Both the position numbers and the translations under genes were made by a program. Below are positions 1-64,000 of a stretch of DNA of 64,000 nt, piece by piece. Each line of letters begins with the position of its first letter. Position 1 is the stretch's first letter. The stretch is from positions 15,601 through 79,600 of IMG/VR virus record IMGVR_UViG_3300022407_004352. One strand, given 5' to 3'. The notes below the pieces were generated by a model. That model worked only from the letters and a program-made list of their open reading frames with translations. It searched no databases and was not told the origin of the DNA. The stretch comes from a virus (Duplodnaviria > Caudoviricetes).

Positions 1-2
1 AT

Positions 3-374
3 ACTGAAGGAGATATAGTATGTGTAAAGAAGAATTACATATTTCCAATATGCCTTGAAGTAAAGTTCTATGAAGACCTGAATTTTAACCATCTGCTTTA
101 TGATGTAAATTCCAAGATACGTGATTTTTGGCGCCAAACTCTGGATTCTGCTCGAAGGGCTGAGAAAGTACCAATGCTATTGATGAGGTATAACGGGTTA
201 CCAAAGAATTTCTTTTTTGTAGTATTACCGGTAAGTTTTGTTAGAGAACTGGGGGTGAGTGTAAAACCAGCTCTAACATATAATCAGAACTTCATTATCA
301 CTAATACCATTCAGGTATTAAAATGGGATTGGCATGAGGTTGACAAAATTTCAAAAAAACTATTAGAAATTTAA
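3..374 (+). CDS. Holliday junction resolvase-like PD-(D/E)XK nuclease (5'-truncated)
   Basis: Frame is open from the window edge: TEGDIVC...CLEVKFY...FWRQT...KVPMLLMRYN. The GD...EVK catalytic motif and W-x-Q/PML pattern fit phage Hjc-type resolvases. The ORF track shows only the last 66 aa. Confidence 0.7.
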   Translation, partial: TEGDIVCVKKNYIFPICLEVKFYEDLNFNHLLYDVNSKIRDFWRQTLDSARRAEKVPMLLMRYNGLPKNFFFVVLPVSFVRELGVSVKPALTYNQNFIITNTIQVLKWDWHEVDKISKKLLEI

Positions 375-378
375 AGCT

Positions 379-1083
379 ATGGCAAAAGTACCAATGGTTT
401 GGGTCGCTTGTTATGTAAACATAGACCGCCTACATACACTCTCACGAGATTTACACAAATACACGAAGTATAAGAAGGTAGAAGCATTTATACCCAAGGT
501 AAAGATTATTAAAAAGAAGTTCAAAGGTAAGAATCATTATGAAGAAATACCTTTGATGTTGAATTACGGGTTATTCAGGGTTCCCAGGTATTTCATTCCT
601 AACCCCTACTTCCTAGTGGAGATGAAAAAGGACATAGAGTGCATCTATAATTGGCTAACCGATGTAACTATACCCAAGAATGAACCCGTAATCCATTATG
701 GAGAGATACTATATAACCCCATGAGGGTAGCAGTGATAAAAGCCCATGAGATAGCCCCACTAGCAGAAGCAGCCAAGATAAATTCCATTTATACAGCCAA
801 GGATTTGGATACTTTATACCCGGGAAAGATCATCACTTTACGGGGTTACCCATTTGATAATATAGAGGCCGAGATTTTAAAGATAAACCCTTTGAAAAGG
901 GAAGTAGAGGTAAAATTGATACTCTTTGCATCCATTAAGGTTGTAAAGGTAGCTTTTGATAACATCTTTTTTACAATATACCAATCTCAATACCTTGACT
1001 CTGCTATGAAAGAACAAAGCATTGAGGATATTACTAAGAACCAAAAGTCCACCGATAATATATACAAAGATGACAAAGAATGA
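379..1083 (+). CDS. nusG: NusG/RfaH/UpxY-family transcription antitermination factor
   Basis: NGN-like N-terminus (WVACY...AFIP...KKKFKG...PLMLNYGLF) and KOW-like C-terminus (PGKIITLRGYPFDNIEAEILKINPLKREVEV). A paralog, not necessarily an ortholog. Confidence 0.8.
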   Translation: MAKVPMVWVACYVNIDRLHTLSRDLHKYTKYKKVEAFIPKVKIIKKKFKGKNHYEEIPLMLNYGLFRVPRYFIPNPYFLVEMKKDIECIYNWLTDVTIPKNEPVIHYGEILYNPMRVAVIKAHEIAPLAEAAKINSIYTAKDLDTLYPGKIITLRGYPFDNIEAEILKINPLKREVEVKLILFASIKVVKVAFDNIFFTIYQSQYLDSAMKEQSIEDITKNQKSTDNIYKDDKE

Positions 1084-2011
1084 GCAAGCCTGGGCAATAT
1101 TAAAAGAGGATGAGAAATTAGCCTTAACTCTGAAACATGGTCATGGAAAATCCACATGGGAAGCAGGTGAGATCATGGATAAAGCTCATTACAAGTTTTT
1201 GGAGATTGAAGCAAGAGCTAAGAAGTTTCTAAAGATATTCACTGAACACTTTGAGATGTTTGGAGAACTAATACCCCCGGGTGTAAAGATAGAGCCACGA
1301 TTCTTGAAGTACCTGGAATTAACCATGAGAGATAGGAAATCAATACCCGAAGTAATCTATGAGATTGGAGATACCGTATTTTCAATTCTAAGCTTCAGAG
1401 AAAGATTGATGATTGAAGAGATGGAAAAGATGCTGAAGGTGGAAAAGGTTACCTATCGGAGTTTAGCATTATTGATACTGGAGTTTGACCGATGGAATAA
1501 TTACAGGATTTTACCGAGAGAACTCCAAGAACCTTCGGCTTTTAAGAGACGAAACAAAAAGAATGATATTAAGAACATTAAAAACATTTGGGAGCTTAAT
1601 AGCTTTGTAGTAGACTTGATACATAAGAAGTACCAGATTCCGGAAACAATACAGGGGAAAATCATGTATGTACCATTACCCTCAAAACTATTGCCTGTGG
1701 AAAAGTATATGCTTGTAGCAAAGTACTCGGAAAAAAGCTTAAAGGAGCTAACCCGGCTGGGTCTATATGCTTTCTCAAAGAGGGTTTTTGCTCAGGAATT
1801 TTTAGACTTGATCCTATCTTACAAGGCCGGTAATTTTAAGCATCCGAAAGAGGGACTTAAGTTTTGGCCGAAGTATAGATTAAGTACTAAAAATGCTATT
1901 AATTATAACTTTATTCAGAAAAGAATTGCAAGCCGGAAATTTCTTGACTCAGCTCTTCGTGACATGGATATAAATTTTGCTAGGCCAAAGAAAACTCCGG
2001 AATTTATTTAA
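1070..2011 (+). CDS. Putative transcription regulator with N-terminal sigma region-4-like HTH
   Basis: WAILKEDEKLALTLKHGHGKSTWEAGEIM resembles a sigma4/LuxR-type HTH. ATG at 1070 is preferred over 1022. Confidence 0.4.
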   Translation: MTKNEQAWAILKEDEKLALTLKHGHGKSTWEAGEIMDKAHYKFLEIEARAKKFLKIFTEHFEMFGELIPPGVKIEPRFLKYLELTMRDRKSIPEVIYEIGDTVFSILSFRERLMIEEMEKMLKVEKVTYRSLALLILEFDRWNNYRILPRELQEPSAFKRRNKKNDIKNIKNIWELNSFVVDLIHKKYQIPETIQGKIMYVPLPSKLLPVEKYMLVAKYSEKSLKELTRLGLYAFSKRVFAQEFLDLILSYKAGNFKHPKEGLKFWPKYRLSTKNAINYNFIQKRIASRKFLDSALRDMDINFARPKKTPEFI

Positions 2012-2019
2012 TATCTTTG
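2012..2019 (+). promoter_or_regulatory. Bacteroidota sigmaA-type -7 box (TATCTTTG)
   Basis: Exact TAnnTTTG match about 28 nt before the ATG at 2047, followed by an A-rich leader. Confidence 0.6.
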
Positions 2020-2046
2020 TGTTTCCAAAATAAAAATAATAAAATT

Positions 2047-2577
2047 ATGGAAACTTTGTTAGGTAAAAACAACCCAAGGTATCTTAAGTTGATGGAGATC
2101 AGTAAACTAAGAGACCCGGAGTTAAGAGCAGCTGCTATTGAGAGGGGCTATCCAATAGAGAAACTACGGATAGGTTCTCTTGCAGAACTTACGAATTGGT
2201 TATTGGATCATTATGAGGATGGGGTAGATAAGAGTAAATTAGCTGCTGCCTCAAAGATAGCTCCAGTATCTAAGAAGGGGATTAAATTACCCATGATTGC
2301 TAAGCCCGAAAAGATAGAACCCAAGGTAAAGAAACCTAAAGGAGAGAAGAGAGTAAAGAATACTGAGCTGGGTATCTACAAGGGAACTAAGAAGGAGTAT
2401 ACCTACTTTCTAGCTAAAGACTTATTCACTAAGTTTGGAAAGGAAGATACTGCTAAGGAGTTGATTGCTAATTACTCAGCTCAGGTATTTGCTAAGATAG
2501 AGAAGAAATTTGGTACTGTATCTGAAAAATCGGTTAAAATTTGGATGAAGCGATGTCTGGACGGTCTGTATACATAG
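2047..2577 (+). CDS. Hypothetical basic protein (two small helical domains, Lys-rich linker)
   Basis: ORF follows a promoter and A-rich leader; ATG 2047 preferred to the track start at 2017. Confidence 0.7.
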   Translation: METLLGKNNPRYLKLMEISKLRDPELRAAAIERGYPIEKLRIGSLAELTNWLLDHYEDGVDKSKLAAASKIAPVSKKGIKLPMIAKPEKIEPKVKKPKGEKRVKNTELGIYKGTKKEYTYFLAKDLFTKFGKEDTAKELIANYSAQVFAKIEKKFGTVSEKSVKIWMKRCLDGLYT

Positions 2578-2921
2578 AGCCCAAAAAGGATACTTGGTAT
2601 GTAGTGGAGATAACAAACCCACGTTACCCATTAGCCTTTCGGTATGAGTTTGAATCGGAAGCTGAGGCTAAAAGAGCAGTAAAGCAACTGAGGCAAAGGC
2701 CCGGTAAATTCAGATGCTTGACAGGAGCAGGACTACTAGAGTATAATATTCCGATAAGGAAGAGTAAGAGGTTCAGGTGGATTAAGTATGATTACCCACT
2801 TTCGGCATATGAATCCCTAAAGAAAAAGAAATGGTACAGAAGTAATACCCGAAGGAAGTTACAGGAACTAAAACCGGAAATTCTTAAAAAACGATACCCT
2901 GAATTAAATAGATTATTATGA
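2553..2921 (+). CDS. Hypothetical protein with YxYP...KKxxR motif
   Basis: ORF; C-terminal KYDYPLSAYESLKKKKWYRSNTRRKL. Confidence 0.65.
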   Translation: MSGRSVYIEPKKDTWYVVEITNPRYPLAFRYEFESEAEAKRAVKQLRQRPGKFRCLTGAGLLEYNIPIRKSKRFRWIKYDYPLSAYESLKKKKWYRSNTRRKLQELKPEILKKRYPELNRLL

Positions 2922-3169
2922 ACATCACAACATTTAAAATACCGGCAAGAATTTACCGGGATGGAGATCAGATCAAGCTAGAGCTTGATGAATCCAAGAA
3001 AGAGTTAGTAGGTTCTGAAAGACTATCAGCCGATGATATACAATCATTACCGGGTTTGGCTCAGAAGATCGGGGCAGATAATGAATCTGCTAGAGCGATA
3101 TTGAGAAAAACTTTACTATCAAGTGAGGAAGAGGCCAATAACTTCCTTATCATGAAGATACTGTCTTAG
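2918..3169 (+). CDS. Hypothetical protein
   Basis: ORF coupled to the previous gene by ATGA overlap. Confidence 0.6.
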   Translation: MNITTFKIPARIYRDGDQIKLELDESKKELVGSERLSADDIQSLPGLAQKIGADNESARAILRKTLLSSEEEANNFLIMKILS

Positions 3170-3194
3170 CGGATAGTTTTTTTTTATTTTGGGG

Positions 3195-3232
3195 GTGGAA
3201 GCTGGATTAATTTCTAGCTTCCACTTATTTTT
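3195..3232 (+). terminator. Intrinsic terminator-like hairpin
   Basis: GTGGAAGCTGGA/TCTAGCTTCCAC stem with T-rich tracts on both sides. Confidence 0.6.
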
Positions 3233-3303
3233 TATGGTAAATTTAGCTTGATAACCCAATGCTATTTATAAATGAATTTTCAAACTTAAATTAATTAATT
3301 TTT

Positions 3304-3729
<426 letters not shown>

Positions 3730-3746
3730 ACCCAAACCCCGGAAAG

Positions 3747-3775
3747 AGGAGAGCCTGAAAACTCTCCTTTTTTTG
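3747..3775 (+). terminator. Intrinsic terminator
   Basis: AGGAGAG/CTCTCCT stem followed by a T-run. Confidence 0.8.
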
Positions 3776-3797
3776 TATATATGAGGAGCTATAAGAA

Positions 3798-3980
3798 ATG
3801 AATACCAAAGAACTTGAAGAACTTCGCCAAAAAGTTTGGCAGTTTATGAACTACATCAAAGATAAGGACCTTAACCCAGCCGGTACTCTTAGAACAACGG
3901 AAACCTTCTATGAGGTTATTCTAAGAGAGCAGAGTATGCAGAATCACTTTAACTCAACCGAAGACAAGATTTCCACATGA
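3798..3980 (+). CDS. Hypothetical protein
   Basis: ORF, coupled to the next gene. Confidence 0.6.
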   Translation: MNTKELEELRQKVWQFMNYIKDKDLNPAGTLRTTETFYEVILREQSMQNHFNSTEDKIST

Positions 3981-4363
3981 AAAGATTTAAAGACTTAGTA
4001 AAGGGTGACAAGATATACATCGTGGAACCAATGACCGACAACGTAAGAGAGAGTACGGTAGTAGAATCCTTTGTACATCCCAAATCCTTAACAAAGAAGG
4101 TTTGGGTAGTAAAGTTCTACAAGTTATCTAATATCAGCTCTTTAACAGAGGAGAAGATGGAGATAGCCCGGAAGTATGATAGCGATGTAGTCTTAACAAT
4201 GTTTGCTGAGGCTGTAGAATCCCTGATCATAGCAAAGATACCATCCAAGAATGGCATAGCAGTAACCGCATTTAGTACAGACAAAGAAAAACTAGAATCA
4301 TGGGTAAAGAAATCGGGAAGGGATACAGCCGAGATGCTCAAACTTCTGAAAGGATCGGCTTAG
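3977..4363 (+). CDS. Hypothetical protein (N-terminal SH3-like beta pattern)
   Basis: ORF with ATGA overlap; FKDLVKGDKIYIV start. Confidence 0.65.
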   Translation: MKRFKDLVKGDKIYIVEPMTDNVRESTVVESFVHPKSLTKKVWVVKFYKLSNISSLTEEKMEIARKYDSDVVLTMFAEAVESLIIAKIPSKNGIAVTAFSTDKEKLESWVKKSGRDTAEMLKLLKGSA

Positions 4364-4617
4364 ACTTGGATATTGAGGATGCCTCATCACTTTATTTAAT
4401 CCTCAAGTACTTTATAGTGGATTATGATAATAGACTTCAACGTATAGAGGAAGATACGGACTTGAGCGAAGAAACTAGGAAGGATGCCAAAGAAATCGAG
4501 TCTCAATTGTTGGAAGATGCAAAAAACATAGCAGAGGAAGTAGGCGAGATATTGGTAGAGTTAGATAAGCCCAAAAAACTAATCTTTACTAAACCCTCAT
4601 GGAAGCAAGATCAGTAG
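4300..4617 (+). CDS. Hypothetical acidic helical protein
   Basis: ORF; true start uncertain. Confidence 0.55.
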   Translation: MGKEIGKGYSRDAQTSERIGLDLDIEDASSLYLILKYFIVDYDNRLQRIEEDTDLSEETRKDAKEIESQLLEDAKNIAEEVGEILVELDKPKKLIFTKPSWKQDQ

Positions 4618-5234
4618 TAAAACCTAAGAACCCCAAATCCTACAACAAGATAGCCGAAAAAATATACACCCTACACCGGGGTATGGTGGATCACCAATTA
4701 AAGTATCCCAAGTTTACTAAAATCCACAAAACTCAACTATACTCACTTTATCCAAAGAACATACCCCAGGCTTATGAGCCATTGATGCATCTAATCTGTA
4801 GGTATACTGCTACTCGGGGTAAGATGATTCGATTGATAGACCCCGAAAAACCCTACCCTGTTAAATCTCTATCCATCATCGGCGGATACAAAGATGTGTT
4901 ATTAGCAGGTTATTATTGTCAAATGGTTTTTGAGTATATAACTATTGCTTCAGAAAGAAGGTCTTTAATTTTAAAGAGAAGAGCTAAGCAGGAAAGAGTA
5001 AGAGTGAATAGGGGAACACTGGATGAAAAGAAAAGAAGATATACCAAACATACCAATCGAGTTGCAACAGAGTGGACTAAGAAACTTACCAAGTCCACTG
5101 AGGACATTTTCAGAGAACTATTAAAGGACACCGAAGATATTTATCCGGAGGCTTTTTTGATTATTAAAAATAAGTTAGGAATTTTGAGAAACGAAATAAT
5201 TAAAAAACAAATATGGAGAAAACCCACACATTGA
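4599..5234 (+). CDS. Hypothetical protein
   Basis: 211-aa ORF in a tightly packed operon. Confidence 0.65.
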   Translation: MEARSVVKPKNPKSYNKIAEKIYTLHRGMVDHQLKYPKFTKIHKTQLYSLYPKNIPQAYEPLMHLICRYTATRGKMIRLIDPEKPYPVKSLSIIGGYKDVLLAGYYCQMVFEYITIASERRSLILKRRAKQERVRVNRGTLDEKKRRYTKHTNRVATEWTKKLTKSTEDIFRELLKDTEDIYPEAFLIIKNKLGILRNEIIKKQIWRKPTH

Positions 5235-5608
5235 GGTCTTTGCTTTATGGCTGGGAATCTGCCAAGAAGAGATTGGAGGCAGCATCCGCCGATAAAAGCA
5301 AACTAGCTACAAGGTATGGAGTGATGTATTGGAAGAGAGAAGTACAAGCTGCGGAAAGAGCAGAGGAACATTGGAGAACTAAAATTTCAAAGTTTGGTTC
5401 AGGTAAGCTAATAAAAGTTACAGGGCAGGTGAGGGTAGTTATGGGGGGTTTAGGTTTAAATCAAGAGTTTGAGTTATTTATGGTCAATGTATCCAAAGAG
5501 GATGTATTGGAGTACTTAAAAGCTCAAGCGGATAATAGCTTACAGCAAATTTTGCTCGAGACTATTGAACTCAAAGAATTCCAAACAGGAAGATTAATAA
5601 TTGTTTAA
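5213..5608 (+). CDS. Hypothetical protein
   Basis: ORF in a packed operon. Confidence 0.65.
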   Translation: MEKTHTLRSLLYGWESAKKRLEAASADKSKLATRYGVMYWKREVQAAERAEEHWRTKISKFGSGKLIKVTGQVRVVMGGLGLNQEFELFMVNVSKEDVLEYLKAQADNSLQQILLETIELKEFQTGRLIIV

Positions 5609-5629
5609 CTTTAAAAAACCCAGTTTTCT

Positions 5630-6250
5630 ATGAAAACCAAAAAAGGCGGGCTGACCTATGACTCAGCCAAAACTGAATTAGCTTCAGTAAAGGAAGAGCT
5701 AGGAGTAGCATCTTCTGAGTTGAAAGATTTTCTCAAAAGCAATAAGCTGAAGAGAGATGAAGATCACTCAAAGCACTCGGACAAGAAAATCGCTAAGCAA
5801 TACAATGCTCTAGTAGCAGCTGTAGATGCTAAGCAGAATCGGAAGGATGAGCTCTTGACGTTCTTAAAGAACAACAAACCGGAGCCAAAAGAAAGAGAGT
5901 CCAAATACAACTACCCATCGGAAGTTGAATCCACTTTGGACAAAAAGAAATACCGTGCATCCATGCGATCCAATGCAAAGAAAGCCGGTGTGGAATTGGA
6001 TACTTATCTGGCTGACCCCAAGAAGTATGCAAAGGTGATTGCAGAGAAGGAGAAGGCAAGAGCTGAGAAATTGGCTAAGAAAACAGCTCCTAAGAAAAAG
6101 AAGAAAGCTGCTGAAGAAGAGGCTCCGGTAAAGAAACTGAAGTTGAAGAAATCAGCTGAGGAAGAAGCTCCCAAAAAGAAACTGAAGAAGAAAGTTAAAG
6201 CAGCTCCGGCACCGGAAGCTGAAGAGGAAGAAGCTGGGGGTGAAGATTAA
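5630..6250 (+). CDS. Lys/Ala/Glu-rich histone-H1-like protein with YxYP...KKYR motif
   Basis: Coiled coil, KYNYPSEVESTLDKKKYRASMR, AEEEAP repeats within poly-Lys tails; followed by a terminator. Confidence 0.7.
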   Translation: MKTKKGGLTYDSAKTELASVKEELGVASSELKDFLKSNKLKRDEDHSKHSDKKIAKQYNALVAAVDAKQNRKDELLTFLKNNKPEPKERESKYNYPSEVESTLDKKKYRASMRSNAKKAGVELDTYLADPKKYAKVIAEKEKARAEKLAKKTAPKKKKKAAEEEAPVKKLKLKKSAEEEAPKKKLKKKVKAAPAPEAEEEEAGGED

Positions 6251-6276
6251 TTCTCATTAAAACCATGAACTGCATA

Positions 6277-6313
6277 GAAAATAGCCAGCGGGATTATCCT
6301 TCTGGCTATTTCT
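6277..6313 (+). terminator. Intrinsic terminator-like hairpin
   Basis: AAATAGCCAG/CTGGCTATTT stem. Confidence 0.65.
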
Positions 6314-6333
6314 GTTATTAACCGTACCATACT

Positions 6334-6846
6334 ATGTTAACTGAACAATACACACAGATACTAAAGGATATTGCTGCTAAACCCACTATGGAAAAACTGA
6401 TTGAGTATCTGAAAGAACTCAACTTTGAATTCATGGACATGGAGCTAGCTCAAAAACTAGAGCCGGAGATAAAATGCGAGAAGGCCTGGATGCTGCGATA
6501 TTCATACTTAGTTCGTAGATATGAAAAACAACGATTTGATTTTGACCTTATGATTGGGGTAAGATTCATGGGTATAAGAATGCCTAAATATCTGGTATTC
6601 ATTAACAAAGACTATGCTGAAACTTTCGATAAGCCCTGGCATAAACCCCAAGAGTTCAACCAACGAAAGAAGAAGGTGTTATTGAAATTTCCGGATGAGC
6701 TGGATATTGAGGAAAGAAAGGAATGGCGGAAATATCATGACTGGTGGAAAAAGGGAAGAAAGATGAATGATGAGCAGATGGCATGGTATATGAAATTTAA
6801 ACCCATGATCAAGAACTTGGATAAAGAATTTGACCACCTTAATTAA
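6334..6846 (+). CDS. Hypothetical protein
   Basis: 170-aa ORF. Confidence 0.65.
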   Translation: MLTEQYTQILKDIAAKPTMEKLIEYLKELNFEFMDMELAQKLEPEIKCEKAWMLRYSYLVRRYEKQRFDFDLMIGVRFMGIRMPKYLVFINKDYAETFDKPWHKPQEFNQRKKKVLLKFPDELDIEERKEWRKYHDWWKKGRKMNDEQMAWYMKFKPMIKNLDKEFDHLN

Positions 6847-6863
6847 CTATAAAACCCATGTAT

Positions 6864-6871
6864 TAAATTTG
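6864..6871 (+). promoter_or_regulatory. Possible -7 box (TAAATTTG)
   Basis: TAnnTTTG match in an intergenic gap. Confidence 0.4.
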
Positions 6872-6958
6872 CATAAATGATCAAAGAAAAGATTACCAAG
6901 GTGACCTATCAGATAGGTTTCTTTTTGGAACCCGAATATGTAACCCATTTTTTAAATT

Positions 6959-7309
6959 ATGAATATGCTAAGCAGACAACAAAAAGCAATAATCAGAAAG
7001 GCAGCAAAACTGCAGGAAGAAAGTTTTATGCGAATAATCACAGAAGGAAGACTTAGAGAAATTATGCAAGAGTTACAGGATGAGGGTTATGAAGTTACGA
7101 TGAGTGACCTGGAGGCTAGGGTATCTAAGGATTTGGAGGTATGGGATTCTGTAAAGGATAATCCGGACGGATTTCTCCACATACTGGATGAGGTTAATTT
7201 GGGAATGATAAGGCATGTTCTAGTGAATGAATTTCGATCCACGGATCATATCAAAGGATTACATCGAAAATTAAACTTATTTGAGGAAGTATCTAAATTT
7301 CAAAACTAA
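6959..7309 (+). CDS. Hypothetical protein
   Basis: ORF coupled to the KTSC gene (TAATG overlap). Confidence 0.65.
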   Translation: MNMLSRQQKAIIRKAAKLQEESFMRIITEGRLREIMQELQDEGYEVTMSDLEARVSKDLEVWDSVKDNPDGFLHILDEVNLGMIRHVLVNEFRSTDHIKGLHRKLNLFEEVSKFQN

Positions 7310-7632
7310 TGGCAAAGAAGAAAACCAAGGTAACGGAGGTTCAAGGAATCCCACCTTTACCAAAAGAAGTAAAAGAAGAAGTTACCGTAGTGCTAAAGAA
7401 ATCTACTGAAGCCCCGGAAATTGCGCGCCTACCTGTAGAATCATCCACAATCGCTGCACTGGGCCATGATGGTGATACGTTGGTAATTGAGTTTAAGAGC
7501 GGTCCAGTATGGAGCTATACCCCCATAAGTAAGGATACCTACCTTAATATGCTGGATTCGGATTCTTTGGGCAGGTATTTTCATCTGAACATAAAATACA
7601 ACAGAGAGATCACTGCCACTAGATTGGCATAG
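7309..7632 (+). CDS. KTSC-domain protein
   Basis: PVESSTIAALGHDGDTLVIEFKSGPVWSY...YLNMLDSDSLGRYFHLNIK matches the KTSC pattern. Confidence 0.85.
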   Translation: MAKKKTKVTEVQGIPPLPKEVKEEVTVVLKKSTEAPEIARLPVESSTIAALGHDGDTLVIEFKSGPVWSYTPISKDTYLNMLDSDSLGRYFHLNIKYNREITATRLA

Positions 7633-7689
7633 AAAGAACTAGAGAGAATTGAGTTACTATTTATTATTAATCATAAAAACCCAGTATCT

Positions 7690-7875
7690 ATGGAAACAAT
7701 GAGTCAGTATTTAAAATTGAGAGAGTTGGTTGACTCTCTTGAGCCCCATGCCGTAAAGGTAAAGGAGAAACACAACAAGGCAGCCGGAACAAGGTTGAGA
7801 AAAGGCCTGCAGGAAGTTAAGAAACAAGCGCAATTTTTGCGCGCCCAAATCATGGAAGATTTGAAAAAGGCTTAA
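7690..7875 (+). CDS. Histone H1-like protein (Hc1-family, short Bacteroidota type)
   Basis: LRELVDSLE...KHNKAAGTRLRKGLQEVKKQAQ..R is the family signature (NKAAGTRxRK). Confidence 0.85.
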   Translation: METMSQYLKLRELVDSLEPHAVKVKEKHNKAAGTRLRKGLQEVKKQAQFLRAQIMEDLKKA

Positions 7876-7883
7876 ACCAAACT

Positions 7884-7966
7884 TGAACGGGGCTTATGTC
7901 AGGAAGGTCTGTCTGCGGATAAGACTCTGGAGCCTGCAGGTCCATAAGACCCCGTTCATTTTATTT
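7884..7966 (+). ncRNA. Extended multi-stem hairpin with U-tail (structured RNA or attenuator/terminator)
   Basis: 15-bp basal stem TGAACGGGGCTTATG/CATAAG(A)CCCCGTTCA, inner CAGG/CCTG and GTCT/AGAC stems, then TTTTATTT. Confidence 0.4.
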
Positions 7967-7999
7967 CCATGGCTAATTGATTCCGAGTATTCCGATTCT

Positions 8000-8037
8000 C
8001 ATATTTGCATTAATAAAAAATAAATCAATCACCTATG
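8000..8037 (+). promoter_or_regulatory. Promoter-leader cassette (CATATTTG variant + AAATCAATCA leader)
   Basis: One mismatch from TAnnTTTG; leader shared with other cassettes. Confidence 0.5.
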
Positions 8038-8319
8038 CAAAAATTAACTTATTACCGATTCCAAGTAGGCAAGTTTGCGATCCTTAAAGAAGATGAGATT
8101 CATGAGGGTAAAAAGATTCTTGCCGGAACATTAATCAAGATTTTAAACTTTCCATTCAAAGTACGCAAGGGCGACCAAGACGATGGTTATATACACAGAC
8201 CCAAGAAGGGGGTGGAGACCTGGGTAGTTTATGACCGATTCATTCATGGGATTGATGTGGAAGGTAACCATGTAAGACCATCTTTATCTAAATGCCTTAG
8301 AACCAGAAAATCCTTTTAA
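8035..8319 (+). CDS. Hypothetical protein
   Basis: First ORF after the cassette. Confidence 0.65.
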   Translation: MQKLTYYRFQVGKFAILKEDEIHEGKKILAGTLIKILNFPFKVRKGDQDDGYIHRPKKGVETWVVYDRFIHGIDVEGNHVRPSLSKCLRTRKSF

Positions 8320-8321
8320 TT

Positions 8322-8693
8322 ATGAAATACCTATTTTATATCATTATTGCCCTGATGTTCTTTCATTTCCTGACGAAAGATTCCAACCCCCCACCCGAGA
8401 AATTCAAACCCTTTCCGGAAGTAAGGTGGGATTCTACCAAAGGGGATGCAGCCTATTTTGACTGGGAGCAAAATCGTTACGTATATAAACATGAACTTAA
8501 GCCCGAAGGAAAGAGGGAAAAGATACCCCTTACTGCTAAACCCGATTCCTATGTACAAATCGTTGAACCCGGTTATGCAATCAAAGATGACTATGAGATT
8601 CAAAAACCCGATCCGGAAATCATTATTGCTGGAAAGAGGTATAGGCAAAGGAAATTGGCTAATGGCGATATAAAATTAATCCTTGTAAGATGA
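8322..8693 (+). CDS. Putative membrane-anchored/exported protein
   Basis: N-terminal hydrophobic segment MKYLFYIIIALMFFHFL. Confidence 0.6.
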   Translation: MKYLFYIIIALMFFHFLTKDSNPPPEKFKPFPEVRWDSTKGDAAYFDWEQNRYVYKHELKPEGKREKIPLTAKPDSYVQIVEPGYAIKDDYEIQKPDPEIIIAGKRYRQRKLANGDIKLILVR

Positions 8694-8956
8694 GAACCAT
8701 GAAAGAACTACTTCAGCTAATATTAGGAAACGAAAAATTGTTCGAGACGGGACTTTGTCGATGGGCTGTAATACTTAGGCTACGGGGTTTGATTACCTTT
8801 GAGGAATATCTAAGGATAATAAACCATATATTTCTTAATAAGCCCGATCATGTGATCACAGCTTTATCTACATATTGGTGGGATTCAGGGTTAAAAGAAC
8901 TTAGAATTACTTGGTTAAAGGAACAGATAAAACTATTGGATAATGACCATAAATGA
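8690..8956 (+). CDS. Hypothetical protein
   Basis: Coupled ORF. Confidence 0.6.
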   Translation: MRTMKELLQLILGNEKLFETGLCRWAVILRLRGLITFEEYLRIINHIFLNKPDHVITALSTYWWDSGLKELRITWLKEQIKLLDNDHK

Positions 8957-9218
8957 CATCCACCTGAATGACGAGGTAGGAGGTACAAGAGTAGTATTTA
9001 TTCTTGCCTATCCGAATAAGGAGTTATCTAAAGTATTTAACTTCGTGGGGATTGATCCAAAAGGGACCTATCGGTTATTTAGGCATGATTCTAGTGGAGA
9101 ATTATACTCTACGGATATGGAAGGATCAAACTTAAAAGATTTGATACTAGAAGTACTAGAATTAATGAAGGAAGAAATAAAACTTAAACACAAACCCTTT
9201 ACTTATGGACAAGGTTAA
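8943..9218 (+). CDS. Hypothetical protein
   Basis: Coupled ORF. Confidence 0.6.
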   Translation: MTINDIHLNDEVGGTRVVFILAYPNKELSKVFNFVGIDPKGTYRLFRHDSSGELYSTDMEGSNLKDLILEVLELMKEEIKLKHKPFTYGQG

Positions 9219-9489
9219 CATGATTATGGAACGATTTGACTTTGCTAAGGTTATAGCATATATGACCTTAGTCAACTGGGTTCAAGCTGACGGACAGGTG
9301 ATTCCCATTGGAGAACTGCAAAACATAGCCCGGGATTTGATGCTTCGAGTGCTGCATATAGATTATGGAGATGGGTTACCTGCAGTACCTCGATGGGATG
9401 AGGATACTGGGCTAGTAGCCTGGGTGAATGAGAATAACCAAATCGTGTTACATTTTTATATTGAGAGCAAAACCTCCTATGACCTATGA
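9205..9489 (+). CDS. Hypothetical protein
   Basis: Coupled ORF. Confidence 0.6.
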   Translation: MDKVNMIMERFDFAKVIAYMTLVNWVQADGQVIPIGELQNIARDLMLRVLHIDYGDGLPAVPRWDEDTGLVAWVNENNQIVLHFYIESKTSYDL

Positions 9490-9941
9490 CAGTGAGTGAA
9501 ATTCGGGATTGGGTAAAGAAAGAATCTGATAAACCATCCAACTCTAAGTTATTTATCCAAGTATGTGATGAGTTATTACTCATTAAAACCCTGGAGCAGA
9601 ATCTACATAACCATACCATAACGGAGCAGCTTGATGTAGTAGTAAAGGAGGCTACCTGGGAACAATTACCCCACCCAGTAAGGAATGCCATACTCCTTTT
9701 AAACCAAGGGGATCAGGCTAAGGCGATGGATTACCATTTTAAAAGAATTCCACCCGAAATACTTCGAGAGTATGTAGAGTCAGTGTCAAGGGTAATCCAA
9801 ACTTCCAAAGACCCAAGAGTACAAAGGGCCTATGATTTCAAAACTAATACCTTCTATTGTGATAGCGATATGGAGGTTCTGAAGCATATTCAAGACTCCG
9901 TAATATATATTAACGGGCTATTTTTAAAAGAGAAAACCTGA
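9486..9941 (+). CDS. Hypothetical protein
   Basis: Coupled ORF. Confidence 0.6.
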   Translation: MTVSEIRDWVKKESDKPSNSKLFIQVCDELLLIKTLEQNLHNHTITEQLDVVVKEATWEQLPHPVRNAILLLNQGDQAKAMDYHFKRIPPEILREYVESVSRVIQTSKDPRVQRAYDFKTNTFYCDSDMEVLKHIQDSVIYINGLFLKEKT

Positions 9942-9944
9942 TTA

Positions 9945-9981
9945 TATCTTTGAATCATAATTAAAAATCATAAACACTATG
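9945..9981 (+). promoter_or_regulatory. Promoter-leader cassette (TATCTTTG + ATAATTAAAAATCA)
   Basis: Exact -7 box 34 nt before the ATG at 9979. Confidence 0.65.
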
Positions 9982-10173
9982 GACATCGTTGCAAAAGTTG
10001 AAGGGGAAGGTAAGAAACAAAGATTAGTTCTTTCATTCCCGATGGTAAGGAAACTTTCCAAATCAGAAAAGAACATGCTTATCGCTACCACCGGTGGAAA
10101 CCAATCGGTTGACCTAAAGGTGGACGGAAAGCAGGTTACTGTGGGCTTAAATGCCTGGATTTCCGCAGATTAA
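9979..10173 (+). CDS. Small beta-rich hypothetical protein
   Basis: SKSEKNMLIATTGGN...GKQVTVGLNAWI; has its own promoter. Confidence 0.7.
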   Translation: MDIVAKVEGEGKKQRLVLSFPMVRKLSKSEKNMLIATTGGNQSVDLKVDGKQVTVGLNAWISAD

Positions 10174-10178
10174 AGATC

Positions 10179-10258
10179 GGAGTTGGGGACTTAAAGAGGT
10201 GACGGGTTCTCGATAAGCCCAAGATTGCCCGAGTTCCCACTCCTTTCTCTTCTTTTTT
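10179..10258 (+). ncRNA. Extended multi-stem hairpin with U-tail (structured RNA or attenuator/terminator)
   Basis: 13-bp basal stem GGAGT(T)GGGGACTT/GAGTTCCCACTCC, inner GGTGA/TTGCC and GGGTT/AGCCC stems, then a T-rich tail. Confidence 0.4.
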
Positions 10259-10278
10259 AAACTAAAACCAATTCCAAT

Positions 10279-10560
10279 ATGACTCTAATTCCGATTGACG
10301 AGGCAGGAGAATCCCGAACTCTTACTGTCAAAGTTCCTTATCAACAAATCATTAAAAGACTGGGTCAACCCAATGTGGAAGAGCCTGGAGATAAAGTACC
10401 AGCAAGCTGGGCATTTAAAGAGAAAGAATCCGGATTAACGGGGTTCATTTGGGCATACAGAGTACCCAAATCAATGTTGGGTAAATGCAATGAGTTCTCT
10501 GGTGATGGATCGTTCGACCTTCTGAGTAGAATCTTTCCGGGCAGAGTAATTAAAGGTTAA
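10279..10560 (+). CDS. Hypothetical protein
   Basis: ORF. Confidence 0.6.
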   Translation: MTLIPIDEAGESRTLTVKVPYQQIIKRLGQPNVEEPGDKVPASWAFKEKESGLTGFIWAYRVPKSMLGKCNEFSGDGSFDLLSRIFPGRVIKG

Positions 10561-10564
10561 AATT

Positions 10565-11308
10565 ATGCTATCAGAATTAGACCAGATAAAGGAGAAGCTT
10601 AAGAAGCTGATCTCAAAAGAAGAATCTGCGCGCCAATTAGGCAATCTTGAAGAAGCCGAGGCATTTGCCTCAAAGGTACAGGAATTGCTGCTCCGCTATG
10701 CTATTGACATGGATGAACTCAAATCCAAAAACCAAAAGACCGACATTGATCGGGAAAGAGTTGACTTATCCGACTTAATTGGGTCACACGAAGCAACCTG
10801 GGTACATGAGCTCTACAATGTAGGGGCAATGTATAATTTCTGTAAGATAATCTATCCTGCCCGGATGACTATGCCCCATGTGACCCTTATTGGAGAAGAG
10901 ATGCACCGGGAATTCACCCATTACTTTGTACATCAATTGGTATCCAAATTAAGGGAGTTAGCCAGAAGATCATTCAAAGAGTATAAGGGTTCCGATAAAA
11001 GGAATACCTATATACGATCCTTTTTAAGAGGGGCAGTCGTAGGGATTCAGCAGAAGCTGAAAGAACAGAGAGATGAGGCTATGAGGAATCAGCCCCAGGT
11101 AAATGCTCTAGTAGTGAATAAGCAGGGTGCTATCCAACAATGGATGCGAGAAACTTACCCACCCGGAAGTTTAGGTACACGAAATGTAAGAGCAGCAGCT
11201 TCTGCGGATGGATTTGTGAATGGGGTTTCTGCTGGAAGGGGAGTATCCATTAATAAGGGAGTAGGTGGTAATAGTCGGGGTATGGGGGGAACTAAACTAT
11301 TAGGCTAA
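10565..11308 (+). CDS. DUF2786-domain protein
   Basis: IKEKLKKLISK...GNLEEAEAFASKVQELLLRYAI N-terminus and ...SFLRGAV...GVSAGRGVSINKGV C-terminus are typical of the family. Confidence 0.8.
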   Translation: MLSELDQIKEKLKKLISKEESARQLGNLEEAEAFASKVQELLLRYAIDMDELKSKNQKTDIDRERVDLSDLIGSHEATWVHELYNVGAMYNFCKIIYPARMTMPHVTLIGEEMHREFTHYFVHQLVSKLRELARRSFKEYKGSDKRNTYIRSFLRGAVVGIQQKLKEQRDEAMRNQPQVNALVVNKQGAIQQWMRETYPPGSLGTRNVRAAASADGFVNGVSAGRGVSINKGVGGNSRGMGGTKLLG

Positions 11309-11559
11309 TGAGAATACCCGAAAGTGAGAAGATTACCTATGAGGATATGCTATCTCTTACAAAAGATGGCGAAATCAAATGGGTAAAAGTTGAAGCAAAT
11401 AGCCATTACCATCTTCCAACTCGAAGGTGCCTATATAAGGATCGTTTATATATCCTTGAAATATCAGGTAAGCTCTCGGTATGGAACTCGAGAAATGACG
11501 GACTAATTTGGTTTAAACCCAATGCGATGACTTTAGTAGCTTATGCACATACACTATAA
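11308..11559 (+). CDS. Hypothetical protein
   Basis: Coupled ORF. Confidence 0.55.
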   Translation: MRIPESEKITYEDMLSLTKDGEIKWVKVEANSHYHLPTRRCLYKDRLYILEISGKLSVWNSRNDGLIWFKPNAMTLVAYAHTL

Positions 11560-11571
11560 AACCCAAAACAC

Positions 11572-12105
11572 ATGAATATCCGAGCTATACCAGAAGAGGA
11601 GTTTCAAAAATTACCTCTTGAAGAAAAAAGAATGAGAGTTTTAAAAGATGCCCTGTTCAGTATCAAGACCAAAGGCTTAATACCCCGAGCGGGACATACT
11701 CTTTCCATCTATCAACAAAATAATGGGTCAAAGGTAGACTTGGTTAGATTCTTTTCAAATAAGCCTCTAAAACAGGTCATTGAGGATATAAAGGAGCAGG
11801 AATGTCAGGTATGTGCAAGAGGTGCTCTATTGGTAACATATGTAGCTTATGTGAATGATTTTATAACTAAGGATTCCGATGCCGGATTCGCCAGAGAAGA
11901 GAGAGCTTACCAATTGGATGTGAAGCTATCAGAACTTTTCGACATAAAACAGATTATTCTGATTGAGGACTATTTTGAGTATAAAATAACCCCATATGAG
12001 AATACTCGGTTCTTTGGGTTTTCTGATTCTACTTCCTATGATCGGTTAGTTCTCATACTAGAGAATATGATAAACAATAATGGTATATTTAAACCCGAAA
12101 ACTAA
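11572..12105 (+). CDS. Hypothetical protein
   Basis: ORF with a CQVCARG motif. Confidence 0.65.
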   Translation: MNIRAIPEEEFQKLPLEEKRMRVLKDALFSIKTKGLIPRAGHTLSIYQQNNGSKVDLVRFFSNKPLKQVIEDIKEQECQVCARGALLVTYVAYVNDFITKDSDAGFAREERAYQLDVKLSELFDIKQIILIEDYFEYKITPYENTRFFGFSDSTSYDRLVLILENMINNNGIFKPEN

Positions 12106-12392
12106 TGAGTATAAAATCTTTTCTAAAGGCGATTATACCTTTGGATTTCAACCCGACAGACCATAACCCGAATAATCGGTTTATTGGCATTTATGAGGTT
12201 CAGGCCGTAATCAATAAGGTCTTTGGATTAAAGAAAGACTTTACTAGACAGATGGAGGCATACCAAAGACTGCATAATAACCGAAAGATAACCGAGAAGC
12301 AATATGCAGAAGCCATGTTGAAGCATATTCGCCTTTACCAACAAGAGCTCCTATTCGCCGAGAATCAAATTCTACACATATTAAAAAATTAG
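12105..12392 (+). CDS. Hypothetical protein
   Basis: Coupled ORF. Confidence 0.6.
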   Translation: MSIKSFLKAIIPLDFNPTDHNPNNRFIGIYEVQAVINKVFGLKKDFTRQMEAYQRLHNNRKITEKQYAEAMLKHIRLYQQELLFAENQILHILKN

Positions 12393-12444
12393 TAGCCTAC
12401 GAAAAAAGATTCGCAACCATTAGAACCTGATAGTACTTATCTAT

Positions 12445-12477
12445 TATCTTTGCATTAACAAAATAAAGAAAAATATG
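12445..12477 (+). promoter_or_regulatory. Promoter (-7 TATCTTTG) + A-rich leader
   Basis: Exact box 30 nt before the ATG at 12475. Confidence 0.65.
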
Positions 12478-12783
12478 AAAACACTAGAAAAAGTGAAGAA
12501 GATTGACCTTAAGAAGGTTAAGACTTCAAAAGCTCAGGATTCTAAGAACCTTGAGAATGTTAAAAAGGCTATCTCGAAAGAGAAAGACCTCATGTACCGC
12601 TACCCGAAAGCATGCGCTACGCTGCCGGATCGGAAGAAATTCCGTACCGATGCCCGTAGACATCGCGACTCCTTTATCAGAAGGATCAGTAAATTGAAAG
12701 GAGCTGAAAAGATTGAACTCCAAAAGGAGGCAGCTGCCTGGGCATCCACCATCTTTGAAAAAGAGCACTTGCCCAAATTCTAA
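12475..12783 (+). CDS. Basic putative DNA-binding protein with YxYP...RKKFR motif
   Basis: MYRYPKACATLPDRKKFRTDARR; monocistronic between a promoter and a hairpin. Confidence 0.7.
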   Translation: MKTLEKVKKIDLKKVKTSKAQDSKNLENVKKAISKEKDLMYRYPKACATLPDRKKFRTDARRHRDSFIRRISKLKGAEKIELQKEAAAWASTIFEKEHLPKF

Positions 12784-12791
12784 GGTCTATC

Positions 12792-12830
12792 AGGGGTTTC
12801 CCATTCCTAAGTGAGTGGGGAACTCCTTTG
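12792..12830 (+). terminator. Terminator-like hairpin
   Basis: 14-bp stem AGGGGTTTCCCATT/AGTGGGGAACTCCT, short T tail. Confidence 0.55.
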
Positions 12831-12849
12831 ACTATTAAAAACTAAAACA

Positions 12850-13065
12850 ATGAAAACTCTAAAGGCCTTCTATGAACACTTGCAAGTAAATGGCATGTGG
12901 ATTCTAGCAATATTTACCGGGCTAACTTTCCTGTTCCCGGTATATTGGATTTGGAAACAGGAAGACTACCTACAGGACCTATTGCTATGGATCATCATAG
13001 TAAGTACTGTATGGGTGATCTATTTGGTGGGTTCTTTCTTTTACTTTAAACGACAAAATCTATGA
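12850..13065 (+). CDS. Small membrane protein (2 TM)
   Basis: Two hydrophobic segments. Confidence 0.65.
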   Translation: MKTLKAFYEHLQVNGMWILAIFTGLTFLFPVYWIWKQEDYLQDLLLWIIIVSTVWVIYLVGSFFYFKRQNL

Positions 13066-13148
13066 TCTGGTACATTGGAATTATTTTGGGCTTATTAGCC
13101 GCGGGTATTATCATTAATCTATTAACCGGTAATAGCCCATTATTATGA
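13062..13148 (+). CDS. 28-aa membrane peptide (not in ORF track)
   Basis: MIWYIGIILGLLAAGIIINLLTGNSPLL; ATGA overlaps with both neighbours. Confidence 0.55.
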   Translation: MIWYIGIILGLLAAGIIINLLTGNSPLL

Positions 13149-13576
13149 ATACGCTCCTGATCAGCTCCGGATTCTACCTTATATACCTAGTGATAGATGC
13201 TCGACAAGATGCATCTTACATACTAAGGTATGGTAGAATCTATCATGGGTGGAACTGGGCATTGAAAGCATCCACAATAATGGGTATAGGGTATGCAAAC
13301 TTTGAAAACTGGATTCAGACAGCTGCCTATTGCTTTCTAATGGTACCTATCACCTGGATTGTCTTTGAGCTATTCCTTTATGGATTTATGGACAAGAATC
13401 CACTAACCTATGTGGGTTCGGGTGGATGGGATGAATGGTTTAAATATCATTTTGGTAACAGGGGAAAAAATGATGCCCGAGCATCAAGGGCTATTTGGAT
13501 TTCAAAACTACTTCTTCTTATCTTTGCACTATGGATATTTCTATACACCAAAAATATTGATTGGCGGCTATCATGA
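13145..13576 (+). CDS. Multi-pass membrane protein
   Basis: About 4 hydrophobic segments. Confidence 0.65.
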   Translation: MNTLLISSGFYLIYLVIDARQDASYILRYGRIYHGWNWALKASTIMGIGYANFENWIQTAAYCFLMVPITWIVFELFLYGFMDKNPLTYVGSGGWDEWFKYHFGNRGKNDARASRAIWISKLLLLIFALWIFLYTKNIDWRLS

Positions 13577-13605
13577 GTTTAGTGATTGATTCTTATGGTA
13601 TACCC

Positions 13606-13635
13606 GGGGTTAAGGTTCTCCATTTCCTTAACCCC
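13606..13635 (+). terminator. Perfect 10-bp hairpin
   Basis: GGGGTTAAGG/CCTTAACCCC; weak U-tail. Confidence 0.45.
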
Positions 13636-13701
13636 AACCAATCTTCTTCTACTTGCAATAATTAATTCCAAGGCTATAATTCCGATTCAGAACTTTCTTC
13701 T

Positions 13702-13736
13702 TAAATTTGAGTATAAATAAAAAATCAATCATTATG
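13702..13736 (+). promoter_or_regulatory. Promoter-leader cassette (TAAATTTG + AAAAATCAATCATTATG)
   Basis: Exact -7 box and the shared leader. Confidence 0.65.
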
Positions 13737-13976
13737 AAAAAGGAAGCACCTCAACTCACAGTCCAAAAAATGACTCCTCTGCTCGATTTCGATGAGGTCA
13801 GCAAGGGAACCAAGATATTCCACCAGAATGACCAAAAGAAGGTTCATTGGGAATATACCTCCTACATTATTACCGGAGTATCAGATACTCACCTGCTCTG
13901 CAAAGATGCAGGAGGTAAGAGATTTGCCTTTGCCTGGGAAGATTTACCGGATTATAACTTCAAAGTAATTGTATGA
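13734..13976 (+). CDS. Hypothetical protein
   Basis: ATG 13734 follows the leader; the track's TTG start at 13707 lies inside the promoter. Confidence 0.65.
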   Translation: MKKEAPQLTVQKMTPLLDFDEVSKGTKIFHQNDQKKVHWEYTSYIITGVSDTHLLCKDAGGKRFAFAWEDLPDYNFKVIV

Positions 13977-14275
13977 GAAATCAGGATATAATTACCATCG
14001 CCACTTCGGTATTCCCTGACTCCATTACATGGGATGTATTAGAGGATTTGACCGAAGACCAAGAAATTCTAAGCAGTTTACTTGATACCCTTAAAGATTA
14101 TGAGCTCTTTTCGGAAGATCAGGAACAAGAACTAATACTCTTCTGCAAAGAGTTGATATATGCCGAGCATATCCATACCGAGTATAGTTTCCTTGAGTAT
14201 GTGAATTGGACCCATATCCTTTATGCCTTGATTAAAACCAATGAACCCATCTTTAAACCTGAATTACACATATGA
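13973..14275 (+). CDS. Hypothetical protein
   Basis: Coupled ORF. Confidence 0.6.
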   Translation: MRNQDIITIATSVFPDSITWDVLEDLTEDQEILSSLLDTLKDYELFSEDQEQELILFCKELIYAEHIHTEYSFLEYVNWTHILYALIKTNEPIFKPELHI

Positions 14276-14532
14276 CACCGGATTACACCCATTGGGCAAA
14301 GAAGTTTGACAAGGTCAAGCATATCTATTGCGATAAACCTGAAACGGGAACCTTATGTGGAAGCGTTGCCCATTGCTTGGGTAATAACTATGCTACCAAG
14401 GAAATGGAGGTTTGCCCGGAATGCCTTAAGGTAAGGGCAAAAGAGGAAGATGGTGATGAACCGGATTATAATGCACCATCAAACTATGAAAGACAAGAAC
14501 GCCAAGACTTTATTCAACGAAACCTAAAATAA
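14272..14532 (+). CDS. Hypothetical protein with Zn-finger-like Cys/His
   Basis: HIYC..TLCG...HCLG...CPEC. Confidence 0.6.
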   Translation: MTPDYTHWAKKFDKVKHIYCDKPETGTLCGSVAHCLGNNYATKEMEVCPECLKVRAKEEDGDEPDYNAPSNYERQERQDFIQRNLK

Positions 14533-14533
14533 A

Positions 14534-14914
14534 ATGAAACGATCAATCGGTCCTATGGTAAAAGTCAAAGACCAATTACCTCAAGAGGTAATATTGGAAT
14601 TCTTAGGCAATGTATCATTCTCTTCCAATCCGGAAGGCGATGTATCCATTGCTGAACAGATTGCCTCTAACAATTACAGCTCCTTACAAAACCTCATTGA
14701 TACCTGCCGGGGTGAGATTCGGGTGGGTAGATTAAAGAAGGAATTTGAGGCAATGGTAAAGAGATTACCGGAATCACCCTTTTATCAAAAATACCTCAAG
14801 GATGAACCCGACCTGAGCATGAAGGCATTTATGGCGGAGATGAGTAAACTGGGTAGATCAGTATCCAATCCAGCCCAATATGGGGAATGGAAACGTAAAC
14901 AATCAAACCGATGA
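14534..14914 (+). CDS. Hypothetical protein
   Basis: ORF. Confidence 0.6.
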   Translation: MKRSIGPMVKVKDQLPQEVILEFLGNVSFSSNPEGDVSIAEQIASNNYSSLQNLIDTCRGEIRVGRLKKEFEAMVKRLPESPFYQKYLKDEPDLSMKAFMAEMSKLGRSVSNPAQYGEWKRKQSNR

Positions 14915-15129
14915 AAAAGACCCTTTTGATCTATACTCAATGCACTCAGGATGGTATGCATGAGCAATTGTTGATATTGGAGCCTAATCAAATAATCTTT
15001 GAGGCGACAATAGAGAGTGAGGATGGTACCTTCTATCTTGAGTATGTAGTGGGTGGACAAGATAACTCTGCCTATTTCATGGAGAAGCTGGTAGTTGAAT
15101 CTGAAACCGAAATAACCATAAAAAGATGA
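14911..15129 (+). CDS. Hypothetical protein
   Basis: Coupled ORF. Confidence 0.55.
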   Translation: MKKTLLIYTQCTQDGMHEQLLILEPNQIIFEATIESEDGTFYLEYVVGGQDNSAYFMEKLVVESETEITIKR

Positions 15130-15386
15130 ACCGATTATTTCTAACTGCAGTTACCGGGGAAATATGCATGTATGTAATGCATGGAATAAAGCCCCCCTAT
15201 AACCCAATATCTCTCTTTGTCCAAGAGGCAAAGAAAGAGGGTTTGGTTGTGAAGAAGGGAAAGTTACATGCCCTGGGGGCATTGAGAAGACTTTACAAAG
15301 ACAATAACCTCAAAGAACATGCTTTATTAGGTAAAGCAATAGAGCATGAGGAAAAGAGAACCAACCGTAAACTTCTAATACCATGA
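15126..15386 (+). CDS. Hypothetical protein
   Basis: Coupled ORF. Confidence 0.55.
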   Translation: MNRLFLTAVTGEICMYVMHGIKPPYNPISLFVQEAKKEGLVVKKGKLHALGALRRLYKDNNLKEHALLGKAIEHEEKRTNRKLLIP

Positions 15387-15733
15387 GGGAGTCTATTTAC
15401 AAATTATGGACGGGGCAATATATAGACCTTAACCATATCCTAATGATTTCAGATGCCTATTTCATTGACCGAATGGGCAATGGTGGATGGTTCAGAGGGT
15501 TTAGTATCCAATTCATGTTTATGGATAAGCCAAGGGATTTTGTCTTTGATGTAGATAGAGAGAAGTATGTCCGGTTTAAAGATGAACATCAGTTACTTAT
15601 CAAGGGTGAGTGGATCGGAGCTAGAAACCTACATCTATATGATGCTAACCAGTCGGATGCAGTGAAAGACCTTCAAGTTAAGGTGGATGAGGTTATTAGA
15701 GTTTGGAAAGAGTTTAAAGATGGTAAACCATAA
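15383..15733 (+). CDS. Hypothetical protein
   Basis: Coupled ORF. Confidence 0.6.
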   Translation: MRESIYKLWTGQYIDLNHILMISDAYFIDRMGNGGWFRGFSIQFMFMDKPRDFVFDVDREKYVRFKDEHQLLIKGEWIGARNLHLYDANQSDAVKDLQVKVDEVIRVWKEFKDGKP

Positions 15734-15738
15734 CTATA

Positions 15739-16128
15739 ATGAGAAGAGAACCCAACTTTGAAGATGATCTACCATTTATCATCATGACTTGCTTCATGGC
15801 CTTGTTCATAGGGATCATATTAGGTATGTGGATAAACTCTCGAAGAGAAAAAGAATCAGCCCCTTTAAACCCAAAGAACCATCCATTATCTTTGAATATG
15901 GAAAAATCAATCAGACCTTTTAATCCGAAACCCATCAAGGATGGATTAGGATACCCGAACACCAATTGCTTAAATGCAACGGAGTTCAAAGAAATGACGG
16001 ATTGGATGGGGAATAAGCCCCGACCAATGCTCGACTATCTCTTCTACCTATTGGCAGAAGGGAAGCTAACTACGGCTAAAAAATTAATGGATGCAAATCC
16101 TAACCTTAACATAATCTATCCAATATGA
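15739..16128 (+). CDS. Membrane-anchored hypothetical protein
   Basis: TM segment FIIMTCFMALFIGIILGMWI. Confidence 0.6.
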   Translation: MRREPNFEDDLPFIIMTCFMALFIGIILGMWINSRREKESAPLNPKNHPLSLNMEKSIRPFNPKPIKDGLGYPNTNCLNATEFKEMTDWMGNKPRPMLDYLFYLLAEGKLTTAKKLMDANPNLNIIYPI

Positions 16129-16685
16129 GAACAATATATGAAACATGGGTGATAGGCGAATATGCTAACCCCTCACACTTTGAAGAGAAGATATTTGCTA
16201 GCTTCCAACTTGCTGACCAAGGGAATCGCCAGAGACTAGTAGAAGCATTCCCCCATTACTTCGGAGGTCTTCCGACTGATGAAAGCCTGAATAAGGTTCT
16301 TACTATGAGTACAAACTCCGTACAAAAGACCTATATGGGTATTTTATATAAAGCCCTTGAAAGACAATGGGATGACATCTTTGATCTAGCCAATATGATT
16401 GCAGCCCTTGATAATATCAAGGAACACTACCGAGTTCAAGCTCAGACGATTGTACCACCCAATGAAGCAGAGAGGAAGATCGCTGCAGCCAAAAGGGATT
16501 GGAGAATTACCGAAACCCAAAAAGAGATCATTCAGGAATACCTGATTCCAGTCACTGAGGCTATTGAATATAAGAATCTTGAGTTCAATGACTTGCCCGA
16601 AGATTTGAAAGAGGAACTCCTGAAGTTGGTAAAAACAACAGACCAGATAATCAAACTGATAAACCCCGATGCTGATGAAAACTGA
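16125..16685 (+). CDS. Hypothetical protein
   Basis: N-terminal F...F..AD..NR.RL..AFP small-domain pattern plus coiled coil. Confidence 0.6.
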   Translation: MRTIYETWVIGEYANPSHFEEKIFASFQLADQGNRQRLVEAFPHYFGGLPTDESLNKVLTMSTNSVQKTYMGILYKALERQWDDIFDLANMIAALDNIKEHYRVQAQTIVPPNEAERKIAAAKRDWRITETQKEIIQEYLIPVTEAIEYKNLEFNDLPEDLKEELLKLVKTTDQIIKLINPDADEN

Positions 16686-17010
16686 GATAGAACGATTCTT
16701 TGATGAGGTAGAGCATGTAACTAAGTTTATTAATGCAAACCATCATTATACCTTATGCAATGCAAAGCTTACCAAAAAGGTAATGGAGTTTCTAGTAGAA
16801 GAGAATGAATGGTTGATTCTTAAAACCCCGGATGCATCCGAAGATAATACCTATAAGGAATATACCTTCTACTCAGTGGGATCATTGGATGCTCTCACCA
16901 TAGAGCAATTTGAAGCCGGTAGACCCTCTATTAAATTATGGGTAAGGGGTGGAATTCCAGCCATATTAAGTCTATATGATTTAACCATAACCAGAGAAGA
17001 TATTCTCTAA
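16669..17010 (+). CDS. Hypothetical protein
   Basis: ORF. Confidence 0.55.
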   Translation: MLMKTEIERFFDEVEHVTKFINANHHYTLCNAKLTKKVMEFLVEENEWLILKTPDASEDNTYKEYTFYSVGSLDALTIEQFEAGRPSIKLWVRGGIPAILSLYDLTITREDIL

Positions 17011-17015
17011 TCACC

Positions 17016-17249
17016 ATGTATACATACCGAATTGATTATCGAGTTTATTGGCAGGATTCAATACTTGAAGATTCCTATGACCTAGTAAGTGATGTAACAG
17101 CCAAGGAGGCATCATCGAAGTTGAAGTCAGAATTAAAAGCCAAATATGCACCTAGAAAGGTATCGGTCAGAACCATTACCCCAAAGACTGCATACACGGG
17201 TACTAAAACCGGATTCAAAATACCCAAATCTTCACCCCATAAATATTGA
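17016..17249 (+). CDS. Hypothetical protein
   Basis: ORF. Confidence 0.55.
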   Translation: MYTYRIDYRVYWQDSILEDSYDLVSDVTAKEASSKLKSELKAKYAPRKVSVRTITPKTAYTGTKTGFKIPKSSPHKY

Positions 17250-17372
17250 CGATAACGATGATCCCAAATTGTCCAAATAGGCAATGAAATTCATCGTCTA
17301 GTGAGAGATTCTACTAGATTCAATGGATAGATAAGATATAAACGGCTAATTGATACTTGATGACCTATTGAT

Positions 17373-17408
17373 TATCTTTATTATAGGATAAAAATTCAAT
17401 CTAACATG
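17373..17408 (+). promoter_or_regulatory. Promoter-leader cassette (TATCTTTA variant)
   Basis: ATTGATTATCTTTA is shared with 18716-18730. Confidence 0.45.
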
Positions 17409-17975
17409 AAAAAGAAATTAACCCATTTTGCCTTTGGACTCCATCAAATGGTGGAAAGGATTGAAGATGCCCTTGAAAGCCCCAACAGAGAGATCGGTGA
17501 AGAATTCTTTGCATGGGCGAAAGATCAAAACCTGAAAGAGGATTTGAGAAGCCTGAATCATTATATTGCTGAGGCAGCCCCGATCATTGAGGATTTTCCA
17601 TTCAAGAAAGAACCTGCCATAGAATTCATTTACCTATTGCCTAAGAAATTAAGAATACCCCTAAGGCTACAGGTGGTTCTTATGCAGGATTATGAAAGAG
17701 GTAAATATAAAGATTATACCTCATTGCACATATCAGAACCCACCCTGTTGATTAAGAATGATAAAAGGGCTATATTATCCACCATTAAGAGGATGGAACA
17801 GATTGCAGGTTGGGTGATGAAGGATTATGATGATGGTAAAAATAGAATATGGGAAACCCTGGGGCTAGGTGGAGATGACTCCGTGGACTATGCAGGAGGC
17901 TATGTATTTGCCATCTGCTCTTGCTTGAGAGCCTGGGCATACCGAGAATATAATGACTCTAAATTCTTAAAATAA
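17406..17975 (+). CDS. Hypothetical protein
   Basis: First ORF of a cassette. Confidence 0.65.
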   Translation: MKKKLTHFAFGLHQMVERIEDALESPNREIGEEFFAWAKDQNLKEDLRSLNHYIAEAAPIIEDFPFKKEPAIEFIYLLPKKLRIPLRLQVVLMQDYERGKYKDYTSLHISEPTLLIKNDKRAILSTIKRMEQIAGWVMKDYDDGKNRIWETLGLGGDDSVDYAGGYVFAICSCLRAWAYREYNDSKFLK

Positions 17976-18247
17976 TGACACGAGATACATTTGATACCCT
18001 GAAAACCATAATTAAGGAATCTGAACTCCTTATGAACCTAGCTGAGACAGAGCCAGATCGGGATGAGCAAGATGAGGTCCCCAATGTCAGAGATAGATTG
18101 CTTGATGGGGCTAATCTGATCGACCTCTACATTGAATTTTGGGATCATATCATCTGGTGCAGATTCTATAAGCCCAAAATTGATGAGGATGAGCTAGAAT
18201 ACCATTTTTGGAAGATTGCCGAAGAAACTTTAACAGATAAACCATGA
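17975..18247 (+). CDS. Hypothetical protein
   Basis: Coupled ORF. Confidence 0.6.
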   Translation: MTRDTFDTLKTIIKESELLMNLAETEPDRDEQDEVPNVRDRLLDGANLIDLYIEFWDHIIWCRFYKPKIDEDELEYHFWKIAEETLTDKP

Positions 18248-18690
18248 AATTCATACTTACACCTTACCTGACTAGAATAACACTGAAATGGCTATTCATC
18301 CTATTGCTAACCATAATCTCTATCTATTGCCCATACAGAACATATAAGATTTTCATGAGAGAAGATAGCCAAAGATGTGGAACTATTACCTGGAAAGGAG
18401 ATAAAGACCAGGTACATAAATATAATACCAAAACTGAGTTCATTATGGTAATTGATTACCCAACGGGAAGAGAGGAAGCCATAGTATCAGCTGCTACATG
18501 GGCATCTCACAAGGTAGGTGATAGAATATGCTTCCTAGTCCGTAATAATATGCCATTAGATTTTTGGGAATTTGCTTATTTTGTTATAAGCATCGTTGAG
18601 GCAATAGTTTTCTTTGTCATATCAGTGGGAATGATTATCGAAGGCATAAGATGGCTATTCGGAATGGGACCCACCCCGGAAGAATATTAA
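18244..18690 (+). CDS. Membrane protein (2 TM flanking a beta domain)
   Basis: N- and C-terminal hydrophobic segments. Confidence 0.6.
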   Translation: MKFILTPYLTRITLKWLFILLLTIISIYCPYRTYKIFMREDSQRCGTITWKGDKDQVHKYNTKTEFIMVIDYPTGREEAIVSAATWASHKVGDRICFLVRNNMPLDFWEFAYFVISIVEAIVFFVISVGMIIEGIRWLFGMGPTPEEY

Positions 18691-18722
18691 AGGGGCTCTT
18701 TAGAACTCTTCTACCGATTGAT

Positions 18723-18757
18723 TATCTTTATATCATAATTAAAAATCAATCATTATG
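18723..18757 (+). promoter_or_regulatory. Promoter-leader cassette (TATCTTTA + ATAATTAAAAATCAATCATTATG)
   Basis: Leader nearly identical to those at 13.7 and 20.8 kb. Confidence 0.55.
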
Positions 18758-19012
18758 ATACCTGAAAAATTATCCACCCAAGAGTTGCATTACCTGATCA
18801 ATGATCATTTGCAAAAAGACCCAAGACATGCCCTACAAGAATTGATCAAAGATCGGTGGGGTATCGGTCATGATCTCCAATTTCCTCAAGGTTCTATTAT
18901 GGTAGAAATCATGGGTTCATATAGAAATGCCGATAAGAAGAGGTTTAAAAGATTATATCGGGCATTTCGGAAATTTACCAATCAAAGGAACGTAAAGATC
19001 GCCTTGTATTAG
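18755..19012 (+). CDS. Hypothetical protein (possibly frameshifted; may extend to 19092)
   Basis: A -1 frame is open 18949-19092 and its stop overlaps the next ATG. Confidence 0.5.
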   Translation: MIPEKLSTQELHYLINDHLQKDPRHALQELIKDRWGIGHDLQFPQGSIMVEIMGSYRNADKKRFKRLYRAFRKFTNQRNVKIALY

Positions 19013-19088
19013 ATGTAGGTAATGAATCCAATGCCACAACCTTTGAATTGCCCTTAGACCAGATAAACGAAATTAAATTCACCCTGCT

Positions 19089-19316
19089 ATGAAAATAACC
19101 ATATCAACCCTAGAAAGAGGGATGCTTACCTTCTTAGGCAGAAAGATTGCTAAAAAACACTTGCGCGACCGGATAGATGAATTGCCAGAGATATACTCGG
19201 AAGATGTGGAGGCAAGATTGGAGAATATAAGGGCTACCATAAAAGCCCTAAAGAAAGAAAGAGAAACCCTATATTTGCTAATAAACCCAAAAAGATATGA
19301 AACTAACGCAGATTGA
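19089..19316 (+). CDS. Hypothetical protein
   Basis: ORF. Confidence 0.55.
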   Translation: MKITISTLERGMLTFLGRKIAKKHLRDRIDELPEIYSEDVEARLENIRATIKALKKERETLYLLINPKRYETNAD

Positions 19317-19635
19317 ATTAGAAGGTAATAAATGCAAATTCTGCCAAAGAAAGGACCAGAAACAATTATACCTATTGGAGTCCAATTACAGACTCAAAAC
19401 CATATTATGCAACCACTGCATGTGGAGTTTGATAGAACAATTCAATGAGGCGAGAATCAATGGCATAGAAGGAAAAGAGCCAGAATTGAAATTAATCAGA
19501 TGGGCGGATCACCATTACCCACCTATTAATCTCAATGAAAACGCCAATGAGGTGGCTAGATTGGTACAAGAGATCAAGAGATTAAGACTGGGAAAGAAAA
19601 ACCACTCGGTAAAGAAGGGCAAGAAGAGAAAATAA
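19297..19635 (+). CDS. Zn-finger hypothetical protein
   Basis: CKFC...CNHC. Confidence 0.6.
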   Translation: MKLTQIELEGNKCKFCQRKDQKQLYLLESNYRLKTILCNHCMWSLIEQFNEARINGIEGKEPELKLIRWADHHYPPINLNENANEVARLVQEIKRLRLGKKNHSVKKGKKRK

Positions 19636-19667
19636 CCATCTAATACTCAACGATCTAGATTCAAAAG

Positions 19668-19697
19668 AGGCTCATAGATATTCTATGGGCCTTTTCT
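19668..19697 (+). terminator. Intrinsic terminator
   Basis: AGGCTCATAGA/TCTATGGGCCT stem + TTTCT. Confidence 0.7.
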
Positions 19698-19751
19698 ATG
19701 TGTTATATAAGAGGCCACAACCCTCTTATCTCTTTAAAAAAAAACATAAAT

Positions 19752-20582
19752 ATGAGTACAATAAGAATACCAAGACCAACAGGACTAACTAATATGATTA
19801 AGAATCATAGTAGGATAAAGGATGAGAGAATGAGAGGAAAGGAACTAAAGAGAATAAAGGAGCATGTAATAAACCAATACATCAGAGAAGGCTTTAGACT
19901 CAACGGAGAGACTAAGGACATAGGAGACATAGGAAGGTATTTAGGTGAAACCGAGAAATGGGTATTACAAAGGATACAGAGATTTGGAACACTATTGGAA
20001 GGAAAGGACCAAGATGGGCTCAGTAAGGCATTAAAAGCGATGTCTTTACAGGCTTCTATGGCAAGCCGAAGTATTATTATGGCCCAGGCAACCTACCTGT
20101 TTGAGAGTCAATCAGTTGAGTACCAGAAATCAAACCCGGGAAAGAAGAATGGCTATGTACCTTTCCTTACATCAGAGGTAAATCGAAGCCTTGCCAACCT
20201 AATTGCAAGCGATAATACCTTACTCAACCTACTGAAGATTGTTGCCCCACCTGCCAAGAACAGCCCTACCATACAAATTAACAACCAACAGGCTAACCTA
20301 GGTAATCAGCCCTCTACGGAGACCCTAATCAATATCAATCAGGCCGTACAGCTAATAGACAAAGGCCGTGAGGCTACCTTACTAGAGGATGATGGGCTCC
20401 AAAATAGGCTCTTGGCTCAGCACATTACCCCTGATGTACCTGAAGTAATAGCTACGCAGCAAAGAGGGTTTAATGCCACTAATGAGGCAGCAGGCCTTAA
20501 AAAGAAGCCTAAAAAGGTACAATTACATGAGATTCGCTCTGAATCGGATGGAGAGATCATCAACCCTGAAATCATAGAATAG
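19752..20582 (+). CDS. Putative terminase small subunit
   Basis: N-terminal HTH-like segment (DIGDIGRYLGETEKWVLQRIQ), helical core, TIQINNQQ beta tail typical of TerS. No TerS candidate lies next to TerL. ATG 19752 preferred. Confidence 0.4.
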   Translation: MSTIRIPRPTGLTNMIKNHSRIKDERMRGKELKRIKEHVINQYIREGFRLNGETKDIGDIGRYLGETEKWVLQRIQRFGTLLEGKDQDGLSKALKAMSLQASMASRSIIMAQATYLFESQSVEYQKSNPGKKNGYVPFLTSEVNRSLANLIASDNTLLNLLKIVAPPAKNSPTIQINNQQANLGNQPSTETLININQAVQLIDKGREATLLEDDGLQNRLLAQHITPDVPEVIATQQRGFNATNEAAGLKKKPKKVQLHEIRSESDGEIINPEIIE

Positions 20583-20610
20583 GCTACATACCTTACCATA
20601 TATAGTGGAA

Positions 20611-20760
20611 TTTTGCGCGCTTATAGGTCAGGTATGGCCAAAGGGCCCAATTTGGCCAGCTGGTTGCGAAGTTCGGTATGGCCATTTTAGGTATGGCCAG
20701 CCGGCCGGACCCGCCACGAGGAGAGGGTATGGCAGAAAGCCATGAATTTTAGGGTACAAA
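20611..20760. repeat. GC-rich module A (4x GGTATGGC, 6x GGCC)
   Basis: GGTATGGC at 20631, 20675, 20690 and 20726; homologous to 21431-21490. Confidence 0.8.
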
Positions 20761-20788
20761 GCCCCTTGATTGAGATATGCATTATATC

Positions 20789-20822
20789 TATATTTGATCC
20801 ATAATTAAAAATCAATCAAATG
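20789..20822 (+). promoter_or_regulatory. Promoter-leader cassette (TATATTTG + ATAATTAAAAATCAATCAAATG)
   Basis: Exact -7 box. Confidence 0.7.
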
Positions 20823-21065
20823 AAAAAGAATGACCTTATTACCCAATCTCTCATAGATGATCTAAGAGAGAAGATTCAGAAAACCCCGGATTTAGGAATC
20901 CGACAGACCCACCTCAATATTCTTGAGGTTATGGAGGCATGCATTGGAAATTCATTAGATTCCCTTTTGAATACCCTCTTTGATGAATGGGATGAAGATG
21001 AGGCAATGTATGGCTTCTCTCCAAAAGAATTCCTGATATTTGATACCATGTACCTAAGAGATTAA
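20820..21065 (+). CDS. Small acidic hypothetical protein
   Basis: First ORF of a cassette; acidic C-half (FDEWDEDE). Confidence 0.65.
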   Translation: MKKNDLITQSLIDDLREKIQKTPDLGIRQTHLNILEVMEACIGNSLDSLLNTLFDEWDEDEAMYGFSPKEFLIFDTMYLRD

Positions 21066-21070
21066 AAGCC

Positions 21071-21367
21071 ATGAAAAAGATAAAAGACCATGATATTGAG
21101 CTCATCGGCATTAAGATCAAAGCCCGATTAGAAGAAGCCCGAACCAGCAACCATCATTTTATTGCCTTCTATGAAAGGATGCAGAAAATTCAGAATGAGG
21201 CTGAGTCCCTAATAACCCATTGGAAAGAAAACCCTGTGGACCATGAGGGAATCCTGAATGATAGCCTCAATACCCTCATCGAAGAGATGCTGGACATACC
21301 GGACCTGAATCATGCAGACCTTGCCCAATATCTTATACACTACTACACCATAACCGAAAAGGCATGA
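21071..21367 (+). CDS. Hypothetical helical protein
   Basis: ORF followed by a terminator. Confidence 0.65.
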   Translation: MKKIKDHDIELIGIKIKARLEEARTSNHHFIAFYERMQKIQNEAESLITHWKENPVDHEGILNDSLNTLIEEMLDIPDLNHADLAQYLIHYYTITEKA

Positions 21368-21383
21368 TTGATTGGTTTGGATT

Positions 21384-21405
21384 AGCCCCGAAAGGGGCTT
21401 TTCTT
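21384..21405 (+). terminator. Intrinsic terminator
   Basis: AGCCCC-GAAA-GGGGCT-TTTCTT. Confidence 0.9.
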
Positions 21406-21430
21406 GTGTTATTAGCCTATTAATATATCA

Positions 21431-21565
21431 ATTTGCGCGCCTAACACGACCCATAGGGTATTGGGCCCACACTGGCCGACTGGTCTGGCATGGCCGAGAC
21501 TGGCCTTGATCCACCGAAATTGGCGCGCTTGGTCGAGAGGTTTTAGGCACCAGGCCAGAGGGGCA
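21431..21565. repeat. GC-rich module B (2x GCGCGC, 5x GGCC)
   Basis: TTTGCGCGC-N22-GGGCCCA-N3-TGGCC-N2-CTGGT, same spacing as module A, 820 bp downstream. Confidence 0.8.
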
Positions 21566-21597
21566 GGAAATTTGCCTCGAAAATAGATTTTTGAAAT

Positions 21598-21644
21598 TCG
21601 GATATTTTTCCGATATTTGATCAAATAAAAAAATCAATCAAATG
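21598..21644 (+). promoter_or_regulatory. TCGGA-N6-TCCGA palindrome + GATATTTG -7-like box + AAAAATCAATCAAATG leader
   Basis: Palindrome 21598-21613 overlaps the box at 21612-21619. Confidence 0.6.
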
Positions 21645-21821
21645 AAAAATTCAAAAAAATCATTTTATCCGGAATCATTAAATTCGGATCAATTAGAAAT
21701 TCTTATGCATATCAATGCAAAGGAAGAGAAAAAAGAAAATCTGATCTATGCATGGATCGGATTTATCCTATTTGAAATATGCATTATTGCCCCTATCTTT
21801 TATCTTTATTATCTTGCATAA
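21642..21821 (+). CDS. 59-aa membrane protein (not in ORF track)
   Basis: MKNSKKSFYPESLNSDQLEILMHINAKEEKKENLIYAWIGFILFEICIIAPIFYLYYLA; canonical leader; C-terminal TM helix. Confidence 0.75.
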   Translation: MKNSKKSFYPESLNSDQLEILMHINAKEEKKENLIYAWIGFILFEICIIAPIFYLYYLA

Positions 21822-21822
21822 A

Positions 21823-21851
21823 TCGGATTAATATCCGATATTTGAATTATG
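21823..21851 (+). promoter_or_regulatory. Second TCGGA-N6-TCCGA palindrome + GATATTTG box
   Basis: Palindrome 21823-21838 and box 21837-21844, just before the ATG at 21849. Confidence 0.5.
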
Positions 21852-22265
21852 AAAAAATCAATCAAAAAATCAGAAGAGATTCAAGGAATCAAATCTGAAA
21901 TCAAAATCAAAAAATCTCAAAAATTGGATTCTGCAAATCTTTCAAAGATCAAAGAAGAATCTAAAGGATCAGAAGAGAAAAAAGGGAATCTTTATATTGG
22001 ATTTTCTTCCTTATCTTCAAATGATCAGAAAAAAGAGAGATCAAAATTAAGGAGAAAATTGGAAAATTTCAGAAAGGAGATTTTAGGGAAAGATCGGAAA
22101 AAGGAAGAGAAGGAAGAGGGATTAAAATCTTTCATTCAATTCTATAAAAAGAATTGGAAGATTCAAGATTTTAAATTTGAAAATTTCTCTCATCAAAAGG
22201 ATGAAGATTTTAAATCCGATTGGATCGAAATTCTTTCCAATGCAAAGAAATCCTTAGAGAAATAA
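21849..22265 (+). CDS. Lys/Glu/Ser-rich putative DNA-binding protein lacking Thr, Val, Pro and Cys
   Basis: LYIG..LSSNDQKKERSKLRRKL resembles the motif of 12475-12783; followed by a terminator. Confidence 0.75.
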   Translation: MKKSIKKSEEIQGIKSEIKIKKSQKLDSANLSKIKEESKGSEEKKGNLYIGFSSLSSNDQKKERSKLRRKLENFRKEILGKDRKKEEKEEGLKSFIQFYKKNWKIQDFKFENFSHQKDEDFKSDWIEILSNAKKSLEK

Positions 22266-22282
22266 ATAAGGATTGAAAAATG

Positions 22283-22318
22283 AAATCCGATAGATTTATC
22301 CTCTATCGGATTTTTTTT
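22283..22318 (+). terminator. Intrinsic terminator
   Basis: AAATCCGATAGA/TCTATCGGATTT stem + T-run. Confidence 0.85.
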
Positions 22319-22347
22319 ATCCTTTCCATCCTACACACCCTATCCTG

Positions 22348-22418
22348 TTTCTACTGCCATAAAATTTATGTAAAGCCCCCTATAAGCACCCCGGGTTTTT
22401 CTACTGCCATAAAATTTA
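22348..22418. repeat. Two 21-bp direct repeats TTTCTACTGCCATAAAATTTA
   Basis: 22348-22368 and 22398-22418, period 50 bp. Confidence 0.9.
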
Positions 22419-22442
22419 GGCTCATATGCGAAAGGGGCTCTG

Positions 22443-22622
22443 TTAATATACCTTAATCACTATTATCTGCTTACCCAGCTCCCATTGGTCTAACCCCCTT
22501 TGAAACTCCGGAAACTCATCTTTTATATGCTCCTCTGCTCTAAACCTGGATTCCTTAACTGCCGAGATACGAAGGAACTTGTCATCTGCATACACCATTA
22601 CTACATAGTATCTCTTTTTCAT
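22443..22622 (-). CDS. 59-aa hypothetical protein (not in ORF track)
   Basis: MKKRYYVVMVYADDKFLRISAVKESRFRAEEHIKDEFPEFQRGLDQWELGKQIIVIKVY; ATGA overlap with the upstream gene. Confidence 0.6.
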   Translation of the reverse strand: MKKRYYVVMVYADDKFLRISAVKESRFRAEEHIKDEFPEFQRGLDQWELGKQIIVIKVY

Positions 22623-22861
22623 GTTAACGTGATTAAGTCCGCTGCATCTACTACGAGATTCATTGGCTGTAAGGGTTGATTAAAGGAAAGAACCATAACA
22701 TATAGTTTCCGAGTCTTACAAAACTGTTGAAACTCCTCCTCACTCATTTCCCAACAAGTGAGTATCTCACCATCCGGAAACTTCATGGCCGGTAATTCCT
22801 GATATGCAGCTTGATCTTTCCCATAGATTACGTTACTTCCTGTAAATGTGGTGGGTCTCAT
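22619..22861 (-). CDS. Hypothetical phage protein
   Basis: NVIYGKDQ..YQELPA...GEILTCW..SEEE...L.V..FNQPLQP. Confidence 0.7.
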   Translation of the reverse strand: MRPTTFTGSNVIYGKDQAAYQELPAMKFPDGEILTCWEMSEEEFQQFCKTRKLYVMVLSFNQPLQPMNLVVDAADLITLT

Positions 22862-22878
22862 AATTGTAGTTATAATAC

Positions 22879-23196
22879 TTAGTTTCGTCCATACTTCAGG
22901 ATATGATAGCTTTTATCAGCCAGTAAAGCACCCGTGATGTCTATTTGCATAGTATCCAAAGGATTCACCATTAAACCTAGCTTCTTTTCTACTACTATCC
23001 CTACTAATCCCGCCTTCACCATGTAGATACGGTAGAATACTAGAATTTCAGGTTTAGCAACTCTTGGTACCTTAACTACTATGTTGGCCGATATTTTACC
23101 ATCTTCACTCAAGTGGTATGACAACTCCGGATGTACTCTGTCCGATAAAGCCAGACCCTTGAATTTAACTCTTACATGCAATGCTACTTTAGTCAT
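22879..23196 (-). CDS. Hypothetical protein
   Basis: ORF. Confidence 0.6.
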   Translation of the reverse strand: MTKVALHVRVKFKGLALSDRVHPELSYHLSEDGKISANIVVKVPRVAKPEILVFYRIYMVKAGLVGIVVEKKLGLMVNPLDTMQIDITGALLADKSYHILKYGRN

Positions 23197-23326
23197 TTCT
23201 CTCTTGTTTAAATTTTAAAATTATACCAAACATAGGTATAGGGAACACATACAGCCATTTCTTTTTAGAGTCCCAAAAGAACCCTACCCATAGGTCATAC
23301 CACGCAAAGATTAATTTTATTTTCAT
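23189..23326 (-). CDS. 45-aa hydrophobic hypothetical protein (not in ORF track)
   Basis: MKIKLIFAWYDLWVGFFWDSKKKWLYVFPIPMFGIILKFKQERND; overlaps the next start. Confidence 0.65.
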   Translation of the reverse strand: MKIKLIFAWYDLWVGFFWDSKKKWLYVFPIPMFGIILKFKQERND

Positions 23327-23591
23327 AGTTTCTCTTTTTTAAATTGTTCATGGCTATTTGGAATTAGGTGTGTAAAATCATAACCATTCATTTACAATTT
23401 TCACATAAAGAGCGGGTGAGACGGTTGCCAAATCTAACTTTATCATCTCATCCACCAATTTCATTCTTGATTCATGACACCGTTTAATAGCTCTGCTTTT
23501 TTCCTTACTATTTATTTTGTGATCGTACAGTACGAGTAAAAGTTTTTTCTTTTCGCTCTTTGTCATAGTTTCTCTTTTTTAAATTGTTCAT
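23323..23591. repeat. 29-bp direct repeats flanking one gene
   Basis: TCATAGTTTCTCTTTTTTAAATTGTTCAT at 23323-23351 and 23563-23591. Confidence 0.9.
23378..23566 (-). CDS. Hypothetical protein
   Basis: Lies between the 29-bp repeats. Confidence 0.55.
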   Translation of the reverse strand: MTKSEKKKLLLVLYDHKINSKEKSRAIKRCHESRMKLVDEMIKLDLATVSPALYVKIVNEWL

Positions 23592-24153
23592 ACCAATACT
23601 CTTTAGCAGCCTGTGATTTGGCTCCTGCGATGAGTTCCTTTTCAAATCCATTAATGATGGTATTCATATACTCAACATACAACTGACTTGCTATATAAGG
23701 CTTCTGACCTGCATTTAATTTATCGGCTGCCATTTGCTGAATCGCTAAACTCTTTTGTTTTACAGCTTCTTCAATTGGTTGTTGCTTTGGTTTAATCAGG
23801 TCTTTCGTTGAGTATCTTTTTAATCTGTCATCTAACTTCTCCTTTGGCACAAGGATGGCGACTAAATTACAGTGCTTACCGTCACAGGGGACATTAGTAC
23901 ATTCTTTTTGTACTTCATATCCCTCAGGTATAGGATAGGACTTGCCTTTAAATAGGCCACCACGTTTTTCATCCTGAATAAGTATATTTTCGATTTCACG
24001 TTGATTCTTAAAATAAACCGCATCACGCTTGGCGGCTTCAAGTGCTGCTTTATATCTTTCAACTCCATCATCATCTATAACATACAGACTTTGATCAGGC
24101 ATCTCATAAGCAAAGATTCTTTCTTGCTCGTCAAGTTCTATTGTGTTTATCAT
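23563..24153 (-). CDS. Hypothetical protein
   Basis: ORF. Confidence 0.6.
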   Translation of the reverse strand: MINTIELDEQERIFAYEMPDQSLYVIDDDGVERYKAALEAAKRDAVYFKNQREIENILIQDEKRGGLFKGKSYPIPEGYEVQKECTNVPCDGKHCNLVAILVPKEKLDDRLKRYSTKDLIKPKQQPIEEAVKQKSLAIQQMAADKLNAGQKPYIASQLYVEYMNTIINGFEKELIAGAKSQAAKEYWYEQFKKEKL

Positions 24154-24428
24154 TTTAGTTTTTTTATACCTCTTGACTCCTGATTTCTTGCCTTGGAGAT
24201 AATCTTAAGCATCCTAGCCATCAAATCCTCTAGCTCTACGATCTTTCTCATCTGCTCCACATCCAATACCCGGATTTGGCTTTTTTGTCCCGCTTTCTCC
24301 AACTCTTTAGCACGGTGGATAGTATTAGTCTCAATAAACCCACAACGAATGGATAATGCTGTATATATCTCTTCTGCTTCTTTCCCTGTAAGGTCTCCGG
24401 GTTCTTGATTATCTTTTGCTGTTCTCAT
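24150..24428 (-). CDS. Hypothetical protein
   Basis: Coupled ORF. Confidence 0.6.
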   Translation of the reverse strand: MRTAKDNQEPGDLTGKEAEEIYTALSIRCGFIETNTIHRAKELEKAGQKSQIRVLDVEQMRKIVELEDLMARMLKIISKARNQESRGIKKLK

Positions 24429-24432
24429 ATAC

Positions 24433-24849
24433 TTAGCTGTTGGATTCTGGTATTTTAATTAATGGTGTAACTGAAATGTCGAGGTAATACTGGGGGTCTT
24501 TTATATACTCCAAAGGTTCTAGGAGATCACCGGCTTGATTTCTCAAATATCCCCCACGATTCAGATTTATAACATAGGATTTCCGTCCACCAGGCAATAT
24601 TTTAGGATCATCTAGTGATTTTTTATCTTTATCGGATAGATTTCCACCCAATAGATGCTTTTTTAATGCTAGAATCAATGATTTTTCAGATTTAGGGTTA
24701 TTTACCCAAGGTATAGCAATAAGGTCTAAATCTCTCTTCATGCTCCCATGAATTACTAGATTATAGCCCATCCTTTTGGCAATTTTCTTTAATGCCAAAA
24801 AGGTATAAGCATAAAATTGGGGCTTTACATGTATGGACTTTCTTTTCAT
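24433..24849 (-). CDS. Hypothetical protein, possible minimal nucleotidyltransferase-like fold
   Basis: GYNLVIHGSMKRDLDLIAIPW (GS..RDxD pattern). Confidence 0.4.
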   Translation of the reverse strand: MKRKSIHVKPQFYAYTFLALKKIAKRMGYNLVIHGSMKRDLDLIAIPWVNNPKSEKSLILALKKHLLGGNLSDKDKKSLDDPKILPGGRKSYVINLNRGGYLRNQAGDLLEPLEYIKDPQYYLDISVTPLIKIPESNS

Positions 24850-25232
24850 AGGTCTTTTCTCATAAAGTTTTGTATCACATCATGTCCTACTTTCAATTCC
24901 CATAGGGGGTTACTTCTTATAAAGCTCCATTCCAGTATAAAATCCTTTGCAAAGACTCGATGACCATCGGGCATATGGTAGATTCCTTTTATAGCCACAA
25001 GATTTTTCTGATCCTGTTCGGTAGCATTAGGGGGTAAAGGTTGTTGATAGAGATAAACTGTATATTCTTTATCCTGTACATAAAGATTCACCTCCGTGGG
25101 GTTACTCTCAGTTCCAATGATGGGCTCATAAAGTTCGGGTTCTTTCATGCCTACCCGAATAAACCTACCGGCTAAATAAGCAGTACCTAGTGAAACAAGA
25201 AGAGTTCCCAATACTAATAGAAATACTGTCAT
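24846..25232 (-). CDS. Membrane-anchored hypothetical protein
   Basis: N-terminal TM segment. Confidence 0.6.
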   Translation of the reverse strand: MTVFLLVLGTLLVSLGTAYLAGRFIRVGMKEPELYEPIIGTESNPTEVNLYVQDKEYTVYLYQQPLPPNATEQDQKNLVAIKGIYHMPDGHRVFAKDFILEWSFIRSNPLWELKVGHDVIQNFMRKDL

Positions 25233-25513
25233 ACTGTTGGTTTTAGATTTGAATAAGCATAATACTTAACTATATAATAATAACCTCCACCCATGTTTAC
25301 TGAGAAATACCGTCCGGGGCCAAACTGGTGAACCTTGGTAAGAGTATCAGCAATATTCTTGCTCCATACGGCTACAGTCTTATTAGCATGGATATTATTT
25401 ATCAGTTGGTTCATTTGGTTTACGTACCGAGCATCTCCTTTGCTAGTTCCTCTCGGAGTCATTACAACATCTATCTTGTTTAGTAATGACATGATCTGCT
25501 TAGTTCTTCTCAT
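25229..25513 (-). CDS. Hypothetical protein
   Basis: Coupled ORF. Confidence 0.55.
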   Translation of the reverse strand: MRRTKQIMSLLNKIDVVMTPRGTSKGDARYVNQMNQLINNIHANKTVAVWSKNIADTLTKVHQFGPGRYFSVNMGGGYYYIVKYYAYSNLKPTV

Positions 25514-25995
25514 TTTAATAATTTTTCAATAACCCGAATAGAAGATTGATAGGCTCTTATATTTACCTCAAGAGTTGATTTATCTCTTACAAGATGCATC
25601 ACCTCGGTATTCAGCTCCCCAATCTTCTCCTGTTGACTTTCCAACTCTTGCCGTAAGTTTAGAATGGTCTCATCTTGTTGGTAGATTGTTTCTTGTCTTC
25701 TACGCAGAACATCACTCATGGATTCTTCCTGTTCTTTCACATGGACGGCCTTGTAATCCTCAGCATACTTTAGACGTACTGACTCTTCTGCTTCAGGCAG
25801 GTCAACAACAAGTATGGGGGTCTGCGGTTTGTTAATCTCAAAATCTTTCGGGAGCATACTTAACAAACCATGTAACTCTGCGGCTAGATGAGATGCATCC
25901 TCTATACTAATCTTAGTATAGAGTGTTTCCATCTCGGTTAGAAATGTAATATAGATTGCATTGTTTTCGAGTTTTAGTTGAATGTTCTTGCTCAT
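25510..25995 (-). CDS. Coiled-coil hypothetical protein
   Basis: C-terminal heptad pattern. Confidence 0.6.
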   Translation of the reverse strand: MSKNIQLKLENNAIYITFLTEMETLYTKISIEDASHLAAELHGLLSMLPKDFEINKPQTPILVVDLPEAEESVRLKYAEDYKAVHVKEQEESMSDVLRRRQETIYQQDETILNLRQELESQQEKIGELNTEVMHLVRDKSTLEVNIRAYQSSIRVIEKLLK

Positions 25996-26654
25996 GTGTT
26001 TGGGTTTATATGGTTTAACTTAGCTAATTTCTGGTATTTATCTAACCATTCGGGTTTTGATCCGTAGTTCCAATGGCATATATCTTTTTTATAGGATGCA
26101 TAGTAAAGCCGATAGTTTTCTACCGGGTCATCACTGAATTGACATTCTATGGGCATTACAGAGGGGGGCTTAGTAAGAAAATCGTTAGGGAAATCCTTTT
26201 CAGTTAAAGGCCAAGGATTCCCCAGTTTATCTCTTTGAAGATTGGGTTCACATAGACGAATTACTTCAAGGCTCTTATGTATCTTCTCATACCTAGCCAT
26301 ATACTCATCTACTAAGAAATAACCCAATCTTAGTAACCAGATATAGTTTTGAAGGGATTTTCTAGCCCATAAAACGGAAGGGTGGTTTGGATGAGTAATA
26401 AGGTATATTCTTGGACCTCCACCGGTTTCCCCATGAAGTACATGTGCATAGCTTTTCCACTTCTTGTTCTTTTCCGGAGTTAAACCAAAATCCTTATCTA
26501 GTCCATCCAGTGAGTATACACCCGGATACCCCCGTTTAATTCTTACAACAGTGGATAGAATCTGAGCAGTTTCCAATACCATTTTGACTACATGTTTATC
26601 ACTATGGTATTGGGCTGCTTTATTAGCTTCTCGGTCTAGGAAAAAGATATTCAT
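25992..26654 (-). CDS. Pyrimidine-dimer DNA glycosylase-like (DenV/Pyr_excise-related) protein
   Basis: MNIFFLD...A..H.DKHVVKM.LE.AQIL...THPNHPS..W.....NY.WL...G..L..EY..RY.K.H. Confidence 0.75.
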   Translation of the reverse strand: MNIFFLDREANKAAQYHSDKHVVKMVLETAQILSTVVRIKRGYPGVYSLDGLDKDFGLTPEKNKKWKSYAHVLHGETGGGPRIYLITHPNHPSVLWARKSLQNYIWLLRLGYFLVDEYMARYEKIHKSLEVIRLCEPNLQRDKLGNPWPLTEKDFPNDFLTKPPSVMPIECQFSDDPVENYRLYYASYKKDICHWNYGSKPEWLDKYQKLAKLNHINPNT

Positions 26655-27139
26655 GCTAAATCCAGGTTTTTAATAATTTTTACTACCTCTGCTCTCTCTT
26701 CGGGTTTAAGTCCATTACCTTCGCCAATTACCTTAATATCCAGGTCCATAACTAAGTCCATATCAAATCCCACCTCTTGTAATCGTTCACGGTCTTTTTG
26801 AATCTTCTTGAAATCCTGCATATACATTAACCTATCCTCTTTTGCACAAAGGAAGATACTGACTACTTTCTTGGATTCCAAAGTAAGATGTTTAATAACC
26901 CAGCCGGCATCCATCCTTTCGCTTCTTGGTAGATAAGCCCCCTTGTTATAGTCGTGAGTTTTATCTCTCCGTTCACTTATGGGTATTCGGATAATTATAG
27001 GATGGCCTATTGGAGAATTGAATACGATGATCCAATCGTTTGACTCCGATAGGTAATCAAAAGCATAGGTAAAATACTTCCGGAATAGATTAGCAATCCA
27101 TCGGAAGAAAAAGGCTTTAATCTTTACTGTTATTTTCAT
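26651..27139 (-). CDS. Hypothetical protein
   Basis: ORF; second Met (27139) preferred. Confidence 0.55.
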   Translation of the reverse strand: MKITVKIKAFFFRWIANLFRKYFTYAFDYLSESNDWIIVFNSPIGHPIIIRIPISERRDKTHDYNKGAYLPRSERMDAGWVIKHLTLESKKVVSIFLCAKEDRLMYMQDFKKIQKDRERLQEVGFDMDLVMDLDIKVIGEGNGLKPEERAEVVKIIKNLDLA

Positions 27140-27338
27140 ACTCTTTGTGTTGTTTATATAGTTTATATCGGGCAATACTTATAATGATAAATAATAGAAT
27201 ATACATAAGGAACTCAGCAAATCCCCAGGGTCTTTCTATAAGATAGTCCCAGTGGATTATAGAATCCACTATCCGAAAGATAATCAACCACCATAGGATG
27301 GCTGCTACTGCTGCTTCAGCTGTGTGGGATAATTTCAT
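27117..27338 (-). CDS. Small membrane protein (2 TM)
   Basis: First gene of the minus-strand block; ATG 27338 follows an A-rich leader. Confidence 0.6.
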   Translation of the reverse strand: MKLSHTAEAAVAAILWWLIIFRIVDSIIHWDYLIERPWGFAEFLMYILLFIIISIARYKLYKQHKEYENNSKD

Positions 27339-27353
27339 TTTATTTCTTTTTTG

Positions 27354-27361
27354 CAAAGATG
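27354..27361 (-). promoter_or_regulatory. -7-like box (CATCTTTG) for the minus-strand block
   Basis: One mismatch from TAnnTTTG, in the short divergent gap. Confidence 0.45.
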
Positions 27362-27390
27362 ATCAAAAGTTAAAATTTTAAAAATAAGCC

Positions 27391-28365
27391 ATGAATTTAA
27401 GAGTACTGGGTGTCTGCGGGGGTAATGGTGTTATATTACACCCTTTCAAAGATAATTTAATAGCAAACATTGAACCCCGGGCAATCTTTCATACCCCTGG
27501 CCAAATTCAGTGGCAATTAAATTTTCCGGGTGTTCCCATGAGAAAAGAACTACAACCCTACTCGGATATTGACATTATCATAGGAGCTCCGGACTGTGGC
27601 CATTCCTCTGTCCTATCTTATTCTAGGGCTAAGAAGTTATCTGATCCGAAAGATAATAAGAGTTTCAATCTATTCCTAGCAAGTATCATTAAATACAGGC
27701 CACTAATTTTTATGATGGAGAATCTACCAAAGATGCTAGACATGGTAGACCTTGAGAAAATACTTCCGGAATATAGACTACAAATAAAGGTAGAGTCAGT
27801 TTCACTATGGGGTAACTCTCAAAAATCCCGAGTTAGGTTGGTAATAGTGGGAATCCGGAAAGATACTGGGTTAAAAATTAAGTGGCCAAAAAAGCCAGAT
27901 ATATTCTCTGAAGTGAGAGAGTTACTTGAAGGATTAGGACCCGAAGAGATACCATCACTTTGCCATGTTAGAGAGTCTGATGAATCCTTTGTACCTCTTT
28001 ACACGAAGACTGCTCGAAGGATAACAGTTAAAAAAGCTAGAGAAATTTGGCAAACGGACTTTGTGGATAGTAGAAGATGGAAAGTACCCCATACTAAGAT
28101 GGTTAACCAACCCGGAGTTTATCGGTTATTTTGGAGTGATTTACCATTAACTGTAAGAAAGCAGAGTCGGCAATTTGATCCCGAAGGATATATGCTTACT
28201 CCACGGGATATTGCTAGGATTCAAGGTATTCCGGATGAGTTTGAACTATGGTACGAGCCTAAACGACACTTATATTGTATAAATAAAGCCCGAGCTACTT
28301 GTGCAAAAACTCCACCCTATGAAATCGGGGAATGGTTTAAAAGGCAAATATCTAAACTTCATTGA
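27391..28365 (+). CDS. DNA cytosine-5 methyltransferase (divergent)
   Basis: Motif I VCGGNG, IV GAPDCGHSS, VI MENL, VIII GNSQKSRVRLVIVG, IX LTPRDIARIQGIPDEF, X AKTPP. Confidence 0.85.
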   Translation: MNLRVLGVCGGNGVILHPFKDNLIANIEPRAIFHTPGQIQWQLNFPGVPMRKELQPYSDIDIIIGAPDCGHSSVLSYSRAKKLSDPKDNKSFNLFLASIIKYRPLIFMMENLPKMLDMVDLEKILPEYRLQIKVESVSLWGNSQKSRVRLVIVGIRKDTGLKIKWPKKPDIFSEVRELLEGLGPEEIPSLCHVRESDESFVPLYTKTARRITVKKAREIWQTDFVDSRRWKVPHTKMVNQPGVYRLFWSDLPLTVRKQSRQFDPEGYMLTPRDIARIQGIPDEFELWYEPKRHLYCINKARATCAKTPPYEIGEWFKRQISKLH

Positions 28366-28946
28366 TTATGAGCAAAAAAATAGAATTCTTTGTTATCCAT
28401 GTAACGGATACACCTGCCGGTAGAAAGACTACTTCAGACGAAATTCGTCAATGGCATTTAGGCCCATTTCATAAATCCCCCACGGAGATCATCTATAAGG
28501 GGGTAACTTACCCCAGTGTTCAAGCTCTTCCCGATGAAAAGGTGGGTGGAGTAAGTATTAAAAAGATAACGGGTCGTGGATGGAAACAAGTGGGTTATCG
28601 GGATATGATTCACTTGGATGGAACTAAGGAGAATCTAGTCAGGTATAACTATGATGCTATAGTGGATGCTTGGGAAGTAACCAATGGAGTTGCTGGAATT
28701 AATAGCACTGCTATGCATATTGTTATTGTAGGGGGTAAGGGCAAAGATACTCGAACTCCTGAACAAACTACTACGCTAGCAGCAGAAATGAAGAAAGCTC
28801 TTATTAACTGGCCTTGGATCAAATTCGCAGGGCATAACCAGTTTGATATGAAAATATGCCCATCCTTTGATGTTCGAGTATTTTGTAGAAGTATTGGAAT
28901 ACCTGAAAAGAATATTTACCAAGCACCCCCTAAAATGTTACCCTAA
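28362..28946 (+). CDS. Endolysin, N-acetylmuramoyl-L-alanine amidase (T7 lysozyme-like)
   Basis: VIHVTDT...IRQWH...RGWKQVGY...GHN...K.CPSFDV zinc-binding pattern. Confidence 0.9.
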   Translation: MIMSKKIEFFVIHVTDTPAGRKTTSDEIRQWHLGPFHKSPTEIIYKGVTYPSVQALPDEKVGGVSIKKITGRGWKQVGYRDMIHLDGTKENLVRYNYDAIVDAWEVTNGVAGINSTAMHIVIVGGKGKDTRTPEQTTTLAAEMKKALINWPWIKFAGHNQFDMKICPSFDVRVFCRSIGIPEKNIYQAPPKMLP

Positions 28947-29266
28947 TGATGGACATCATAACAGTACTCGAGAATTACCCGATACTAAGACATGAGTATC
29001 TGTTAGTTGTGTATGGTGTACTAGCTTGGCAACTTGAGCAACTTCTTGTGGGTGAAAAGAAAACCCTACGGAAAAGACTTAGTTATATATGGGCTTCCAT
29101 GATTTGGGGTGGAATAGTAGTTGTATTTGATGATGAGTTTATAATGATTGCTCAATCACATTTTCCTAAGTTATCACCTGATCAGTGGTGGTATGTAGGA
29201 GCAGGCTTCTTCATTGAAATCCTTCGCCACAAAGTAGAGCAATATAAGAATAATAAAGGGGGTTGA
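28946..29266 (+). CDS. Putative holin
   Basis: About 3 TM segments, charged C-tail, directly after the endolysin. Confidence 0.55.
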   Translation: MMDIITVLENYPILRHEYLLVVYGVLAWQLEQLLVGEKKTLRKRLSYIWASMIWGGIVVVFDDEFIMIAQSHFPKLSPDQWWYVGAGFFIEILRHKVEQYKNNKGG

Positions 29267-29388
29267 CAAACCCCCTTACTGCCGATAGGCAGTTATTAGG
29301 CTGTACTAAGTGCTGTTTTTATACCTAAATATAGAAAAAGACTATTCCGAGTCGTAAGCTGGACCGCACGATCGGATATTCCTTTCTT

Positions 29389-30108
29389 TTGAAGATTGTT
29401 AAGAATCTTTTCTTTAAAGCCATGGTAAACAAAGATAACTTTGAAATTGTTTGGAAATTAGCCATAGTAGGCTTACTGGTATACTTTATATTCTTTCATG
29501 TACCTGAGCAAAGAAAACAGGATCGGGAATACTGGGAGCATGCCAATTTCAAAACCGATACTCTCAATGTACAGGTAAACTATGATTCCATACCTACACC
29601 CATTTTTAAATACCCAGTACCCCCAAAACTAGTAATCAACTACATTGACTCTACCCGGACTGAGCATATACACATTGATATGTCGGATTCTCTTATTCAG
29701 GTTACTGACTCCTTAAAGAAGGAAATTTATCGAATCAGTACCCAATACCTTAAACTACATCCAACATCTCCAAAATTAATTTATGCCCAATTCCAAAGGG
29801 ACTCACTAAGACTGGATTTGTTGAATATTGCAGGTTCTATATCCTCTCAGCTATTCCTAGTGGATTATGAAAATTTCAGGTATCAATATAAGGATAATCA
29901 ATTTAGAGCAGAAAAACTTAGCAGTAAGAAGTTCAAACAAGATTGGTATGTATATGGGGGTTATGATCTAGCCCAGACTAATTTTCTCTTATCCACTGAG
30001 TATTCACTCTATAAGCAAAGATACAAACTCCAGGGTTTTACGGATTTATATATCAGTAATGAACCTCGACTATTCTTAGGTGCAAAGCTAGGTTACAAAC
30101 TAAGATGA
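29389..30108 (+). CDS. Membrane-anchored protein, spanin-like candidate
   Basis: N-terminal TM segment and beta-rich C-terminus ending ..GAKLGYKLR; in the lysis cluster; start may be 29422. Confidence 0.4.
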   Translation: MKIVKNLFFKAMVNKDNFEIVWKLAIVGLLVYFIFFHVPEQRKQDREYWEHANFKTDTLNVQVNYDSIPTPIFKYPVPPKLVINYIDSTRTEHIHIDMSDSLIQVTDSLKKEIYRISTQYLKLHPTSPKLIYAQFQRDSLRLDLLNIAGSISSQLFLVDYENFRYQYKDNQFRAEKLSSKKFKQDWYVYGGYDLAQTNFLLSTEYSLYKQRYKLQGFTDLYISNEPRLFLGAKLGYKLR

Positions 30109-31676
30109 TAGAAGAGAGTATACTAAGTTCTACAAAGAAGCAATCTAACAAGTTCATTGAAAAACCCCTGACATCAGAGGAGTTCAGTGAGCTTCTCCGT
30201 GTTAGCAGCGACCCATTTGAATTCGCTAAGTTTATCCATGTAATCCACCCTATCCGGGGCAGAGTTAAATTTGATCTATACCCATTCCAAAAAGCGGTAC
30301 TTGCGAATTTCATCAAGAACCGGTTTAATATTATATTGAAATTTCGTCAGGCAGGAGTAACAGAGTTAATATCTTTATTCTGCCTATGGTTTGCTATGTA
30401 TCATTCCAATAAAAACATAGTAATCATTTCCATAAAGGAACATGTAGCCAAGAAGGTATTAAGGAAGATCAAGTTCATGTATCGGAATTTACCAGATCAT
30501 CTAAAGGTACAGGTAGTAAATGGACGAAGTAAGGATATAGGAACAGCTAGTGAGCTAGAGTTTGCTAATGGCTCAATGATCACTTCAGTTCCTACAACGG
30601 AAGAGGCTGGACGATCTGAAGCATTATCCTTATTAGTAATTGATGAAGCCGCAATCATTCGCTGGGCTGATCAAATTTGGGCCGCAGCTTTTCCAACACT
30701 CTCCACTGGGGGTAGAGCTATTCTTAACTCGACTCCTTATGGAGTAAATAACTTCTTCCACAGGGTATGGGTATCTTCTTGTGCTGGGGGTAATGGTTTT
30801 GTTCCTATCCGACTTCGGTGGAATATGCATCCGGAAAGGGATATACATTGGTATAACTCCATGCGAGCAGATTTGGGACCAAGACGAACAGCCCAAGAGA
30901 TTGATGGTGACTTTCTTACTTCCGGTAATTCAGTATTTGACCTATTGGACATTCGGTCGATTGAGGAATCCCTAGAGGGCTATCCAGCAATACGGGTTAA
31001 CGATGATACTACATTTAGTCGTATCTTCAAAATTCGTAACTTTGGCAATAACCTAAAAATATTCAATAAGCCTGATCCAAAAAGAAAATATACTATAGGA
31101 GCTGATATTGCTACAGGGCGAGCCAAGGATTTCTCAGCCTTTACTGTACTGGATGACTATGGGGATGAGGCTGGATGCTTTAAGGGTAAGATTCCCGTAG
31201 ATCAATATGCTGAGCTCCTAATGGGTATGGGTCATATTTATAACCGAGCTAGATTAGCGCCCGAATCTAACGATGTGGGTTTAGCAGTAGCTTCCAAGAT
31301 TCAAAACAAGGGCTATAGTAATTTATATTACTCGATTAAAATCCTAAAGGAGAAGGGTGAGAGTAAACCCAAACAGGAGAAGATACCGGGTTGGTATACT
31401 ACAAAGAAAAACAGACCCATTATTATAGCCGAACTGGAAGAGGATATTCGCTTAGGTAATATTACAATAAAAGATGAGTTCTTCGTACAGGAGGCTTATA
31501 CTTTTGTTTATGATGATCAGAATAAACCCACTGCTGCGGGCAAGAAAAGTTCTAGTAGTTCGGATGAAAATAACTTGGATGAGGATGAGTACCATGATGA
31601 TGCAATTTTAGCTAAAGCCATAGGCAACCATACTAGAAAGATAAAACAGAAGGGACTTATCATATTACCAATGTAA
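30105..31676 (+). CDS. terL: Terminase large subunit
   Basis: Q motif (LYPFQ), Walker A LKFRQAGVT, Walker B LLVIDEA, STPYG, nuclease IGADIATG and DD near the C-terminus. Confidence 0.95.
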   Translation: MIEESILSSTKKQSNKFIEKPLTSEEFSELLRVSSDPFEFAKFIHVIHPIRGRVKFDLYPFQKAVLANFIKNRFNIILKFRQAGVTELISLFCLWFAMYHSNKNIVIISIKEHVAKKVLRKIKFMYRNLPDHLKVQVVNGRSKDIGTASELEFANGSMITSVPTTEEAGRSEALSLLVIDEAAIIRWADQIWAAAFPTLSTGGRAILNSTPYGVNNFFHRVWVSSCAGGNGFVPIRLRWNMHPERDIHWYNSMRADLGPRRTAQEIDGDFLTSGNSVFDLLDIRSIEESLEGYPAIRVNDDTTFSRIFKIRNFGNNLKIFNKPDPKRKYTIGADIATGRAKDFSAFTVLDDYGDEAGCFKGKIPVDQYAELLMGMGHIYNRARLAPESNDVGLAVASKIQNKGYSNLYYSIKILKEKGESKPKQEKIPGWYTTKKNRPIIIAELEEDIRLGNITIKDEFFVQEAYTFVYDDQNKPTAAGKKSSSSSDENNLDEDEYHDDAILAKAIGNHTRKIKQKGLIILPM

Positions 31677-31678
31677 CC

Positions 31679-33199
31679 ATGAAAATTTTAAAGGATTCCA
31701 CATACGAACAGCTCCTATCCAAACAAACCGAGTTGGAGAAAACTATTGTAGAGTTAAAAAAGACTGTTCAGATTGATGGTAAACCAGTAGTAGTAGGACC
31801 CGGGGCCAGTAGCTCCCGTGATCTACCCGGAACTACCGGTTATGGATATGCGAGCTTAAATGCTCAGATGAAAGTTATTCCTGCGGAGTTTGAGTTTGAG
31901 GTAATTCCTCTTATCCGGAAATTAGCCAAGATCAATCCGGATATGTCACAAGCTCTCGGTGACTTCACGAAATTAGCTAATACTGGACATAAGATTAAGT
32001 TTGACCCCTCTGTAGGAGAGGCCCAAGTAGAGTTGATGCGTCAATTCATCATGGATAGTGCTAAGGGTTGGCATGTTGGAACAGCTAGTATGTCCGGAAT
32101 TACCAACAAGATGTTTCGCCAAGCAATGATAGGGGGTGCTATCTCTACGGAGTGGGTTCCTAATATCAACTTGGATAACCTGGAAGAAGTTAGATTCATA
32201 AATCCCGAAACTATTCGGTTTGTATTAGATAAGAATCAAAAGGGTTATCAGCCTTATCAAAAGGTAAAAAATAAGCCTATTATTAATTATAGCAAGGATT
32301 TAAAGAAGTTAAACTCCAATCAATATAAATACCTAGCATTAAACGGGGATACGGACTTACCTTATGGAACACCCCCATATTTGGCTGCACTAGACCCCAT
32401 CAATACTCAGCAGCATATGATTCAAAATATCAAGTTCATTGTAACACTACTTGGTATATTAGGATACGTAGATGCCCGGATTGAAAAACCGGACCGGCTA
32501 GAGGGGGAGAATGATGATGCCTATAATGCTAGACTTATGAGTTTTCTTACAACTTTCAAGGAGAGAGTAATAGCAGGGGTAAGGGATGGAGCTAATGTGG
32601 GATATAAGGAAGACCATGAATTTGAATTCAAACAAACTGCTCCTTCTGCCTCGGGTGTAAAGGATATATTCGAGCAGAATGAACTATTGGTAGCTTCGGG
32701 GTTAAGTTATGATGCAGTGTTTATGGGAAGACCGGGAGCTACCGAAACTCTAGTTACTGTACTATTCACCAAGGTATTAGCCCAACTAAAGAACATTCAG
32801 GATATTGTATCAGCTAACTTGGAATTTGGATATTCCTTCGCCCTTACATTAGGGGGCTTTAAATTCAAAAGACTTTCGGTGGAGTTTAACCGCTCCACTA
32901 TCACGGATGACCTGAAGTATCAACAGGCACAGGAGGTACTAATTCGTAACTTGGAGCACTTATATGACCAGGGGATCATTGGGCAGGATGCATTTGCAGA
33001 TGCCATGAACTTCATAAAGCCTGATCAAGCTACACCACGAATTACCCGTGAGAAGACTCCGCCAGATGCCGCTTTGAAAAAACAAGTAAAAGAAAAGGGT
33101 AAAGATGCATCGGATAGAAAGGTAAGAGATAAGAATAAACCCCAAGGCACTATCCGGAATAACGATACTTTAGATGCTAGAATGATAGCAATTAACTAA
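31679..33199 (+). CDS. Portal protein
   Basis: 506 aa, immediately after terL, helical, PYGTPPY motif. Confidence 0.85.
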   Translation: MKILKDSTYEQLLSKQTELEKTIVELKKTVQIDGKPVVVGPGASSSRDLPGTTGYGYASLNAQMKVIPAEFEFEVIPLIRKLAKINPDMSQALGDFTKLANTGHKIKFDPSVGEAQVELMRQFIMDSAKGWHVGTASMSGITNKMFRQAMIGGAISTEWVPNINLDNLEEVRFINPETIRFVLDKNQKGYQPYQKVKNKPIINYSKDLKKLNSNQYKYLALNGDTDLPYGTPPYLAALDPINTQQHMIQNIKFIVTLLGILGYVDARIEKPDRLEGENDDAYNARLMSFLTTFKERVIAGVRDGANVGYKEDHEFEFKQTAPSASGVKDIFEQNELLVASGLSYDAVFMGRPGATETLVTVLFTKVLAQLKNIQDIVSANLEFGYSFALTLGGFKFKRLSVEFNRSTITDDLKYQQAQEVLIRNLEHLYDQGIIGQDAFADAMNFIKPDQATPRITREKTPPDAALKKQVKEKGKDASDRKVRDKNKPQGTIRNNDTLDARMIAIN

Positions 33200-33210
33200 A
33201 TAAAACCATT

Positions 33211-33510
33211 ATGGAATTTTTAGAAGTATTAAAACCCTATATCTATACTGAATATGCTTTTGGTGTAGTAGCTTTTGTAGAATTTATCCGATGGATAGTT
33301 ACCGGAGTAGATAAGGTGATTAAACCCCGGTGGTTAACCCTCATCGTAGCTACCTTTCTAGGAGTTGCTGGGTACTTCTTCCAAGATCAGGATTTAGACA
33401 TCGTAAAAGCCGTAACATCATTTGCCTTTGCTAATGTGGCTTATCAATACCTATGGGAACCCATTAAGAATAAGTTCTTTCCAACTCTTGTAGAAAAACA
33501 GAAAAAATAA
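33211..33510 (+). CDS. Small 3-TM protein, holin-like
   Basis: Three hydrophobic segments and a basic C-tail. Confidence 0.5.
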   Translation: MEFLEVLKPYIYTEYAFGVVAFVEFIRWIVTGVDKVIKPRWLTLIVATFLGVAGYFFQDQDLDIVKAVTSFAFANVAYQYLWEPIKNKFFPTLVEKQKK

Positions 33511-33514
33511 CAAT

Positions 33515-35059
33515 ATGCCATTCTCCATAGAGACTTTTGGTGCTGGACATTCTCTAGTAACCAATAAATTACCCAAAAGAGTTAACCTATCCATGCTAGA
33601 AACTCTGGGGGTGGATCGTAAACCCGAAATTTCACAATTTGGGTTATTTGAAGCATCCTCACCGGATTTTAATAAATACTATCCGGATGTAACTGCTGAT
33701 GACCTAACTCCGGATGAGAAGGACTTTGTAAACCCCGTATTCAGAGCTTTATCAAAAGTAATCATCAACAAGTATGGGCCCATTGATTTTACTCAGGGTG
33801 ATGTATTGGAGAGATCAGCAAAGGGACTGATCGGCCAAGCTATCTTCACAAATCATGAGCAGATAGTTGGGAACGAGGTGGGTGTGATTACTGAAGCTTT
33901 CTTCGAGAAGCAAAGAACGTATGATGGAGTAACTATTCCTGCGGGGATTAACGTACGAATGAAACTTGACGGGAAATCAAACCCTAAATTAGTTCGTTCT
34001 ATAATGATGGACCCCCCTTCCGTACATTCCACCTCAGTAACTGTAGCTTTCAACTGGGAGCAATCTCATAAGAATCTATCAGCTGATGAGTTCTACAATA
34101 TGATGGGTAAGTTGGATGATAAGGGCAAGTTAATTCGTCGAGTAGTAACAGACATCGCTCGTTATGAGGAACTATCCTTAGTAAGTCATGGAGCTGACCC
34201 TTTTGCTCAGAAGGTGGGTACGGATGGAAAGATTGTAAACCCCGCTTATGCAGGTAAGGTTTATAAATTCAGTGAGGGTGATAACCGTCAAGTATACCAC
34301 TTCATGGATTGGAAAGAATCAGGCACAAGCACAGCATCCTTCAGCCTTTCTGATACAATACCTGCGACAGATAATTTATCTAATTCATTAAAACCAGATG
34401 AACAATTAAACAATCAACAAAAGCCTATGAATGAACAACTCTTGCAATTTTTGAGAACATTCTTTGGCTTGGATGCAAATGCTACGGAAGCCCAGGTTAC
34501 GGCCAAGCTTCAAGCAGAGCTTCCTTTATTTGCAGCCGACCGAGCATCATTGGGGCAAATAAAGACTGAGCTAACCCAGGCAAAGGATAGTTTTTCAAAC
34601 CTTCAACAGAAGTATCCGGAAGGAAGTACGGTTATTTCTAAAGAGGACAAAGAAAAGCTTGATGCACATGCTGCATTGAAAGCTAGCCTGGATTCAGTGG
34701 TCGGAATTACCCGAGCTGAATGCCTAAAACTATACCACCTATCCGTAGGGGGTTCAGCTAAAGCGGATGCTGCTATCACGAAACTGATTGCAGAATCTAG
34801 CTTGGAATCTTTGGGAGCTTTAACAAAGCAATACAAAGCCCAAGTAGAAAAGAGTTTCACTGCTACCTGTAACTCCTGTGGAGGTACCAACATTACAAGA
34901 GCTTCTTCTGCTTCAAGCGAAGATGGAATTGTATTACCCGGAGCTGGTGATCCTGAACCAATCGTAGTAAAAAATACGCTTGACGTTGCAAATGAGCTTC
35001 ACCGCAAAGCTACTGCACAAACAGTAGATGCAATTCACGGCAAATCAATCAAAAAATAA
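33515..35059 (+). CDS. Prohead protease-scaffold fusion
   Basis: NHE...G...STSVTV...ELSLVSHGADPFA protease-like N-domain, then a coiled-coil scaffold with CNSC; located before the capsid genes. Confidence 0.8.
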   Translation: MPFSIETFGAGHSLVTNKLPKRVNLSMLETLGVDRKPEISQFGLFEASSPDFNKYYPDVTADDLTPDEKDFVNPVFRALSKVIINKYGPIDFTQGDVLERSAKGLIGQAIFTNHEQIVGNEVGVITEAFFEKQRTYDGVTIPAGINVRMKLDGKSNPKLVRSIMMDPPSVHSTSVTVAFNWEQSHKNLSADEFYNMMGKLDDKGKLIRRVVTDIARYEELSLVSHGADPFAQKVGTDGKIVNPAYAGKVYKFSEGDNRQVYHFMDWKESGTSTASFSLSDTIPATDNLSNSLKPDEQLNNQQKPMNEQLLQFLRTFFGLDANATEAQVTAKLQAELPLFAADRASLGQIKTELTQAKDSFSNLQQKYPEGSTVISKEDKEKLDAHAALKASLDSVVGITRAECLKLYHLSVGGSAKADAAITKLIAESSLESLGALTKQYKAQVEKSFTATCNSCGGTNITRASSASSEDGIVLPGAGDPEPIVVKNTLDVANELHRKATAQTVDAIHGKSIKK

Positions 35060-35071
35060 ACCAGAAACAAT

Positions 35072-35515
35072 ATGCCAGCAACCTTAGGCACAGCCACGGT
35101 ATCACGCTTCATGAATGAAGCTGAAGCCCATAAGCTCCATTTGGAGTTCGTAGTAGAGACTGCTCAAACCGTAAATGCGGGTGACTCAGTCATCTTAGCA
35201 GCTAACGGTAAAGTTCAGTTAGCAGGAACCACCGCCCCAGCACACACCATCATCGGTGTAGCGATCAATGCTGGAGTAGCAGGAGGTAGAGTAACAGTAG
35301 CAATGAAAGCATACTGTGTAGTAGTTGCAGAAGCTGGAGCAGCTTCTCTCAATGCAGGCCCCGTTCAGATGGGTGCTTGGAATGGAACTACCGGCCGCAG
35401 AGAATTTGTAGTAGTAACGGGAGCAGACAATGCTGCTAAGACTGCACTTCATGTGGGATTCAACCTGAAGCAGGTGGCTGCAGACGGAGACCAGATTTTT
35501 GTAGCACTTATCTAA
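35072..35515 (+). CDS. Capsid decoration/cement protein
   Basis: AGDSVIL...G.V..A...IIGVA...AG..V.V beta-tulip-like pattern; directly before MCP. Confidence 0.75.
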   Translation: MPATLGTATVSRFMNEAEAHKLHLEFVVETAQTVNAGDSVILAANGKVQLAGTTAPAHTIIGVAINAGVAGGRVTVAMKAYCVVVAEAGAASLNAGPVQMGAWNGTTGRREFVVVTGADNAAKTALHVGFNLKQVAADGDQIFVALI

Positions 35516-35528
35516 TCGAGAAAATACC

Positions 35529-36632
35529 ATGGACAAACATCAATACACAAAATCGCTTTACAAATCCCAAGTACAGGAAGTTGTTCAAGCGTGCCAGGCA
35601 CTCCGTAGAGACCCTGCGCAACCCGTGGACATTTCATTAGCAGAATTTGTTCAGGCTAAATGGGGCATCTCGATGGAGACGTTCTATAATGACCTGGGCA
35701 TTAATGCCAATATGGATGTCATTCAAAACATCTTCACCATGCCGGACACTTCGGTAAGATGGTTAGTACCTGAAATCATGAGAGATGCTCTCCGCTTGGG
35801 TTTACGTAAAAACCCAATCTGGGCAGATGTGATTGCTGCTGAGCAAGCATTATCTCAAACTCAGGCTACTTTACCACACCTGAATATGTCGGAAACTACT
35901 CCTCATTATGTGGGAGAGGGTGAGACTATCAAAACCGGTACAATCTCTTATGGTTCAAAGACCATTAAGATTCGTAAGATGGGCCGGGGTATTAAAATAC
36001 CCTATGAGGTTCAACAATATGTAAGCATCGGAGTAGTTGCCCTTTATCTACAAGATTTCGGGGTTAAACTTAACCATGCTATTGATGCCCTCATGATCGA
36101 CATCCTGATCAATGGCGAGCAATTGGATGGTAGTGAATCTGCTCCTATCGTTGGAGTTGCAACAGCTTCCACCTTTGTATACAAAGACCTATTGAAGGTA
36201 TGGATTCGCATGGCTCGTATCGGTAGAACTCCTTGGGGTATTATCGGTGGTGAGACAGCTGCCATTGACACTCTGGATTTGGCCGAATTCAAAACTCGTG
36301 CATCCGGTGATACTGAGAAACAATTAAACTTGAAGACTCCAGTACCACAAACTTCTGCCTACTACATCCACGGATCAGTACCTGCTAACCAGCAGATCGT
36401 AATTGACAGAAGCTCATCCATTATCAAATTCAATGCTCAACCACTTCTAGTGGAAGATGAGAAGATCGTATCTAACCAGACAATGGCTACTTATGCATCA
36501 TTGACTACAGGATTCGCTATCCTATACAGAGATGGCCGAGTGATTATCGACAAGAGCTTACTATTCTCTGGCAACGGATTCCCTACTTACATGGATGTCG
36601 ATCCATTGGAACAAGTGACTATTCAAGATTAA
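35529..36632 (+). CDS. Major capsid protein (HK97 fold)
   Basis: 367 aa; VGEGETI, K.GRGIKIPYE, position in the head module. Confidence 0.9.
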   Translation: MDKHQYTKSLYKSQVQEVVQACQALRRDPAQPVDISLAEFVQAKWGISMETFYNDLGINANMDVIQNIFTMPDTSVRWLVPEIMRDALRLGLRKNPIWADVIAAEQALSQTQATLPHLNMSETTPHYVGEGETIKTGTISYGSKTIKIRKMGRGIKIPYEVQQYVSIGVVALYLQDFGVKLNHAIDALMIDILINGEQLDGSESAPIVGVATASTFVYKDLLKVWIRMARIGRTPWGIIGGETAAIDTLDLAEFKTRASGDTEKQLNLKTPVPQTSAYYIHGSVPANQQIVIDRSSSIIKFNAQPLLVEDEKIVSNQTMATYASLTTGFAILYRDGRVIIDKSLLFSGNGFPTYMDVDPLEQVTIQD

Positions 36633-36647
36633 TTAAACAACTAATCT

Positions 36648-36971
36648 ATGAGATATTTCATTTTAGGGAAAGAGGCCTCTATCTTCTTTGATCCGGTGGT
36701 TAACTTCAAAGTAACCACAAAGGACGAAACAGCTCCGGAAGGATATGAAGGAGTACCAACTAAGAAAATGGATGTTGCTGTAAAGCACGGCCACTTGGTT
36801 GAAGTAGATGGTCCCGAAGAAACCGGCAAGGCGGGTACAGTAAATCTCAAAAAACTCAATGATGCTGCTCTAGTAGCTTACTACAAAGAGAACTTTGATG
36901 TATCGGATGAGGACGAGAAAACCTTTAAAGCCCTAAGTAAGGCAGAGAAGATTAAATTCCTTGAAGAGTAA
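36648..36971 (+). CDS. Small head-associated protein
   Basis: After MCP, before the terminator; C-terminal helical LEM/Rho-N-like segment. Confidence 0.6.
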   Translation: MRYFILGKEASIFFDPVVNFKVTTKDETAPEGYEGVPTKKMDVAVKHGHLVEVDGPEETGKAGTVNLKKLNDAALVAYYKENFDVSDEDEKTFKALSKAEKIKFLEE

Positions 36972-36995
36972 CCGGCTCCTCTAGGTAAAAGAAGG

Positions 36996-37033
36996 AAAGG
37001 GGAAGACTACTAAAACAGTTTTCCCCTTTTTTG
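36996..37033 (+). terminator. Intrinsic terminator after the capsid genes
   Basis: AAAGGGGAA../..TTCCCCTTT + T-run. Confidence 0.8.
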
Positions 37034-37056
37034 TTAAACCATTAAACACTACATTT

Positions 37057-37608
37057 ATGAACATGACAAATATTTTAGGTAAACTTATGGGGTCGGGCTT
37101 AAATTCTCAAATCGGAGTTAAGGGCAAGATTGCCATCGTTTTGGAGAACCGAGAAGCTAGGACAAGACGGGTAATTGAAGCCCGTAATATCGTAACCGAT
37201 GCTGGGGATAAACACTATGCCCAAAGAGCTGCGGGAGAAACCCCCACGGATGCTTTTCAAACGGGACGGTTAGTTCTAAGTACCACTGGTAATGCTCCGG
37301 GTAAAGCATCCATTTACTCCGATCTTACTGGAGTAGTATCGGGATCATTGAAAGCTTTTGATGGTACTTATCCAAAAACTGCGGACGGAGATACCGATAA
37401 CACGGGAGCAGCGATCGACTCAATCACCTACAGAACTAGCTATATTACCTCGGAAGCAAATGCTGCAGGTATTACTCGGTTGGCTATTACTATTGCTTCA
37501 CCTGTGGGTGGAAGTCCATTGCTAATGTATGCCACAGTAACCTCGTTCACAAAGACCTCTTCTGATACTCTTAAGGTTTTTGTAAACCATAACTTTAACG
37601 GAATTTAA
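37057..37608 (+). CDS. Virion structural protein (fibre-attachment-like)
   Basis: ARNIVTDAG...TSSDTLKVF pattern seen at phage fibre/baseplate N-termini. Confidence 0.5.
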   Translation: MNMTNILGKLMGSGLNSQIGVKGKIAIVLENREARTRRVIEARNIVTDAGDKHYAQRAAGETPTDAFQTGRLVLSTTGNAPGKASIYSDLTGVVSGSLKAFDGTYPKTADGDTDNTGAAIDSITYRTSYITSEANAAGITRLAITIASPVGGSPLLMYATVTSFTKTSSDTLKVFVNHNFNGI

Positions 37609-37620
37609 TCCGTAATTGGT

Positions 37621-37797
37621 ATGGCGAAGAAAGATGACTTAGTGTCTAATCAGATGATTAATGCCATAAAGGCGTTAATTGAAAGCAAAACAACTGAATT
37701 AGCGGTTCATACCCGTATCACTATTGGCTCCCAACAGTACAAAATTAGTGTCTATGATGAGCGTGAATATACCTACATCAGAGTACTGACTAAATAA
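37621..37797 (+). CDS. 58-aa hypothetical protein (not in ORF track)
   Basis: MAKKDDLVSNQMINAIKALIESKTTELAVHTRITIGSQQYKISVYDEREYTYIRVLTK fills the gap. Confidence 0.6.
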   Translation: MAKKDDLVSNQMINAIKALIESKTTELAVHTRITIGSQQYKISVYDEREYTYIRVLTK

Positions 37798-37803
37798 CTA
37801 CAA

Positions 37804-39693
37804 ATGGCAACTAAAACAAAGACCGTTGAATTCTGGTTTCCTCAGTTAAACACAGCTGCGGATGCCGTTGATACGAATTTTACACAGATAACGGTATATT
37901 TGCCAGAAAGCTCAAAAGTTTTCAGGTCTGTTATTCTCCATGTAGCTTATCAGGATATTAACACAACCCTGAGTGGTACTAATAACAGAAGACAGGTATC
38001 ACTTAGATTGGCTGCTGTGGCGTACTCCGTAGTTAATAACACCAACGTATATACTCTATCGGGAGAACAATTTGCATCTGAAGCAAGTGGTAACTTCACG
38101 AGCTACTTTACTACTAACTGGACAGGCACTTCAATGACCTGTGATGCTAGGTTCCTCTATGATATGAGCACTGCTACCCCCCTTGGTGCTAATAACCTTT
38201 CAGCATGCCTCACCATCACATATGATTACGATGATACAAGTGCCACTCAGATAAAGACAGTCCGTATTCCACTAAATGCTCCAGTAGCGGCATTAGGTAC
38301 AATTAAGCCAGGAGCCACCGCTTCAATACCCAACCTATCTACCTACCTTCCTGAAGCCTCAAAAACAATTAAGCAAACAGCATTTGTTGTTCAGGGAAAT
38401 GAGTCACAGGGTGGGGCTACTGTTGATATGACCTTAACTTGGCAGGTAGATACAGATGCCGTATATACTTCACAGATATTTGAAGCGGGGGGAGCTTCGG
38501 ACCGATGGTTTAGATTAGCAACGGTAGGATCATTCACAACAAATGCCTCACACTCCTGGTTTATCTGGGCCAGTGTTGCAAAGTTTTATCACCTACAGGC
38601 CTGGCTCGTTGTAACGTATGAGTATAATGAAGCGTCCACAACTAGTGTCTTTAACTCATTGATACTTCCAATGGAGATTAACTCACCCATGGGAGGAGCC
38701 ATAGCGGCTGATTACCAGAGGGGAACTCGTGATTTTTTCATAGAAGAACCCGCTACGATTACGGGTCTAGAGATAGCGTTCTATGTGTTTTGGGACCAGG
38801 CTGCGGCCATTTCAACTCTTCAGTTCCGAATAGGCACTGGGTCCTTTGTCACATATACGGACCTGGCTTCCGTTTTATGTGGTGGTAATGGAGCGATGAT
38901 TCGTAATGATGCAGCCTTCTCATTGGTTCGTGGAAGAAACACTCTGAACGCGGATTGCTGGAGGTCAGATACTGTAAACTTGGGATTTAATTTATCGGGA
39001 TTTTGGATAGTGAATTATACCTCAGCGAAAGCAACGGGGGGTACGGGTGCTCATAACCACTCCATTATTTGGAATCTTTCTCCTTATGGAACAAATGCGG
39101 CAGTCAATCTTAATACTATTGCAGCGACTAACCCCACTATTGCAGAAACTAGTTATTACCTAACCGCTATTGGCACTGCTCTTAAGTATATTTCAAATAC
39201 CAATAGTAGTGCAGCAGGTGTGACAGTTCTTGTAGAAAGACTTGCTGCAGAAGGGGGACTTATATGGGAAGCCGCCTATGTTGACATTGGACACACAGAC
39301 CCTGAGTCAGGGATTCGTCATTGTTTTTCACAAGTTAAGGACTTGTTTAAAAGATGGCCATCCGATGTCGGTGCAGATCGTATGGATTTAGAAACAGCCC
39401 GCAGATGGAGAACAGCATATGGAAACGGAATTGTGGCATTTGATCACCTTGATTTGATATACACTATCCATTCGATTACTAAAACTATATCGGGAACTGT
39501 TAGTGGCTCAGGAGGTGGAACCGTAACCCTAAGTCTTCATAGAGTCACCACTGGTGAGAAGGTCTTAGAAACATCTAGGGTGGGTAATGGCTCTTACTCC
39601 TTTACCTGGTATGATGACACCGAGCAAATGTATGTAGAAGCCCGTGAGGGGGCTACTTTTTTAGGAAGATCGGATAACGGACTAGCTACCTAA
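37804..39693 (+). CDS. Large beta-rich structural/adhesin-like protein
   Basis: 629 aa, Thr/Ser/aromatic-rich; C-terminal transthyretin-like ISGTV...GSYSFTW domain. Confidence 0.55.
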   Translation: MATKTKTVEFWFPQLNTAADAVDTNFTQITVYLPESSKVFRSVILHVAYQDINTTLSGTNNRRQVSLRLAAVAYSVVNNTNVYTLSGEQFASEASGNFTSYFTTNWTGTSMTCDARFLYDMSTATPLGANNLSACLTITYDYDDTSATQIKTVRIPLNAPVAALGTIKPGATASIPNLSTYLPEASKTIKQTAFVVQGNESQGGATVDMTLTWQVDTDAVYTSQIFEAGGASDRWFRLATVGSFTTNASHSWFIWASVAKFYHLQAWLVVTYEYNEASTTSVFNSLILPMEINSPMGGAIAADYQRGTRDFFIEEPATITGLEIAFYVFWDQAAAISTLQFRIGTGSFVTYTDLASVLCGGNGAMIRNDAAFSLVRGRNTLNADCWRSDTVNLGFNLSGFWIVNYTSAKATGGTGAHNHSIIWNLSPYGTNAAVNLNTIAATNPTIAETSYYLTAIGTALKYISNTNSSAAGVTVLVERLAAEGGLIWEAAYVDIGHTDPESGIRHCFSQVKDLFKRWPSDVGADRMDLETARRWRTAYGNGIVAFDHLDLIYTIHSITKTISGTVSGSGGGTVTLSLHRVTTGEKVLETSRVGNGSYSFTWYDDTEQMYVEAREGATFLGRSDNGLAT

Positions 39694-39697
39694 CTAT

Positions 39698-40990
39698 ATG
39701 GCATTCGCCGACATAGCGCTTAGGGATAATGGGGCTACCGCATTTGATATACAGCTATCTACTGCGGCTAGTGCTTTATTAGTTGTTCACACGGAGACCC
39801 AACAGATAGTTGAATCCGCCCAGTTTAATATCTCATTTGTAGATGTTGTAACGGAGACGGAAACTACTGTAGAGACCCTGCTGAATCTTCTAGCTTTAAC
39901 TCGTATTACCGGGGAAACTGAGAATCTATCGGAACTTATAAACTACCTAAAGAGCTTTAACTCGTTAACTGATGAGGGTGAGCAGGTTTCCGAACAGATT
40001 GCTACTTTACTGGGCAAATTACAAACTATCAATGAGGTAAACCAGATTGCAGAAAATATTGTATCTCTTCTTCAGTTGCTTAGAGCTATACCAGAAACAG
40101 AGAACATTTCAGAAGCTCTGGTTACTGCTCTAGCTTTAAACCGGATAACATTAGAAACTGAACAACTATCAGAGATAACCCGGGTTTTACTAATACTAAC
40201 TCGGGTTACTTCTGAAACAGAGGAGTTATCAGAATTAAATCAGATAACTTTAAATCTGCTAAGGAACGCCGATGAGCTTGAGCCCATTTCCGAAGCTATT
40301 CAGTTATTATTATCCTTGGTTAGATTAAATTCTGAAACGGAGCAAATTCAGGAATCCTTAATAACAAAATTAACTGTATTCGGTGCACTTCTTCTAGTAT
40401 CTAGTGAAACGGAATCCATCAGTGAACAAATCCTTCAAAACTGGGGATATGGAAAGACTAGAACGGAAGATATTGACCTGGTCGAGGTAATCATAAATGC
40501 TATCGGTCATAGAAGAACTATTGATGAAGCGGCCCAAATACTTGAGCAGACCATACTACGAATTATTAAACTGTTGGTAGATTCTGAACAACTAACGCTA
40601 TCGGAGGCTATAAGCTTTATAAATGGCCGAATAAAAAGTACTAATGAGGTATTAACTCTATCAGAGTCATTAATCTTAAACCTAGCATACCTAAAACATC
40701 TAGTAGAAGATGAGAGGATACTTGAGGTAGTTTTAGTAGCTCTAGGAAAATCAACAGACCTAACAGAGGATGAGAATATAATTGAAAGTGTTCTAGCTGT
40801 AATTGGAGCTTCCTTCTTTATCAACTACACATACCAAGTAGATTTAATTGAGGGAGTTATTTTATACTTAGGAAAGATGAAAAAGCCCCGGTATATTACT
40901 GGAACTATAGGAAATAGCCGAGATATTAAAGCACAGCAATCAAACTCTCGGTCAGCATCGGATGGAGGTTCAAACATTAATGCCAAATAA
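39698..40990 (+). CDS. Fibre-like protein with about 17 x 20-aa repeats
   Basis: Periodic E-T-E-x-[ILV]-S-E motif. Confidence 0.65.
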   Translation: MAFADIALRDNGATAFDIQLSTAASALLVVHTETQQIVESAQFNISFVDVVTETETTVETLLNLLALTRITGETENLSELINYLKSFNSLTDEGEQVSEQIATLLGKLQTINEVNQIAENIVSLLQLLRAIPETENISEALVTALALNRITLETEQLSEITRVLLILTRVTSETEELSELNQITLNLLRNADELEPISEAIQLLLSLVRLNSETEQIQESLITKLTVFGALLLVSSETESISEQILQNWGYGKTRTEDIDLVEVIINAIGHRRTIDEAAQILEQTILRIIKLLVDSEQLTLSEAISFINGRIKSTNEVLTLSESLILNLAYLKHLVEDERILEVVLVALGKSTDLTEDENIIESVLAVIGASFFINYTYQVDLIEGVILYLGKMKKPRYITGTIGNSRDIKAQQSNSRSASDGGSNINAK

Positions 40991-41854
40991 ATGGGTATTC
41001 AGACGAGAAAAGTAGACTTAAATATAGTAAAGGGAGATCGTGATACTCTATCATGGACTTTAACTGAAACTATTGATGGTGTAACTTCACCCTATCCTAC
41101 CGTGGGTAAAGTTTATTCATTGGAAGTATTCAACCGGGATGCTACCCCGGTTTTGTTATTTCCAAAGATAACCCCGGCAACGGATCAGGGGTTAGGGTAT
41201 GTATCATTTGAACTCCAATCACCCCAAACTGCTTTTTCCGGGGTATATGATTATTTCTTATGGGAAGAGGTTGGAGTAACTGAGGTATTAACAATAGCCT
41301 ATGGAAGCATTACCTTTTTGGATTTATCCAAATATGTACCTTTCAGAGATTTTGTAACAGCTGAAACTCCGGGTGGCTTAGTAATTCCCGAATTGTACAT
41401 TAATGCTAAATCCCTAGAGTACCGATCCATATTTAAACTTCATACAAATAGTGCCCTGGAGTTGGCTAATGCCAATGATGAGACTACCTGGCCACTACTC
41501 TACAATATGCTTATCGCTAAACTAGTGGTACATGACTTCTTATTACGAGGTTTAAAAGCTTCTTTGGTTCAAGGGGCAGATGGTGAGGAAGGTAATACTG
41601 CAAATGTCAAGTCGATTGAGACAGGGCCCAGCAAGGTGGAGTTCCAAGATAGCCTTAGGGGTTTATCCACTTTTATGAAAACCACTGCCGGTGAAAACGC
41701 GATGGATGCTTTGAGAACTGATATTTGTGGATTAGCTTCGGGTTTAAAAATACATTTAGGCATATGCAAAGCAAGAAATAATCCGGTAGTATCTTTAAAA
41801 GGAGAATTACCGACTGATCCGGATGCTATAGAGATATTAAATAAATATTACTAA
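40991..41854 (+). CDS. Head-tail adaptor (neck) with N-terminal Ig/BppU-like domain
   Basis: Position; KSIETGPSKVEF motif. Confidence 0.6.
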   Translation: MGIQTRKVDLNIVKGDRDTLSWTLTETIDGVTSPYPTVGKVYSLEVFNRDATPVLLFPKITPATDQGLGYVSFELQSPQTAFSGVYDYFLWEEVGVTEVLTIAYGSITFLDLSKYVPFRDFVTAETPGGLVIPELYINAKSLEYRSIFKLHTNSALELANANDETTWPLLYNMLIAKLVVHDFLLRGLKASLVQGADGEEGNTANVKSIETGPSKVEFQDSLRGLSTFMKTTAGENAMDALRTDICGLASGLKIHLGICKARNNPVVSLKGELPTDPDAIEILNKYY

Positions 41855-42324
41855 TGACCTTAATAGGGAACTCCATTTGGAATCGGTATAAAAAAATTAT
41901 CGACGATGTGCATGAGGACTTTAACCAGGATATAATTACCTGGAAAAGGAATCTACCTACTACTGTCAATTTTTTTAACGAACAAGAGAATCAGGAGTAC
42001 ACTAGTATTGACTTGAGAGTATTAGTGGGCTATAACTACTTCCGAACTTGGCCTATCACTAGGCATAATGAACAGGGGGAATCTGACAACCAGAACATGA
42101 TCATTATGATCAACCGTTCATACCTATCAAGGTTAGGCTACCTCACGGAAAAAGGTTATTTTGATTTTAAACCCGACAAAGATTACTTCTTTCATCGAGG
42201 TATAAAGTATAAATCAGAGGGGGACACTTTACTAAGTCAAGCAAAGGACACTCCATTATTCATACAGTTGGTATTACGTAGAGAAGAATTACTATCAGGT
42301 GAAGATCAATTTAAACAGGTATGA
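41854..42324 (+). CDS. Head closure/stopper protein
   Basis: Position and beta-barrel pattern. Confidence 0.55.
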   Translation: MTLIGNSIWNRYKKIIDDVHEDFNQDIITWKRNLPTTVNFFNEQENQEYTSIDLRVLVGYNYFRTWPITRHNEQGESDNQNMIIMINRSYLSRLGYLTEKGYFDFKPDKDYFFHRGIKYKSEGDTLLSQAKDTPLFIQLVLRREELLSGEDQFKQV

Positions 42325-42800
42325 TTGAGTTTAAGATGGAAGGTAATTGGTCAGTACCCGGGGATGCTCTGCGGAATTTACCAAAAACCCTAAAGAGTGC
42401 TGGAAGGGAGGCTCAAAAAAAGACTGCTGAGAAGATTGTAAAGATTGCCAAAAGACACATTGATAAACAGGACTTAGGTTGGAAGCCTCGATCCGAAAGA
42501 ACCAACTCAGCGGATAGTAGAGTTCTAGTAGATACGGAAGCATACTACAGATCAATTAAGGCCTGGAAACAAGGGGATTCTTATCTAGCGGGAGTTCCAT
42601 TAGGAGCTACTAACTCAAAAGGAGTTCCCATTATTATTTATGCCTTAGCTCATGAGTATGGATACAAGGTACCAAGACGACCCTTATGGGGACCTACCTA
42701 TAAGGAGATTGGGGGTAGAAAAGGAGTGAAGGATATAATAAAATTAGCCGTAGCTAAAAAACTATTATCATTGAAACGAAAAGGTTTTAAAATAACATGA
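42321..42800 (+). CDS. Neck/tail-completion protein (virion morphogenesis family)
   Basis: LVDT..Y.RSI, YA..HEYG...PRRPLWGP. Confidence 0.75.
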   Translation: MIEFKMEGNWSVPGDALRNLPKTLKSAGREAQKKTAEKIVKIAKRHIDKQDLGWKPRSERTNSADSRVLVDTEAYYRSIKAWKQGDSYLAGVPLGATNSKGVPIIIYALAHEYGYKVPRRPLWGPTYKEIGGRKGVKDIIKLAVAKKLLSLKRKGFKIT

Positions 42801-43519
42801 GACCCTTAAGTAATATACAGGAAAGAGTTGAAAGAAGTCTAGAGTATGCTCTATATATGGCCCTTGTGACCAATGGGTATACTCCGGATCGTCAGTTGTA
42901 TGCCAATGATCCTGTGGGGTATGACACTGCAGTAAAAGCTGTAAAAACCGATAAGGGTTTTCATATAGAACTTTTTGGACATGGGGTATCACATGACCGG
43001 GATGTTAAAAAATTACCCCGTATAGTTATTAATGGGAGAGGTTTCTACCCGGGTGATACGGGAAATGAATTTGCCCCTACTTACAAAGCTCAGGCTGGTT
43101 ACTATGTAAAGCAGAGAGAAGGTTTCATGTATTCCAACTATCGCTTTGAGATAACTATCCTATCTAATTCTACTTCACAGGATCGAATATTAGAAGCTGT
43201 AAGACAAGCTGTAATGCCTAACTTGGGGTATATTACTATGTATGATAACCCTAAAGAATGTTTCTTGGTGGAGTATGGATTCATGAGACAAAACCCCGAT
43301 CTAATACAGGGGATGATTGAGAAAACCTATACTTACGAAGCCAAGGATATTAAAGAACAGGAGCCCGCTGAACTGGATGGAATTGGACCAATTGCTAAGC
43401 TCAAGGAAATTACTATCCGTGAGGGTAATGAGGCCGATTTAATTAAGAAGAATAGCCTAGTACTAGGGGTAACGGAAAGCAGTTCTATATCGGACATTGA
43501 AAATACAATACTAAATTAG
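42797..43519 (+). CDS. Tail terminator/completion protein
   Basis: Directly before the sheath gene. Confidence 0.55.
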   Translation: MRPLSNIQERVERSLEYALYMALVTNGYTPDRQLYANDPVGYDTAVKAVKTDKGFHIELFGHGVSHDRDVKKLPRIVINGRGFYPGDTGNEFAPTYKAQAGYYVKQREGFMYSNYRFEITILSNSTSQDRILEAVRQAVMPNLGYITMYDNPKECFLVEYGFMRQNPDLIQGMIEKTYTYEAKDIKEQEPAELDGIGPIAKLKEITIREGNEADLIKKNSLVLGVTESSSISDIENTILN

Positions 43520-43546
43520 TTTTTTATTAATTAAAATCTGAATATC

Positions 43547-45118
43547 ATGCCCAACGCAGCACAGTTTCAATTTCAGGAAATCGACCAATCCTTTTTCGTT
43601 GCCTCTAAGATTAGGGGCTTAGCTGCAGTAGCAGTAAGAACGAAGAGGGGCCCTTATGGAGTAACCGATGAGGTTATGACTTCCTGGCCACAGTTCAAAA
43701 AAATATATGGTGGGGAAATATCCACTTATGATGATCCCACACTAGTAAAACGGGCTTTAGCTCGGGGAGCTATTTTGAGGATCAATAAGATTGGACACTA
43801 TACAACCATCGGTAACCCGGCAACTTTGGATGCTGTTAAAGCAGCACTGGATGCAACGGGGCCCAATGATTTTGGTTATGATGCTGCAGTACCTTGTTTC
43901 AATCTAGTAATTAAAAATGCTGGAGCGGATTATAACAAAGTTACTTGCGCTATTGCTAATGCATCCAACGGGGATACCAACTCATTCAATGTAACGGTTA
44001 CTCATTCGGAAGATACCGAGCTCAATGAACTCTATGAGAACCTAAAGATCGTGGGAGCTCCCACAGTAGCGGATTCCAATTATGCAAAAGTAATTGCAGA
44101 AGGCTCTAATTTAGTTAATGTGGTTTACTCAGATTTATCAGGAGCAGGAGCAGGACCACACAGACCCGATAATGGAAGTTGGAATATGGTGGGGGGTACT
44201 GATGGAGGTACTATAGTAGATACCGACTGGATTGGTGACTCAGGAGCAAAGAATGGAGTTTATGCATTGGATCGTTTTGATGACTTTGAGGCTTTTGGAG
44301 CCCTGGGTAATGATGCTGCTGCTACTCTTACTGCTTATGGAAACTATGCTAAGAACCGAGAGGACTGCGTAGCTTTTCTGCACTTAGCAAATAGCAATAA
44401 CACAGTAGCTACTCTGCAATCCGCAAGAACTGCTACCAACTTGGATACTAGATTCTGTGCTTTCTTCAGTGGAGGTTTGAGAATCAACCACCCCATCACT
44501 CCGGGTACTACTAAAGATATTTCAGAACTGGGGGATGTGATAGGAGCTGCTATGAAATCCTCAGCTGAGTATGGGGAATGGTATTCCTTTGCCGGTGCAC
44601 AAAGGGGCTTTATTGATAATGCTCTAACTGTAGTAAATAACTTTACTGCCATAGCTGATCAGAATCTTTTAGCTCAACGGGGCATTAACTCAGTGGTTGC
44701 GAAGAATGGGCAAATTATTATTAAGGGTAACTTTACTGGTCAATTAGCTTCCTCTCGTAAATCTTACTTAAATGTAGTGAAGTTACTTATCTTCATCCGG
44801 AAGAGCTTATCACCTACATTTGATAAGTATTTGGAACAACCTAACGACTTTAGAACTTTCAGAGAAATCTACAATGAGGTAGACCCATTCTTGTTAAGCT
44901 TGGTGGGTAATGACAAGAGAGCTCTAGTGGACTATGCCTGGAAAGGGGATCAGTTTGCTACTAAGGACGCAGACTTGGAAATCAATAACAGAGCGGATTT
45001 GGATCAGGGTAAATATACAGCGGAGCTTCACATGAAGGAGGTGGTATCTTTGCAAACCTTGATCGTAAAAATAATCTCTTCACCTTCGGGAACTTCTTTT
45101 GAAGATAACTTGAACTAA
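43547..45118 (+). CDS. Tail sheath protein
   Basis: RTKRGP, W.SFAGAQRG, GIN.V, YLNVVKL, EQPND, A..DY sheath motifs. Confidence 0.95.
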   Translation: MPNAAQFQFQEIDQSFFVASKIRGLAAVAVRTKRGPYGVTDEVMTSWPQFKKIYGGEISTYDDPTLVKRALARGAILRINKIGHYTTIGNPATLDAVKAALDATGPNDFGYDAAVPCFNLVIKNAGADYNKVTCAIANASNGDTNSFNVTVTHSEDTELNELYENLKIVGAPTVADSNYAKVIAEGSNLVNVVYSDLSGAGAGPHRPDNGSWNMVGGTDGGTIVDTDWIGDSGAKNGVYALDRFDDFEAFGALGNDAAATLTAYGNYAKNREDCVAFLHLANSNNTVATLQSARTATNLDTRFCAFFSGGLRINHPITPGTTKDISELGDVIGAAMKSSAEYGEWYSFAGAQRGFIDNALTVVNNFTAIADQNLLAQRGINSVVAKNGQIIIKGNFTGQLASSRKSYLNVVKLLIFIRKSLSPTFDKYLEQPNDFRTFREIYNEVDPFLLSLVGNDKRALVDYAWKGDQFATKDADLEINNRADLDQGKYTAELHMKEVVSLQTLIVKIISSPSGTSFEDNLN

Positions 45119-45145
45119 TTCATAAAACCCTTTTAAAGCGAAGAT

Positions 45146-45601
45146 ATGGCACAAATTTCAAACCCCCATAAAAAGTTTCAATTCTCGGTATTCATCTTTG
45201 GTATGAATCCTTTCCTAGCCCAAAAGGTTACGGTAGCGGATCGGGAGATTGAGGCAGTAGAACATGGTGAAGGTAACCACCTTATCAAAACTGCTGGAAT
45301 GGTAAAGATAGGAGACCTGAAAGTTGAGAAACTTTTGAACGGCTCATCACCGGATCGTTTATTTTGGGACTGGATTGCCCTGATTCAAAACGAAGTAACC
45401 GGGGGTGGAACCATACCGGAAGTTTACAAGAAGGCTGTTCAAATCCAACTTCTAGCAACCGATGGAGTAACCCCAATCAGAACTTGGAACTACATTGGTA
45501 TCTGGCCTAAGAAGATCAACGGGCTTGAGCTTGACCGGGTCTCTTCTGATAATACCATGGAGGTGGTTGAGTTCTCCATAGATCAAGAAATCTACGTATA
45601 G
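45146..45601 (+). CDS. Tail tube protein (T4 gp19-like)
   Basis: NPHKKFQF...GDLKVEK...FWDW...RTWNY.G.WP.K..G.ELD..SS....E. Confidence 0.92.
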   Translation: MAQISNPHKKFQFSVFIFGMNPFLAQKVTVADREIEAVEHGEGNHLIKTAGMVKIGDLKVEKLLNGSSPDRLFWDWIALIQNEVTGGGTIPEVYKKAVQIQLLATDGVTPIRTWNYIGIWPKKINGLELDRVSSDNTMEVVEFSIDQEIYV

Positions 45602-45632
45602 AACAAAAGCTTTAAACTGGGGGACTATTAAG

Positions 45633-45667
45633 AAGAGCTGAGGAAAATTCCTTGGCTCTTTTTGTTT
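45633..45667 (+). terminator. Intrinsic terminator after the tube gene
   Basis: AAGAGCTGAGG/CCTTGGCTCTT + T-run. Confidence 0.8.
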
Positions 45668-45686
45668 AACCCAAATTTAAACCATT

Positions 45687-46478
45687 ATGCAAAGTAAGTC
45701 AATCAATGAACTCGACATGTTTAAGTCGGGACCAACCGAAACCTTCATTACCCCATCCGGACAGGAGCTCACTATCCGTGAACGAAATGGCGATGATGAG
45801 GACATTCTTTCAAGAGTTCGGGATAACAAGGATGGCACAGCAGTAAATAAGTTTGTAGCAGCCATCAGTGTTAATCCAAAATTAACTGAGTTGGAAGTAA
45901 AGCAGCTTCCAGTAAGGGACAAGTACTATACAGTGCTTAAGTCAAGAATTCAAAGCCTGGGAAACATTCTAACATTTCCACATATCTTTGAGAAAGGAGA
46001 TAAGACCCCAGTATCCTTTGATGTTGATCTATCGGAATACCTTTGGGATTTTTCAAACCCCGAATTTCCTAAGCCTGGGGATGCGAATTATTTTCAATAC
46101 CGATGCAAACCATACCCTAAGGAAATCGCTACAAACCCGGAGTTTGAATTTGTCCTCTCTAGTGGAAAAATAGTGAAGATGAAATATCTTACTGGAGTGG
46201 GGGAATCTAAAGCACTAGGAAAGAACTATAATGATCTGACGATCAATGATCGCTTCCGTCTGCGGGATTTTAAACTGAAAGGAAATAGCGGAGAATGGAT
46301 ACCTATGGAAAACTTCAAGATATTCACAGCCCGAGAGCTAACGGAGATGAGGGTTAGAGTAGAGGAGTTTGATGCACCATTTGAAATGCTCCATGACCTA
46401 ACTAGTCCCGCCACGGGATTGACAGAAACAATTAGCCTAATACAGTTGGAAAGTTTTTTCTTCCCGATGACCCTTTAG
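45687..46478 (+). CDS. Tail assembly chaperone (gpG-like)
   Basis: Between the tube and tape measure genes; DEDIL motif; slippery site near the end. Confidence 0.8.
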   Translation: MQSKSINELDMFKSGPTETFITPSGQELTIRERNGDDEDILSRVRDNKDGTAVNKFVAAISVNPKLTELEVKQLPVRDKYYTVLKSRIQSLGNILTFPHIFEKGDKTPVSFDVDLSEYLWDFSNPEFPKPGDANYFQYRCKPYPKEIATNPEFEFVLSSGKIVKMKYLTGVGESKALGKNYNDLTINDRFRLRDFKLKGNSGEWIPMENFKIFTARELTEMRVRVEEFDAPFEMLHDLTSPATGLTETISLIQLESFFFPMTL

Positions 46479-46636
46479 AAGAGCAGCTAATGTCTTTAGA
46501 GGGTCAGTATTTTTATGTATGCCAGGCTAAGTTTAATTTTTCAGAGCAGGAATTCAGAAGCCTACCTTATAGCAGAAGGTTAAGGTACATAAAGATAGCA
46601 TCGGATTATTTTGAATTAAAAAACAAAACACAATGA
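46454..46636 (+). other. Programmed -1 frameshift site (T TTT TTC) and gpGT-like extension
   Basis: Heptamer at 46454-46460; the -1 frame is open to TGA 46634-36, which overlaps the TMP start. Confidence 0.75.
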
Positions 46637-48678
46637 TAAGTATCGGATCGAGTACTATGGGCATAGGCTTAGCGATTCACCTAAGGGATAACTTTAGTTC
46701 GAGAGCTCGTACTATAAGTAGAGAATTCGATAACTTATATGGAAATGCGAGAAGAGCTCAGGATGCTAACCTTAGAGCTGCTAGAAATATCTCTGCTGGA
46801 GTAGCAATAGCAGGAGTAATGGGTGTAAAAGGAATAGCCAACATGTATAAGACTGCTGCTGACTACGACTTCATCATGCGTACCATAAAGGTACTAACGG
46901 GAGCTACTGCTCAGCAGTTTAGTATGTTAGATGCTACAATCACGGATTTGGGTACAAACTCAATCTACACTATTAATGAAGTTGCATCCGCAATGGAGTA
47001 TCTAGTAAGATCGGGATTCTCAATGAATCAAGGTCTACAGGCATTACCCGGAATTGTAAACCTAGGAGCTGCCGCAGGTGGTGCTACTATAGGTGGTAAA
47101 GGGGGCATAGGAGATATTCTAGCCTCTATTATGCATGAGTTTAATCTAGCTGCACCCCAAGCTACTCAAGTAGCTAACGTATTAGCTAAGGCTGCAAATA
47201 CTTCGGCATCCGATGTAACGGATTTGGGACAAGCTTTAAAGTATACAGCGGGTAATGCCCACAAGTTAGGGTTTAGTTTAGAAGAAACTCTGGCTATGCT
47301 CACTACATTATCAAATGCCGGATTAAAAGGGGGTGTAGCAGGTCGTGGAACTAATGCTATGCTATCATATCTTGCCAGAGCTGCATCCTCATTCCGAACC
47401 GGAAGACAGGCGGATGCCTTTAAAGCAATGGGTCTAGGTATAGAAGAGATAGTAGATGGTTCTGGTAATTTAAAACCCATGATCCAAATACTCGATGTCT
47501 TTGGTAAGAAACTTCAAAAAATGAGTACCATTGAAGCTTCCGGTGCATTATCCGCATTATTTATGATGAGGGGTGAAAGAACCATGATTCCTTTACTGGA
47601 GAAATCCATAAAGATCGGTTACAACTTTGCGGATTCCTATGAGGAGTTAATGAAGAGGAGTGATGGGTATGCCGAAAATATTGCTAATAACTTAATGGCT
47701 GGACCCAAAGGTTCAATCATGAGGATCACTGATACCGTTGTGGCATTTAAGAATACTGTAGGTAAGATACTCGAACCCTATGTGGAACCCCTGTTAAAAG
47801 GATTGATCAATGTGATACAGGGACTAATTGCCTTTGCTAAAACTCCTCTAGGCCATGCTTTCGTATTAGCTGCTACGGGTCTAAGCATAGCAGCAGCAGT
47901 AGGGGGAACTCTATTAGCTACTATGATTGCCATTAAATTAGCTACATTTGGGGGCATGGTTAGTATAGGAAACATGGGGAAAGCTATAGCTTGGGCCTGG
48001 AACTCTGCTGCCGCTGCGGCTATGAGATATGGCTTAGTATCAAGGGGAGTAACTCAGGTAGGACCCGGAGTAGTAGCTATTAAAGGGATGAAGGGTTTTC
48101 AGAAGGTAAGTCCGGGTATGCCAGGATTCTTTGGAGCAATGGGTGGAACTGCGGGGGGAGGTAAGGGACTATTGGGAGCTACCAGTAGATTGACCGGTCT
48201 ATTTGGGATATTGGGAAGAGCTTTAAAAGTAGTTACCGGACCAATAGGTTGGATAGGAACTATACTAGGAGCCTTGTTTGGCTTTAAGAATATTATTAAA
48301 TCCGTGATCTTTGGCCTAGGTATGTTTTTAAATTCCATACTATATGTAGTGGATGTACTAAGAGCTCTTGATCCTTTTGGATCAGCTACATTAGAGGATG
48401 CCAATGAGAACTTCCAAAAGAGAACCCGAGCTATGTACAAGGGCCTGGGTTTTGATGACTCGGGTATACTAAATAAGAAAGTACCCGATGCCGTTAACCG
48501 GAAGATCATTGGTTTTGATGAGACGATGAAAAAGAATATGCAAGCTGGACAAGCTGCTAAGGAAGCTTATATGAAAAAGAATAAACTCCAACTAAACATG
48601 GATGGTCAGAAAGTAGGAGAGATAGTTTGGCAGCAAAGGGGTGAGGAACTAAGACAACTTTTGGAAACTAAAAACTAA
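46633..48678 (+). CDS. Tail tape measure protein (TP901-type core)
   Basis: VLAKAAN.SA.DV.DLG.ALKY...EETLA....L...GL.G..AG. Confidence 0.9.
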   Translation: MISIGSSTMGIGLAIHLRDNFSSRARTISREFDNLYGNARRAQDANLRAARNISAGVAIAGVMGVKGIANMYKTAADYDFIMRTIKVLTGATAQQFSMLDATITDLGTNSIYTINEVASAMEYLVRSGFSMNQGLQALPGIVNLGAAAGGATIGGKGGIGDILASIMHEFNLAAPQATQVANVLAKAANTSASDVTDLGQALKYTAGNAHKLGFSLEETLAMLTTLSNAGLKGGVAGRGTNAMLSYLARAASSFRTGRQADAFKAMGLGIEEIVDGSGNLKPMIQILDVFGKKLQKMSTIEASGALSALFMMRGERTMIPLLEKSIKIGYNFADSYEELMKRSDGYAENIANNLMAGPKGSIMRITDTVVAFKNTVGKILEPYVEPLLKGLINVIQGLIAFAKTPLGHAFVLAATGLSIAAAVGGTLLATMIAIKLATFGGMVSIGNMGKAIAWAWNSAAAAAMRYGLVSRGVTQVGPGVVAIKGMKGFQKVSPGMPGFFGAMGGTAGGGKGLLGATSRLTGLFGILGRALKVVTGPIGWIGTILGALFGFKNIIKSVIFGLGMFLNSILYVVDVLRALDPFGSATLEDANENFQKRTRAMYKGLGFDDSGILNKKVPDAVNRKIIGFDETMKKNMQAGQAAKEAYMKKNKLQLNMDGQKVGEIVWQQRGEELRQLLETKN

Positions 48679-49244
48679 TGGCAAAGAGCGTAAGTGAGTT
48701 ACTAAAGAAGAGGTATATAAACCCCCTGTTTGGATTACCCAAACAAAGGGAGGTAGACATACCTAAATCTACACCATCCAATATGTGGTTGGTCAGATTG
48801 GACAGTCGGGGGGCAGAAGTAGAAAGCCTAAGGATACAAACTGTTCCACTGGAGATTAGTGTAGAACCTACTTCAAATTGGGCTGTGATACCATCCATCG
48901 GAAGAAACAACCCTTTCTACCACTACACTGGGGGTGAGGACATAATATCCTTTACTTTGGATTGGTACTCAGTAGACCCCCTTAGAACTGATGTTATTAA
49001 AAAATGCCGATGGGTAGAGTCTCTATCAAAAGCCAATGGTTATAAAGACCAACCGCCCCGGATGTTATTAGTTTATGGGAATCTATACAGATTCAATACC
49101 TGGATAATTGAAAGCGCTCAATACAGAATATCACTCTTTGACAAGGAGCAGGGAATGTTACCAAGACAAGCTTACCAAGAAATCATTTTAAAGAAGGTTA
49201 CAGATAGGAACTCAGGCATTAATGATATAAGGTATGTCAATTAA
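48678..49244 (+). CDS. Tail tube initiator/baseplate protein
   Basis: GRNNPFYHYTGGED motif; position. Confidence 0.65.
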   Translation: MAKSVSELLKKRYINPLFGLPKQREVDIPKSTPSNMWLVRLDSRGAEVESLRIQTVPLEISVEPTSNWAVIPSIGRNNPFYHYTGGEDIISFTLDWYSVDPLRTDVIKKCRWVESLSKANGYKDQPPRMLLVYGNLYRFNTWIIESAQYRISLFDKEQGMLPRQAYQEIILKKVTDRNSGINDIRYVN

Positions 49245-49533
49245 ACTATCAGAATCCAACCCTTTTGCTACGGGTTTTATAGTGGAGTTTCCGGAAGGGG
49301 ACTCCATTCTTCAGCGTAAGGAGCTTATATATGAACCCTCTGCATCCAAAGACATAACCCATGTAACTACTGAGGGGGATACCATTTATGGTCTAGCCTA
49401 CAAATACTATGGGGATGATAAATGGTGGCATGTTATTGCAGATGCTAACCAACTATATAACCCATTCGATCTACAGCTGGGCCTGGAACTATTAATACCT
49501 GACTTAGATGTAGCTAAAGCTTTAAGAGTATAA
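49234..49533 (+). CDS. LysM-domain baseplate protein (gpX-like)
   Basis: HVTTEGDTIYGLAYKYYGD..WW..IADAN.L.NP..L..G..L.IP. Confidence 0.9.
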   Translation: MSIKLSESNPFATGFIVEFPEGDSILQRKELIYEPSASKDITHVTTEGDTIYGLAYKYYGDDKWWHVIADANQLYNPFDLQLGLELLIPDLDVAKALRV

Positions 49534-49534
49534 T

Positions 49535-51124
49535 ATGGATAACGGATATGGCTCAGTATTTGTTAGGGTTTTTAATGCCACGGGTTCAGTAGTATTTGAT
49601 ACTGTAACTAGATTAACCTATAAGCACTCGGATAAAGCTGATGACTATAGCACTATAGTAATAGAATCCGGTGACATATCCATTATGGATAGCCCTGATC
49701 TTCAAGAGCACAAAGCCCTTATCTTAGTATGGGGTTATTTAAACGGTAAAACTAGAACTCATAAAGTCTATATATGGGATATTAAACCTACCTTTGGAGC
49801 CCTGGGGCTAAGACTGGAGATTGTAGCTTATTGCAAAGCCGCCTATCTAAAACTTACCTCATCCAAAGATGTCTACAATGGGCAGGGAATGGATGATATT
49901 GCTCAAGAGATTGCCCAAGCCTACGGTTTAGAATATCAAGAAGAAGGATTACTCCAGCCGGCTAGTGAAACTAACGATCCAGTAGTACCAAAAATTGAGA
50001 CTGATGTAACAGGGATAAAAACTGAATCGGTATTAAATTTAAAAACAAACCTAATTACACAGGCAAGGGATAATACCGCATATGTGAAATACAACTTCAA
50101 GAAATATGACGGGGGAGTTCCACAAGCTGGGGCAAGTGATAAAAAATTACTGGACAAGTTGGCAGAAGATGAACCCACATATAACCTTGTAGTAGATGGG
50201 CATGATGACTTACTGATCATTCGTAGAAGAGATTTATACCAGAAAGCCTATAAAAGCTATACCTACAAATCTGAGCCTGGATTCTTACTGGAATTTACTC
50301 CGGCTACTAAAAACTCAAATAACCAAAAAGGAATATCAAATACAGTACAGGGTTGGATTGATGAGGATAAGGAGTTTGTAGAAGGGGAGGTAAACTCCAG
50401 TCACTCTGGGGCGGGTGCCCTGGGAGATATGGTGGAGATGAGTACCGAAGAGATCATCCGTAGGAAACTATATAAGGAAAGTTCAAACCCGGTAGGTCAG
50501 AATACAACGATTAATGGGTTCTTTAATGAAACCTACGAAGGACAAGATGAGAACGGAAACCCCATCTATAAACGAGTTCTAGTGGAAAAATTGGATAGTA
50601 CGAAGACTTCATGGGCGCATATCACGAAGAGAGGGACTAGAGCATCTCAACTGGACCTACAGAGAAATTCCATAACTGCTGCGATAGATAATACGGGAAG
50701 AGTGGAACTGAATGGTTTTATTCCGGTTACAGCTAAAGAAGTTGTTCAAACTATTGAGGATAACAAAGAAGACATAGCAGGAGCAGGAGTTAACAGACAG
50801 TCCAAAGCTCAGCTGGAGTTAACCGAGGCATCCGCAGAGATACTGGGTGATCCGGATTTAGAATCTGCTAAGGTAATAACCATACTAAACGTATCCAAAA
50901 GGTATTCCGGAAATTATTACATATCCTGTGTTACTCATGAGGTTGTACCAGAATCCGGGTATTTATGTTACCTAGATTTAATGCGCAATGCTTTAACAAA
51001 AACTGGTGATGAGGGCCCTAATAAAATTGATGTAAGAACTCTTGGAATAGATACTAATCTATCACCCGGAATACCCAATGATGGGACTCGTGAATTATTA
51101 ACCATTAACCCCATAAAGGATTGA
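49535..51124 (+). CDS. Baseplate hub (gp27/late control D-like)
   Basis: C-terminal GDPDL.....I.I.NV.KRYSG.YYI..VTH....GY.C.L. Confidence 0.8.
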   Translation: MDNGYGSVFVRVFNATGSVVFDTVTRLTYKHSDKADDYSTIVIESGDISIMDSPDLQEHKALILVWGYLNGKTRTHKVYIWDIKPTFGALGLRLEIVAYCKAAYLKLTSSKDVYNGQGMDDIAQEIAQAYGLEYQEEGLLQPASETNDPVVPKIETDVTGIKTESVLNLKTNLITQARDNTAYVKYNFKKYDGGVPQAGASDKKLLDKLAEDEPTYNLVVDGHDDLLIIRRRDLYQKAYKSYTYKSEPGFLLEFTPATKNSNNQKGISNTVQGWIDEDKEFVEGEVNSSHSGAGALGDMVEMSTEEIIRRKLYKESSNPVGQNTTINGFFNETYEGQDENGNPIYKRVLVEKLDSTKTSWAHITKRGTRASQLDLQRNSITAAIDNTGRVELNGFIPVTAKEVVQTIEDNKEDIAGAGVNRQSKAQLELTEASAEILGDPDLESAKVITILNVSKRYSGNYYISCVTHEVVPESGYLCYLDLMRNALTKTGDEGPNKIDVRTLGIDTNLSPGIPNDGTRELLTINPIKD

Positions 51125-51783
51125 AAGAGTTAGTAAATTATATACATGACTTAGTATACCAAGGACTGGAGAAAATGGGTCTATACTACTCGGTATATCG
51201 TGGCTTTGTATATGATAATGATGACCCCAAAGGTTATGGGAGATTAAAACTATCCGTACCTGAAGTTTATGGGGATATGGTTCTAAATACTTGGGCATGG
51301 CCCGTAGGAAATTTTGCGGGAAAGAATTATGGAGTTCAATGCTTACCACAAAGAAATGATCTAGTATGGGTTAAGTTTGAAAAGGGAAACCCACGTAAAC
51401 CGGTATGGCAATATGGCTATTTTGGTAAAGGAGAAAAACCAGCAGACTTAACAAATCCAAACCTGATCTGGTTTATAACCCCGAAACAAAACAAGATCAT
51501 CATTGATGATGAGGCAGGAAAGATCACATTTATTTCCAATACCGGAAGGCTAATAGAATTGACTGACAAAATTGCTTTGGGTAAAGAGGGTCCCGCTTCT
51601 CATCCGGTAGCATTGGGAGATACTACTCAGGACAAGCTCGAAGCTCTTATAGATATTCTTTTGAATATGAAAGTAATGACTGCGTTAGGACCTCAACCCA
51701 TGATGCCCATATTCCTAGTGCAACTAGAGCAACTAAAGCAGACATTATCACAGATTAAGTCAACTATAACAACTACAGAATGA
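51121..51783 (+). CDS. Baseplate central spike (gp5/gpV OB-fold)
   Basis: YRG.V.DN.DP...GRLKL.VP...WA.P...P...D.VWV.FE.G.P..P.W. Confidence 0.9.
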   Translation: MKELVNYIHDLVYQGLEKMGLYYSVYRGFVYDNDDPKGYGRLKLSVPEVYGDMVLNTWAWPVGNFAGKNYGVQCLPQRNDLVWVKFEKGNPRKPVWQYGYFGKGEKPADLTNPNLIWFITPKQNKIIIDDEAGKITFISNTGRLIELTDKIALGKEGPASHPVALGDTTQDKLEALIDILLNMKVMTALGPQPMMPIFLVQLEQLKQTLSQIKSTITTTE

Positions 51784-51992
51784 GCTTAGCAACACAGAGA
51801 CCCACTTTGAAAGCCGCCTTGCTTGCATTAGCAAATACAACTAATGATGAGAAGACCAAAGATGAGGCTATTGATGAGTTTTTGGATGCTCTGGAAAACT
51901 GGCTAGTAAATGCTACGGTAACTGTACCCGGAACAGGCTTAACCTCACCGAGTGGGCCAGTGACTGGTATATCTCAAGGAACTCTATCATAG
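51780..51992 (+). CDS. Small spike-tip-like protein
   Basis: Follows the spike gene; TVTVPGTG...GPVTG...G.L. Confidence 0.45.
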   Translation: MSLATQRPTLKAALLALANTTNDEKTKDEAIDEFLDALENWLVNATVTVPGTGLTSPSGPVTGISQGTLS

Positions 51993-51998
51993 ATTAGC

Positions 51999-52388
51999 AT
52001 GGCAGTAAACTACATAGGTAAAGGTTTAGTATTCCCCATCATTATTGACAATGGGGGTTCCCCGGTAACAGCTACCGGGTTTGATCTTGTTAATAGCTCC
52101 ATACGAATGATTATTGGGTGGTCACTAAGAACTCGTATCTTCATATCCGGTTTTGGAAGTCCCGTGGAATCTCTAATAGAAGAGCCCAATGATGATTTAT
52201 TAAAAGGCATCGCTGAGTACTTTATTTATCAAGCCTTAACCAAATGGGAGAAACGAATAGACCTACAGGATGTAGTAGTAACAAGAACTGTTCCTGAAAA
52301 ATTAGACATAGAGATCAAATACAAACTGAAGGCTTCAGGACTTGAAGAGATTTTAATATACCCATTCTATACTTCCATAATTGCATAA
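51999..52388 (+). CDS. Baseplate wedge protein (gp25/gpW-like)
   Basis: G.G..FP...SI..I......R.F...FGS.....I.EPND...WEKRI. Confidence 0.9.
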   Translation: MAVNYIGKGLVFPIIIDNGGSPVTATGFDLVNSSIRMIIGWSLRTRIFISGFGSPVESLIEEPNDDLLKGIAEYFIYQALTKWEKRIDLQDVVVTRTVPEKLDIEIKYKLKASGLEEILIYPFYTSIIA

Positions 52389-52391
52389 GAT

Positions 52392-54053
52392 ATGAGCTCC
52401 GTAAAAAATGATTGGATAGGTTACCTGGACAGGTCATATCAACAAATCAAAACTTCTTTGTTGGCTCGGATTACAACCTCTAATCCGGAAATGACAGACC
52501 ATAGTGAGTCAAACCCGCTCATTATTTTTATTGGTATGTTTTCTGGTGTAGCGGAGATGCTGGGTTTTTATGTGGACAATGCGGCTAGGGAGAGTCATAT
52601 AGCTGTTGCTCGTAGGCGGTCATCCATTATTTTGGAATCTAAAATACTGGACTACCGAATTAAAGCAAGATACCCGGAACAAGTAGATTTACTAATAACT
52701 TGGAATGCTGCCATACCTGCAGCTTTTACTCTACAGTCGGGATTTACTATACAGAGTGATACGGGAGTATTATACCGATTATTAAATGACACTACTATCT
52801 TACTAGGAGCTCTGGTATCTTCCATACCCATAAGTCAAGAAGCCCCTATTACTCTAAACTTTACTACTGATGGTTCAAAAAATCAACGGGTAAACTTAGG
52901 TACAAGTTATGTACAGAATCGGATGGATTTAACTATAGCTCCCTATAGCTATACCGAGGTAGAAACTTTTGCAAACTCTGGGCCAAGCGATAAACATTAT
53001 ATTATTGATATTGAGAGTGATGATAATGCTTACCTAATTTTGGGGGATGGTATAAATGGGTACCTACCTACAAATGCCTCACCCGGAGTTGCCAACTATA
53101 ATACTACTCTGGGTCCTACAGGAAAAGTCGGAGCGGGTAAGTTTGTAGCATCTACAATAGTGGTTAATGGGGTATTACCCGGGGGCGTAACTATTACCTC
53201 CGCCAATTCTTTAATAAATTCTTCGGGTGGAGCTTTCTATGAAGATACCGAGAAGATACGAACTAACAGTATAAGAAGTATAAGAACCCTGCAAAGAATG
53301 GTTACGAAGACTGACCATGAGTTTGTAATTGATAATGTAGCGGGAGTTGCTAAATCAAAAGTTAACTTCGATTGCGGAAAAACTATTGACATCTATATAG
53401 TACCAGAGGGTGGGGGTGTAGCTCAAACTCTTTTGATAAGTGCTGCCCAAACTAGAGCAGAGGAAACAAAGATGGTAGCTACTTTTCCAGTAGTAAGGCC
53501 TGCGGGAGAAACTCGGCTAGTAGTAGGAGCTGATGTAACAGCTAAAAAAAGAAAATCCCTAGTAGCAACAAGAGTGCAGGTAGAGAATGCTTTGGTGGAA
53601 TTTGGGTTAGTAGCTAACCAAGAAATCAATGGTGCCATAAGACTATCCGACTTACAGGCCTTGATTGATAACCAAACTAATGTAGAATTTGTGGACATCA
53701 TTAAGATGTACACGATTCCATATGCTAGACCCATTGATCATACGAATATTTTAAACTGGACCAATGAGACAACAGTTTTATCAACAGTGCCTATAGCATG
53801 GGGTTTGGAATTCGATGGGGTATTATTCAGAGTATTCAGAGAAAGCGTATTCTTAGGAACTATCGCAATTAACTCTCAGTTTACTCAACCCGAATTCTTT
53901 TTTACGATAGCTGCCGGTAGTTATGTAGCAGGAAACACCTATACCTTTACTACTATGCCCTATTTAAAAAATCTACAACTAATCGACTTTACGATATTCA
54001 CTATTCAAGTAGGTGACTTAAACATCAACGTTCTTCCTAACCCAGTAGTATGA
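52392..54053 (+). CDS. Baseplate J-like wedge protein
   Basis: D..Y..I...L......PE.TD.SES.PL; SGGA..E..E.IR...; RMVT..D..F...GV.K. Confidence 0.88.
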   Translation: MSSVKNDWIGYLDRSYQQIKTSLLARITTSNPEMTDHSESNPLIIFIGMFSGVAEMLGFYVDNAARESHIAVARRRSSIILESKILDYRIKARYPEQVDLLITWNAAIPAAFTLQSGFTIQSDTGVLYRLLNDTTILLGALVSSIPISQEAPITLNFTTDGSKNQRVNLGTSYVQNRMDLTIAPYSYTEVETFANSGPSDKHYIIDIESDDNAYLILGDGINGYLPTNASPGVANYNTTLGPTGKVGAGKFVASTIVVNGVLPGGVTITSANSLINSSGGAFYEDTEKIRTNSIRSIRTLQRMVTKTDHEFVIDNVAGVAKSKVNFDCGKTIDIYIVPEGGGVAQTLLISAAQTRAEETKMVATFPVVRPAGETRLVVGADVTAKKRKSLVATRVQVENALVEFGLVANQEINGAIRLSDLQALIDNQTNVEFVDIIKMYTIPYARPIDHTNILNWTNETTVLSTVPIAWGLEFDGVLFRVFRESVFLGTIAINSQFTQPEFFFTIAAGSYVAGNTYTFTTMPYLKNLQLIDFTIFTIQVGDLNINVLPNPVV

Positions 54054-54814
54054 TAGTTGCTTTTGTAAAAAAATCCTTACCCGACTACATTATACAAAAT
54101 GATTCCTACAAGGACATTAATGGTAAGGGTTTTGTAGAAAGGTACTTAGAAATCTTTGGGCTGGAGTTGGATGAGGATTTAGTACCCTATATTGAGGACT
54201 TAGTTATTCAAAAGAATCCGATACTTGCAGACATTAAATTCTTGGATAACCTGGCTATAATGATGGGGGATACTCCGGACTTCTCACAGGATACTGCTCA
54301 TTACCGAAACATTATCTCTTTCATAGTCGCTATCTACAGAATCAAGGGTACAAAAAAATCCTACCAATCCATCTTATATGGTTTAGGTTTATTTAACACT
54401 GCTATACTTGAGATACCTCTGATCTCAATAGAGTATGATGATGTACTAGTGGAGTATGATGCAGTAGAAGAGTTTGAGTATGATATAAGTTGCTTAACTT
54501 GTTCAGATTACAATATCTCTACTGAAGGATTAGCAGTGATGACTGCCGAACTTTATAATCAAATTCTTAGCTTGGTGGAACTTGTTGAACCCATCAATGC
54601 GAAACTAGGCTCCATAATATATAACACTATAGAAATCATACCAGTATTCATATCTGTTACCATTGACGGGAATGGTGATCTAGTATATGAAAATGCTGCA
54701 GACCCGGGGTTAATACTTACTTTGGATTCCAATGGAGACTTGATCATATCTGGTCCCCAGGCGGCACAATATTTCATTAATGCGAATGGCGATTTAATAT
54801 ATATACCATTATGA
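54050..54814 (+). CDS. Baseplate wedge/tail protein (P2 gpI-like)
   Basis: LP.YI...D; FL..LA...G; Y..KGT. Confidence 0.7.
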   Translation: MIVAFVKKSLPDYIIQNDSYKDINGKGFVERYLEIFGLELDEDLVPYIEDLVIQKNPILADIKFLDNLAIMMGDTPDFSQDTAHYRNIISFIVAIYRIKGTKKSYQSILYGLGLFNTAILEIPLISIEYDDVLVEYDAVEEFEYDISCLTCSDYNISTEGLAVMTAELYNQILSLVELVEPINAKLGSIIYNTIEIIPVFISVTIDGNGDLVYENAADPGLILTLDSNGDLIISGPQAAQYFINANGDLIYIPL

Positions 54815-57800
54815 GTATAAATTTAGGCAACGTAGTAGGACTATTGAGGAGCCAAACACCTCCTACTAAGAAGTATCTGCTCTGGGCAAAAGTATTAAAT
54901 CCAACATTTCCGGACATAGTAGAAATCAATTACTGGGATGAGGTAAGCTTAGCATGGACCCCAGTAACTGATTCCACTACACAGTACTGGCTTAGGCCTG
55001 TAATATCCATAGCTACTGCACCACCAGTATCTCCGGTAGAGGGGGATAGACACTTAGTAGCTCCCACGGGAGCGACCGGAGCGTTTTCCGGAAAGGAAGA
55101 TCAGGTAGCTACTTGGAGAAACTTGGCTTGGGTATTTACCATTCCACTGGATGGTTATATTGTATCCAATAGAGCTGAGGTAAATAAACTATATGACTAT
55201 CGGGGTACTTATGGATCAGGTGGGGATTGGTTTGAGAATGACTTTCAAGTACCCATTGCTCCAGGTACTTATATACCATCGACCGAGAAGGGTGCTGCAC
55301 TAGGAGTAGTACCCTTAGATGTTAATACAAAAATATTATTCAACTACATCAATGGAAGTACTCTACCATTTACCCCAATAAACCCGGGTGATTGGTTAGG
55401 AGGTACTGACAATGTATGGAGTGCACTGGAGCAGGTTAGAACCCTAGCAGCTATAGGAGCTAGTGTATTAACCAATGGTAGTGGAACTACGGCATCCGGT
55501 ACAACTCTTAACCTGGGGGGATCATTAAGTGCCGATGCTAATCTAATAATACCTGCGAGTACTTTTGTTAAATTTACCGATAACCTAGCCCAGGAATCCT
55601 ATTTACGTACGGGTAGAAATGTAAACCTGTTTGAAACAGTAGGCTTATATCGGAACGACTCAATACCGGCTGATACTCTAGCTTTAACTATAAAGAACAC
55701 GGAGTTTAGGTCTTTTATAACTCAGAATATAGGAACTATTGGAAGCACCCTTCTTATCAACGGAACAGGACAGTTACTATCATCCATAGGGGGTGGGGGA
55801 GTTAACCAGAGTGATATTACTAACCAGTATGCTACCGGTATAACTATCACCCAGGCGGGCACAGGAAGATTCTTCGGAGCAGCAGCAGATTATAGTGCTC
55901 AATATACAAATAGGTCCTATATAGATAAGGGCTTTGCTGATGCTACCTATATCTCCATTCTTGCGGGTGATTATTGGTCACGATCAAGCGGGGGAATATT
56001 AACATCACCAAACGTAATAGATTTCAGTACCTACAGTTTAACTTTTACAGGTACTACTGGTCAAATATTCTTTTCTTCTGATGGTTACATAGATTTTACT
56101 ACTACTGGACTTTCAGGTATTAACATGAATGCTCCAATAGTCAATCTTAGTACTAATAGTTTTTATGTAGGGGGTCTTCTAAGTAATTTAACTGTTACGG
56201 ATTCTTTTGGAGGTGGGTTTATTGTCAATACTCCTGATGGTAATATTGAAATTGATCCAACAAAGCTTAGATTATCAACCTATATTAATTCAATTCGTTT
56301 AGATTCTGGTGGGTCTATCTATCTAACAACGGATACTGATAACCTTTATTTTCAAGTAGACGGTACACTTGATGTAGATGTAAATGAAGGCTATGTAGTA
56401 AGTGGTCCTATTCTGACTTTTGAGGGTATACGGTATAATGCTAACTACTCTACGAATTACACAATTCGTTCATTAATTGATAAGGGTTATGCAGATGCTA
56501 CTTATGCTGCTTTAACTAGTGCATCAATCTCATTTGTAACCGACAGTTTTTCAGTAAACCCCATCAGCGGGGGAGGCATGGGTTACTCAACCTCCGGTTT
56601 TGAGATCAATCTTCCGGACGGTTCATTTCTATACTTTAACGATTTACAAGGCTTTAAGATACTAACTGTAAGCAATCCAATAGAGATTGTATCAGGAACA
56701 AGTATAGAAATAACTGCAATAGGTGTGGATGTAATTGTGGACACGGAGTTTACAATACATGGACCAGTTCTTACTTTTCAAGGAGCAGAGTATAGCAATG
56801 ATTTTTCTGCTAACTATACCCTAAGGTCACTAATAGATAAGGGCTATGCCGATTCCAATTACTTACGTACGGGTGGAACAAGTACCTTATCAAGTAACCT
56901 CCTCATTGATAGTACTAATATCTATGGTATAGATATAGGTCTGCCTGGTCAATTATTAACTTACTTTAATGTAAATGCCTCAACTGCACAACTTAGCGCT
57001 GATGATGGAGTTTCGACTGCCTCTCTTTCACTTTTACCCAATAATTTTACTCTCTCAATTAGCTATGGCACCTCTTTAGCAGGAACTCCATCAAATATAT
57101 TGATTGATGGTGATAATGGTACATTTCAAGGATTAGTCTATAATCAAGACTTTAGTAACGAGTTTGTAGCTGGAAGTTTAATTAACAAAGGATATACTGA
57201 TCTTACATATGCTCCCCTACTTGGGGGCACTAATGTTACAAACTTTGGTATTGGAGTTACAGCAACTCATAAACTTCACATACAAAGTAGTGATGGAATA
57301 ACAGATACAAATCTACTTCTAATACAAGATGATCTAGCAGCATACATACTTCAGCTTACTTTATCGGCAGGAGCTGGCTATCTAGAAATTAATGCACGGG
57401 CTTACATAGATTCTCCTACTGATATTAGCTTCTACGCAGGCACATATTTTATGGTAACAGCCGGTAGCTACATTGACATGTCGACAAATGATTACATTAA
57501 TATAACAGCTGGTACAACTCTTACTCTAGCATCTCTTGGGAATCATATTAATATAACTTCAGCAGATCAAGTGATCATAACTTCAGCAATGGGCACAAGT
57601 ATAGAGGGTAATATATTGGTAAATACAAATGGGTTAGGGTTTTATGGAACTCTTCCAGTACTTAAAGCTACTGCACTTACAGCCGCTTTAACAACAGTTA
57701 CCTTTACAGCACCTGGAACTCCCGACTATGACTATGGAGTTGGTACAAATAGCTCTGCTTGGGGATGGTCATCAAGTGATGAGTTTACTTCTGCTATAAG

Positions 57801-57873
57801 TGTTATTGCTAATCTTCAAGAAAGAGTAAATGAATTAGAAACTAAACTTCAAACATACGGACTATTAACTTAA
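54811..57873 (+). CDS. Long tail fibre protein (N-terminal DUF2793-like)
   Basis: PP.SPVEGDRHLVA..ATGAFSGKED.VA.W; four R-S-[LY]-I-D-K-G-[YF]-A-D-type repeats; beta-rich. Confidence 0.75.
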   Translation: MSINLGNVVGLLRSQTPPTKKYLLWAKVLNPTFPDIVEINYWDEVSLAWTPVTDSTTQYWLRPVISIATAPPVSPVEGDRHLVAPTGATGAFSGKEDQVATWRNLAWVFTIPLDGYIVSNRAEVNKLYDYRGTYGSGGDWFENDFQVPIAPGTYIPSTEKGAALGVVPLDVNTKILFNYINGSTLPFTPINPGDWLGGTDNVWSALEQVRTLAAIGASVLTNGSGTTASGTTLNLGGSLSADANLIIPASTFVKFTDNLAQESYLRTGRNVNLFETVGLYRNDSIPADTLALTIKNTEFRSFITQNIGTIGSTLLINGTGQLLSSIGGGGVNQSDITNQYATGITITQAGTGRFFGAAADYSAQYTNRSYIDKGFADATYISILAGDYWSRSSGGILTSPNVIDFSTYSLTFTGTTGQIFFSSDGYIDFTTTGLSGINMNAPIVNLSTNSFYVGGLLSNLTVTDSFGGGFIVNTPDGNIEIDPTKLRLSTYINSIRLDSGGSIYLTTDTDNLYFQVDGTLDVDVNEGYVVSGPILTFEGIRYNANYSTNYTIRSLIDKGYADATYAALTSASISFVTDSFSVNPISGGGMGYSTSGFEINLPDGSFLYFNDLQGFKILTVSNPIEIVSGTSIEITAIGVDVIVDTEFTIHGPVLTFQGAEYSNDFSANYTLRSLIDKGYADSNYLRTGGTSTLSSNLLIDSTNIYGIDIGLPGQLLTYFNVNASTAQLSADDGVSTASLSLLPNNFTLSISYGTSLAGTPSNILIDGDNGTFQGLVYNQDFSNEFVAGSLINKGYTDLTYAPLLGGTNVTNFGIGVTATHKLHIQSSDGITDTNLLLIQDDLAAYILQLTLSAGAGYLEINARAYIDSPTDISFYAGTYFMVTAGSYIDMSTNDYINITAGTTLTLASLGNHINITSADQVIITSAMGTSIEGNILVNTNGLGFYGTLPVLKATALTAALTTVTFTAPGTPDYDYGVGTNSSAWGWSSSDEFTSAISVIANLQERVNELETKLQTYGLLT

Positions 57874-57886
57874 TAAATATAAATTT

Positions 57887-58159
57887 ATGGCAATAATACA
57901 AACAACCGCAAAAGATGTAACAAATCAACAAGCAGCAGATTTTAGAGATGCAGTTTGTGATGTTTATCGTTATCCAGCAACAATCCGAAACCCCGCTTAT
58001 ACACCCGGGGGTCAAGAACCTCAAACAATACCCAACCCGGTAAGCAGGGCTGCTTTTGCACAGGCCAAATTGGATGAGTTTGTTTGGGCTTGGGGAAGAA
58101 ATCTCGTAACGAATCACAAGAGAAAACTATTACCCCCTATTGGTGATGTTGGATTGTAA
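57887..58159 (+). CDS. Hypothetical protein (fibre-associated)
   Basis: Follows the fibre gene. Confidence 0.6.
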   Translation: MAIIQTTAKDVTNQQAADFRDAVCDVYRYPATIRNPAYTPGGQEPQTIPNPVSRAAFAQAKLDEFVWAWGRNLVTNHKRKLLPPIGDVGL

Positions 58160-58186
58160 GTACTATTTTAGTAAAATATAAAACCC

Positions 58187-58636
58187 ATGAAGAAAGCAAG
58201 CAAAGAAAAAGAACCTAACAAACCCAAAACAGCCCTAACCCTGCGGAGAGTATTCGAGATAGCCTCCTGGCTACGACAGATAAACAATATGTCCTTGGTT
58301 AAGGGTGAGGTAGCTCTGTCCTTGATCCGTTGGGCCCTTGAGTTAGATGTACATTTAAAACCCGTGGATGTTCATAAGAATAACTTAATCAAACGGTTTA
58401 GGGATGAACAAGGTTTAAGTGGGGTAGCTTTGGATACCCGAGTAGCAGTAGAGTTGGAGAAGATTTTGGATGCGGATAATGCCATGGTTGAGGTAACCAT
58501 ACCTCGACTTACAGCTAGCAACTTTATTGCAGACCGAGACTACAAGAGTTCGGACATACGGGAAGGTGATCTATTAGTACCGCTGGGTGTGCTGAGAGTT
58601 CTGCATGAATACCTAGAAGAGGATACTGCCGAATAA
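58187..58636 (+). CDS. Hypothetical protein (possible fibre chaperone)
   Basis: Position. Confidence 0.5.
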   Translation: MKKASKEKEPNKPKTALTLRRVFEIASWLRQINNMSLVKGEVALSLIRWALELDVHLKPVDVHKNNLIKRFRDEQGLSGVALDTRVAVELEKILDADNAMVEVTIPRLTASNFIADRDYKSSDIREGDLLVPLGVLRVLHEYLEEDTAE

Positions 58637-58681
58637 GATCACTTACTACAAGCTCGAGTATATACATATAAAACGAAAAAG

Positions 58682-59275
58682 ATGAGTAATTTTGAGTATA
58701 TTTTATATGTGCTAACTGTAGGAGCTTGGTTGGTGAATGAGTGGAGAAAAGAAAAGAGACTAAAGAAGAAAATAGACCCCAAAGCTTTTGAGTCTGCCTA
58801 TAATATAGATGGTAAAGTATACCCAGTACTTTATCATCTATTAATGGTCCTTAAAGCTCAACGAGTTTATATCATCCAATTTCATAACGGGGAACATTTC
58901 TACAGTGGACAATCCATACAAAGATACTCCATCAGTCATGAGGTAGTAAGACCCGGAGCAAGTCCCCTACGAAGAAGCTACATAAACATACCGATAACTT
59001 TCCGGATGCATGAACTTATAAAACAGCTAAAGAGAGAGGGGATGACTTCTACAACCCTAGCGGATATAAACGAAGGAGATACCCACTTAAAAGATTTTTT
59101 ATTGCTATATAACTCGAGGTCTTCATTTGATTACCATATTACAGATATAAATCAAAGAACTATAGGAATCCTAAGTATCCATTTTACTGTAGATGATCCA
59201 ATGGATGAGGTTGAGCATCTAAAAGTGGAACACTCGATCAATCAAATCAGGAACATATTAACTTCAAAGCCATGA
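58682..59275 (+). CDS. Single-TM protein with GAF-like domain (possible T4 T-like holin)
   Basis: N-terminal TM, RVYIIQFHNG...S...YSISHE, IGILSIHF. Confidence 0.4.
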   Translation: MSNFEYILYVLTVGAWLVNEWRKEKRLKKKIDPKAFESAYNIDGKVYPVLYHLLMVLKAQRVYIIQFHNGEHFYSGQSIQRYSISHEVVRPGASPLRRSYINIPITFRMHELIKQLKREGMTSTTLADINEGDTHLKDFLLLYNSRSSFDYHITDINQRTIGILSIHFTVDDPMDEVEHLKVEHSINQIRNILTSKP

Positions 59276-60936
59276 CTCAGACCCGTTTCCATAACTATCG
59301 TAGAAAGCTAAGATCATTTGAGGAGAACCAACGATTCCTTGGCTTAACCATACCCGGGGTATACTCTGGGTTTGATCGCTTAGAACCCATTTCAGGAACT
59401 ACCGTAAGAATTCACCACGATATTTCCGGAATAGCCCCAACGGATACTGATAACACTACCGTACTTAATAAACGGGGAGTATCTGTAACTAAGCAAGGTT
59501 TCTTTATCTATGATGATGCCCCCATTGATGTAGAGGTAAGTCTAAACACCGGCAATGCTTTTACAAGAATAGACTATCTGATAGTAACTCATCAATACCT
59601 AGCTTCTGTGGGAGGCCAGAGTGCGACTTACTCGATTCTCACTGGTGCACTAGGGGGTCCAGTAGAACCCAGCTTGACTACTCCTCAGCTACAAGTCCTA
59701 TTGGGTAAGATTTATGTACCTGCTTCTGCTGCCTCACATGCTAATACAGTCTTTGTTAAAAATGCTATACCATCTTTGGGTGGGTATTCATTTAATAAAT
59801 TAACGGAATCCGATATTAATGCAGTTCAGAATTTTGCTCTAGTAAATGATTTCAATGCTCAAGTGAGAAGCGAGATAGTATACTTGGGGAATAATCCAAT
59901 AAATGCTCCCGTATCCGCTAGCAGATGGACTTTATTGACCATGAGAAGTGGGTCCTATATTACTCAATTGGCTTCAAATGCTGATAATGGAAAACTCTAT
60001 TCAAGAGCTTCCACCAATGGGGGATCAACCTGGTTACCTTGGGTGAATATGAATAATCCGGATGTAGTAATTGACTTTCAACCCATAACGGACCAGATTG
60101 GAACAAGAGTATATACGGAAGACAACTATGTAACCGATCTTCAAACAGTAACTCAATCCATAGATGCTCTTGACATAGAGTTGAAGGATACAAACGATGC
60201 TTTAGGTACTACTAATACCAACGTATCCAATGTAAGCTCGGCTGTTGGCAATAGGACTTATGATGATCAGCATGTATTAACTAACGGTGAATCTGTAACC
60301 GCTAGTTTGAATAAGTTGGATAAGAGCTTTAAGCATTATGCTTCCGGTAATTTGAATACTATTCTAGTACCGGGAAGGTACTCTATAAATGGGGGAGCAG
60401 TTCTAAACTCACCATCGGGATTCGGAACTACTTACATACTGGATGTTAATACCTATACTACAGATTACAAAATTCAAAGAGCTTACTATGTAGGAGACCT
60501 TAACCCGGGCCCAATAGTTCCAAGTTATGGGAAAGTTTGGGTGAGAACTTATCAAATCTCAACTACAACTTGGGGGGCTTGGCAACAAGTATCTAATGCT
60601 GAGCATGTGGATGATAATATAAAGGTAAGGGTTAAGAAATTCACTTTTGTTCTAAACCTACAAACTGGGGGCGGATCGAACGCAGTAATTTTAACTGGGA
60701 TAGACTTAGAGAAGTTTATTGGGGTAACTGGAAACCTAATGAGAAATGACACTGAGGACCGTGTCCCGCTGCAGTCGGCCAATGGGTCAACAACCCTAGC
60801 TGCCTCGCATTGCTTTGCCCGTATCCTATACAATATTAGTCCAGCCTACCTTACTTTTGAATATGGAACAGATTTCAGAACAGCCGACTACAATGCCGCT
60901 ACTCTTACTCTGTATGTCACCTATGATGGGAATTAA
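59272..60936 (+). CDS. Second tail fibre/receptor-binding protein with two knob-like domains
   Basis: Q.A...NGKLYSR...GGSTWLPW and NLN...PGRY...QRAYY...KVWVR.....WGAWQQV. Confidence 0.65.
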   Translation: MTQTRFHNYRRKLRSFEENQRFLGLTIPGVYSGFDRLEPISGTTVRIHHDISGIAPTDTDNTTVLNKRGVSVTKQGFFIYDDAPIDVEVSLNTGNAFTRIDYLIVTHQYLASVGGQSATYSILTGALGGPVEPSLTTPQLQVLLGKIYVPASAASHANTVFVKNAIPSLGGYSFNKLTESDINAVQNFALVNDFNAQVRSEIVYLGNNPINAPVSASRWTLLTMRSGSYITQLASNADNGKLYSRASTNGGSTWLPWVNMNNPDVVIDFQPITDQIGTRVYTEDNYVTDLQTVTQSIDALDIELKDTNDALGTTNTNVSNVSSAVGNRTYDDQHVLTNGESVTASLNKLDKSFKHYASGNLNTILVPGRYSINGGAVLNSPSGFGTTYILDVNTYTTDYKIQRAYYVGDLNPGPIVPSYGKVWVRTYQISTTTWGAWQQVSNAEHVDDNIKVRVKKFTFVLNLQTGGGSNAVILTGIDLEKFIGVTGNLMRNDTEDRVPLQSANGSTTLAASHCFARILYNISPAYLTFEYGTDFRTADYNAATLTLYVTYDGN

Positions 60937-61577
60937 ATTGCTATTCGAGTATCTTGAAAATGTACCTTAGCATTATTGATTGCTAGCTTGATCTCTTTAC
61001 GAAGGATGTCTACCCTATAAACAGCTTCCTTTGATAATCCCCAGCCCAGGTAGTCTGCTATCATGGAGCTGGGGATTTTAGTTGTTGAAAACTTAGAACG
61101 AGATAATTCACTCAATATGAATAGGGGTGGATTTAATTCTACTTCCAATACCCTATAAGCTTCTTCACTTAAAGACTCATCCATAAATTCCATTACCAAT
61201 TTAAGAAAGAACTCTCTCTCATCATACTCATATTCTATCTGAGTTTCTTTTAGAGAGTATACCTCATCAATATCAATCATAGAGTTATAGATATTACTCT
61301 TTGAATACCCTTTACGAAGTATTCGATTCTTAAAGAATTGCAGGGATTTTATGAGGTGGGCTTTTAATTCTTCGGGTTCCTTGTCCTTAAAGTATTTATT
61401 GAATACAAATAAGAACTTAACATCGAACCATGATAGTATCTCTTTATAATCTACTCCAAATCTTCGGGAGTCAATCTGGTAAGCTAGTTTTCTTCTGAGT
61501 CCATCAGTAGCTTTGTAGAGTTGATTAAAGAGCTGGGGATCATAATCACCCATGGGTGTTAGCCGGTTTTCTTCCAT
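60933..61577 (-). CDS. Phage RNA polymerase sigma-like factor
   Basis: Region-2-like LFNQLYKAT..L..KLA..I...DIL-type helix pattern, AHLIKSLQFFKNRILR, and C-terminal HTH (IADYLGW). Confidence 0.6.
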   Translation of the reverse strand: MEENRLTPMGDYDPQLFNQLYKATDGLRRKLAYQIDSRRFGVDYKEILSWFDVKFLFVFNKYFKDKEPEELKAHLIKSLQFFKNRILRKGYSKSNIYNSMIDIDEVYSLKETQIEYEYDEREFFLKLVMEFMDESLSEEAYRVLEVELNPPLFILSELSRSKFSTTKIPSSMIADYLGWGLSKEAVYRVDILRKEIKLAINNAKVHFQDTRIAI

Positions 61578-61626
61578 AATTTTAAATTTTGGGTTGCTAT
61601 TAGATAAAAAAATTCTTAACGGAATT

Positions 61627-61634
61627 CAAATATA
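61627..61634 (-). promoter_or_regulatory. -7 box (TATATTTG) for the sigma-like gene
   Basis: Exact match on the minus strand, 50 nt before the start. Confidence 0.6.
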
Positions 61635-61705
61635 AAAGATGAGTTTTGAAATTAAAAATTACTGATGAAACTTTTTTTAAACTGGGTTTACTATTATATT
61701 AATAT

Positions 61706-63160
61706 ATGACTAAATCGACCTCTAGTAAATTTCTCTTTGATCTTGACTTCCAATATGAGATACTTCGCTTTACTTTAAAAGACCGAGACGGATATAAGGC
61801 TCTTCAACTTTACAAATTTGACTACTTTGATTTGGAAGAGCAAAAGGTAATAGCCCGAGCTGTACATAAATTCTTTAAACGAACCGGAAGAGTTCCCAAA
61901 TCTGCAGCTCTGCTCAATGAGGAACTAAATGGCCTATTTAAAAGCAGGGACTATGCCCAGGCATTTCTACAAAAGGATAGAGCAGCCATAAAGAAGCGAG
62001 TAAATTCTTTGTACAAGGGTCTTCTAAGAGAGCCCGATGAAATCTTAGCCAAAGTAAGAACCTTTGCTTCCTATGTAGAGTTTAAAAAGGTTCTTGAAGA
62101 AGTTAATCTATCCGACTACACCCAGTACGCTACCTACCTGAAAAGAATTCAGACTGCTATACACATGGGCATGAAGATTAATGAGCGCCAAGGTTTATTC
62201 ATGGTTAACTCTGCTCAAGCTAGGTTTCTAGGTAGAAAATCCAATGATGAATTAATCATACCCACAAGAATAAGACAGGTAGACCGACTCACAAATGCCG
62301 GGGGCTATACTCGGGGAAGCTTAATAGTGATTATAGATAAACCAAAGAAGGGGAAAACTCTATTACTAGTTAACATTGCAAGGTTCTTTATATCCAAACG
62401 ATCAGAGAAAGCACTCTCTTCCAATAAGAAGGTTATATACTTTGACCTGGAGAATGGAGAACAGAATATATCCTACCGAGTGGATCAAGCTCTGGCTAGA
62501 GCTAATAAATTGGAGGTAATTCAAGGCCGACATGATGAGAAACTTAAGAAGATTTACCGTAAGCTAAAGAGGTTGGGTGGAGAACTCTACGTAAAAAGAA
62601 TGCCGGCTTATTGCACTACCCACGATTTCCAAAAGGTAATGGATGATCTTTACTCAGAATATGGAATGAAATTCGATGTAGGAGTGATTGATTACATGGG
62701 ACTAATGGGTTCTATATCGGGAAAGAAAGATGACTTTGAAAGAATATCAGATGCTTACCTGGATACAAAAAACTGGGCAGAGAAGAATGAATTAGATATG
62801 GTATTTACTGGACACCATGTTAAAAGAGAAGCCTACTCGAGAAGAAGTAGCAAATACAAATCGGATGATCTAGCTAAATGCATTGACATTGAAAGACATG
62901 TGGATGCTATCTATGGCATACAGCAGAATGAGGATGAGGAAGCAGCTAACATAATGAGGTTGGAACTTATTGTACAAAGAGACGGGTATCCATCCGGAAG
63001 AGCCCTATTCAATGTTAACCTACAGGAACAAAGATTAACTGAATTCTCCACTGCTGAGGTGGATGAGTATAATGATACTATAGGAAAGAATGTAAGGGAT
63101 GAACATGACTCGGGGCCAGAGAGGAAACGGAAAACCTTTAAGACTGATTTTCAGGAATGA
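61706..63160 (+). CDS. dnaB: Replicative DNA helicase (DnaB-like)
   Basis: Walker A KPKKGKT, FDLE, Walker B VIDYMGL, H.V.R, DAIYGIQQ, VQRDG. Confidence 0.88.
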   Translation: MTKSTSSKFLFDLDFQYEILRFTLKDRDGYKALQLYKFDYFDLEEQKVIARAVHKFFKRTGRVPKSAALLNEELNGLFKSRDYAQAFLQKDRAAIKKRVNSLYKGLLREPDEILAKVRTFASYVEFKKVLEEVNLSDYTQYATYLKRIQTAIHMGMKINERQGLFMVNSAQARFLGRKSNDELIIPTRIRQVDRLTNAGGYTRGSLIVIIDKPKKGKTLLLVNIARFFISKRSEKALSSNKKVIYFDLENGEQNISYRVDQALARANKLEVIQGRHDEKLKKIYRKLKRLGGELYVKRMPAYCTTHDFQKVMDDLYSEYGMKFDVGVIDYMGLMGSISGKKDDFERISDAYLDTKNWAEKNELDMVFTGHHVKREAYSRRSSKYKSDDLAKCIDIERHVDAIYGIQQNEDEEAANIMRLELIVQRDGYPSGRALFNVNLQEQRLTEFSTAEVDEYNDTIGKNVRDEHDSGPERKRKTFKTDFQE

Positions 63161-64000
63161 GATTAAACAGAGAGATAGCCGGGAAATTAGCCCAGTACTT
63201 TAAGGATAAACTAGATGTTAAACCCCATAGGACTGGATGGTTACGTCAGGGTACTTGTCCATCCTGTGGCAAGGAGAAAAAATTTGGTGTAAATCCTTTA
63301 TTCGATAGGACTAATTGCTTTGCTTGCGGGTATCATCCGAAACCCTTTGATCTATTAATGCACCTAGAGGGTTTTTCTACTTGGGTAGAAGCTCATGGAT
63401 ATTTAAAATCCTTTGAAGGAACAGACTACAGGGACTCACCCGTAGAGTTAATAAAGGAAAGGGAAGTAAGATTACCCGAATCTTACAAACTACTTATACT
63501 GGGGGACTCTCATATGGCTAACATGGCTAGGAGTTATATGCTAAAACGGGGATACAAAAATTTAACTGCCTTAGCGATGAAAGGGGTTGGTTATTGTACT
63601 ACGGGGGATTTTGCGGGCAGGATCATTATACCCTACTACAGAGCAGGAAGATTGATATATTATAATGCTAGGCAATTTATAAAGATCGGAGCTGGTGGAC
63701 CTCATAAGAACCCGGGCATGGATTTAACCGGATTAGGAAAGTCAATGGTCATGTTTAATTCAGATGCTCTATACATTTATGATAGTTGTTATCTGGTAGA
63801 ATCTGCTACGAATGCTTTAACCCTGGGGGATAGAGCTTTTAGTACCGGAGGTAAGATTCTTTCTAATTACCAAATATCCGATATAATAAAAAGCCCATGC
63901 AAACGAATTACTATCATACTCGACCCGGATGCTCAGTGGGAAGCTCTTAAAACGGGGCTTGAATTGTCAAGACATAAGAGGGTAAGAATTGTTTTCCTCC
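63157..64000 (+). CDS. dnaG: DNA primase (3'-truncated; not in ORF track)
   Basis: MRLNREIAGK...CPSCGK...NCFACG zinc finger; TOPRIM VESATNA and ILDPD. Confidence 0.88.
   Translation, partial: MRLNREIAGKLAQYFKDKLDVKPHRTGWLRQGTCPSCGKEKKFGVNPLFDRTNCFACGYHPKPFDLLMHLEGFSTWVEAHGYLKSFEGTDYRDSPVELIKEREVRLPESYKLLILGDSHMANMARSYMLKRGYKNLTALAMKGVGYCTTGDFAGRIIIPYYRAGRLIYYNARQFIKIGAGGPHKNPGMDLTGLGKSMVMFNSDALYIYDSCYLVESATNALTLGDRAFSTGGKILSNYQISDIIKSPCKRITIILDPDAQWEALKTGLELSRHKRVRIVFL

What the first reader, a model, noticed from the sequence alone, without database searches (positions are those of the whole stretch)
17406..21367. Graded AC/GT depletion leftwards of the island, tolerating only ACC/GGT
In 20820-21367 I count only 5 GT in about 550 bp, and about 20 of 26 AC steps are ACC. 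Both proteins there have a single Val. The ACC/GGT bias is still visible by eye in 17.4-18 kb, whereas structural genes are rich in GTA/TAC and AGT/ACT. A gradient that sharpens toward 22.3 kb and then ends abruptly suggests entry order, with injection running from about 22.3 kb leftwards. It also suggests the avoided target is roughly AC[A/G/T] (= [A/C/T]GT).
Basis: partly seen in the sequence, partly recalled or inferred. Interest (0 to 1): 0.7.

Follow-up and report, generated by a model that had tools for sequence, protein, structure and literature searches.

The report
Graded AC-site avoidance in phage early genes
In an uncultured 80-kb phage, the early genes to the left of a small AC/GT-free gene island are themselves partly cleared of AC followed by T, G or A on both DNA strands. 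This points to selection against a very short DNA site, but the pattern does not fit the order in which the DNA enters the cell.

Summary
The depletion survives amino-acid-preserving nulls, including a shuffle that keeps each gene's own codon usage (z = -9.5).

- **Level.** It acts on DNA and is equal on both strands. The order is ACT = ACG > ACA, and ACC serves as the escape.
- **Codon evidence.** Thr-ACC rises from 0.21 to 0.60. NAC codons are kept before C and dropped before T or G. TGT and AGT shift to TGC and AGC, and Val is lost.
- **Extent.** The trend runs about 11-17 kb leftwards, beyond the given range, and stops abruptly on the right (Spearman -0.70, p = 7e-8).
- **Not strictly graded.** Inside 17.4-21.4 kb there is no trend. 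A three-level staircase fits as well as a ramp. The conserved 294-aa gene 1 kb from the island is nearly normal.
- **Relative.** A 76-kb relative has the AC/GT-free island but flat flanks.
- **Entry order.** The terminase is T4-type and the assembly is circular, which argues against a fixed entry end.

The most likely reading is a weaker form of the island's constraint, weighted by how early a gene is read from incoming, probably cytosine-modified, DNA. The scan had already noted this same stretch (e1-5919645), but not on other DNA.

The parts
8035..13576 (+). Outer zone of the graded depletion (15 small early-type genes). ACT/AGT are at 0.84/0.74 of the structural level and ACC at 1.41.
   Evidence: host-type -7 boxes (TAnnTTTG-like) plus the AAAAATCAATCA leader at 8035 and 12475
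13734..17249 (+). Middle zone: 11 small genes in one apparent transcription unit. ACD/HGT observed/expected is 0.64, Thr-ACC 0.51, Cys TGC 0.92.
   Evidence: promoter-like box at 13653-13680; genes 13973-17249 have no homologue in relative G001
17406..19635 (+). Six small genes of unknown function, strongly depleted (69 observed vs 140 expected, 0.49). ACT/AGT are at 0.47/0.32 of the structural level.
   Evidence: no Pfam family; no homologue in G001; own promoter cassettes at 17406 and 18755
19665..19695 (+). Intrinsic terminator that closes the preceding unit.
19698..20582 (+). Conserved 294-aa gene, the exception to the gradient (observed/expected 0.84). It has homologues in four relatives, and all of those are also AC-normal.
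   Evidence: no family found; low-confidence fold; weak HTH lead only
20766..20819 (+). Promoter cassette and leader, identical in its last 14 bases to the island's cassette (AAATCAATCAAATG).
20820..21367 (+). Two-gene unit (81 and 98 aa) with the strongest partial purge (10 observed vs 33 expected, 0.30). It has 20 of 26 AC as ACC, 5 GT, and one Val per protein.
21384..21399 (+). Intrinsic terminator that closes the two-gene unit.
21549..22333 (+). The AC/GT-free island (context for this finding). There are zero AC/GT in 784 bp, running from about 50-65 bp upstream of the -7 box to 19 bp past the terminator. AGC/GCT are also absent.
   Evidence: a 770-bp counterpart in relative G001
22443..27338 (-). 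Convergent minus-strand block with no depletion (observed/expected 1.05 and 0.84, Thr-ACC 0.20). This marks the abrupt right-hand end.
27391..28365 (+). C5-cytosine DNA methyltransferase-like gene that heads the late operon. It is a candidate writer of a short-motif mark, conserved in G001 (55% identity).

Best explanation
The flank carries a real, strand-symmetric, DNA-level selection against AC followed by T or G (more weakly A), which equals [A/C/T]GT on the other strand. The phage escapes in four ways. It writes Thr as ACC. It uses NAC codons only when the next codon starts with C. It swaps TGT and AGT for TGC and AGC. It replaces Val. This is the attenuated form of the constraint that clears every AC/GT from the neighbouring promoter-to-terminator island.

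Inferred mechanism: the virion DNA probably carries 5-modified cytosine, and A-C* sites on the incoming DNA are hazardous. A likely agent is a McrBC-like reader of purine-modified-C, or a context-dependent mark that blocks reading. The cost of a site would scale with how early the gene must be read from that incoming DNA. The immediate-early island therefore tolerates none, the unit that shares its promoter cassette tolerates few, the other host-promoter early units tolerate an intermediate number, and the replication and late genes are nearly unconstrained.

Shown: the motif, its symmetry, its independence from codon usage, its extent, the exception gene, and its absence from one relative.
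For: - **Motif and symmetry.** Normalised to structural genes, ACT/AGT are 0.47/0.32, ACG/CGT 0.50/0.53, ACA/TGT 0.88/0.63 and ACC/GGT 1.49/1.04 in 17406-19635. In 20820-21367 the same pairs are 0.18/0.21, 0/0, 0.57/0.95 and 2.60/0.37.
- **Context test.** The NAC share of NAY codons is 0.64 before C, 0.31 before T, 0.28 before A and 0.03 before G. In structural genes it is 0.51, 0.52, 0.32 and 0.12.
- **Not codon usage.** The within-gene synonymous permutation gives z = -9.5. Intergenic DNA is also poorer, 33 against 64 sites per kb.
- **Codon and residue shifts.** Thr-ACC goes 0.21 to 0.51 to 0.60, Cys TGC goes 0.51 to 0.83-0.92, and Val goes 6.7% to 3.1% to 0%.
- **Tie to transcription units.** The sharpest step lies at the promoter cassette at about 20.7 kb, and that cassette matches the island's. 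The depleted zone coincides with units that carry host-type -7 boxes and the shared leader. The island spans promoter to terminator in two phages.
- **Selection rather than drift in the island.** Homologues of the island protein at 55-73% identity contain no Val or Thr.
- **Modified cytosine is plausible.** The ThyA-family enzyme has Asp at the substrate-specificity position (aligned to the N229D mutant and to CMP hydroxymethylase) and keeps the catalytic Cys. A dUTPase_2/MazG-like enzyme, a dCMP deaminase and a dNMP kinase lie beside it.
- **Precedents.** E. coli McrBC reads 5'-R(m)C and binds A(m)C or G(m)C about 100-fold better than Y(m)C (PMC3424535). Phage C5-methyltransferases can have dinucleotide specificity that depends on the next base, such as GpC[C/T] (PMC8256090).
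Against: - No expression data exist, so the temporal classes are inferred only from promoter-like boxes.
- A smooth ramp fits as well as steps. Distance predicts the depletion better than gene conservation does (logL -123.2 vs -130.2), so a purely positional cause remains possible.
- The relative G001 has the island but flat flanks. The flank effect is therefore lineage-specific and is not an automatic consequence of the island's cause.
- GC is not avoided in the flank (GCC/GGC are enriched), which does not match E. coli-type R(m)C specificity.
- The tolerance of ACC has no demonstrated molecular basis.
- The minus-strand block also has a host-type promoter box, yet it is not depleted.
Confidence: 0.45

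Rival explanations
1. Entry order. The genome has a fixed end at about 22.3-22.45 kb, the island enters first and the DNA follows leftwards. Selection against a restriction-type target decays with entry time. The minus-strand block enters last and is unconstrained.
For: - The depletion is strongly asymmetric: 0 in the island, 1.05 immediately to the right, and a decline over about 11-17 kb to the left.
- Distance is the best single predictor.
- The depletion is symmetric on both strands, as expected for a double-stranded DNA target.
- There is precedent. Motifs matter only in the first-injected region of T5-like phages and of Autographiviridae (PMC10644984; PMC12455610).
- Two 21-bp direct repeats lie in the gap at 22340-22415.
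Against: - TerL is of the T4 gp17 type, which implies headful packaging with permuted ends.
- The assembly is circular with no break at the island.
- The 294-aa gene 1-2 kb from the island is almost unpurged (p 4e-5).
- The left edge of the island is sharp and coincides with the promoter in G001, and G001's flank is flat.
- The genes are transcribed towards the supposed leading end, so transcription could not pull the DNA in as it does in T7.
Confidence: 0.2
2. Compositional heritage. The depleted genes are hypervariable accessory genes exchanged among related phages, and that gene pool is ACD-poor and ACC-rich. On this reading the apparent gradient is a mosaic boundary and not local selection.
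For: - Window 13973-19635 and 20820-21367 have no homologues in G001.
- The distant relative L006 has Thr-ACC near 0.5 on both sides of its island.
- L005 shows the same bias in the two genes upstream of its 294-aa homologue.
- The conserved 294-aa gene is AC-normal.
Against: - Genes that do have G001 orthologues are also depleted in this phage (0.74-0.85), while their G001 orthologues are not (0.87-1.00).
- Adding conservation status to distance does not improve the fit.
- Heritage only moves the question, because the donor pool would still need the same selection.
Confidence: 0.15
3. Mutational footprint. Context-specific cytosine deamination (5mC at AC, or a host deaminase) converts AC to AT on both strands, most strongly near the island.
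For: AT-containing product words rise in the same rank order as their AC precursors fall. ATT/AAT are at 1.31 and ATG/CAT at 1.32, against ATA/TAT at 1.05. Ile rises as Val falls.
Against: - The main synonymous shifts are ACT to ACC, TGT to TGC and AGT to AGC. These change the base beside the AC/GT core and are not C-to-T or G-to-A changes at the core.
- Codons are arranged to place NAC before C.
- Island homologues stay free of Val and Thr across 27-45% sequence divergence.
Confidence: 0.05
4. Effects at the translation or mRNA level. Either the early genes have a codon-usage class of their own, or they avoid an ACA/ACY-cutting mRNA interferase.
For: There is a mild general shift from T3 to C3 in neutral codon families (0.37 to 0.47), and GCC rises.
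Against: - The depletion is as strong for GT on the sense strand as for AC.
- It survives a null that fixes each gene's codon usage.
- NAC codons do not rise as a class, which a C3 preference would predict.
- Non-coding DNA is also depleted.
Confidence: 0.05

Closest known systems
Absence of recognition sites in first-injected DNA: the T5/BF23 first-step-transfer region and the leading region of Murciavirus (Autographiviridae)
   Same: In both cases motif avoidance depends on position. Sites count only in a limited early part of the genome, and the rest of the genome keeps them (PMC10644984; PMC12455610).
   Different: Here the avoided word is only 2-3 bases long, not a 4-13-bp R-M site. The avoidance changes amino-acid composition. 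It is graded or stepped over more than 10 kb. No terminal position is shown, and the terminase type and the circular assembly argue against a fixed leading end.
McrBC-type modification-dependent restriction (5'-R(m)C, two sites 30-3000 bp apart)
   Same: The target is a dinucleotide-sized site with a purine before a modified cytosine. It is read on either strand and is relevant to phages with 5-substituted cytosine (PMC3424535). This phage has a dCMP-type ThyA homologue.
   Different: GC is not avoided in the flank. The dependence on the 3' base (ACC tolerated) is not a known property of McrBC. No host or host gene is known.
Phage C5-methyltransferases with dinucleotide specificity that depends on the next base (GpC[C/T]), feeding TET or glycosyl hypermodification
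   Same: This is a precedent for a phage-written cytosine mark defined by a dinucleotide and modulated by the next base (PMC8256090). This phage has a C5-MTase-like gene at the head of its late operon.
   Different: No TET/JBP homologue was found in this genome. ApC specificity is unknown for any methyltransferase. The enzyme's activity and target were not tested.
CpG or TC depletion footprints in viral genomes (for example the APOBEC3 editing gradients of HIV)
   Same: A short word is depleted in a way that varies with position along a viral genome.
   Different: Those footprints are mutational and show the deamination products. Here the synonymous escapes alter the neighbouring base, which indicates selection on the presence of the word.

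Membership tests
Leading-region (first-injected DNA) restriction-site avoidance | The purged region lies at the physical end of the packaged genome that enters first | tested here: inconclusive
   The contig ends overlap by about 125 bp, so the assembly is circular. TerL is T4 gp17-like, which implies permuted headful packaging. Only assembled contigs of one run were available, so no read starts could be seen.
Leading-region (first-injected DNA) restriction-site avoidance | Depletion depends on position alone and affects every gene in the region | tested here: not met
   The 294-aa gene 1-2 kb from the island has observed/expected 0.84, against 0.17-0.68 in its neighbours (p 4e-5).
Leading-region (first-injected DNA) restriction-site avoidance | The avoided word equals the recognition site of a host defence system | not testable with these tools
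   The host is unknown. The genome comes from a freshwater metagenome.
Early-gene codon-usage class or translational selection | The bias is fully explained by codon frequencies and is independent of the neighbouring codon | tested here: not met
   The within-gene synonymous permutation gives a ratio of 0.76, z = -9.5. The choice of NAC depends on the next base, odds ratio 7.4 against 2.5.
mRNA-interferase (ACA/ACY) avoidance | Depletion is confined to the transcribed (sense) strand | tested here: not met
   HGT on the sense strand is as depleted as ACD, about 0.65 each after normalisation.
Avoidance of McrBC-type R(m)C sites by a phage with modified cytosine | The phage DNA carries 5-substituted cytosine | tested here: inconclusive
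   The ThyA-family enzyme has Asp at the N229-equivalent position and keeps the catalytic Cys. dUTPase_2/MazG-like, dCMP deaminase and dNMP kinase genes lie nearby. There are no chemical data.
Avoidance of McrBC-type R(m)C sites by a phage with modified cytosine | Both AC and GC (R = A or G) are avoided | tested here: not met
   GCC/GGC are at 2.1x the structural level in the near flank. In the island GC survives only as TGC/GCA, while AGC/GCT are absent.
Mutational (deamination) footprint | The word is lost through C-to-T or G-to-A changes at its core | tested here: not met
   The dominant synonymous shifts are ACT to ACC and TGT/AGT to TGC/AGC. The rise in product words is compatible with this family but is not specific to it.

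The most novel reading that the evidence does not exclude
The density of AC[T/G/A] sites along the early arm is a sequence-encoded record of how long each transcription unit must work on the incoming, cytosine-modified genome. A host or phage factor that acts at A-C* sites, and whose action depends on the next base, would be neutralised only later, by products of the AC-free island or by replication. If this is right, the flank gives the specificity of that unknown factor (ACT = ACG > ACA >> ACC) and shows that its cost is dose-dependent. The island alone cannot show either point.
Probability: 0.3. Interest if true: 0.8.

Novelty: new variant of a known kind. Interest (0 to 1): 0.6.

Why it matters
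Site avoidance in phages is known for 4-13-bp restriction sites, and position-dependent avoidance is known for first-injected DNA. Here the avoided word is only 2-3 bases long, short enough to reshape codon choice, codon order and amino-acid content. It is partial in the flank and total in the island.

The flank supplies two things that the island cannot. The first is the third-base rule (ACC spared, ACT and ACG hit hardest). The second is a dose-response across transcription units. Both give concrete handles for finding the responsible factor: a reader of modified cytosine, or a context-specific writer of the mark.

The work also shows that the appealing entry-order reading should not be assumed from a compositional gradient alone.

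Tried and rejected
- **The look-up of encoding contigs.** The contigs behind the closest relatives (P0002 at 77%, P0003 and P0009 on one 6.2-kb contig, P0005 on a 61-kb contig, and P0007/P0008) could not be fetched, so replication rests on G001, L005 and L006 only.
- **Nucleotide search.** A megablast of the region against phage records found nothing.
- **Related loci.** The 294-aa alignment found no relative in viral contigs. The island-protein alignment found none in genome contigs.
- **Record of L006.** The genome search could not open it, so L006 has no structural-gene baseline.
- **Sequencing runs.** One DNA holder was listed, kept as Logan contigs and probably the source sample. No RNA holder was listed. 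Laying it showed one 79.3-kb contig across the region, with no joints and no read starts. It carries no information on termini or expression.
- **RNA genes.** There are no tRNA genes in the window, and there is no Rfam family above threshold in 20.5-23 kb.
- **Flank proteins.** Pfam and PHROGs found nothing for them.
- **The 294-aa protein.** The AlphaFold model is unusable (mean pLDDT 45.9), so no fold search was run. The Atlas gave only weak leads to a T5-type small terminase and an HTH (score 0.90, 122 shared features). That Pfam family is not in the local library.
- **Distant relative DP SC_6.** It has no AC/GT-free island and no ACC bias.
- **L006's island protein.** It could not be shown to be homologous to ours (hhalign probability 1.6%).
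- **TET/JBP.** None was found in this genome.
- **Coordinate error.** One translation request was wrong.

Full report
**Setting.** The window is bases 15601-79600 of a 79.6-kb virus record. The ends of the record overlap by about 125 bp, so the assembly is circular. The phage is myovirus-like: TerL, portal, protease, major head protein, sheath and tape measure lie at window 30-49 kb. DnaB, PolA, UvsX-like, SbcCD-like and a nucleotide-metabolism module run across the junction. Genes run on the plus strand from the late operon (27391) around the circle to the island at 21.5-22.3 kb. A 5-kb minus-strand block (22443-27338) converges on the island. Start contexts lack Shine-Dalgarno sequences and carry TAnnTTTG-like -7 boxes, which suggests a Bacteroidota-type host. 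The only holder found is a freshwater metagenome.

**Observation.** Window 20820-21367 has 5 GT and 26 AC, of which 20 are ACC, and each protein has one Val. The adjacent island has no AC or GT for 784 bp, against a genome mean spacing of 10.5 bp.

I tested the flank with three nulls that preserve amino acids:
- With codons drawn from genome-wide usage, every gene from window 13.7 to 21.4 kb shows fewer non-ACC AC/GT than expected (z -1.3 to -4.9) and more ACC/GGT.
- With codons drawn from structural-gene usage, observed/expected for AC[A/G/T]+[A/C/T]GT in 2-kb bins falls steadily. From genome 18 kb to 38 kb the values are 0.96, 0.88, 0.80, 0.78, 0.70, 0.72, 0.66, 0.54, 0.67 and 0.24. The value then jumps to 1.05 just right of the island, and structural genes sit at 0.87-1.02.
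- With synonymous codons permuted within each gene, which keeps that gene's codon usage, the near flank still has a ratio of 0.76 (z = -9.5). Structural genes give 0.92 and the minus-strand block 0.95.

Intergenic DNA in the near flank has 33 such sites per kb, against 61-64 elsewhere.

**What exactly is avoided.** Normalised to structural genes, the ratios in 17406-19635 are ACT 0.47 / AGT 0.32, ACG 0.50 / CGT 0.53, ACA 0.88 / TGT 0.63 and ACC 1.49 / GGT 1.04. The two-gene unit next to the island gives 0.18/0.21, 0/0, 0.57/0.95 and 2.60/0.37. The avoided word is therefore AC followed by T or G, less so by A. Each word and its reverse complement are depleted alike.

The escapes fit that rule:
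- The Thr-ACC share rises from 0.21 (structural) and 0.20 (minus block) to 0.28, 0.34, 0.51 and 0.60 going towards the island.
- Cys TGC reaches 0.83-0.92, and AGT and CGT fall.
- Val falls from 6.7% to 3.1% to 0%.
- Val is more often preceded by G, 0.21 rising to 0.44.

The cleanest test uses His, Asn, Asp and Tyr, where NAC and NAT are synonymous. In the near flank NAC is used at 0.64 before C, but at only 0.31 before T, 0.28 before A and 0.03 before G. In structural genes the values are 0.51, 0.52, 0.32 and 0.12. A tRNA or codon-preference effect cannot depend on the next codon's first base, and an mRNA-level effect would not remove GT from the sense strand. The cause therefore acts on double-stranded DNA or on both strands.

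A mutational origin by C-to-T change at AC is unlikely. The dominant synonymous changes (ACT to ACC, TGT to TGC, AGT to AGC) alter the neighbouring base and leave the core intact.

A mild general shift from T3 to C3 (0.37 to 0.47 in neutral families) and a rise of GCC also occur. AC/GT avoidance does not explain them.

**Is it a gradient?** Over 45 genes (window 3.3-21.4 kb) the depletion correlates with position (rho -0.70, p 7e-8). No trend exists in the structural block. A linear ramp reaching 16.6 kb, an exponential with a 9-kb constant, and a three-level staircase (0.30 within 0.6 kb, 0.65 out to 10.6 kb, 0.85 beyond) fit about equally well.

The inner step lies at the non-coding module and promoter cassette at about 20.6-20.8 kb. 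The last 14 bases before that cassette's ATG are identical to the island's. The conserved 294-aa gene (19698-20582) breaks any purely positional rule. It has 52 sites where its neighbours' rate predicts 28 (p 4e-5), and its homologues in L005, L006 and G001 are likewise AC-normal.

**Relatives.**
- The island protein has homologues at 55-73% identity that contain no Val or Thr.
- One relative could be read in full: G001 (IMGVR_UViG_3300001589_000003, 76.3 kb; TerL 60-76%, major head protein 71%). It has the same architecture and a 770-bp AC/GT-free island that again runs from about 50 bp upstream of the -7 box to the terminator. Its left arm is flat: observed/expected is 0.87-1.05, Thr-ACC 0.14-0.38 and rho 0.00.
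- The most depleted genes of our phage (13973-19635 and 20820-21367) have no homologues in G001.
- Genes that do have orthologues are also more depleted in our phage, 0.74-0.85 against 0.87-1.00 in G001. In a joint model, distance predicts the depletion and conservation status adds nothing.
- A 3-kb fragment, L005, shows the ACC bias in the two genes upstream of its 294-aa homologue.
- The distant L006 has Thr-ACC near 0.5 on both sides of an AT-rich island that itself lacks ACC/GGT.

The flank effect is therefore real and selected, but it is lineage-specific and does not automatically accompany the island.

**Entry order.** Nothing I could test supports a fixed leading end at 22.3 kb:
- The terminase is of the T4 gp17 type.
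- The assembly is circular.
- The only sequencing run is held as contigs.
- The 294-aa gene is an exception.
- The purged island follows transcription-unit borders in two phages.
- G001 lacks a gradient.

The sharp left/right asymmetry and the predictive power of distance keep the idea alive at about 0.2. The published cases where only the first-injected region matters (T5-like phages and Murciavirus) remain the closest known analogue.

**Most likely mechanism (inferred).** The phage encodes a ThyA-family enzyme with the catalytic Cys and with Asp at the position that switches the substrate from dUMP to dCMP. That position aligns to the L. casei N229D mutant and to CMP hydroxymethylase. Next to it lie a dUTPase_2/MazG-like enzyme, a dCMP deaminase and a dNMP kinase. 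A C5-methyltransferase-like gene heads the late operon. The packaged DNA therefore probably carries 5-substituted cytosine.

A-C* on either strand is the kind of site read by McrBC-type enzymes (5'-R(m)C). Phage cytosine methyltransferases with dinucleotide specificity modulated by the next base are known. I propose that A-C* sites on the incoming genome impede early gene reading or attract cleavage. ACC would be a poor site. The cost of a site would scale with how early the unit must function. The result is none in the immediate-early island, few in the unit with the same promoter cassette, an intermediate number in the other host-promoter units, and near-normal numbers in replication, late and minus-block genes.

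Against a simple E. coli-type McrBC reading, GC is not avoided in the flank. In both islands, however, AGC/GCT are absent and GC survives only as TGC/GCA.

**Verdict.** The motif inference is supported and sharpened. The term 'gradient' holds only on the 10-kb scale and is not monotonic gene by gene. Entry order is disfavoured. The feature is a new variant of position- or time-dependent site avoidance, and it is useful mainly because it reveals the third-base rule and the dose-dependence of the unknown AC-directed pressure.

Noticed in passing
window 21549-22333; L008 9690-10460 (G001): Besides AC/GT, both islands contain no AGC/GCT (0 vs 7.5 expected here, 0 vs 5.3 in G001). Their GC dinucleotides occur almost only as TGC/GCA. 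This may be a second avoided word, and AGC/GCT are also at 0.56-0.68 of the structural level in the near flank.
   Followed up: partly
L006 11481-13000 (Ga0196970_1000218): A distant relative has an AT-rich two-gene stretch at the syntenic place. It keeps AC/GT but is poor in ACC/GGT (4 vs 17.8 expected) and GCC/GGC (3 vs 14.3). Its flanks are ACC-rich on both sides (Thr-ACC about 0.5). Homology of its K-rich protein to the island protein was not shown.
   Followed up: partly
window 13973-19635 and 20820-21367: This is a hypervariable stretch. About 19 small genes have no homologue in the otherwise syntenic relative G001, which carries a different gene set between the same conserved anchors (the 80-aa gene at 13734 and the 294-aa gene at 19698).
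   Followed up: partly
L001 4739-5524 (genome coordinates, upstream of the window): A ThyA-family enzyme has the catalytic Cys and has Asp at the N229-equivalent specificity position. This is the pattern of dCMP-specific hydroxymethylases or methylases. A dUTPase_2/MazG-like enzyme, a dCMP deaminase and a dNMP kinase flank it.
   Followed up: partly
window 27391-28365: A C5-cytosine DNA methyltransferase-like gene (PF00145, E 3e-13) is the first gene of the late operon. It is conserved in G001 (55%) and an equivalent gene is annotated in phage DP SC_6_H4_2017. Its target is unknown.
   Followed up: no
G001:C1:22887-25397 (L009): The TerL of the relative is an uninterrupted 847-aa frame. It carries an in-frame insertion of about 305 aa between the parts that match residues 10-213 and 205-522 of our TerL. 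This looks like an intein or a homing-endonuclease domain.
   Followed up: no
window 63876-64000 and L001 1-125: The two ends of the 79.6-kb record repeat about 125 bp, and a primase-like gene runs across the junction. The genome is therefore assembled as a circle, although the record is classed as linear.
   Followed up: yes
window 22280-22456: The 58-aa ORF listed here overlaps the bidirectional terminator hairpin (22282-22314) and the two 21-bp direct repeats. It is probably not a gene.
   Followed up: no
window 25992-26654 (minus strand): A 220-aa protein in the unpurged minus-strand block matches the PHROG 'DNA binding protein' family (E 6e-48). It also matches Pfam Pyr_excise (pyrimidine-dimer DNA glycosylase, E 8e-5, just above the cut-off).
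   Followed up: no
MT121964.1 1401-2000 (L003): The gut phage DP SC_6_H4_2017 (portal 41% identical) has no AC/GT-free stretch. It does have a 600-bp AT-rich stretch a few kb upstream of its methyltransferase with few CC/GG (11, against about 57 per 600 bp nearby). The effect is weak once base composition is taken into account.
   Followed up: partly

Follow-up and report, generated by a model that had tools for sequence, protein, structure and literature searches.

The stretch of DNA analysed here (the window, 64,000 nucleotides) comprises bases 15601–79600 of a 79.6-kb virus contig, G000. Within it lies a 784-bp island that holds two small genes, their predicted promoters and a terminator, and that contains neither an AC nor a GT dinucleotide. 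To the left of the island, early genes run on the + strand, and to the right a minus-strand block converges on it, which agrees with its initial placement between two converging transcription blocks. The late block, beyond the minus-strand block, begins with a C5-methyltransferase, an amidase and a T4-like large terminase (TerL). These genes and a possible small terminase (TerS) lie 5–8 kb to the right of the island, and the initial statement that a putative TerS adjoins it was loose, whereas repeat-rich GC modules do lie alongside. The features are as follows, with those found on neither strand in particular marked as unstranded.

20600..20756, unstranded: GC-rich module A, which resembles module B and lies upstream of the class II cassette
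20757..21375, + strand: class II cassette, with a promoter at 20757–20832 that lacks AC and GT, and genes at 20820–21065 and 21071–21367
21384..21399, + strand: terminator of the class II cassette
21420..21549, unstranded: GC-rich module B, with the AATTTGCGCGC motif and GGCC pairs; it forms the left border of the island and contains AC/GT
21550..22333, unstranded: AC/GT-free zone, class I, delimited by recount, consisting of an entire putative immediate-early transcription unit, its promoter DNA and ∼14 bp past the terminator T-run
21598..21642, + strand: promoter cassette 1, predicted from motifs: palindrome TCGGA-N6-TCCGA, −7-like box GATATTTG at 21613–21620 and leader AAAAATCAATCAAA at 21629–21642
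21642..21821, + strand: gene 1, an open reading frame with homologues, 59 aa, with a C-terminal hydrophobic helix (predicted tail-anchored membrane protein) and no Thr or Val
21822..21848, + strand: promoter cassette 2, predicted from motifs: palindrome ATCGGAT-N4-ATCCGAT and box GATATTTG
21849..22265, + strand: gene 2, an open reading frame belonging to a 42-cluster family, 138 aa, pI 9.7, with no Thr or Val
22282..22321, + strand: intrinsic terminator, read from the sequence as a 13-bp stem followed by a T-run
27391..28365, + strand: C5-cytosine DNA methyltransferase homologue, first gene of the late/packaging block, with motifs GGNG, PDC, ENL and QxRxR

The two promoter cassettes of the island are nearly identical; in each, a short palindrome comes with a GATATTTG box like the −7 element of Bacteroidota and with the leader AAAAATCAATCAAA, which recurs at five other early promoters in the window. 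Transcription starts and their timing are predictions from such motifs. With its own predicted promoters, its coding sequence and an intrinsic terminator, the island has the composition of an autonomous, ‘moron’-like transcription unit. RNA folding of the GC-rich modules yielded z-scores between −0.8 and −2.9, so that they are not clearly structured, and Rfam and tRNA scans of the window returned no matches.

Homologues of gene 1 are present in the related contigs L002, L005, L009, L011 and L006. The 138-aa product of gene 2 has a disordered N-terminus rich in Lys, Ser and Glu, followed by a C-terminal domain that is predicted to form three helices (pLDDT >90) and that carries the conserved motifs K..R.K[IL]RR.L..F and FYK.NW.[IV].DFK. 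Translation of both island genes bears out the original reading that their products lack Thr and Val. A check on homologues, proposed at the same time, gave a divided answer for the 138-aa family, in which 11 of the 42 clusters are without both residues and the others have them. Pfam and PHROGs held no family for the island proteins, nor for most of the ∼40 other open reading frames. A Foldseek search with the model of the 138-aa protein against the PDB, BFVD and the protein atlas returned only uncharacterised viral proteins and no solved or named fold; tblastn of the same protein against isolated phages gave no match, and scans of IMG/VR with the single 294-aa protein (encoded upstream) and the single 138-aa protein gave none either. 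That the membrane protein acts like the small immediate-early exclusion proteins of other phages is speculation.

A direct recount of 21550–22333 gave AC = 0 and GT = 0 over the 784 bp. The last AC to the left is at 21549, and ACACAC runs from 22333 on the right, as given in the preliminary description. The number of AC plus GT expected is 78.4 from the island's own base composition (AC 42, GT 37) and 74.9 from the window-wide frequency of 0.0956; the first estimate had been on the order of 100. The Poisson probability of the observed absence is ∼1e-34, and the minimum AC+GT count in 20,000 mononucleotide shuffles of the island was 51. Four-base words are retained inside it, with 10 GATC, one CCGG and two TCGA, in line with the first count, and seven TGCA. 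The island is A/T-rich and contains many short repeats, and its AT dinucleotide is mildly enriched (observed/expected 1.19).

Gap lengths were also compiled for the whole 79.6-kb genome, a check that had been suggested with the first description of the island. The second-longest AC/GT gap, 218 bp (3466–3684), falls in a GAA/GAG poly-Glu repeat, and all remaining gaps are ≤95 bp; apart from that repeat, no comparable AC/GT-free window was found. Nor was a comparable gap found in this genome for any other symmetric dinucleotide. No such island is present in two control phages: the longest AC/GT gap is 120 bp in MT121964 (75.5 kb) and 94 bp in the 150 kb scanned of Flavobacterium phage immuto.

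The exclusion overrides coding. In 13 island genes pooled from six lineages (1325 codons), the ratio of NAT to NAC codons is 224:1, the codons GGT, AGT, CGT and TGT do not occur, and there is no Thr and no Val. Across codon boundaries, A|C and G|T are likewise both at zero, against ∼58 and ∼63 expected, and the island promoters, spacers and terminators are also without AC and GT. A cause at the level of tRNA or amino acids is ruled out, since codon boundaries and non-coding DNA follow the same rule. These counts support strong selection in the island against a dinucleotide target, at the expense of coding.

The limits of the exclusion match the span from promoter to terminator. In the fully free islands the free zone starts ∼50–95 bp upstream of the −7-like box, and in every lineage it stops 9–20 bp after the terminator T-run. 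As delimited by these motifs, the free zone coincides with the DNA to which a polymerase must bind and along which it must travel, part of it presumably untranscribed. Because both strands and presumably untranscribed promoter DNA are affected, the constraint appears to act on DNA. It also appears to be tied to transcription, because its limits correspond to the promoter-to-terminator span plus roughly a polymerase footprint, and because gene bodies differ between the template and non-template strands, as described below for the class II cassettes.

Syntenic contigs were reached via relatives of the 294-aa protein encoded upstream, and in six further lineages the corresponding unit is devoid of AC and GT over 480–1350 bp:

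G001/L008, a 76-kb IMG/VR contig with 35–70% protein identity genome-wide: AC/GT-free over 770 bp
L002/L003: AC/GT-free over 783 bp, with one AC
L005: AC/GT-free over 648 bp
L012: AC/GT-free over at least 482 bp
L022/L023: AC/GT-free over 1014 bp
L024/L025: AC/GT-free over 1349 bp, with four genes

The nucleotide identity of the genes for 138-aa homologues is only 63–75%, and the AC/GT-free state has therefore been kept by selection rather than inherited by identity. Other relatives depart from it to different degrees: L009 and L011 are near-free, with 4 AC/GT in the gene, L014, L016 and L013 are partly depleted and L026 is normal, while the gut relative MT121964 has the same replication genes and the same thymidylate-synthase (TS) and methyltransferase (MTase) genes but no island. 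The tree of the 138-aa family is poorly resolved. At least five changes of the Thr/Val-free state are required on the best tree, and the well-supported branches alone force one; scattered as it is on such a tree, the AC/GT-free state looks labile.

A different pattern is seen in the cassettes directly upstream of the island (class II), where GT is missing from the sense strand only. A sense GT is an AC on the template strand. The counts are:

L022, 5837–7416 (1579 bp): sense GT 0 against 79 expected; AC 83
L002, 10826–11622: sense GT 1 against 33 expected; AC 33
window, 20757–21375: sense GT 5 against 29 expected; AC 26, of which 20 are ACC

The reverse pattern, loss of sense AC with GT kept, is shown by no region. 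The promoter DNA of class II lacks both AC and GT, in stretches of 134 bp (L022), 77 bp (the window) and 47 and 75 bp (L002). Depletion of sense GT rises along the early + strand block toward the island and ends abruptly at the converging minus-strand block.

Several genes of this virus bear on the chemistry of its DNA. The 15.6 kb preceding the window encode a helicase, a dUTPase_2-type NTP pyrophosphatase, two thymidylate-synthase-like genes and a dCMP deaminase, as well as PolA, a dNMP-kinase-like protein, gp32, a RecA/UvsX-like recombinase, a flap nuclease and Mre11/Rad50. In the TS homologue at L001:4739–5524, Asp replaces the Asn that confers dUMP specificity (E. coli N177, L. casei N229). 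Among PDB entries the homologue best matches the N229D mutant of L. casei TS, whose FD aligns with ND in the homologue, and it also matches the CMP hydroxymethylase MilA. With Asp in place of Asn and the catalytic Cys kept, it has the residues of a dCMP-specific enzyme of the T4 gp42 type, which suggests a cytosine-directed nucleotide pathway. The C5-MTase homologue (Pfam PF00145, 50 bits) has its GGNG, PDC, ENL and QxRxR motifs, which correspond to motifs I, IV, VI and VIII of this enzyme family, conserved in five homologues and is a candidate writer of a context-specific mark. For DpdA and 7-deazaguanine genes, no PF01702 or PF06508 match was obtained in G000, in a search of low sensitivity, of a kind by which the TS homologues of G001 went undetected. 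A primase of the zinc-finger/Toprim type, its zinc finger being Cys4, extends from window position 63157 to the contig end and adjoins a DnaB-like helicase.

The best explanation that we can offer, and one that we hold tentatively, is that host RNA polymerase is blocked by something at the AC sites of the infecting genome and that the unit expressed first is kept without such sites. The island would be an immediate-early transcription unit, with host-type promoters, two small genes and a terminator of its own, and selection would keep it free of 5′-AC-3′ on both strands. RNA polymerase would be the sensitive reader. What it reads at AC would be a phage-made base modification in AC context, most plausibly on cytosine, or alternatively a host-inflicted adduct, base excision or nick. 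A block on the template strand would halt elongation, while in promoter DNA interference could come from either strand; purging would accordingly be complete in the unit read first and fastest, limited to promoters and the template strand in the next cassettes, and almost absent from later genes. The membrane protein and the basic helical protein might relieve the block or neutralise its cause. If the block is a lesion that can be repaired, the genome would still be worth saving, as it would not be after a double-strand cut. One of the models in the preliminary description, in which AC/GT modification bars host RNA polymerase, comes close to this explanation.

Some observations restrict the RNA polymerase block, or count against it. 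The TS and MTase genes are found even in relatives that have no island (both in MT121964, the MTase in L026) and are therefore not sufficient; whatever acts at AC may be specific to the host. Bacterial RNA polymerase is not usually stopped by C5 substituents on cytosine, and the model has to assume a lesion or an adduct that is bulky or out of the ordinary. Evidence against it comes from the other early genes, including replication genes, which have near-normal AC/GT yet need to be read from parental DNA. A more far-reaching version, which we consider possible but doubtful, is that this phage family writes or suffers a genome-wide AC/GT change that blocks host RNA polymerase, that the clean immediate-early cassette and the template-clean delayed-early cassettes are the sole readable DNA on entry, and that the products of the immediate-early cassette unlock the rest. 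If true, dinucleotide content itself would encode the timing of gene expression and self-protection, a principle new to phage biology.

The main alternatives place the target in the RNA or in the order of DNA entry. If transcripts without GU (and, in the island, without AC) escaped an endoribonuclease, whether a host abortive-infection toxin or a phage host-shutoff RNase, a constraint that overrides coding and covers whole transcripts would be expected, and the purging of class II on the sense strand only does leave its mRNA free of GU. Such avoidance is nevertheless unlikely, given that in every lineage both strands of the promoter DNA, which is presumably untranscribed, are purged as well (50–95 bp in class I, 47–134 bp in class II) and that in class I a single RNase would have to act on two unrelated dinucleotides; we know of no RNase with GU/AC dinucleotide specificity. 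The closest precedent, the ACA-less mRNAs that resist MazF, resembles the island in that a whole message lacks a short nuclease word at a cost in codon choice, but it concerns the RNA strand and transcribed sequence only, whereas the exclusion in the island extends, with starts as predicted, to promoter DNA and to both strands. The preliminary description had instead proposed target-purged leading DNA, an island that enters first, as in T5, cleared of a host nuclease target, with an inhibitor made before the rest of the genome enters. Its first half has been upheld, the purge being complete (0 against ∼78) and conserved in six further lineages, and the self-contained unit, the repeat-rich GC modules alongside and the grading of depletion toward the island would all suit such a segment. 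The idea of a genome end or first-injected segment is not supported. TerL resembles that of T4, and terminases of this type usually package by headful, leaving no fixed ends. The cut points of the two near-complete contigs, G000 and G001, differ, and the contigs are permuted relative to each other, with the ends of G000 adjacent on the G001 map; G000 has no terminal repeat, the primase open reading frame crosses its end, and the contigs of five relatives read through the island. Moreover, the island genes are transcribed toward the supposed end, and a symmetric double-strand nuclease target cannot give the sense-only GT exclusion of class II. We regard entry of the island as leading DNA as improbable.

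Still less probable is the avoidance of primase sites. The T7 and T4 primases both start at template 5′-GT(N)-3′, and strands without GT might be unprimable, so that in early units under heavy transcription the displaced strand would be spared untimely priming. A zinc-finger primase is indeed encoded beside the DnaB-like helicase, and the strand that lacks GT in class II is the displaced sense strand; however, the purging of promoters on both strands and of gene bodies on one is left unexplained, primase would be absent when immediate-early genes are read, and a priming-free zone has no known benefit. An origin without selection, through a mutational artefact (context-specific deaminase hypermutation or low-complexity expansion) or an assembly error, has next to no probability. 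It could appeal to the A/T-richness, short repeats and AT enrichment (1.19) of the island, but that enrichment is far too small to absorb ∼340 lost sites, and the same state recurs in independent assemblies from different samples and lineages. The proteins are also conserved, with a 42-cluster family and a confidently folded predicted domain, a nucleotide divergence of 25–37% would have re-created many AC/GT, and class II is depleted on the wrong strand for transcription-associated deamination. A bleomycin-like strand break at G-Py was rejected because it predicts loss of sense AC in class II, where the loss observed is of sense GT. Avoidance of a CRISPR PAM was rejected because it should be strand-symmetric and because one protected locus does not save a genome. 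The defence system DRT3 produces poly(GT)/(AC) DNA but was set aside for want of an evident mechanistic link.

The exclusion differs in kind from the known cases of site depletion. In T5 first-step-transfer DNA and in the T7 early region with Ocr, as would apply to the island, the first-expressed genes are kept without a host target, so that counter-measures are ready by the time the rest of the DNA is exposed. There the targets are restriction sites of 4–6 bp and the region lies at a fixed genome end, whereas here a dinucleotide is excluded, two amino acids are lost, the zone corresponds exactly to a single transcription unit, no sign of a genome end was seen, and neighbouring units have a strand-specific version. 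The depletion of symmetric 4–6-bp host restriction words that characterises T5 was not found: 4-bp palindromes are retained and the neighbouring depletion follows one strand. Restriction-site (palindrome) avoidance likewise removes short words by selection, but it is genome-wide, statistical, strand-symmetric and concerned with 4–6-mers; the exclusion described here is local, absolute, of a 2-mer and dependent on the transcription strand, and it spares GATC, TCGA, CCGG and TGCA.

A literature search found no published report of dinucleotide-free phage genes, in agreement with the initial remark that complete dinucleotide exclusion was undescribed. It is an exclusion that removes two amino acids from several proteins. 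It would mark, to the single base, the DNA that must stay free of the agent, and it could provide a handle on a possibly new AC/GT-specific DNA modification or host attack, on its effect on RNA polymerase and on the proteins that these phages need first. It is also a signature that requires no annotation, and a scan for dinucleotide-free windows could reveal immediate-early or counter-defence genes, and hidden DNA chemistries, in uncultured phages.

Marks on one base in a very short context are known from phage hypermodification, in the GpC-specific C5-MTase with phage TET, in the DpdA-dependent 7-deazaguanine at GA/GGC and in Mom. The present genome resembles those of hypermodifying phages in encoding a C5-MTase and a dCMP-type TS homologue. 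To our knowledge, no context-specific hypermodification system has been reported with modification-free early genes, and an AC context has not been described; the paper on thymidine hypermodification gives no GT context.

The preliminary description also held that purine-C steps are suppressed in general, with GC occurring as TGC, and offered McrBC, which recognises R-5mC, as a possible reader of the modification. The islands of five lineages fit this view, in that AC and most GC steps are missing; 41 of their 44 GC steps are TGC, and GC occurs as TGCA or TGCC. As a general rule, however, avoidance of R-5mC fails: TGCA is tolerated, and a double-strand reader cannot give strand asymmetry. McrBC would have removed AC and GC steps on both strands, whereas the island of L022 keeps GC in all contexts, and since the restriction of GC to TGCA and TGCC is absent there, it is secondary to the exclusion of AC and GT.

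The 'field' against AC/GT is not equally strong in all lineages: both dinucleotides were depleted in all gene classes, over the whole loci, of the relatives L002, L009, L011, L022 and L026 (observed/expected 0.6–0.8), a general depletion not seen in G001, the related 76-kb contig (observed/expected about 1.0 and 0.83). Four genes, encoding 42, 75, 127 and 141 aa, lie in the AC/GT-free island of another relative, L024 (3715–5064), which means that additional unrelated proteins likewise lack Thr and Val. Besides the island, the sole long AC/GT gap genome-wide lies at window 3466–3684, and its cause is trivial: low complexity, a GAA/GAG repeat of ∼200 bp within the ORF at 3304–3729 that codes for a poly-Glu tract.

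The DNA bordering the purged cassettes, that is, the island and the upstream GT-depleted cassettes, has features of its own.

Right of the island:
Window 22348–22368 and 22398–22418: two exact 21-nt direct repeats (TTTCTACTGCCATAAAATTTA), a short way beyond its edge
L008 (G001) 10455–10475; L024 5060–5075; L022 8824–8836; L014 960–975: sites of a conserved motif in relatives
5′ of the cassettes:
Window 20600–20756 and 21420–21549; L002 10780–10930 and 11660–11812; L005 4540–4770; L022 7540–7810: GC-rich non-coding modules

In several relatives an AC/GT-dense conserved motif, ttcACACCGTGTgcc, directly follows the island terminator; if AC sites block polymerase, such a motif might act as an insulator between the converging units. 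The GC-rich modules precede every purged cassette in all lineages and, besides a AATTTGCGCGC-like motif, have numerous GGCC pairs; folded as RNA, they showed no clear structure (z −0.8 to −2.9).

A leader, AAAAATCAATCA(AA), directly 5′ of the ATG, is common to seven early genes.

Window 8016, 13720, 17391, 18741, 20807, 21629 and 21853, + strand: leader AAAAATCAATCA(AA)

An (A)TTTG box usually lies 10–20 nt 5′ of the leader, and from their sequence the two together look like a promoter/leader class of early operons; the copy at 21853 is within coding sequence.

Several enzyme genes may bear on the chemistry of the DNA or its cleavage.

Genome bases 3052–8780, before the window (L001): nucleotide module
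Window 25992–26654, − strand: 220-aa protein, phrog_624 (E 6e-48)
L002 8984–9505 and L004 195–680: RE_MjaI-family restriction-endonuclease-like gene, early region of a relative

The nucleotide module encodes a dUTPase_2-type pyrophosphatase, a TS-like gene, a second TS homologue, a dCMP deaminase, PolA and a dNMP-kinase-like protein. The TS-like gene is very divergent, with weak similarity only (E 0.03), and the second TS homologue has Asp at the Asn177 site; this cytosine-directed gene content suggests 5-substituted cytosine in the DNA. The 220-aa protein, whose homologue is kept in L002, weakly matches the pyrimidine-dimer DNA glycosylase family (Pyr_excise) and could have a bearing on base excision or exchange. 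Sense AC is unusually frequent in the RE_MjaI-like gene (observed/expected 1.15), which stands among depleted neighbours; no homologue of this gene was seen within the window.

Finally, a zinc-finger/Toprim primase ORF (window 63157–63999) continues off the contig end, and its reading frame ends four codons past the contig start; together with the G001 map, this indicates that the G000 assembly (the 79.6-kb genome) is circular or permuted rather than bounded by true ends.
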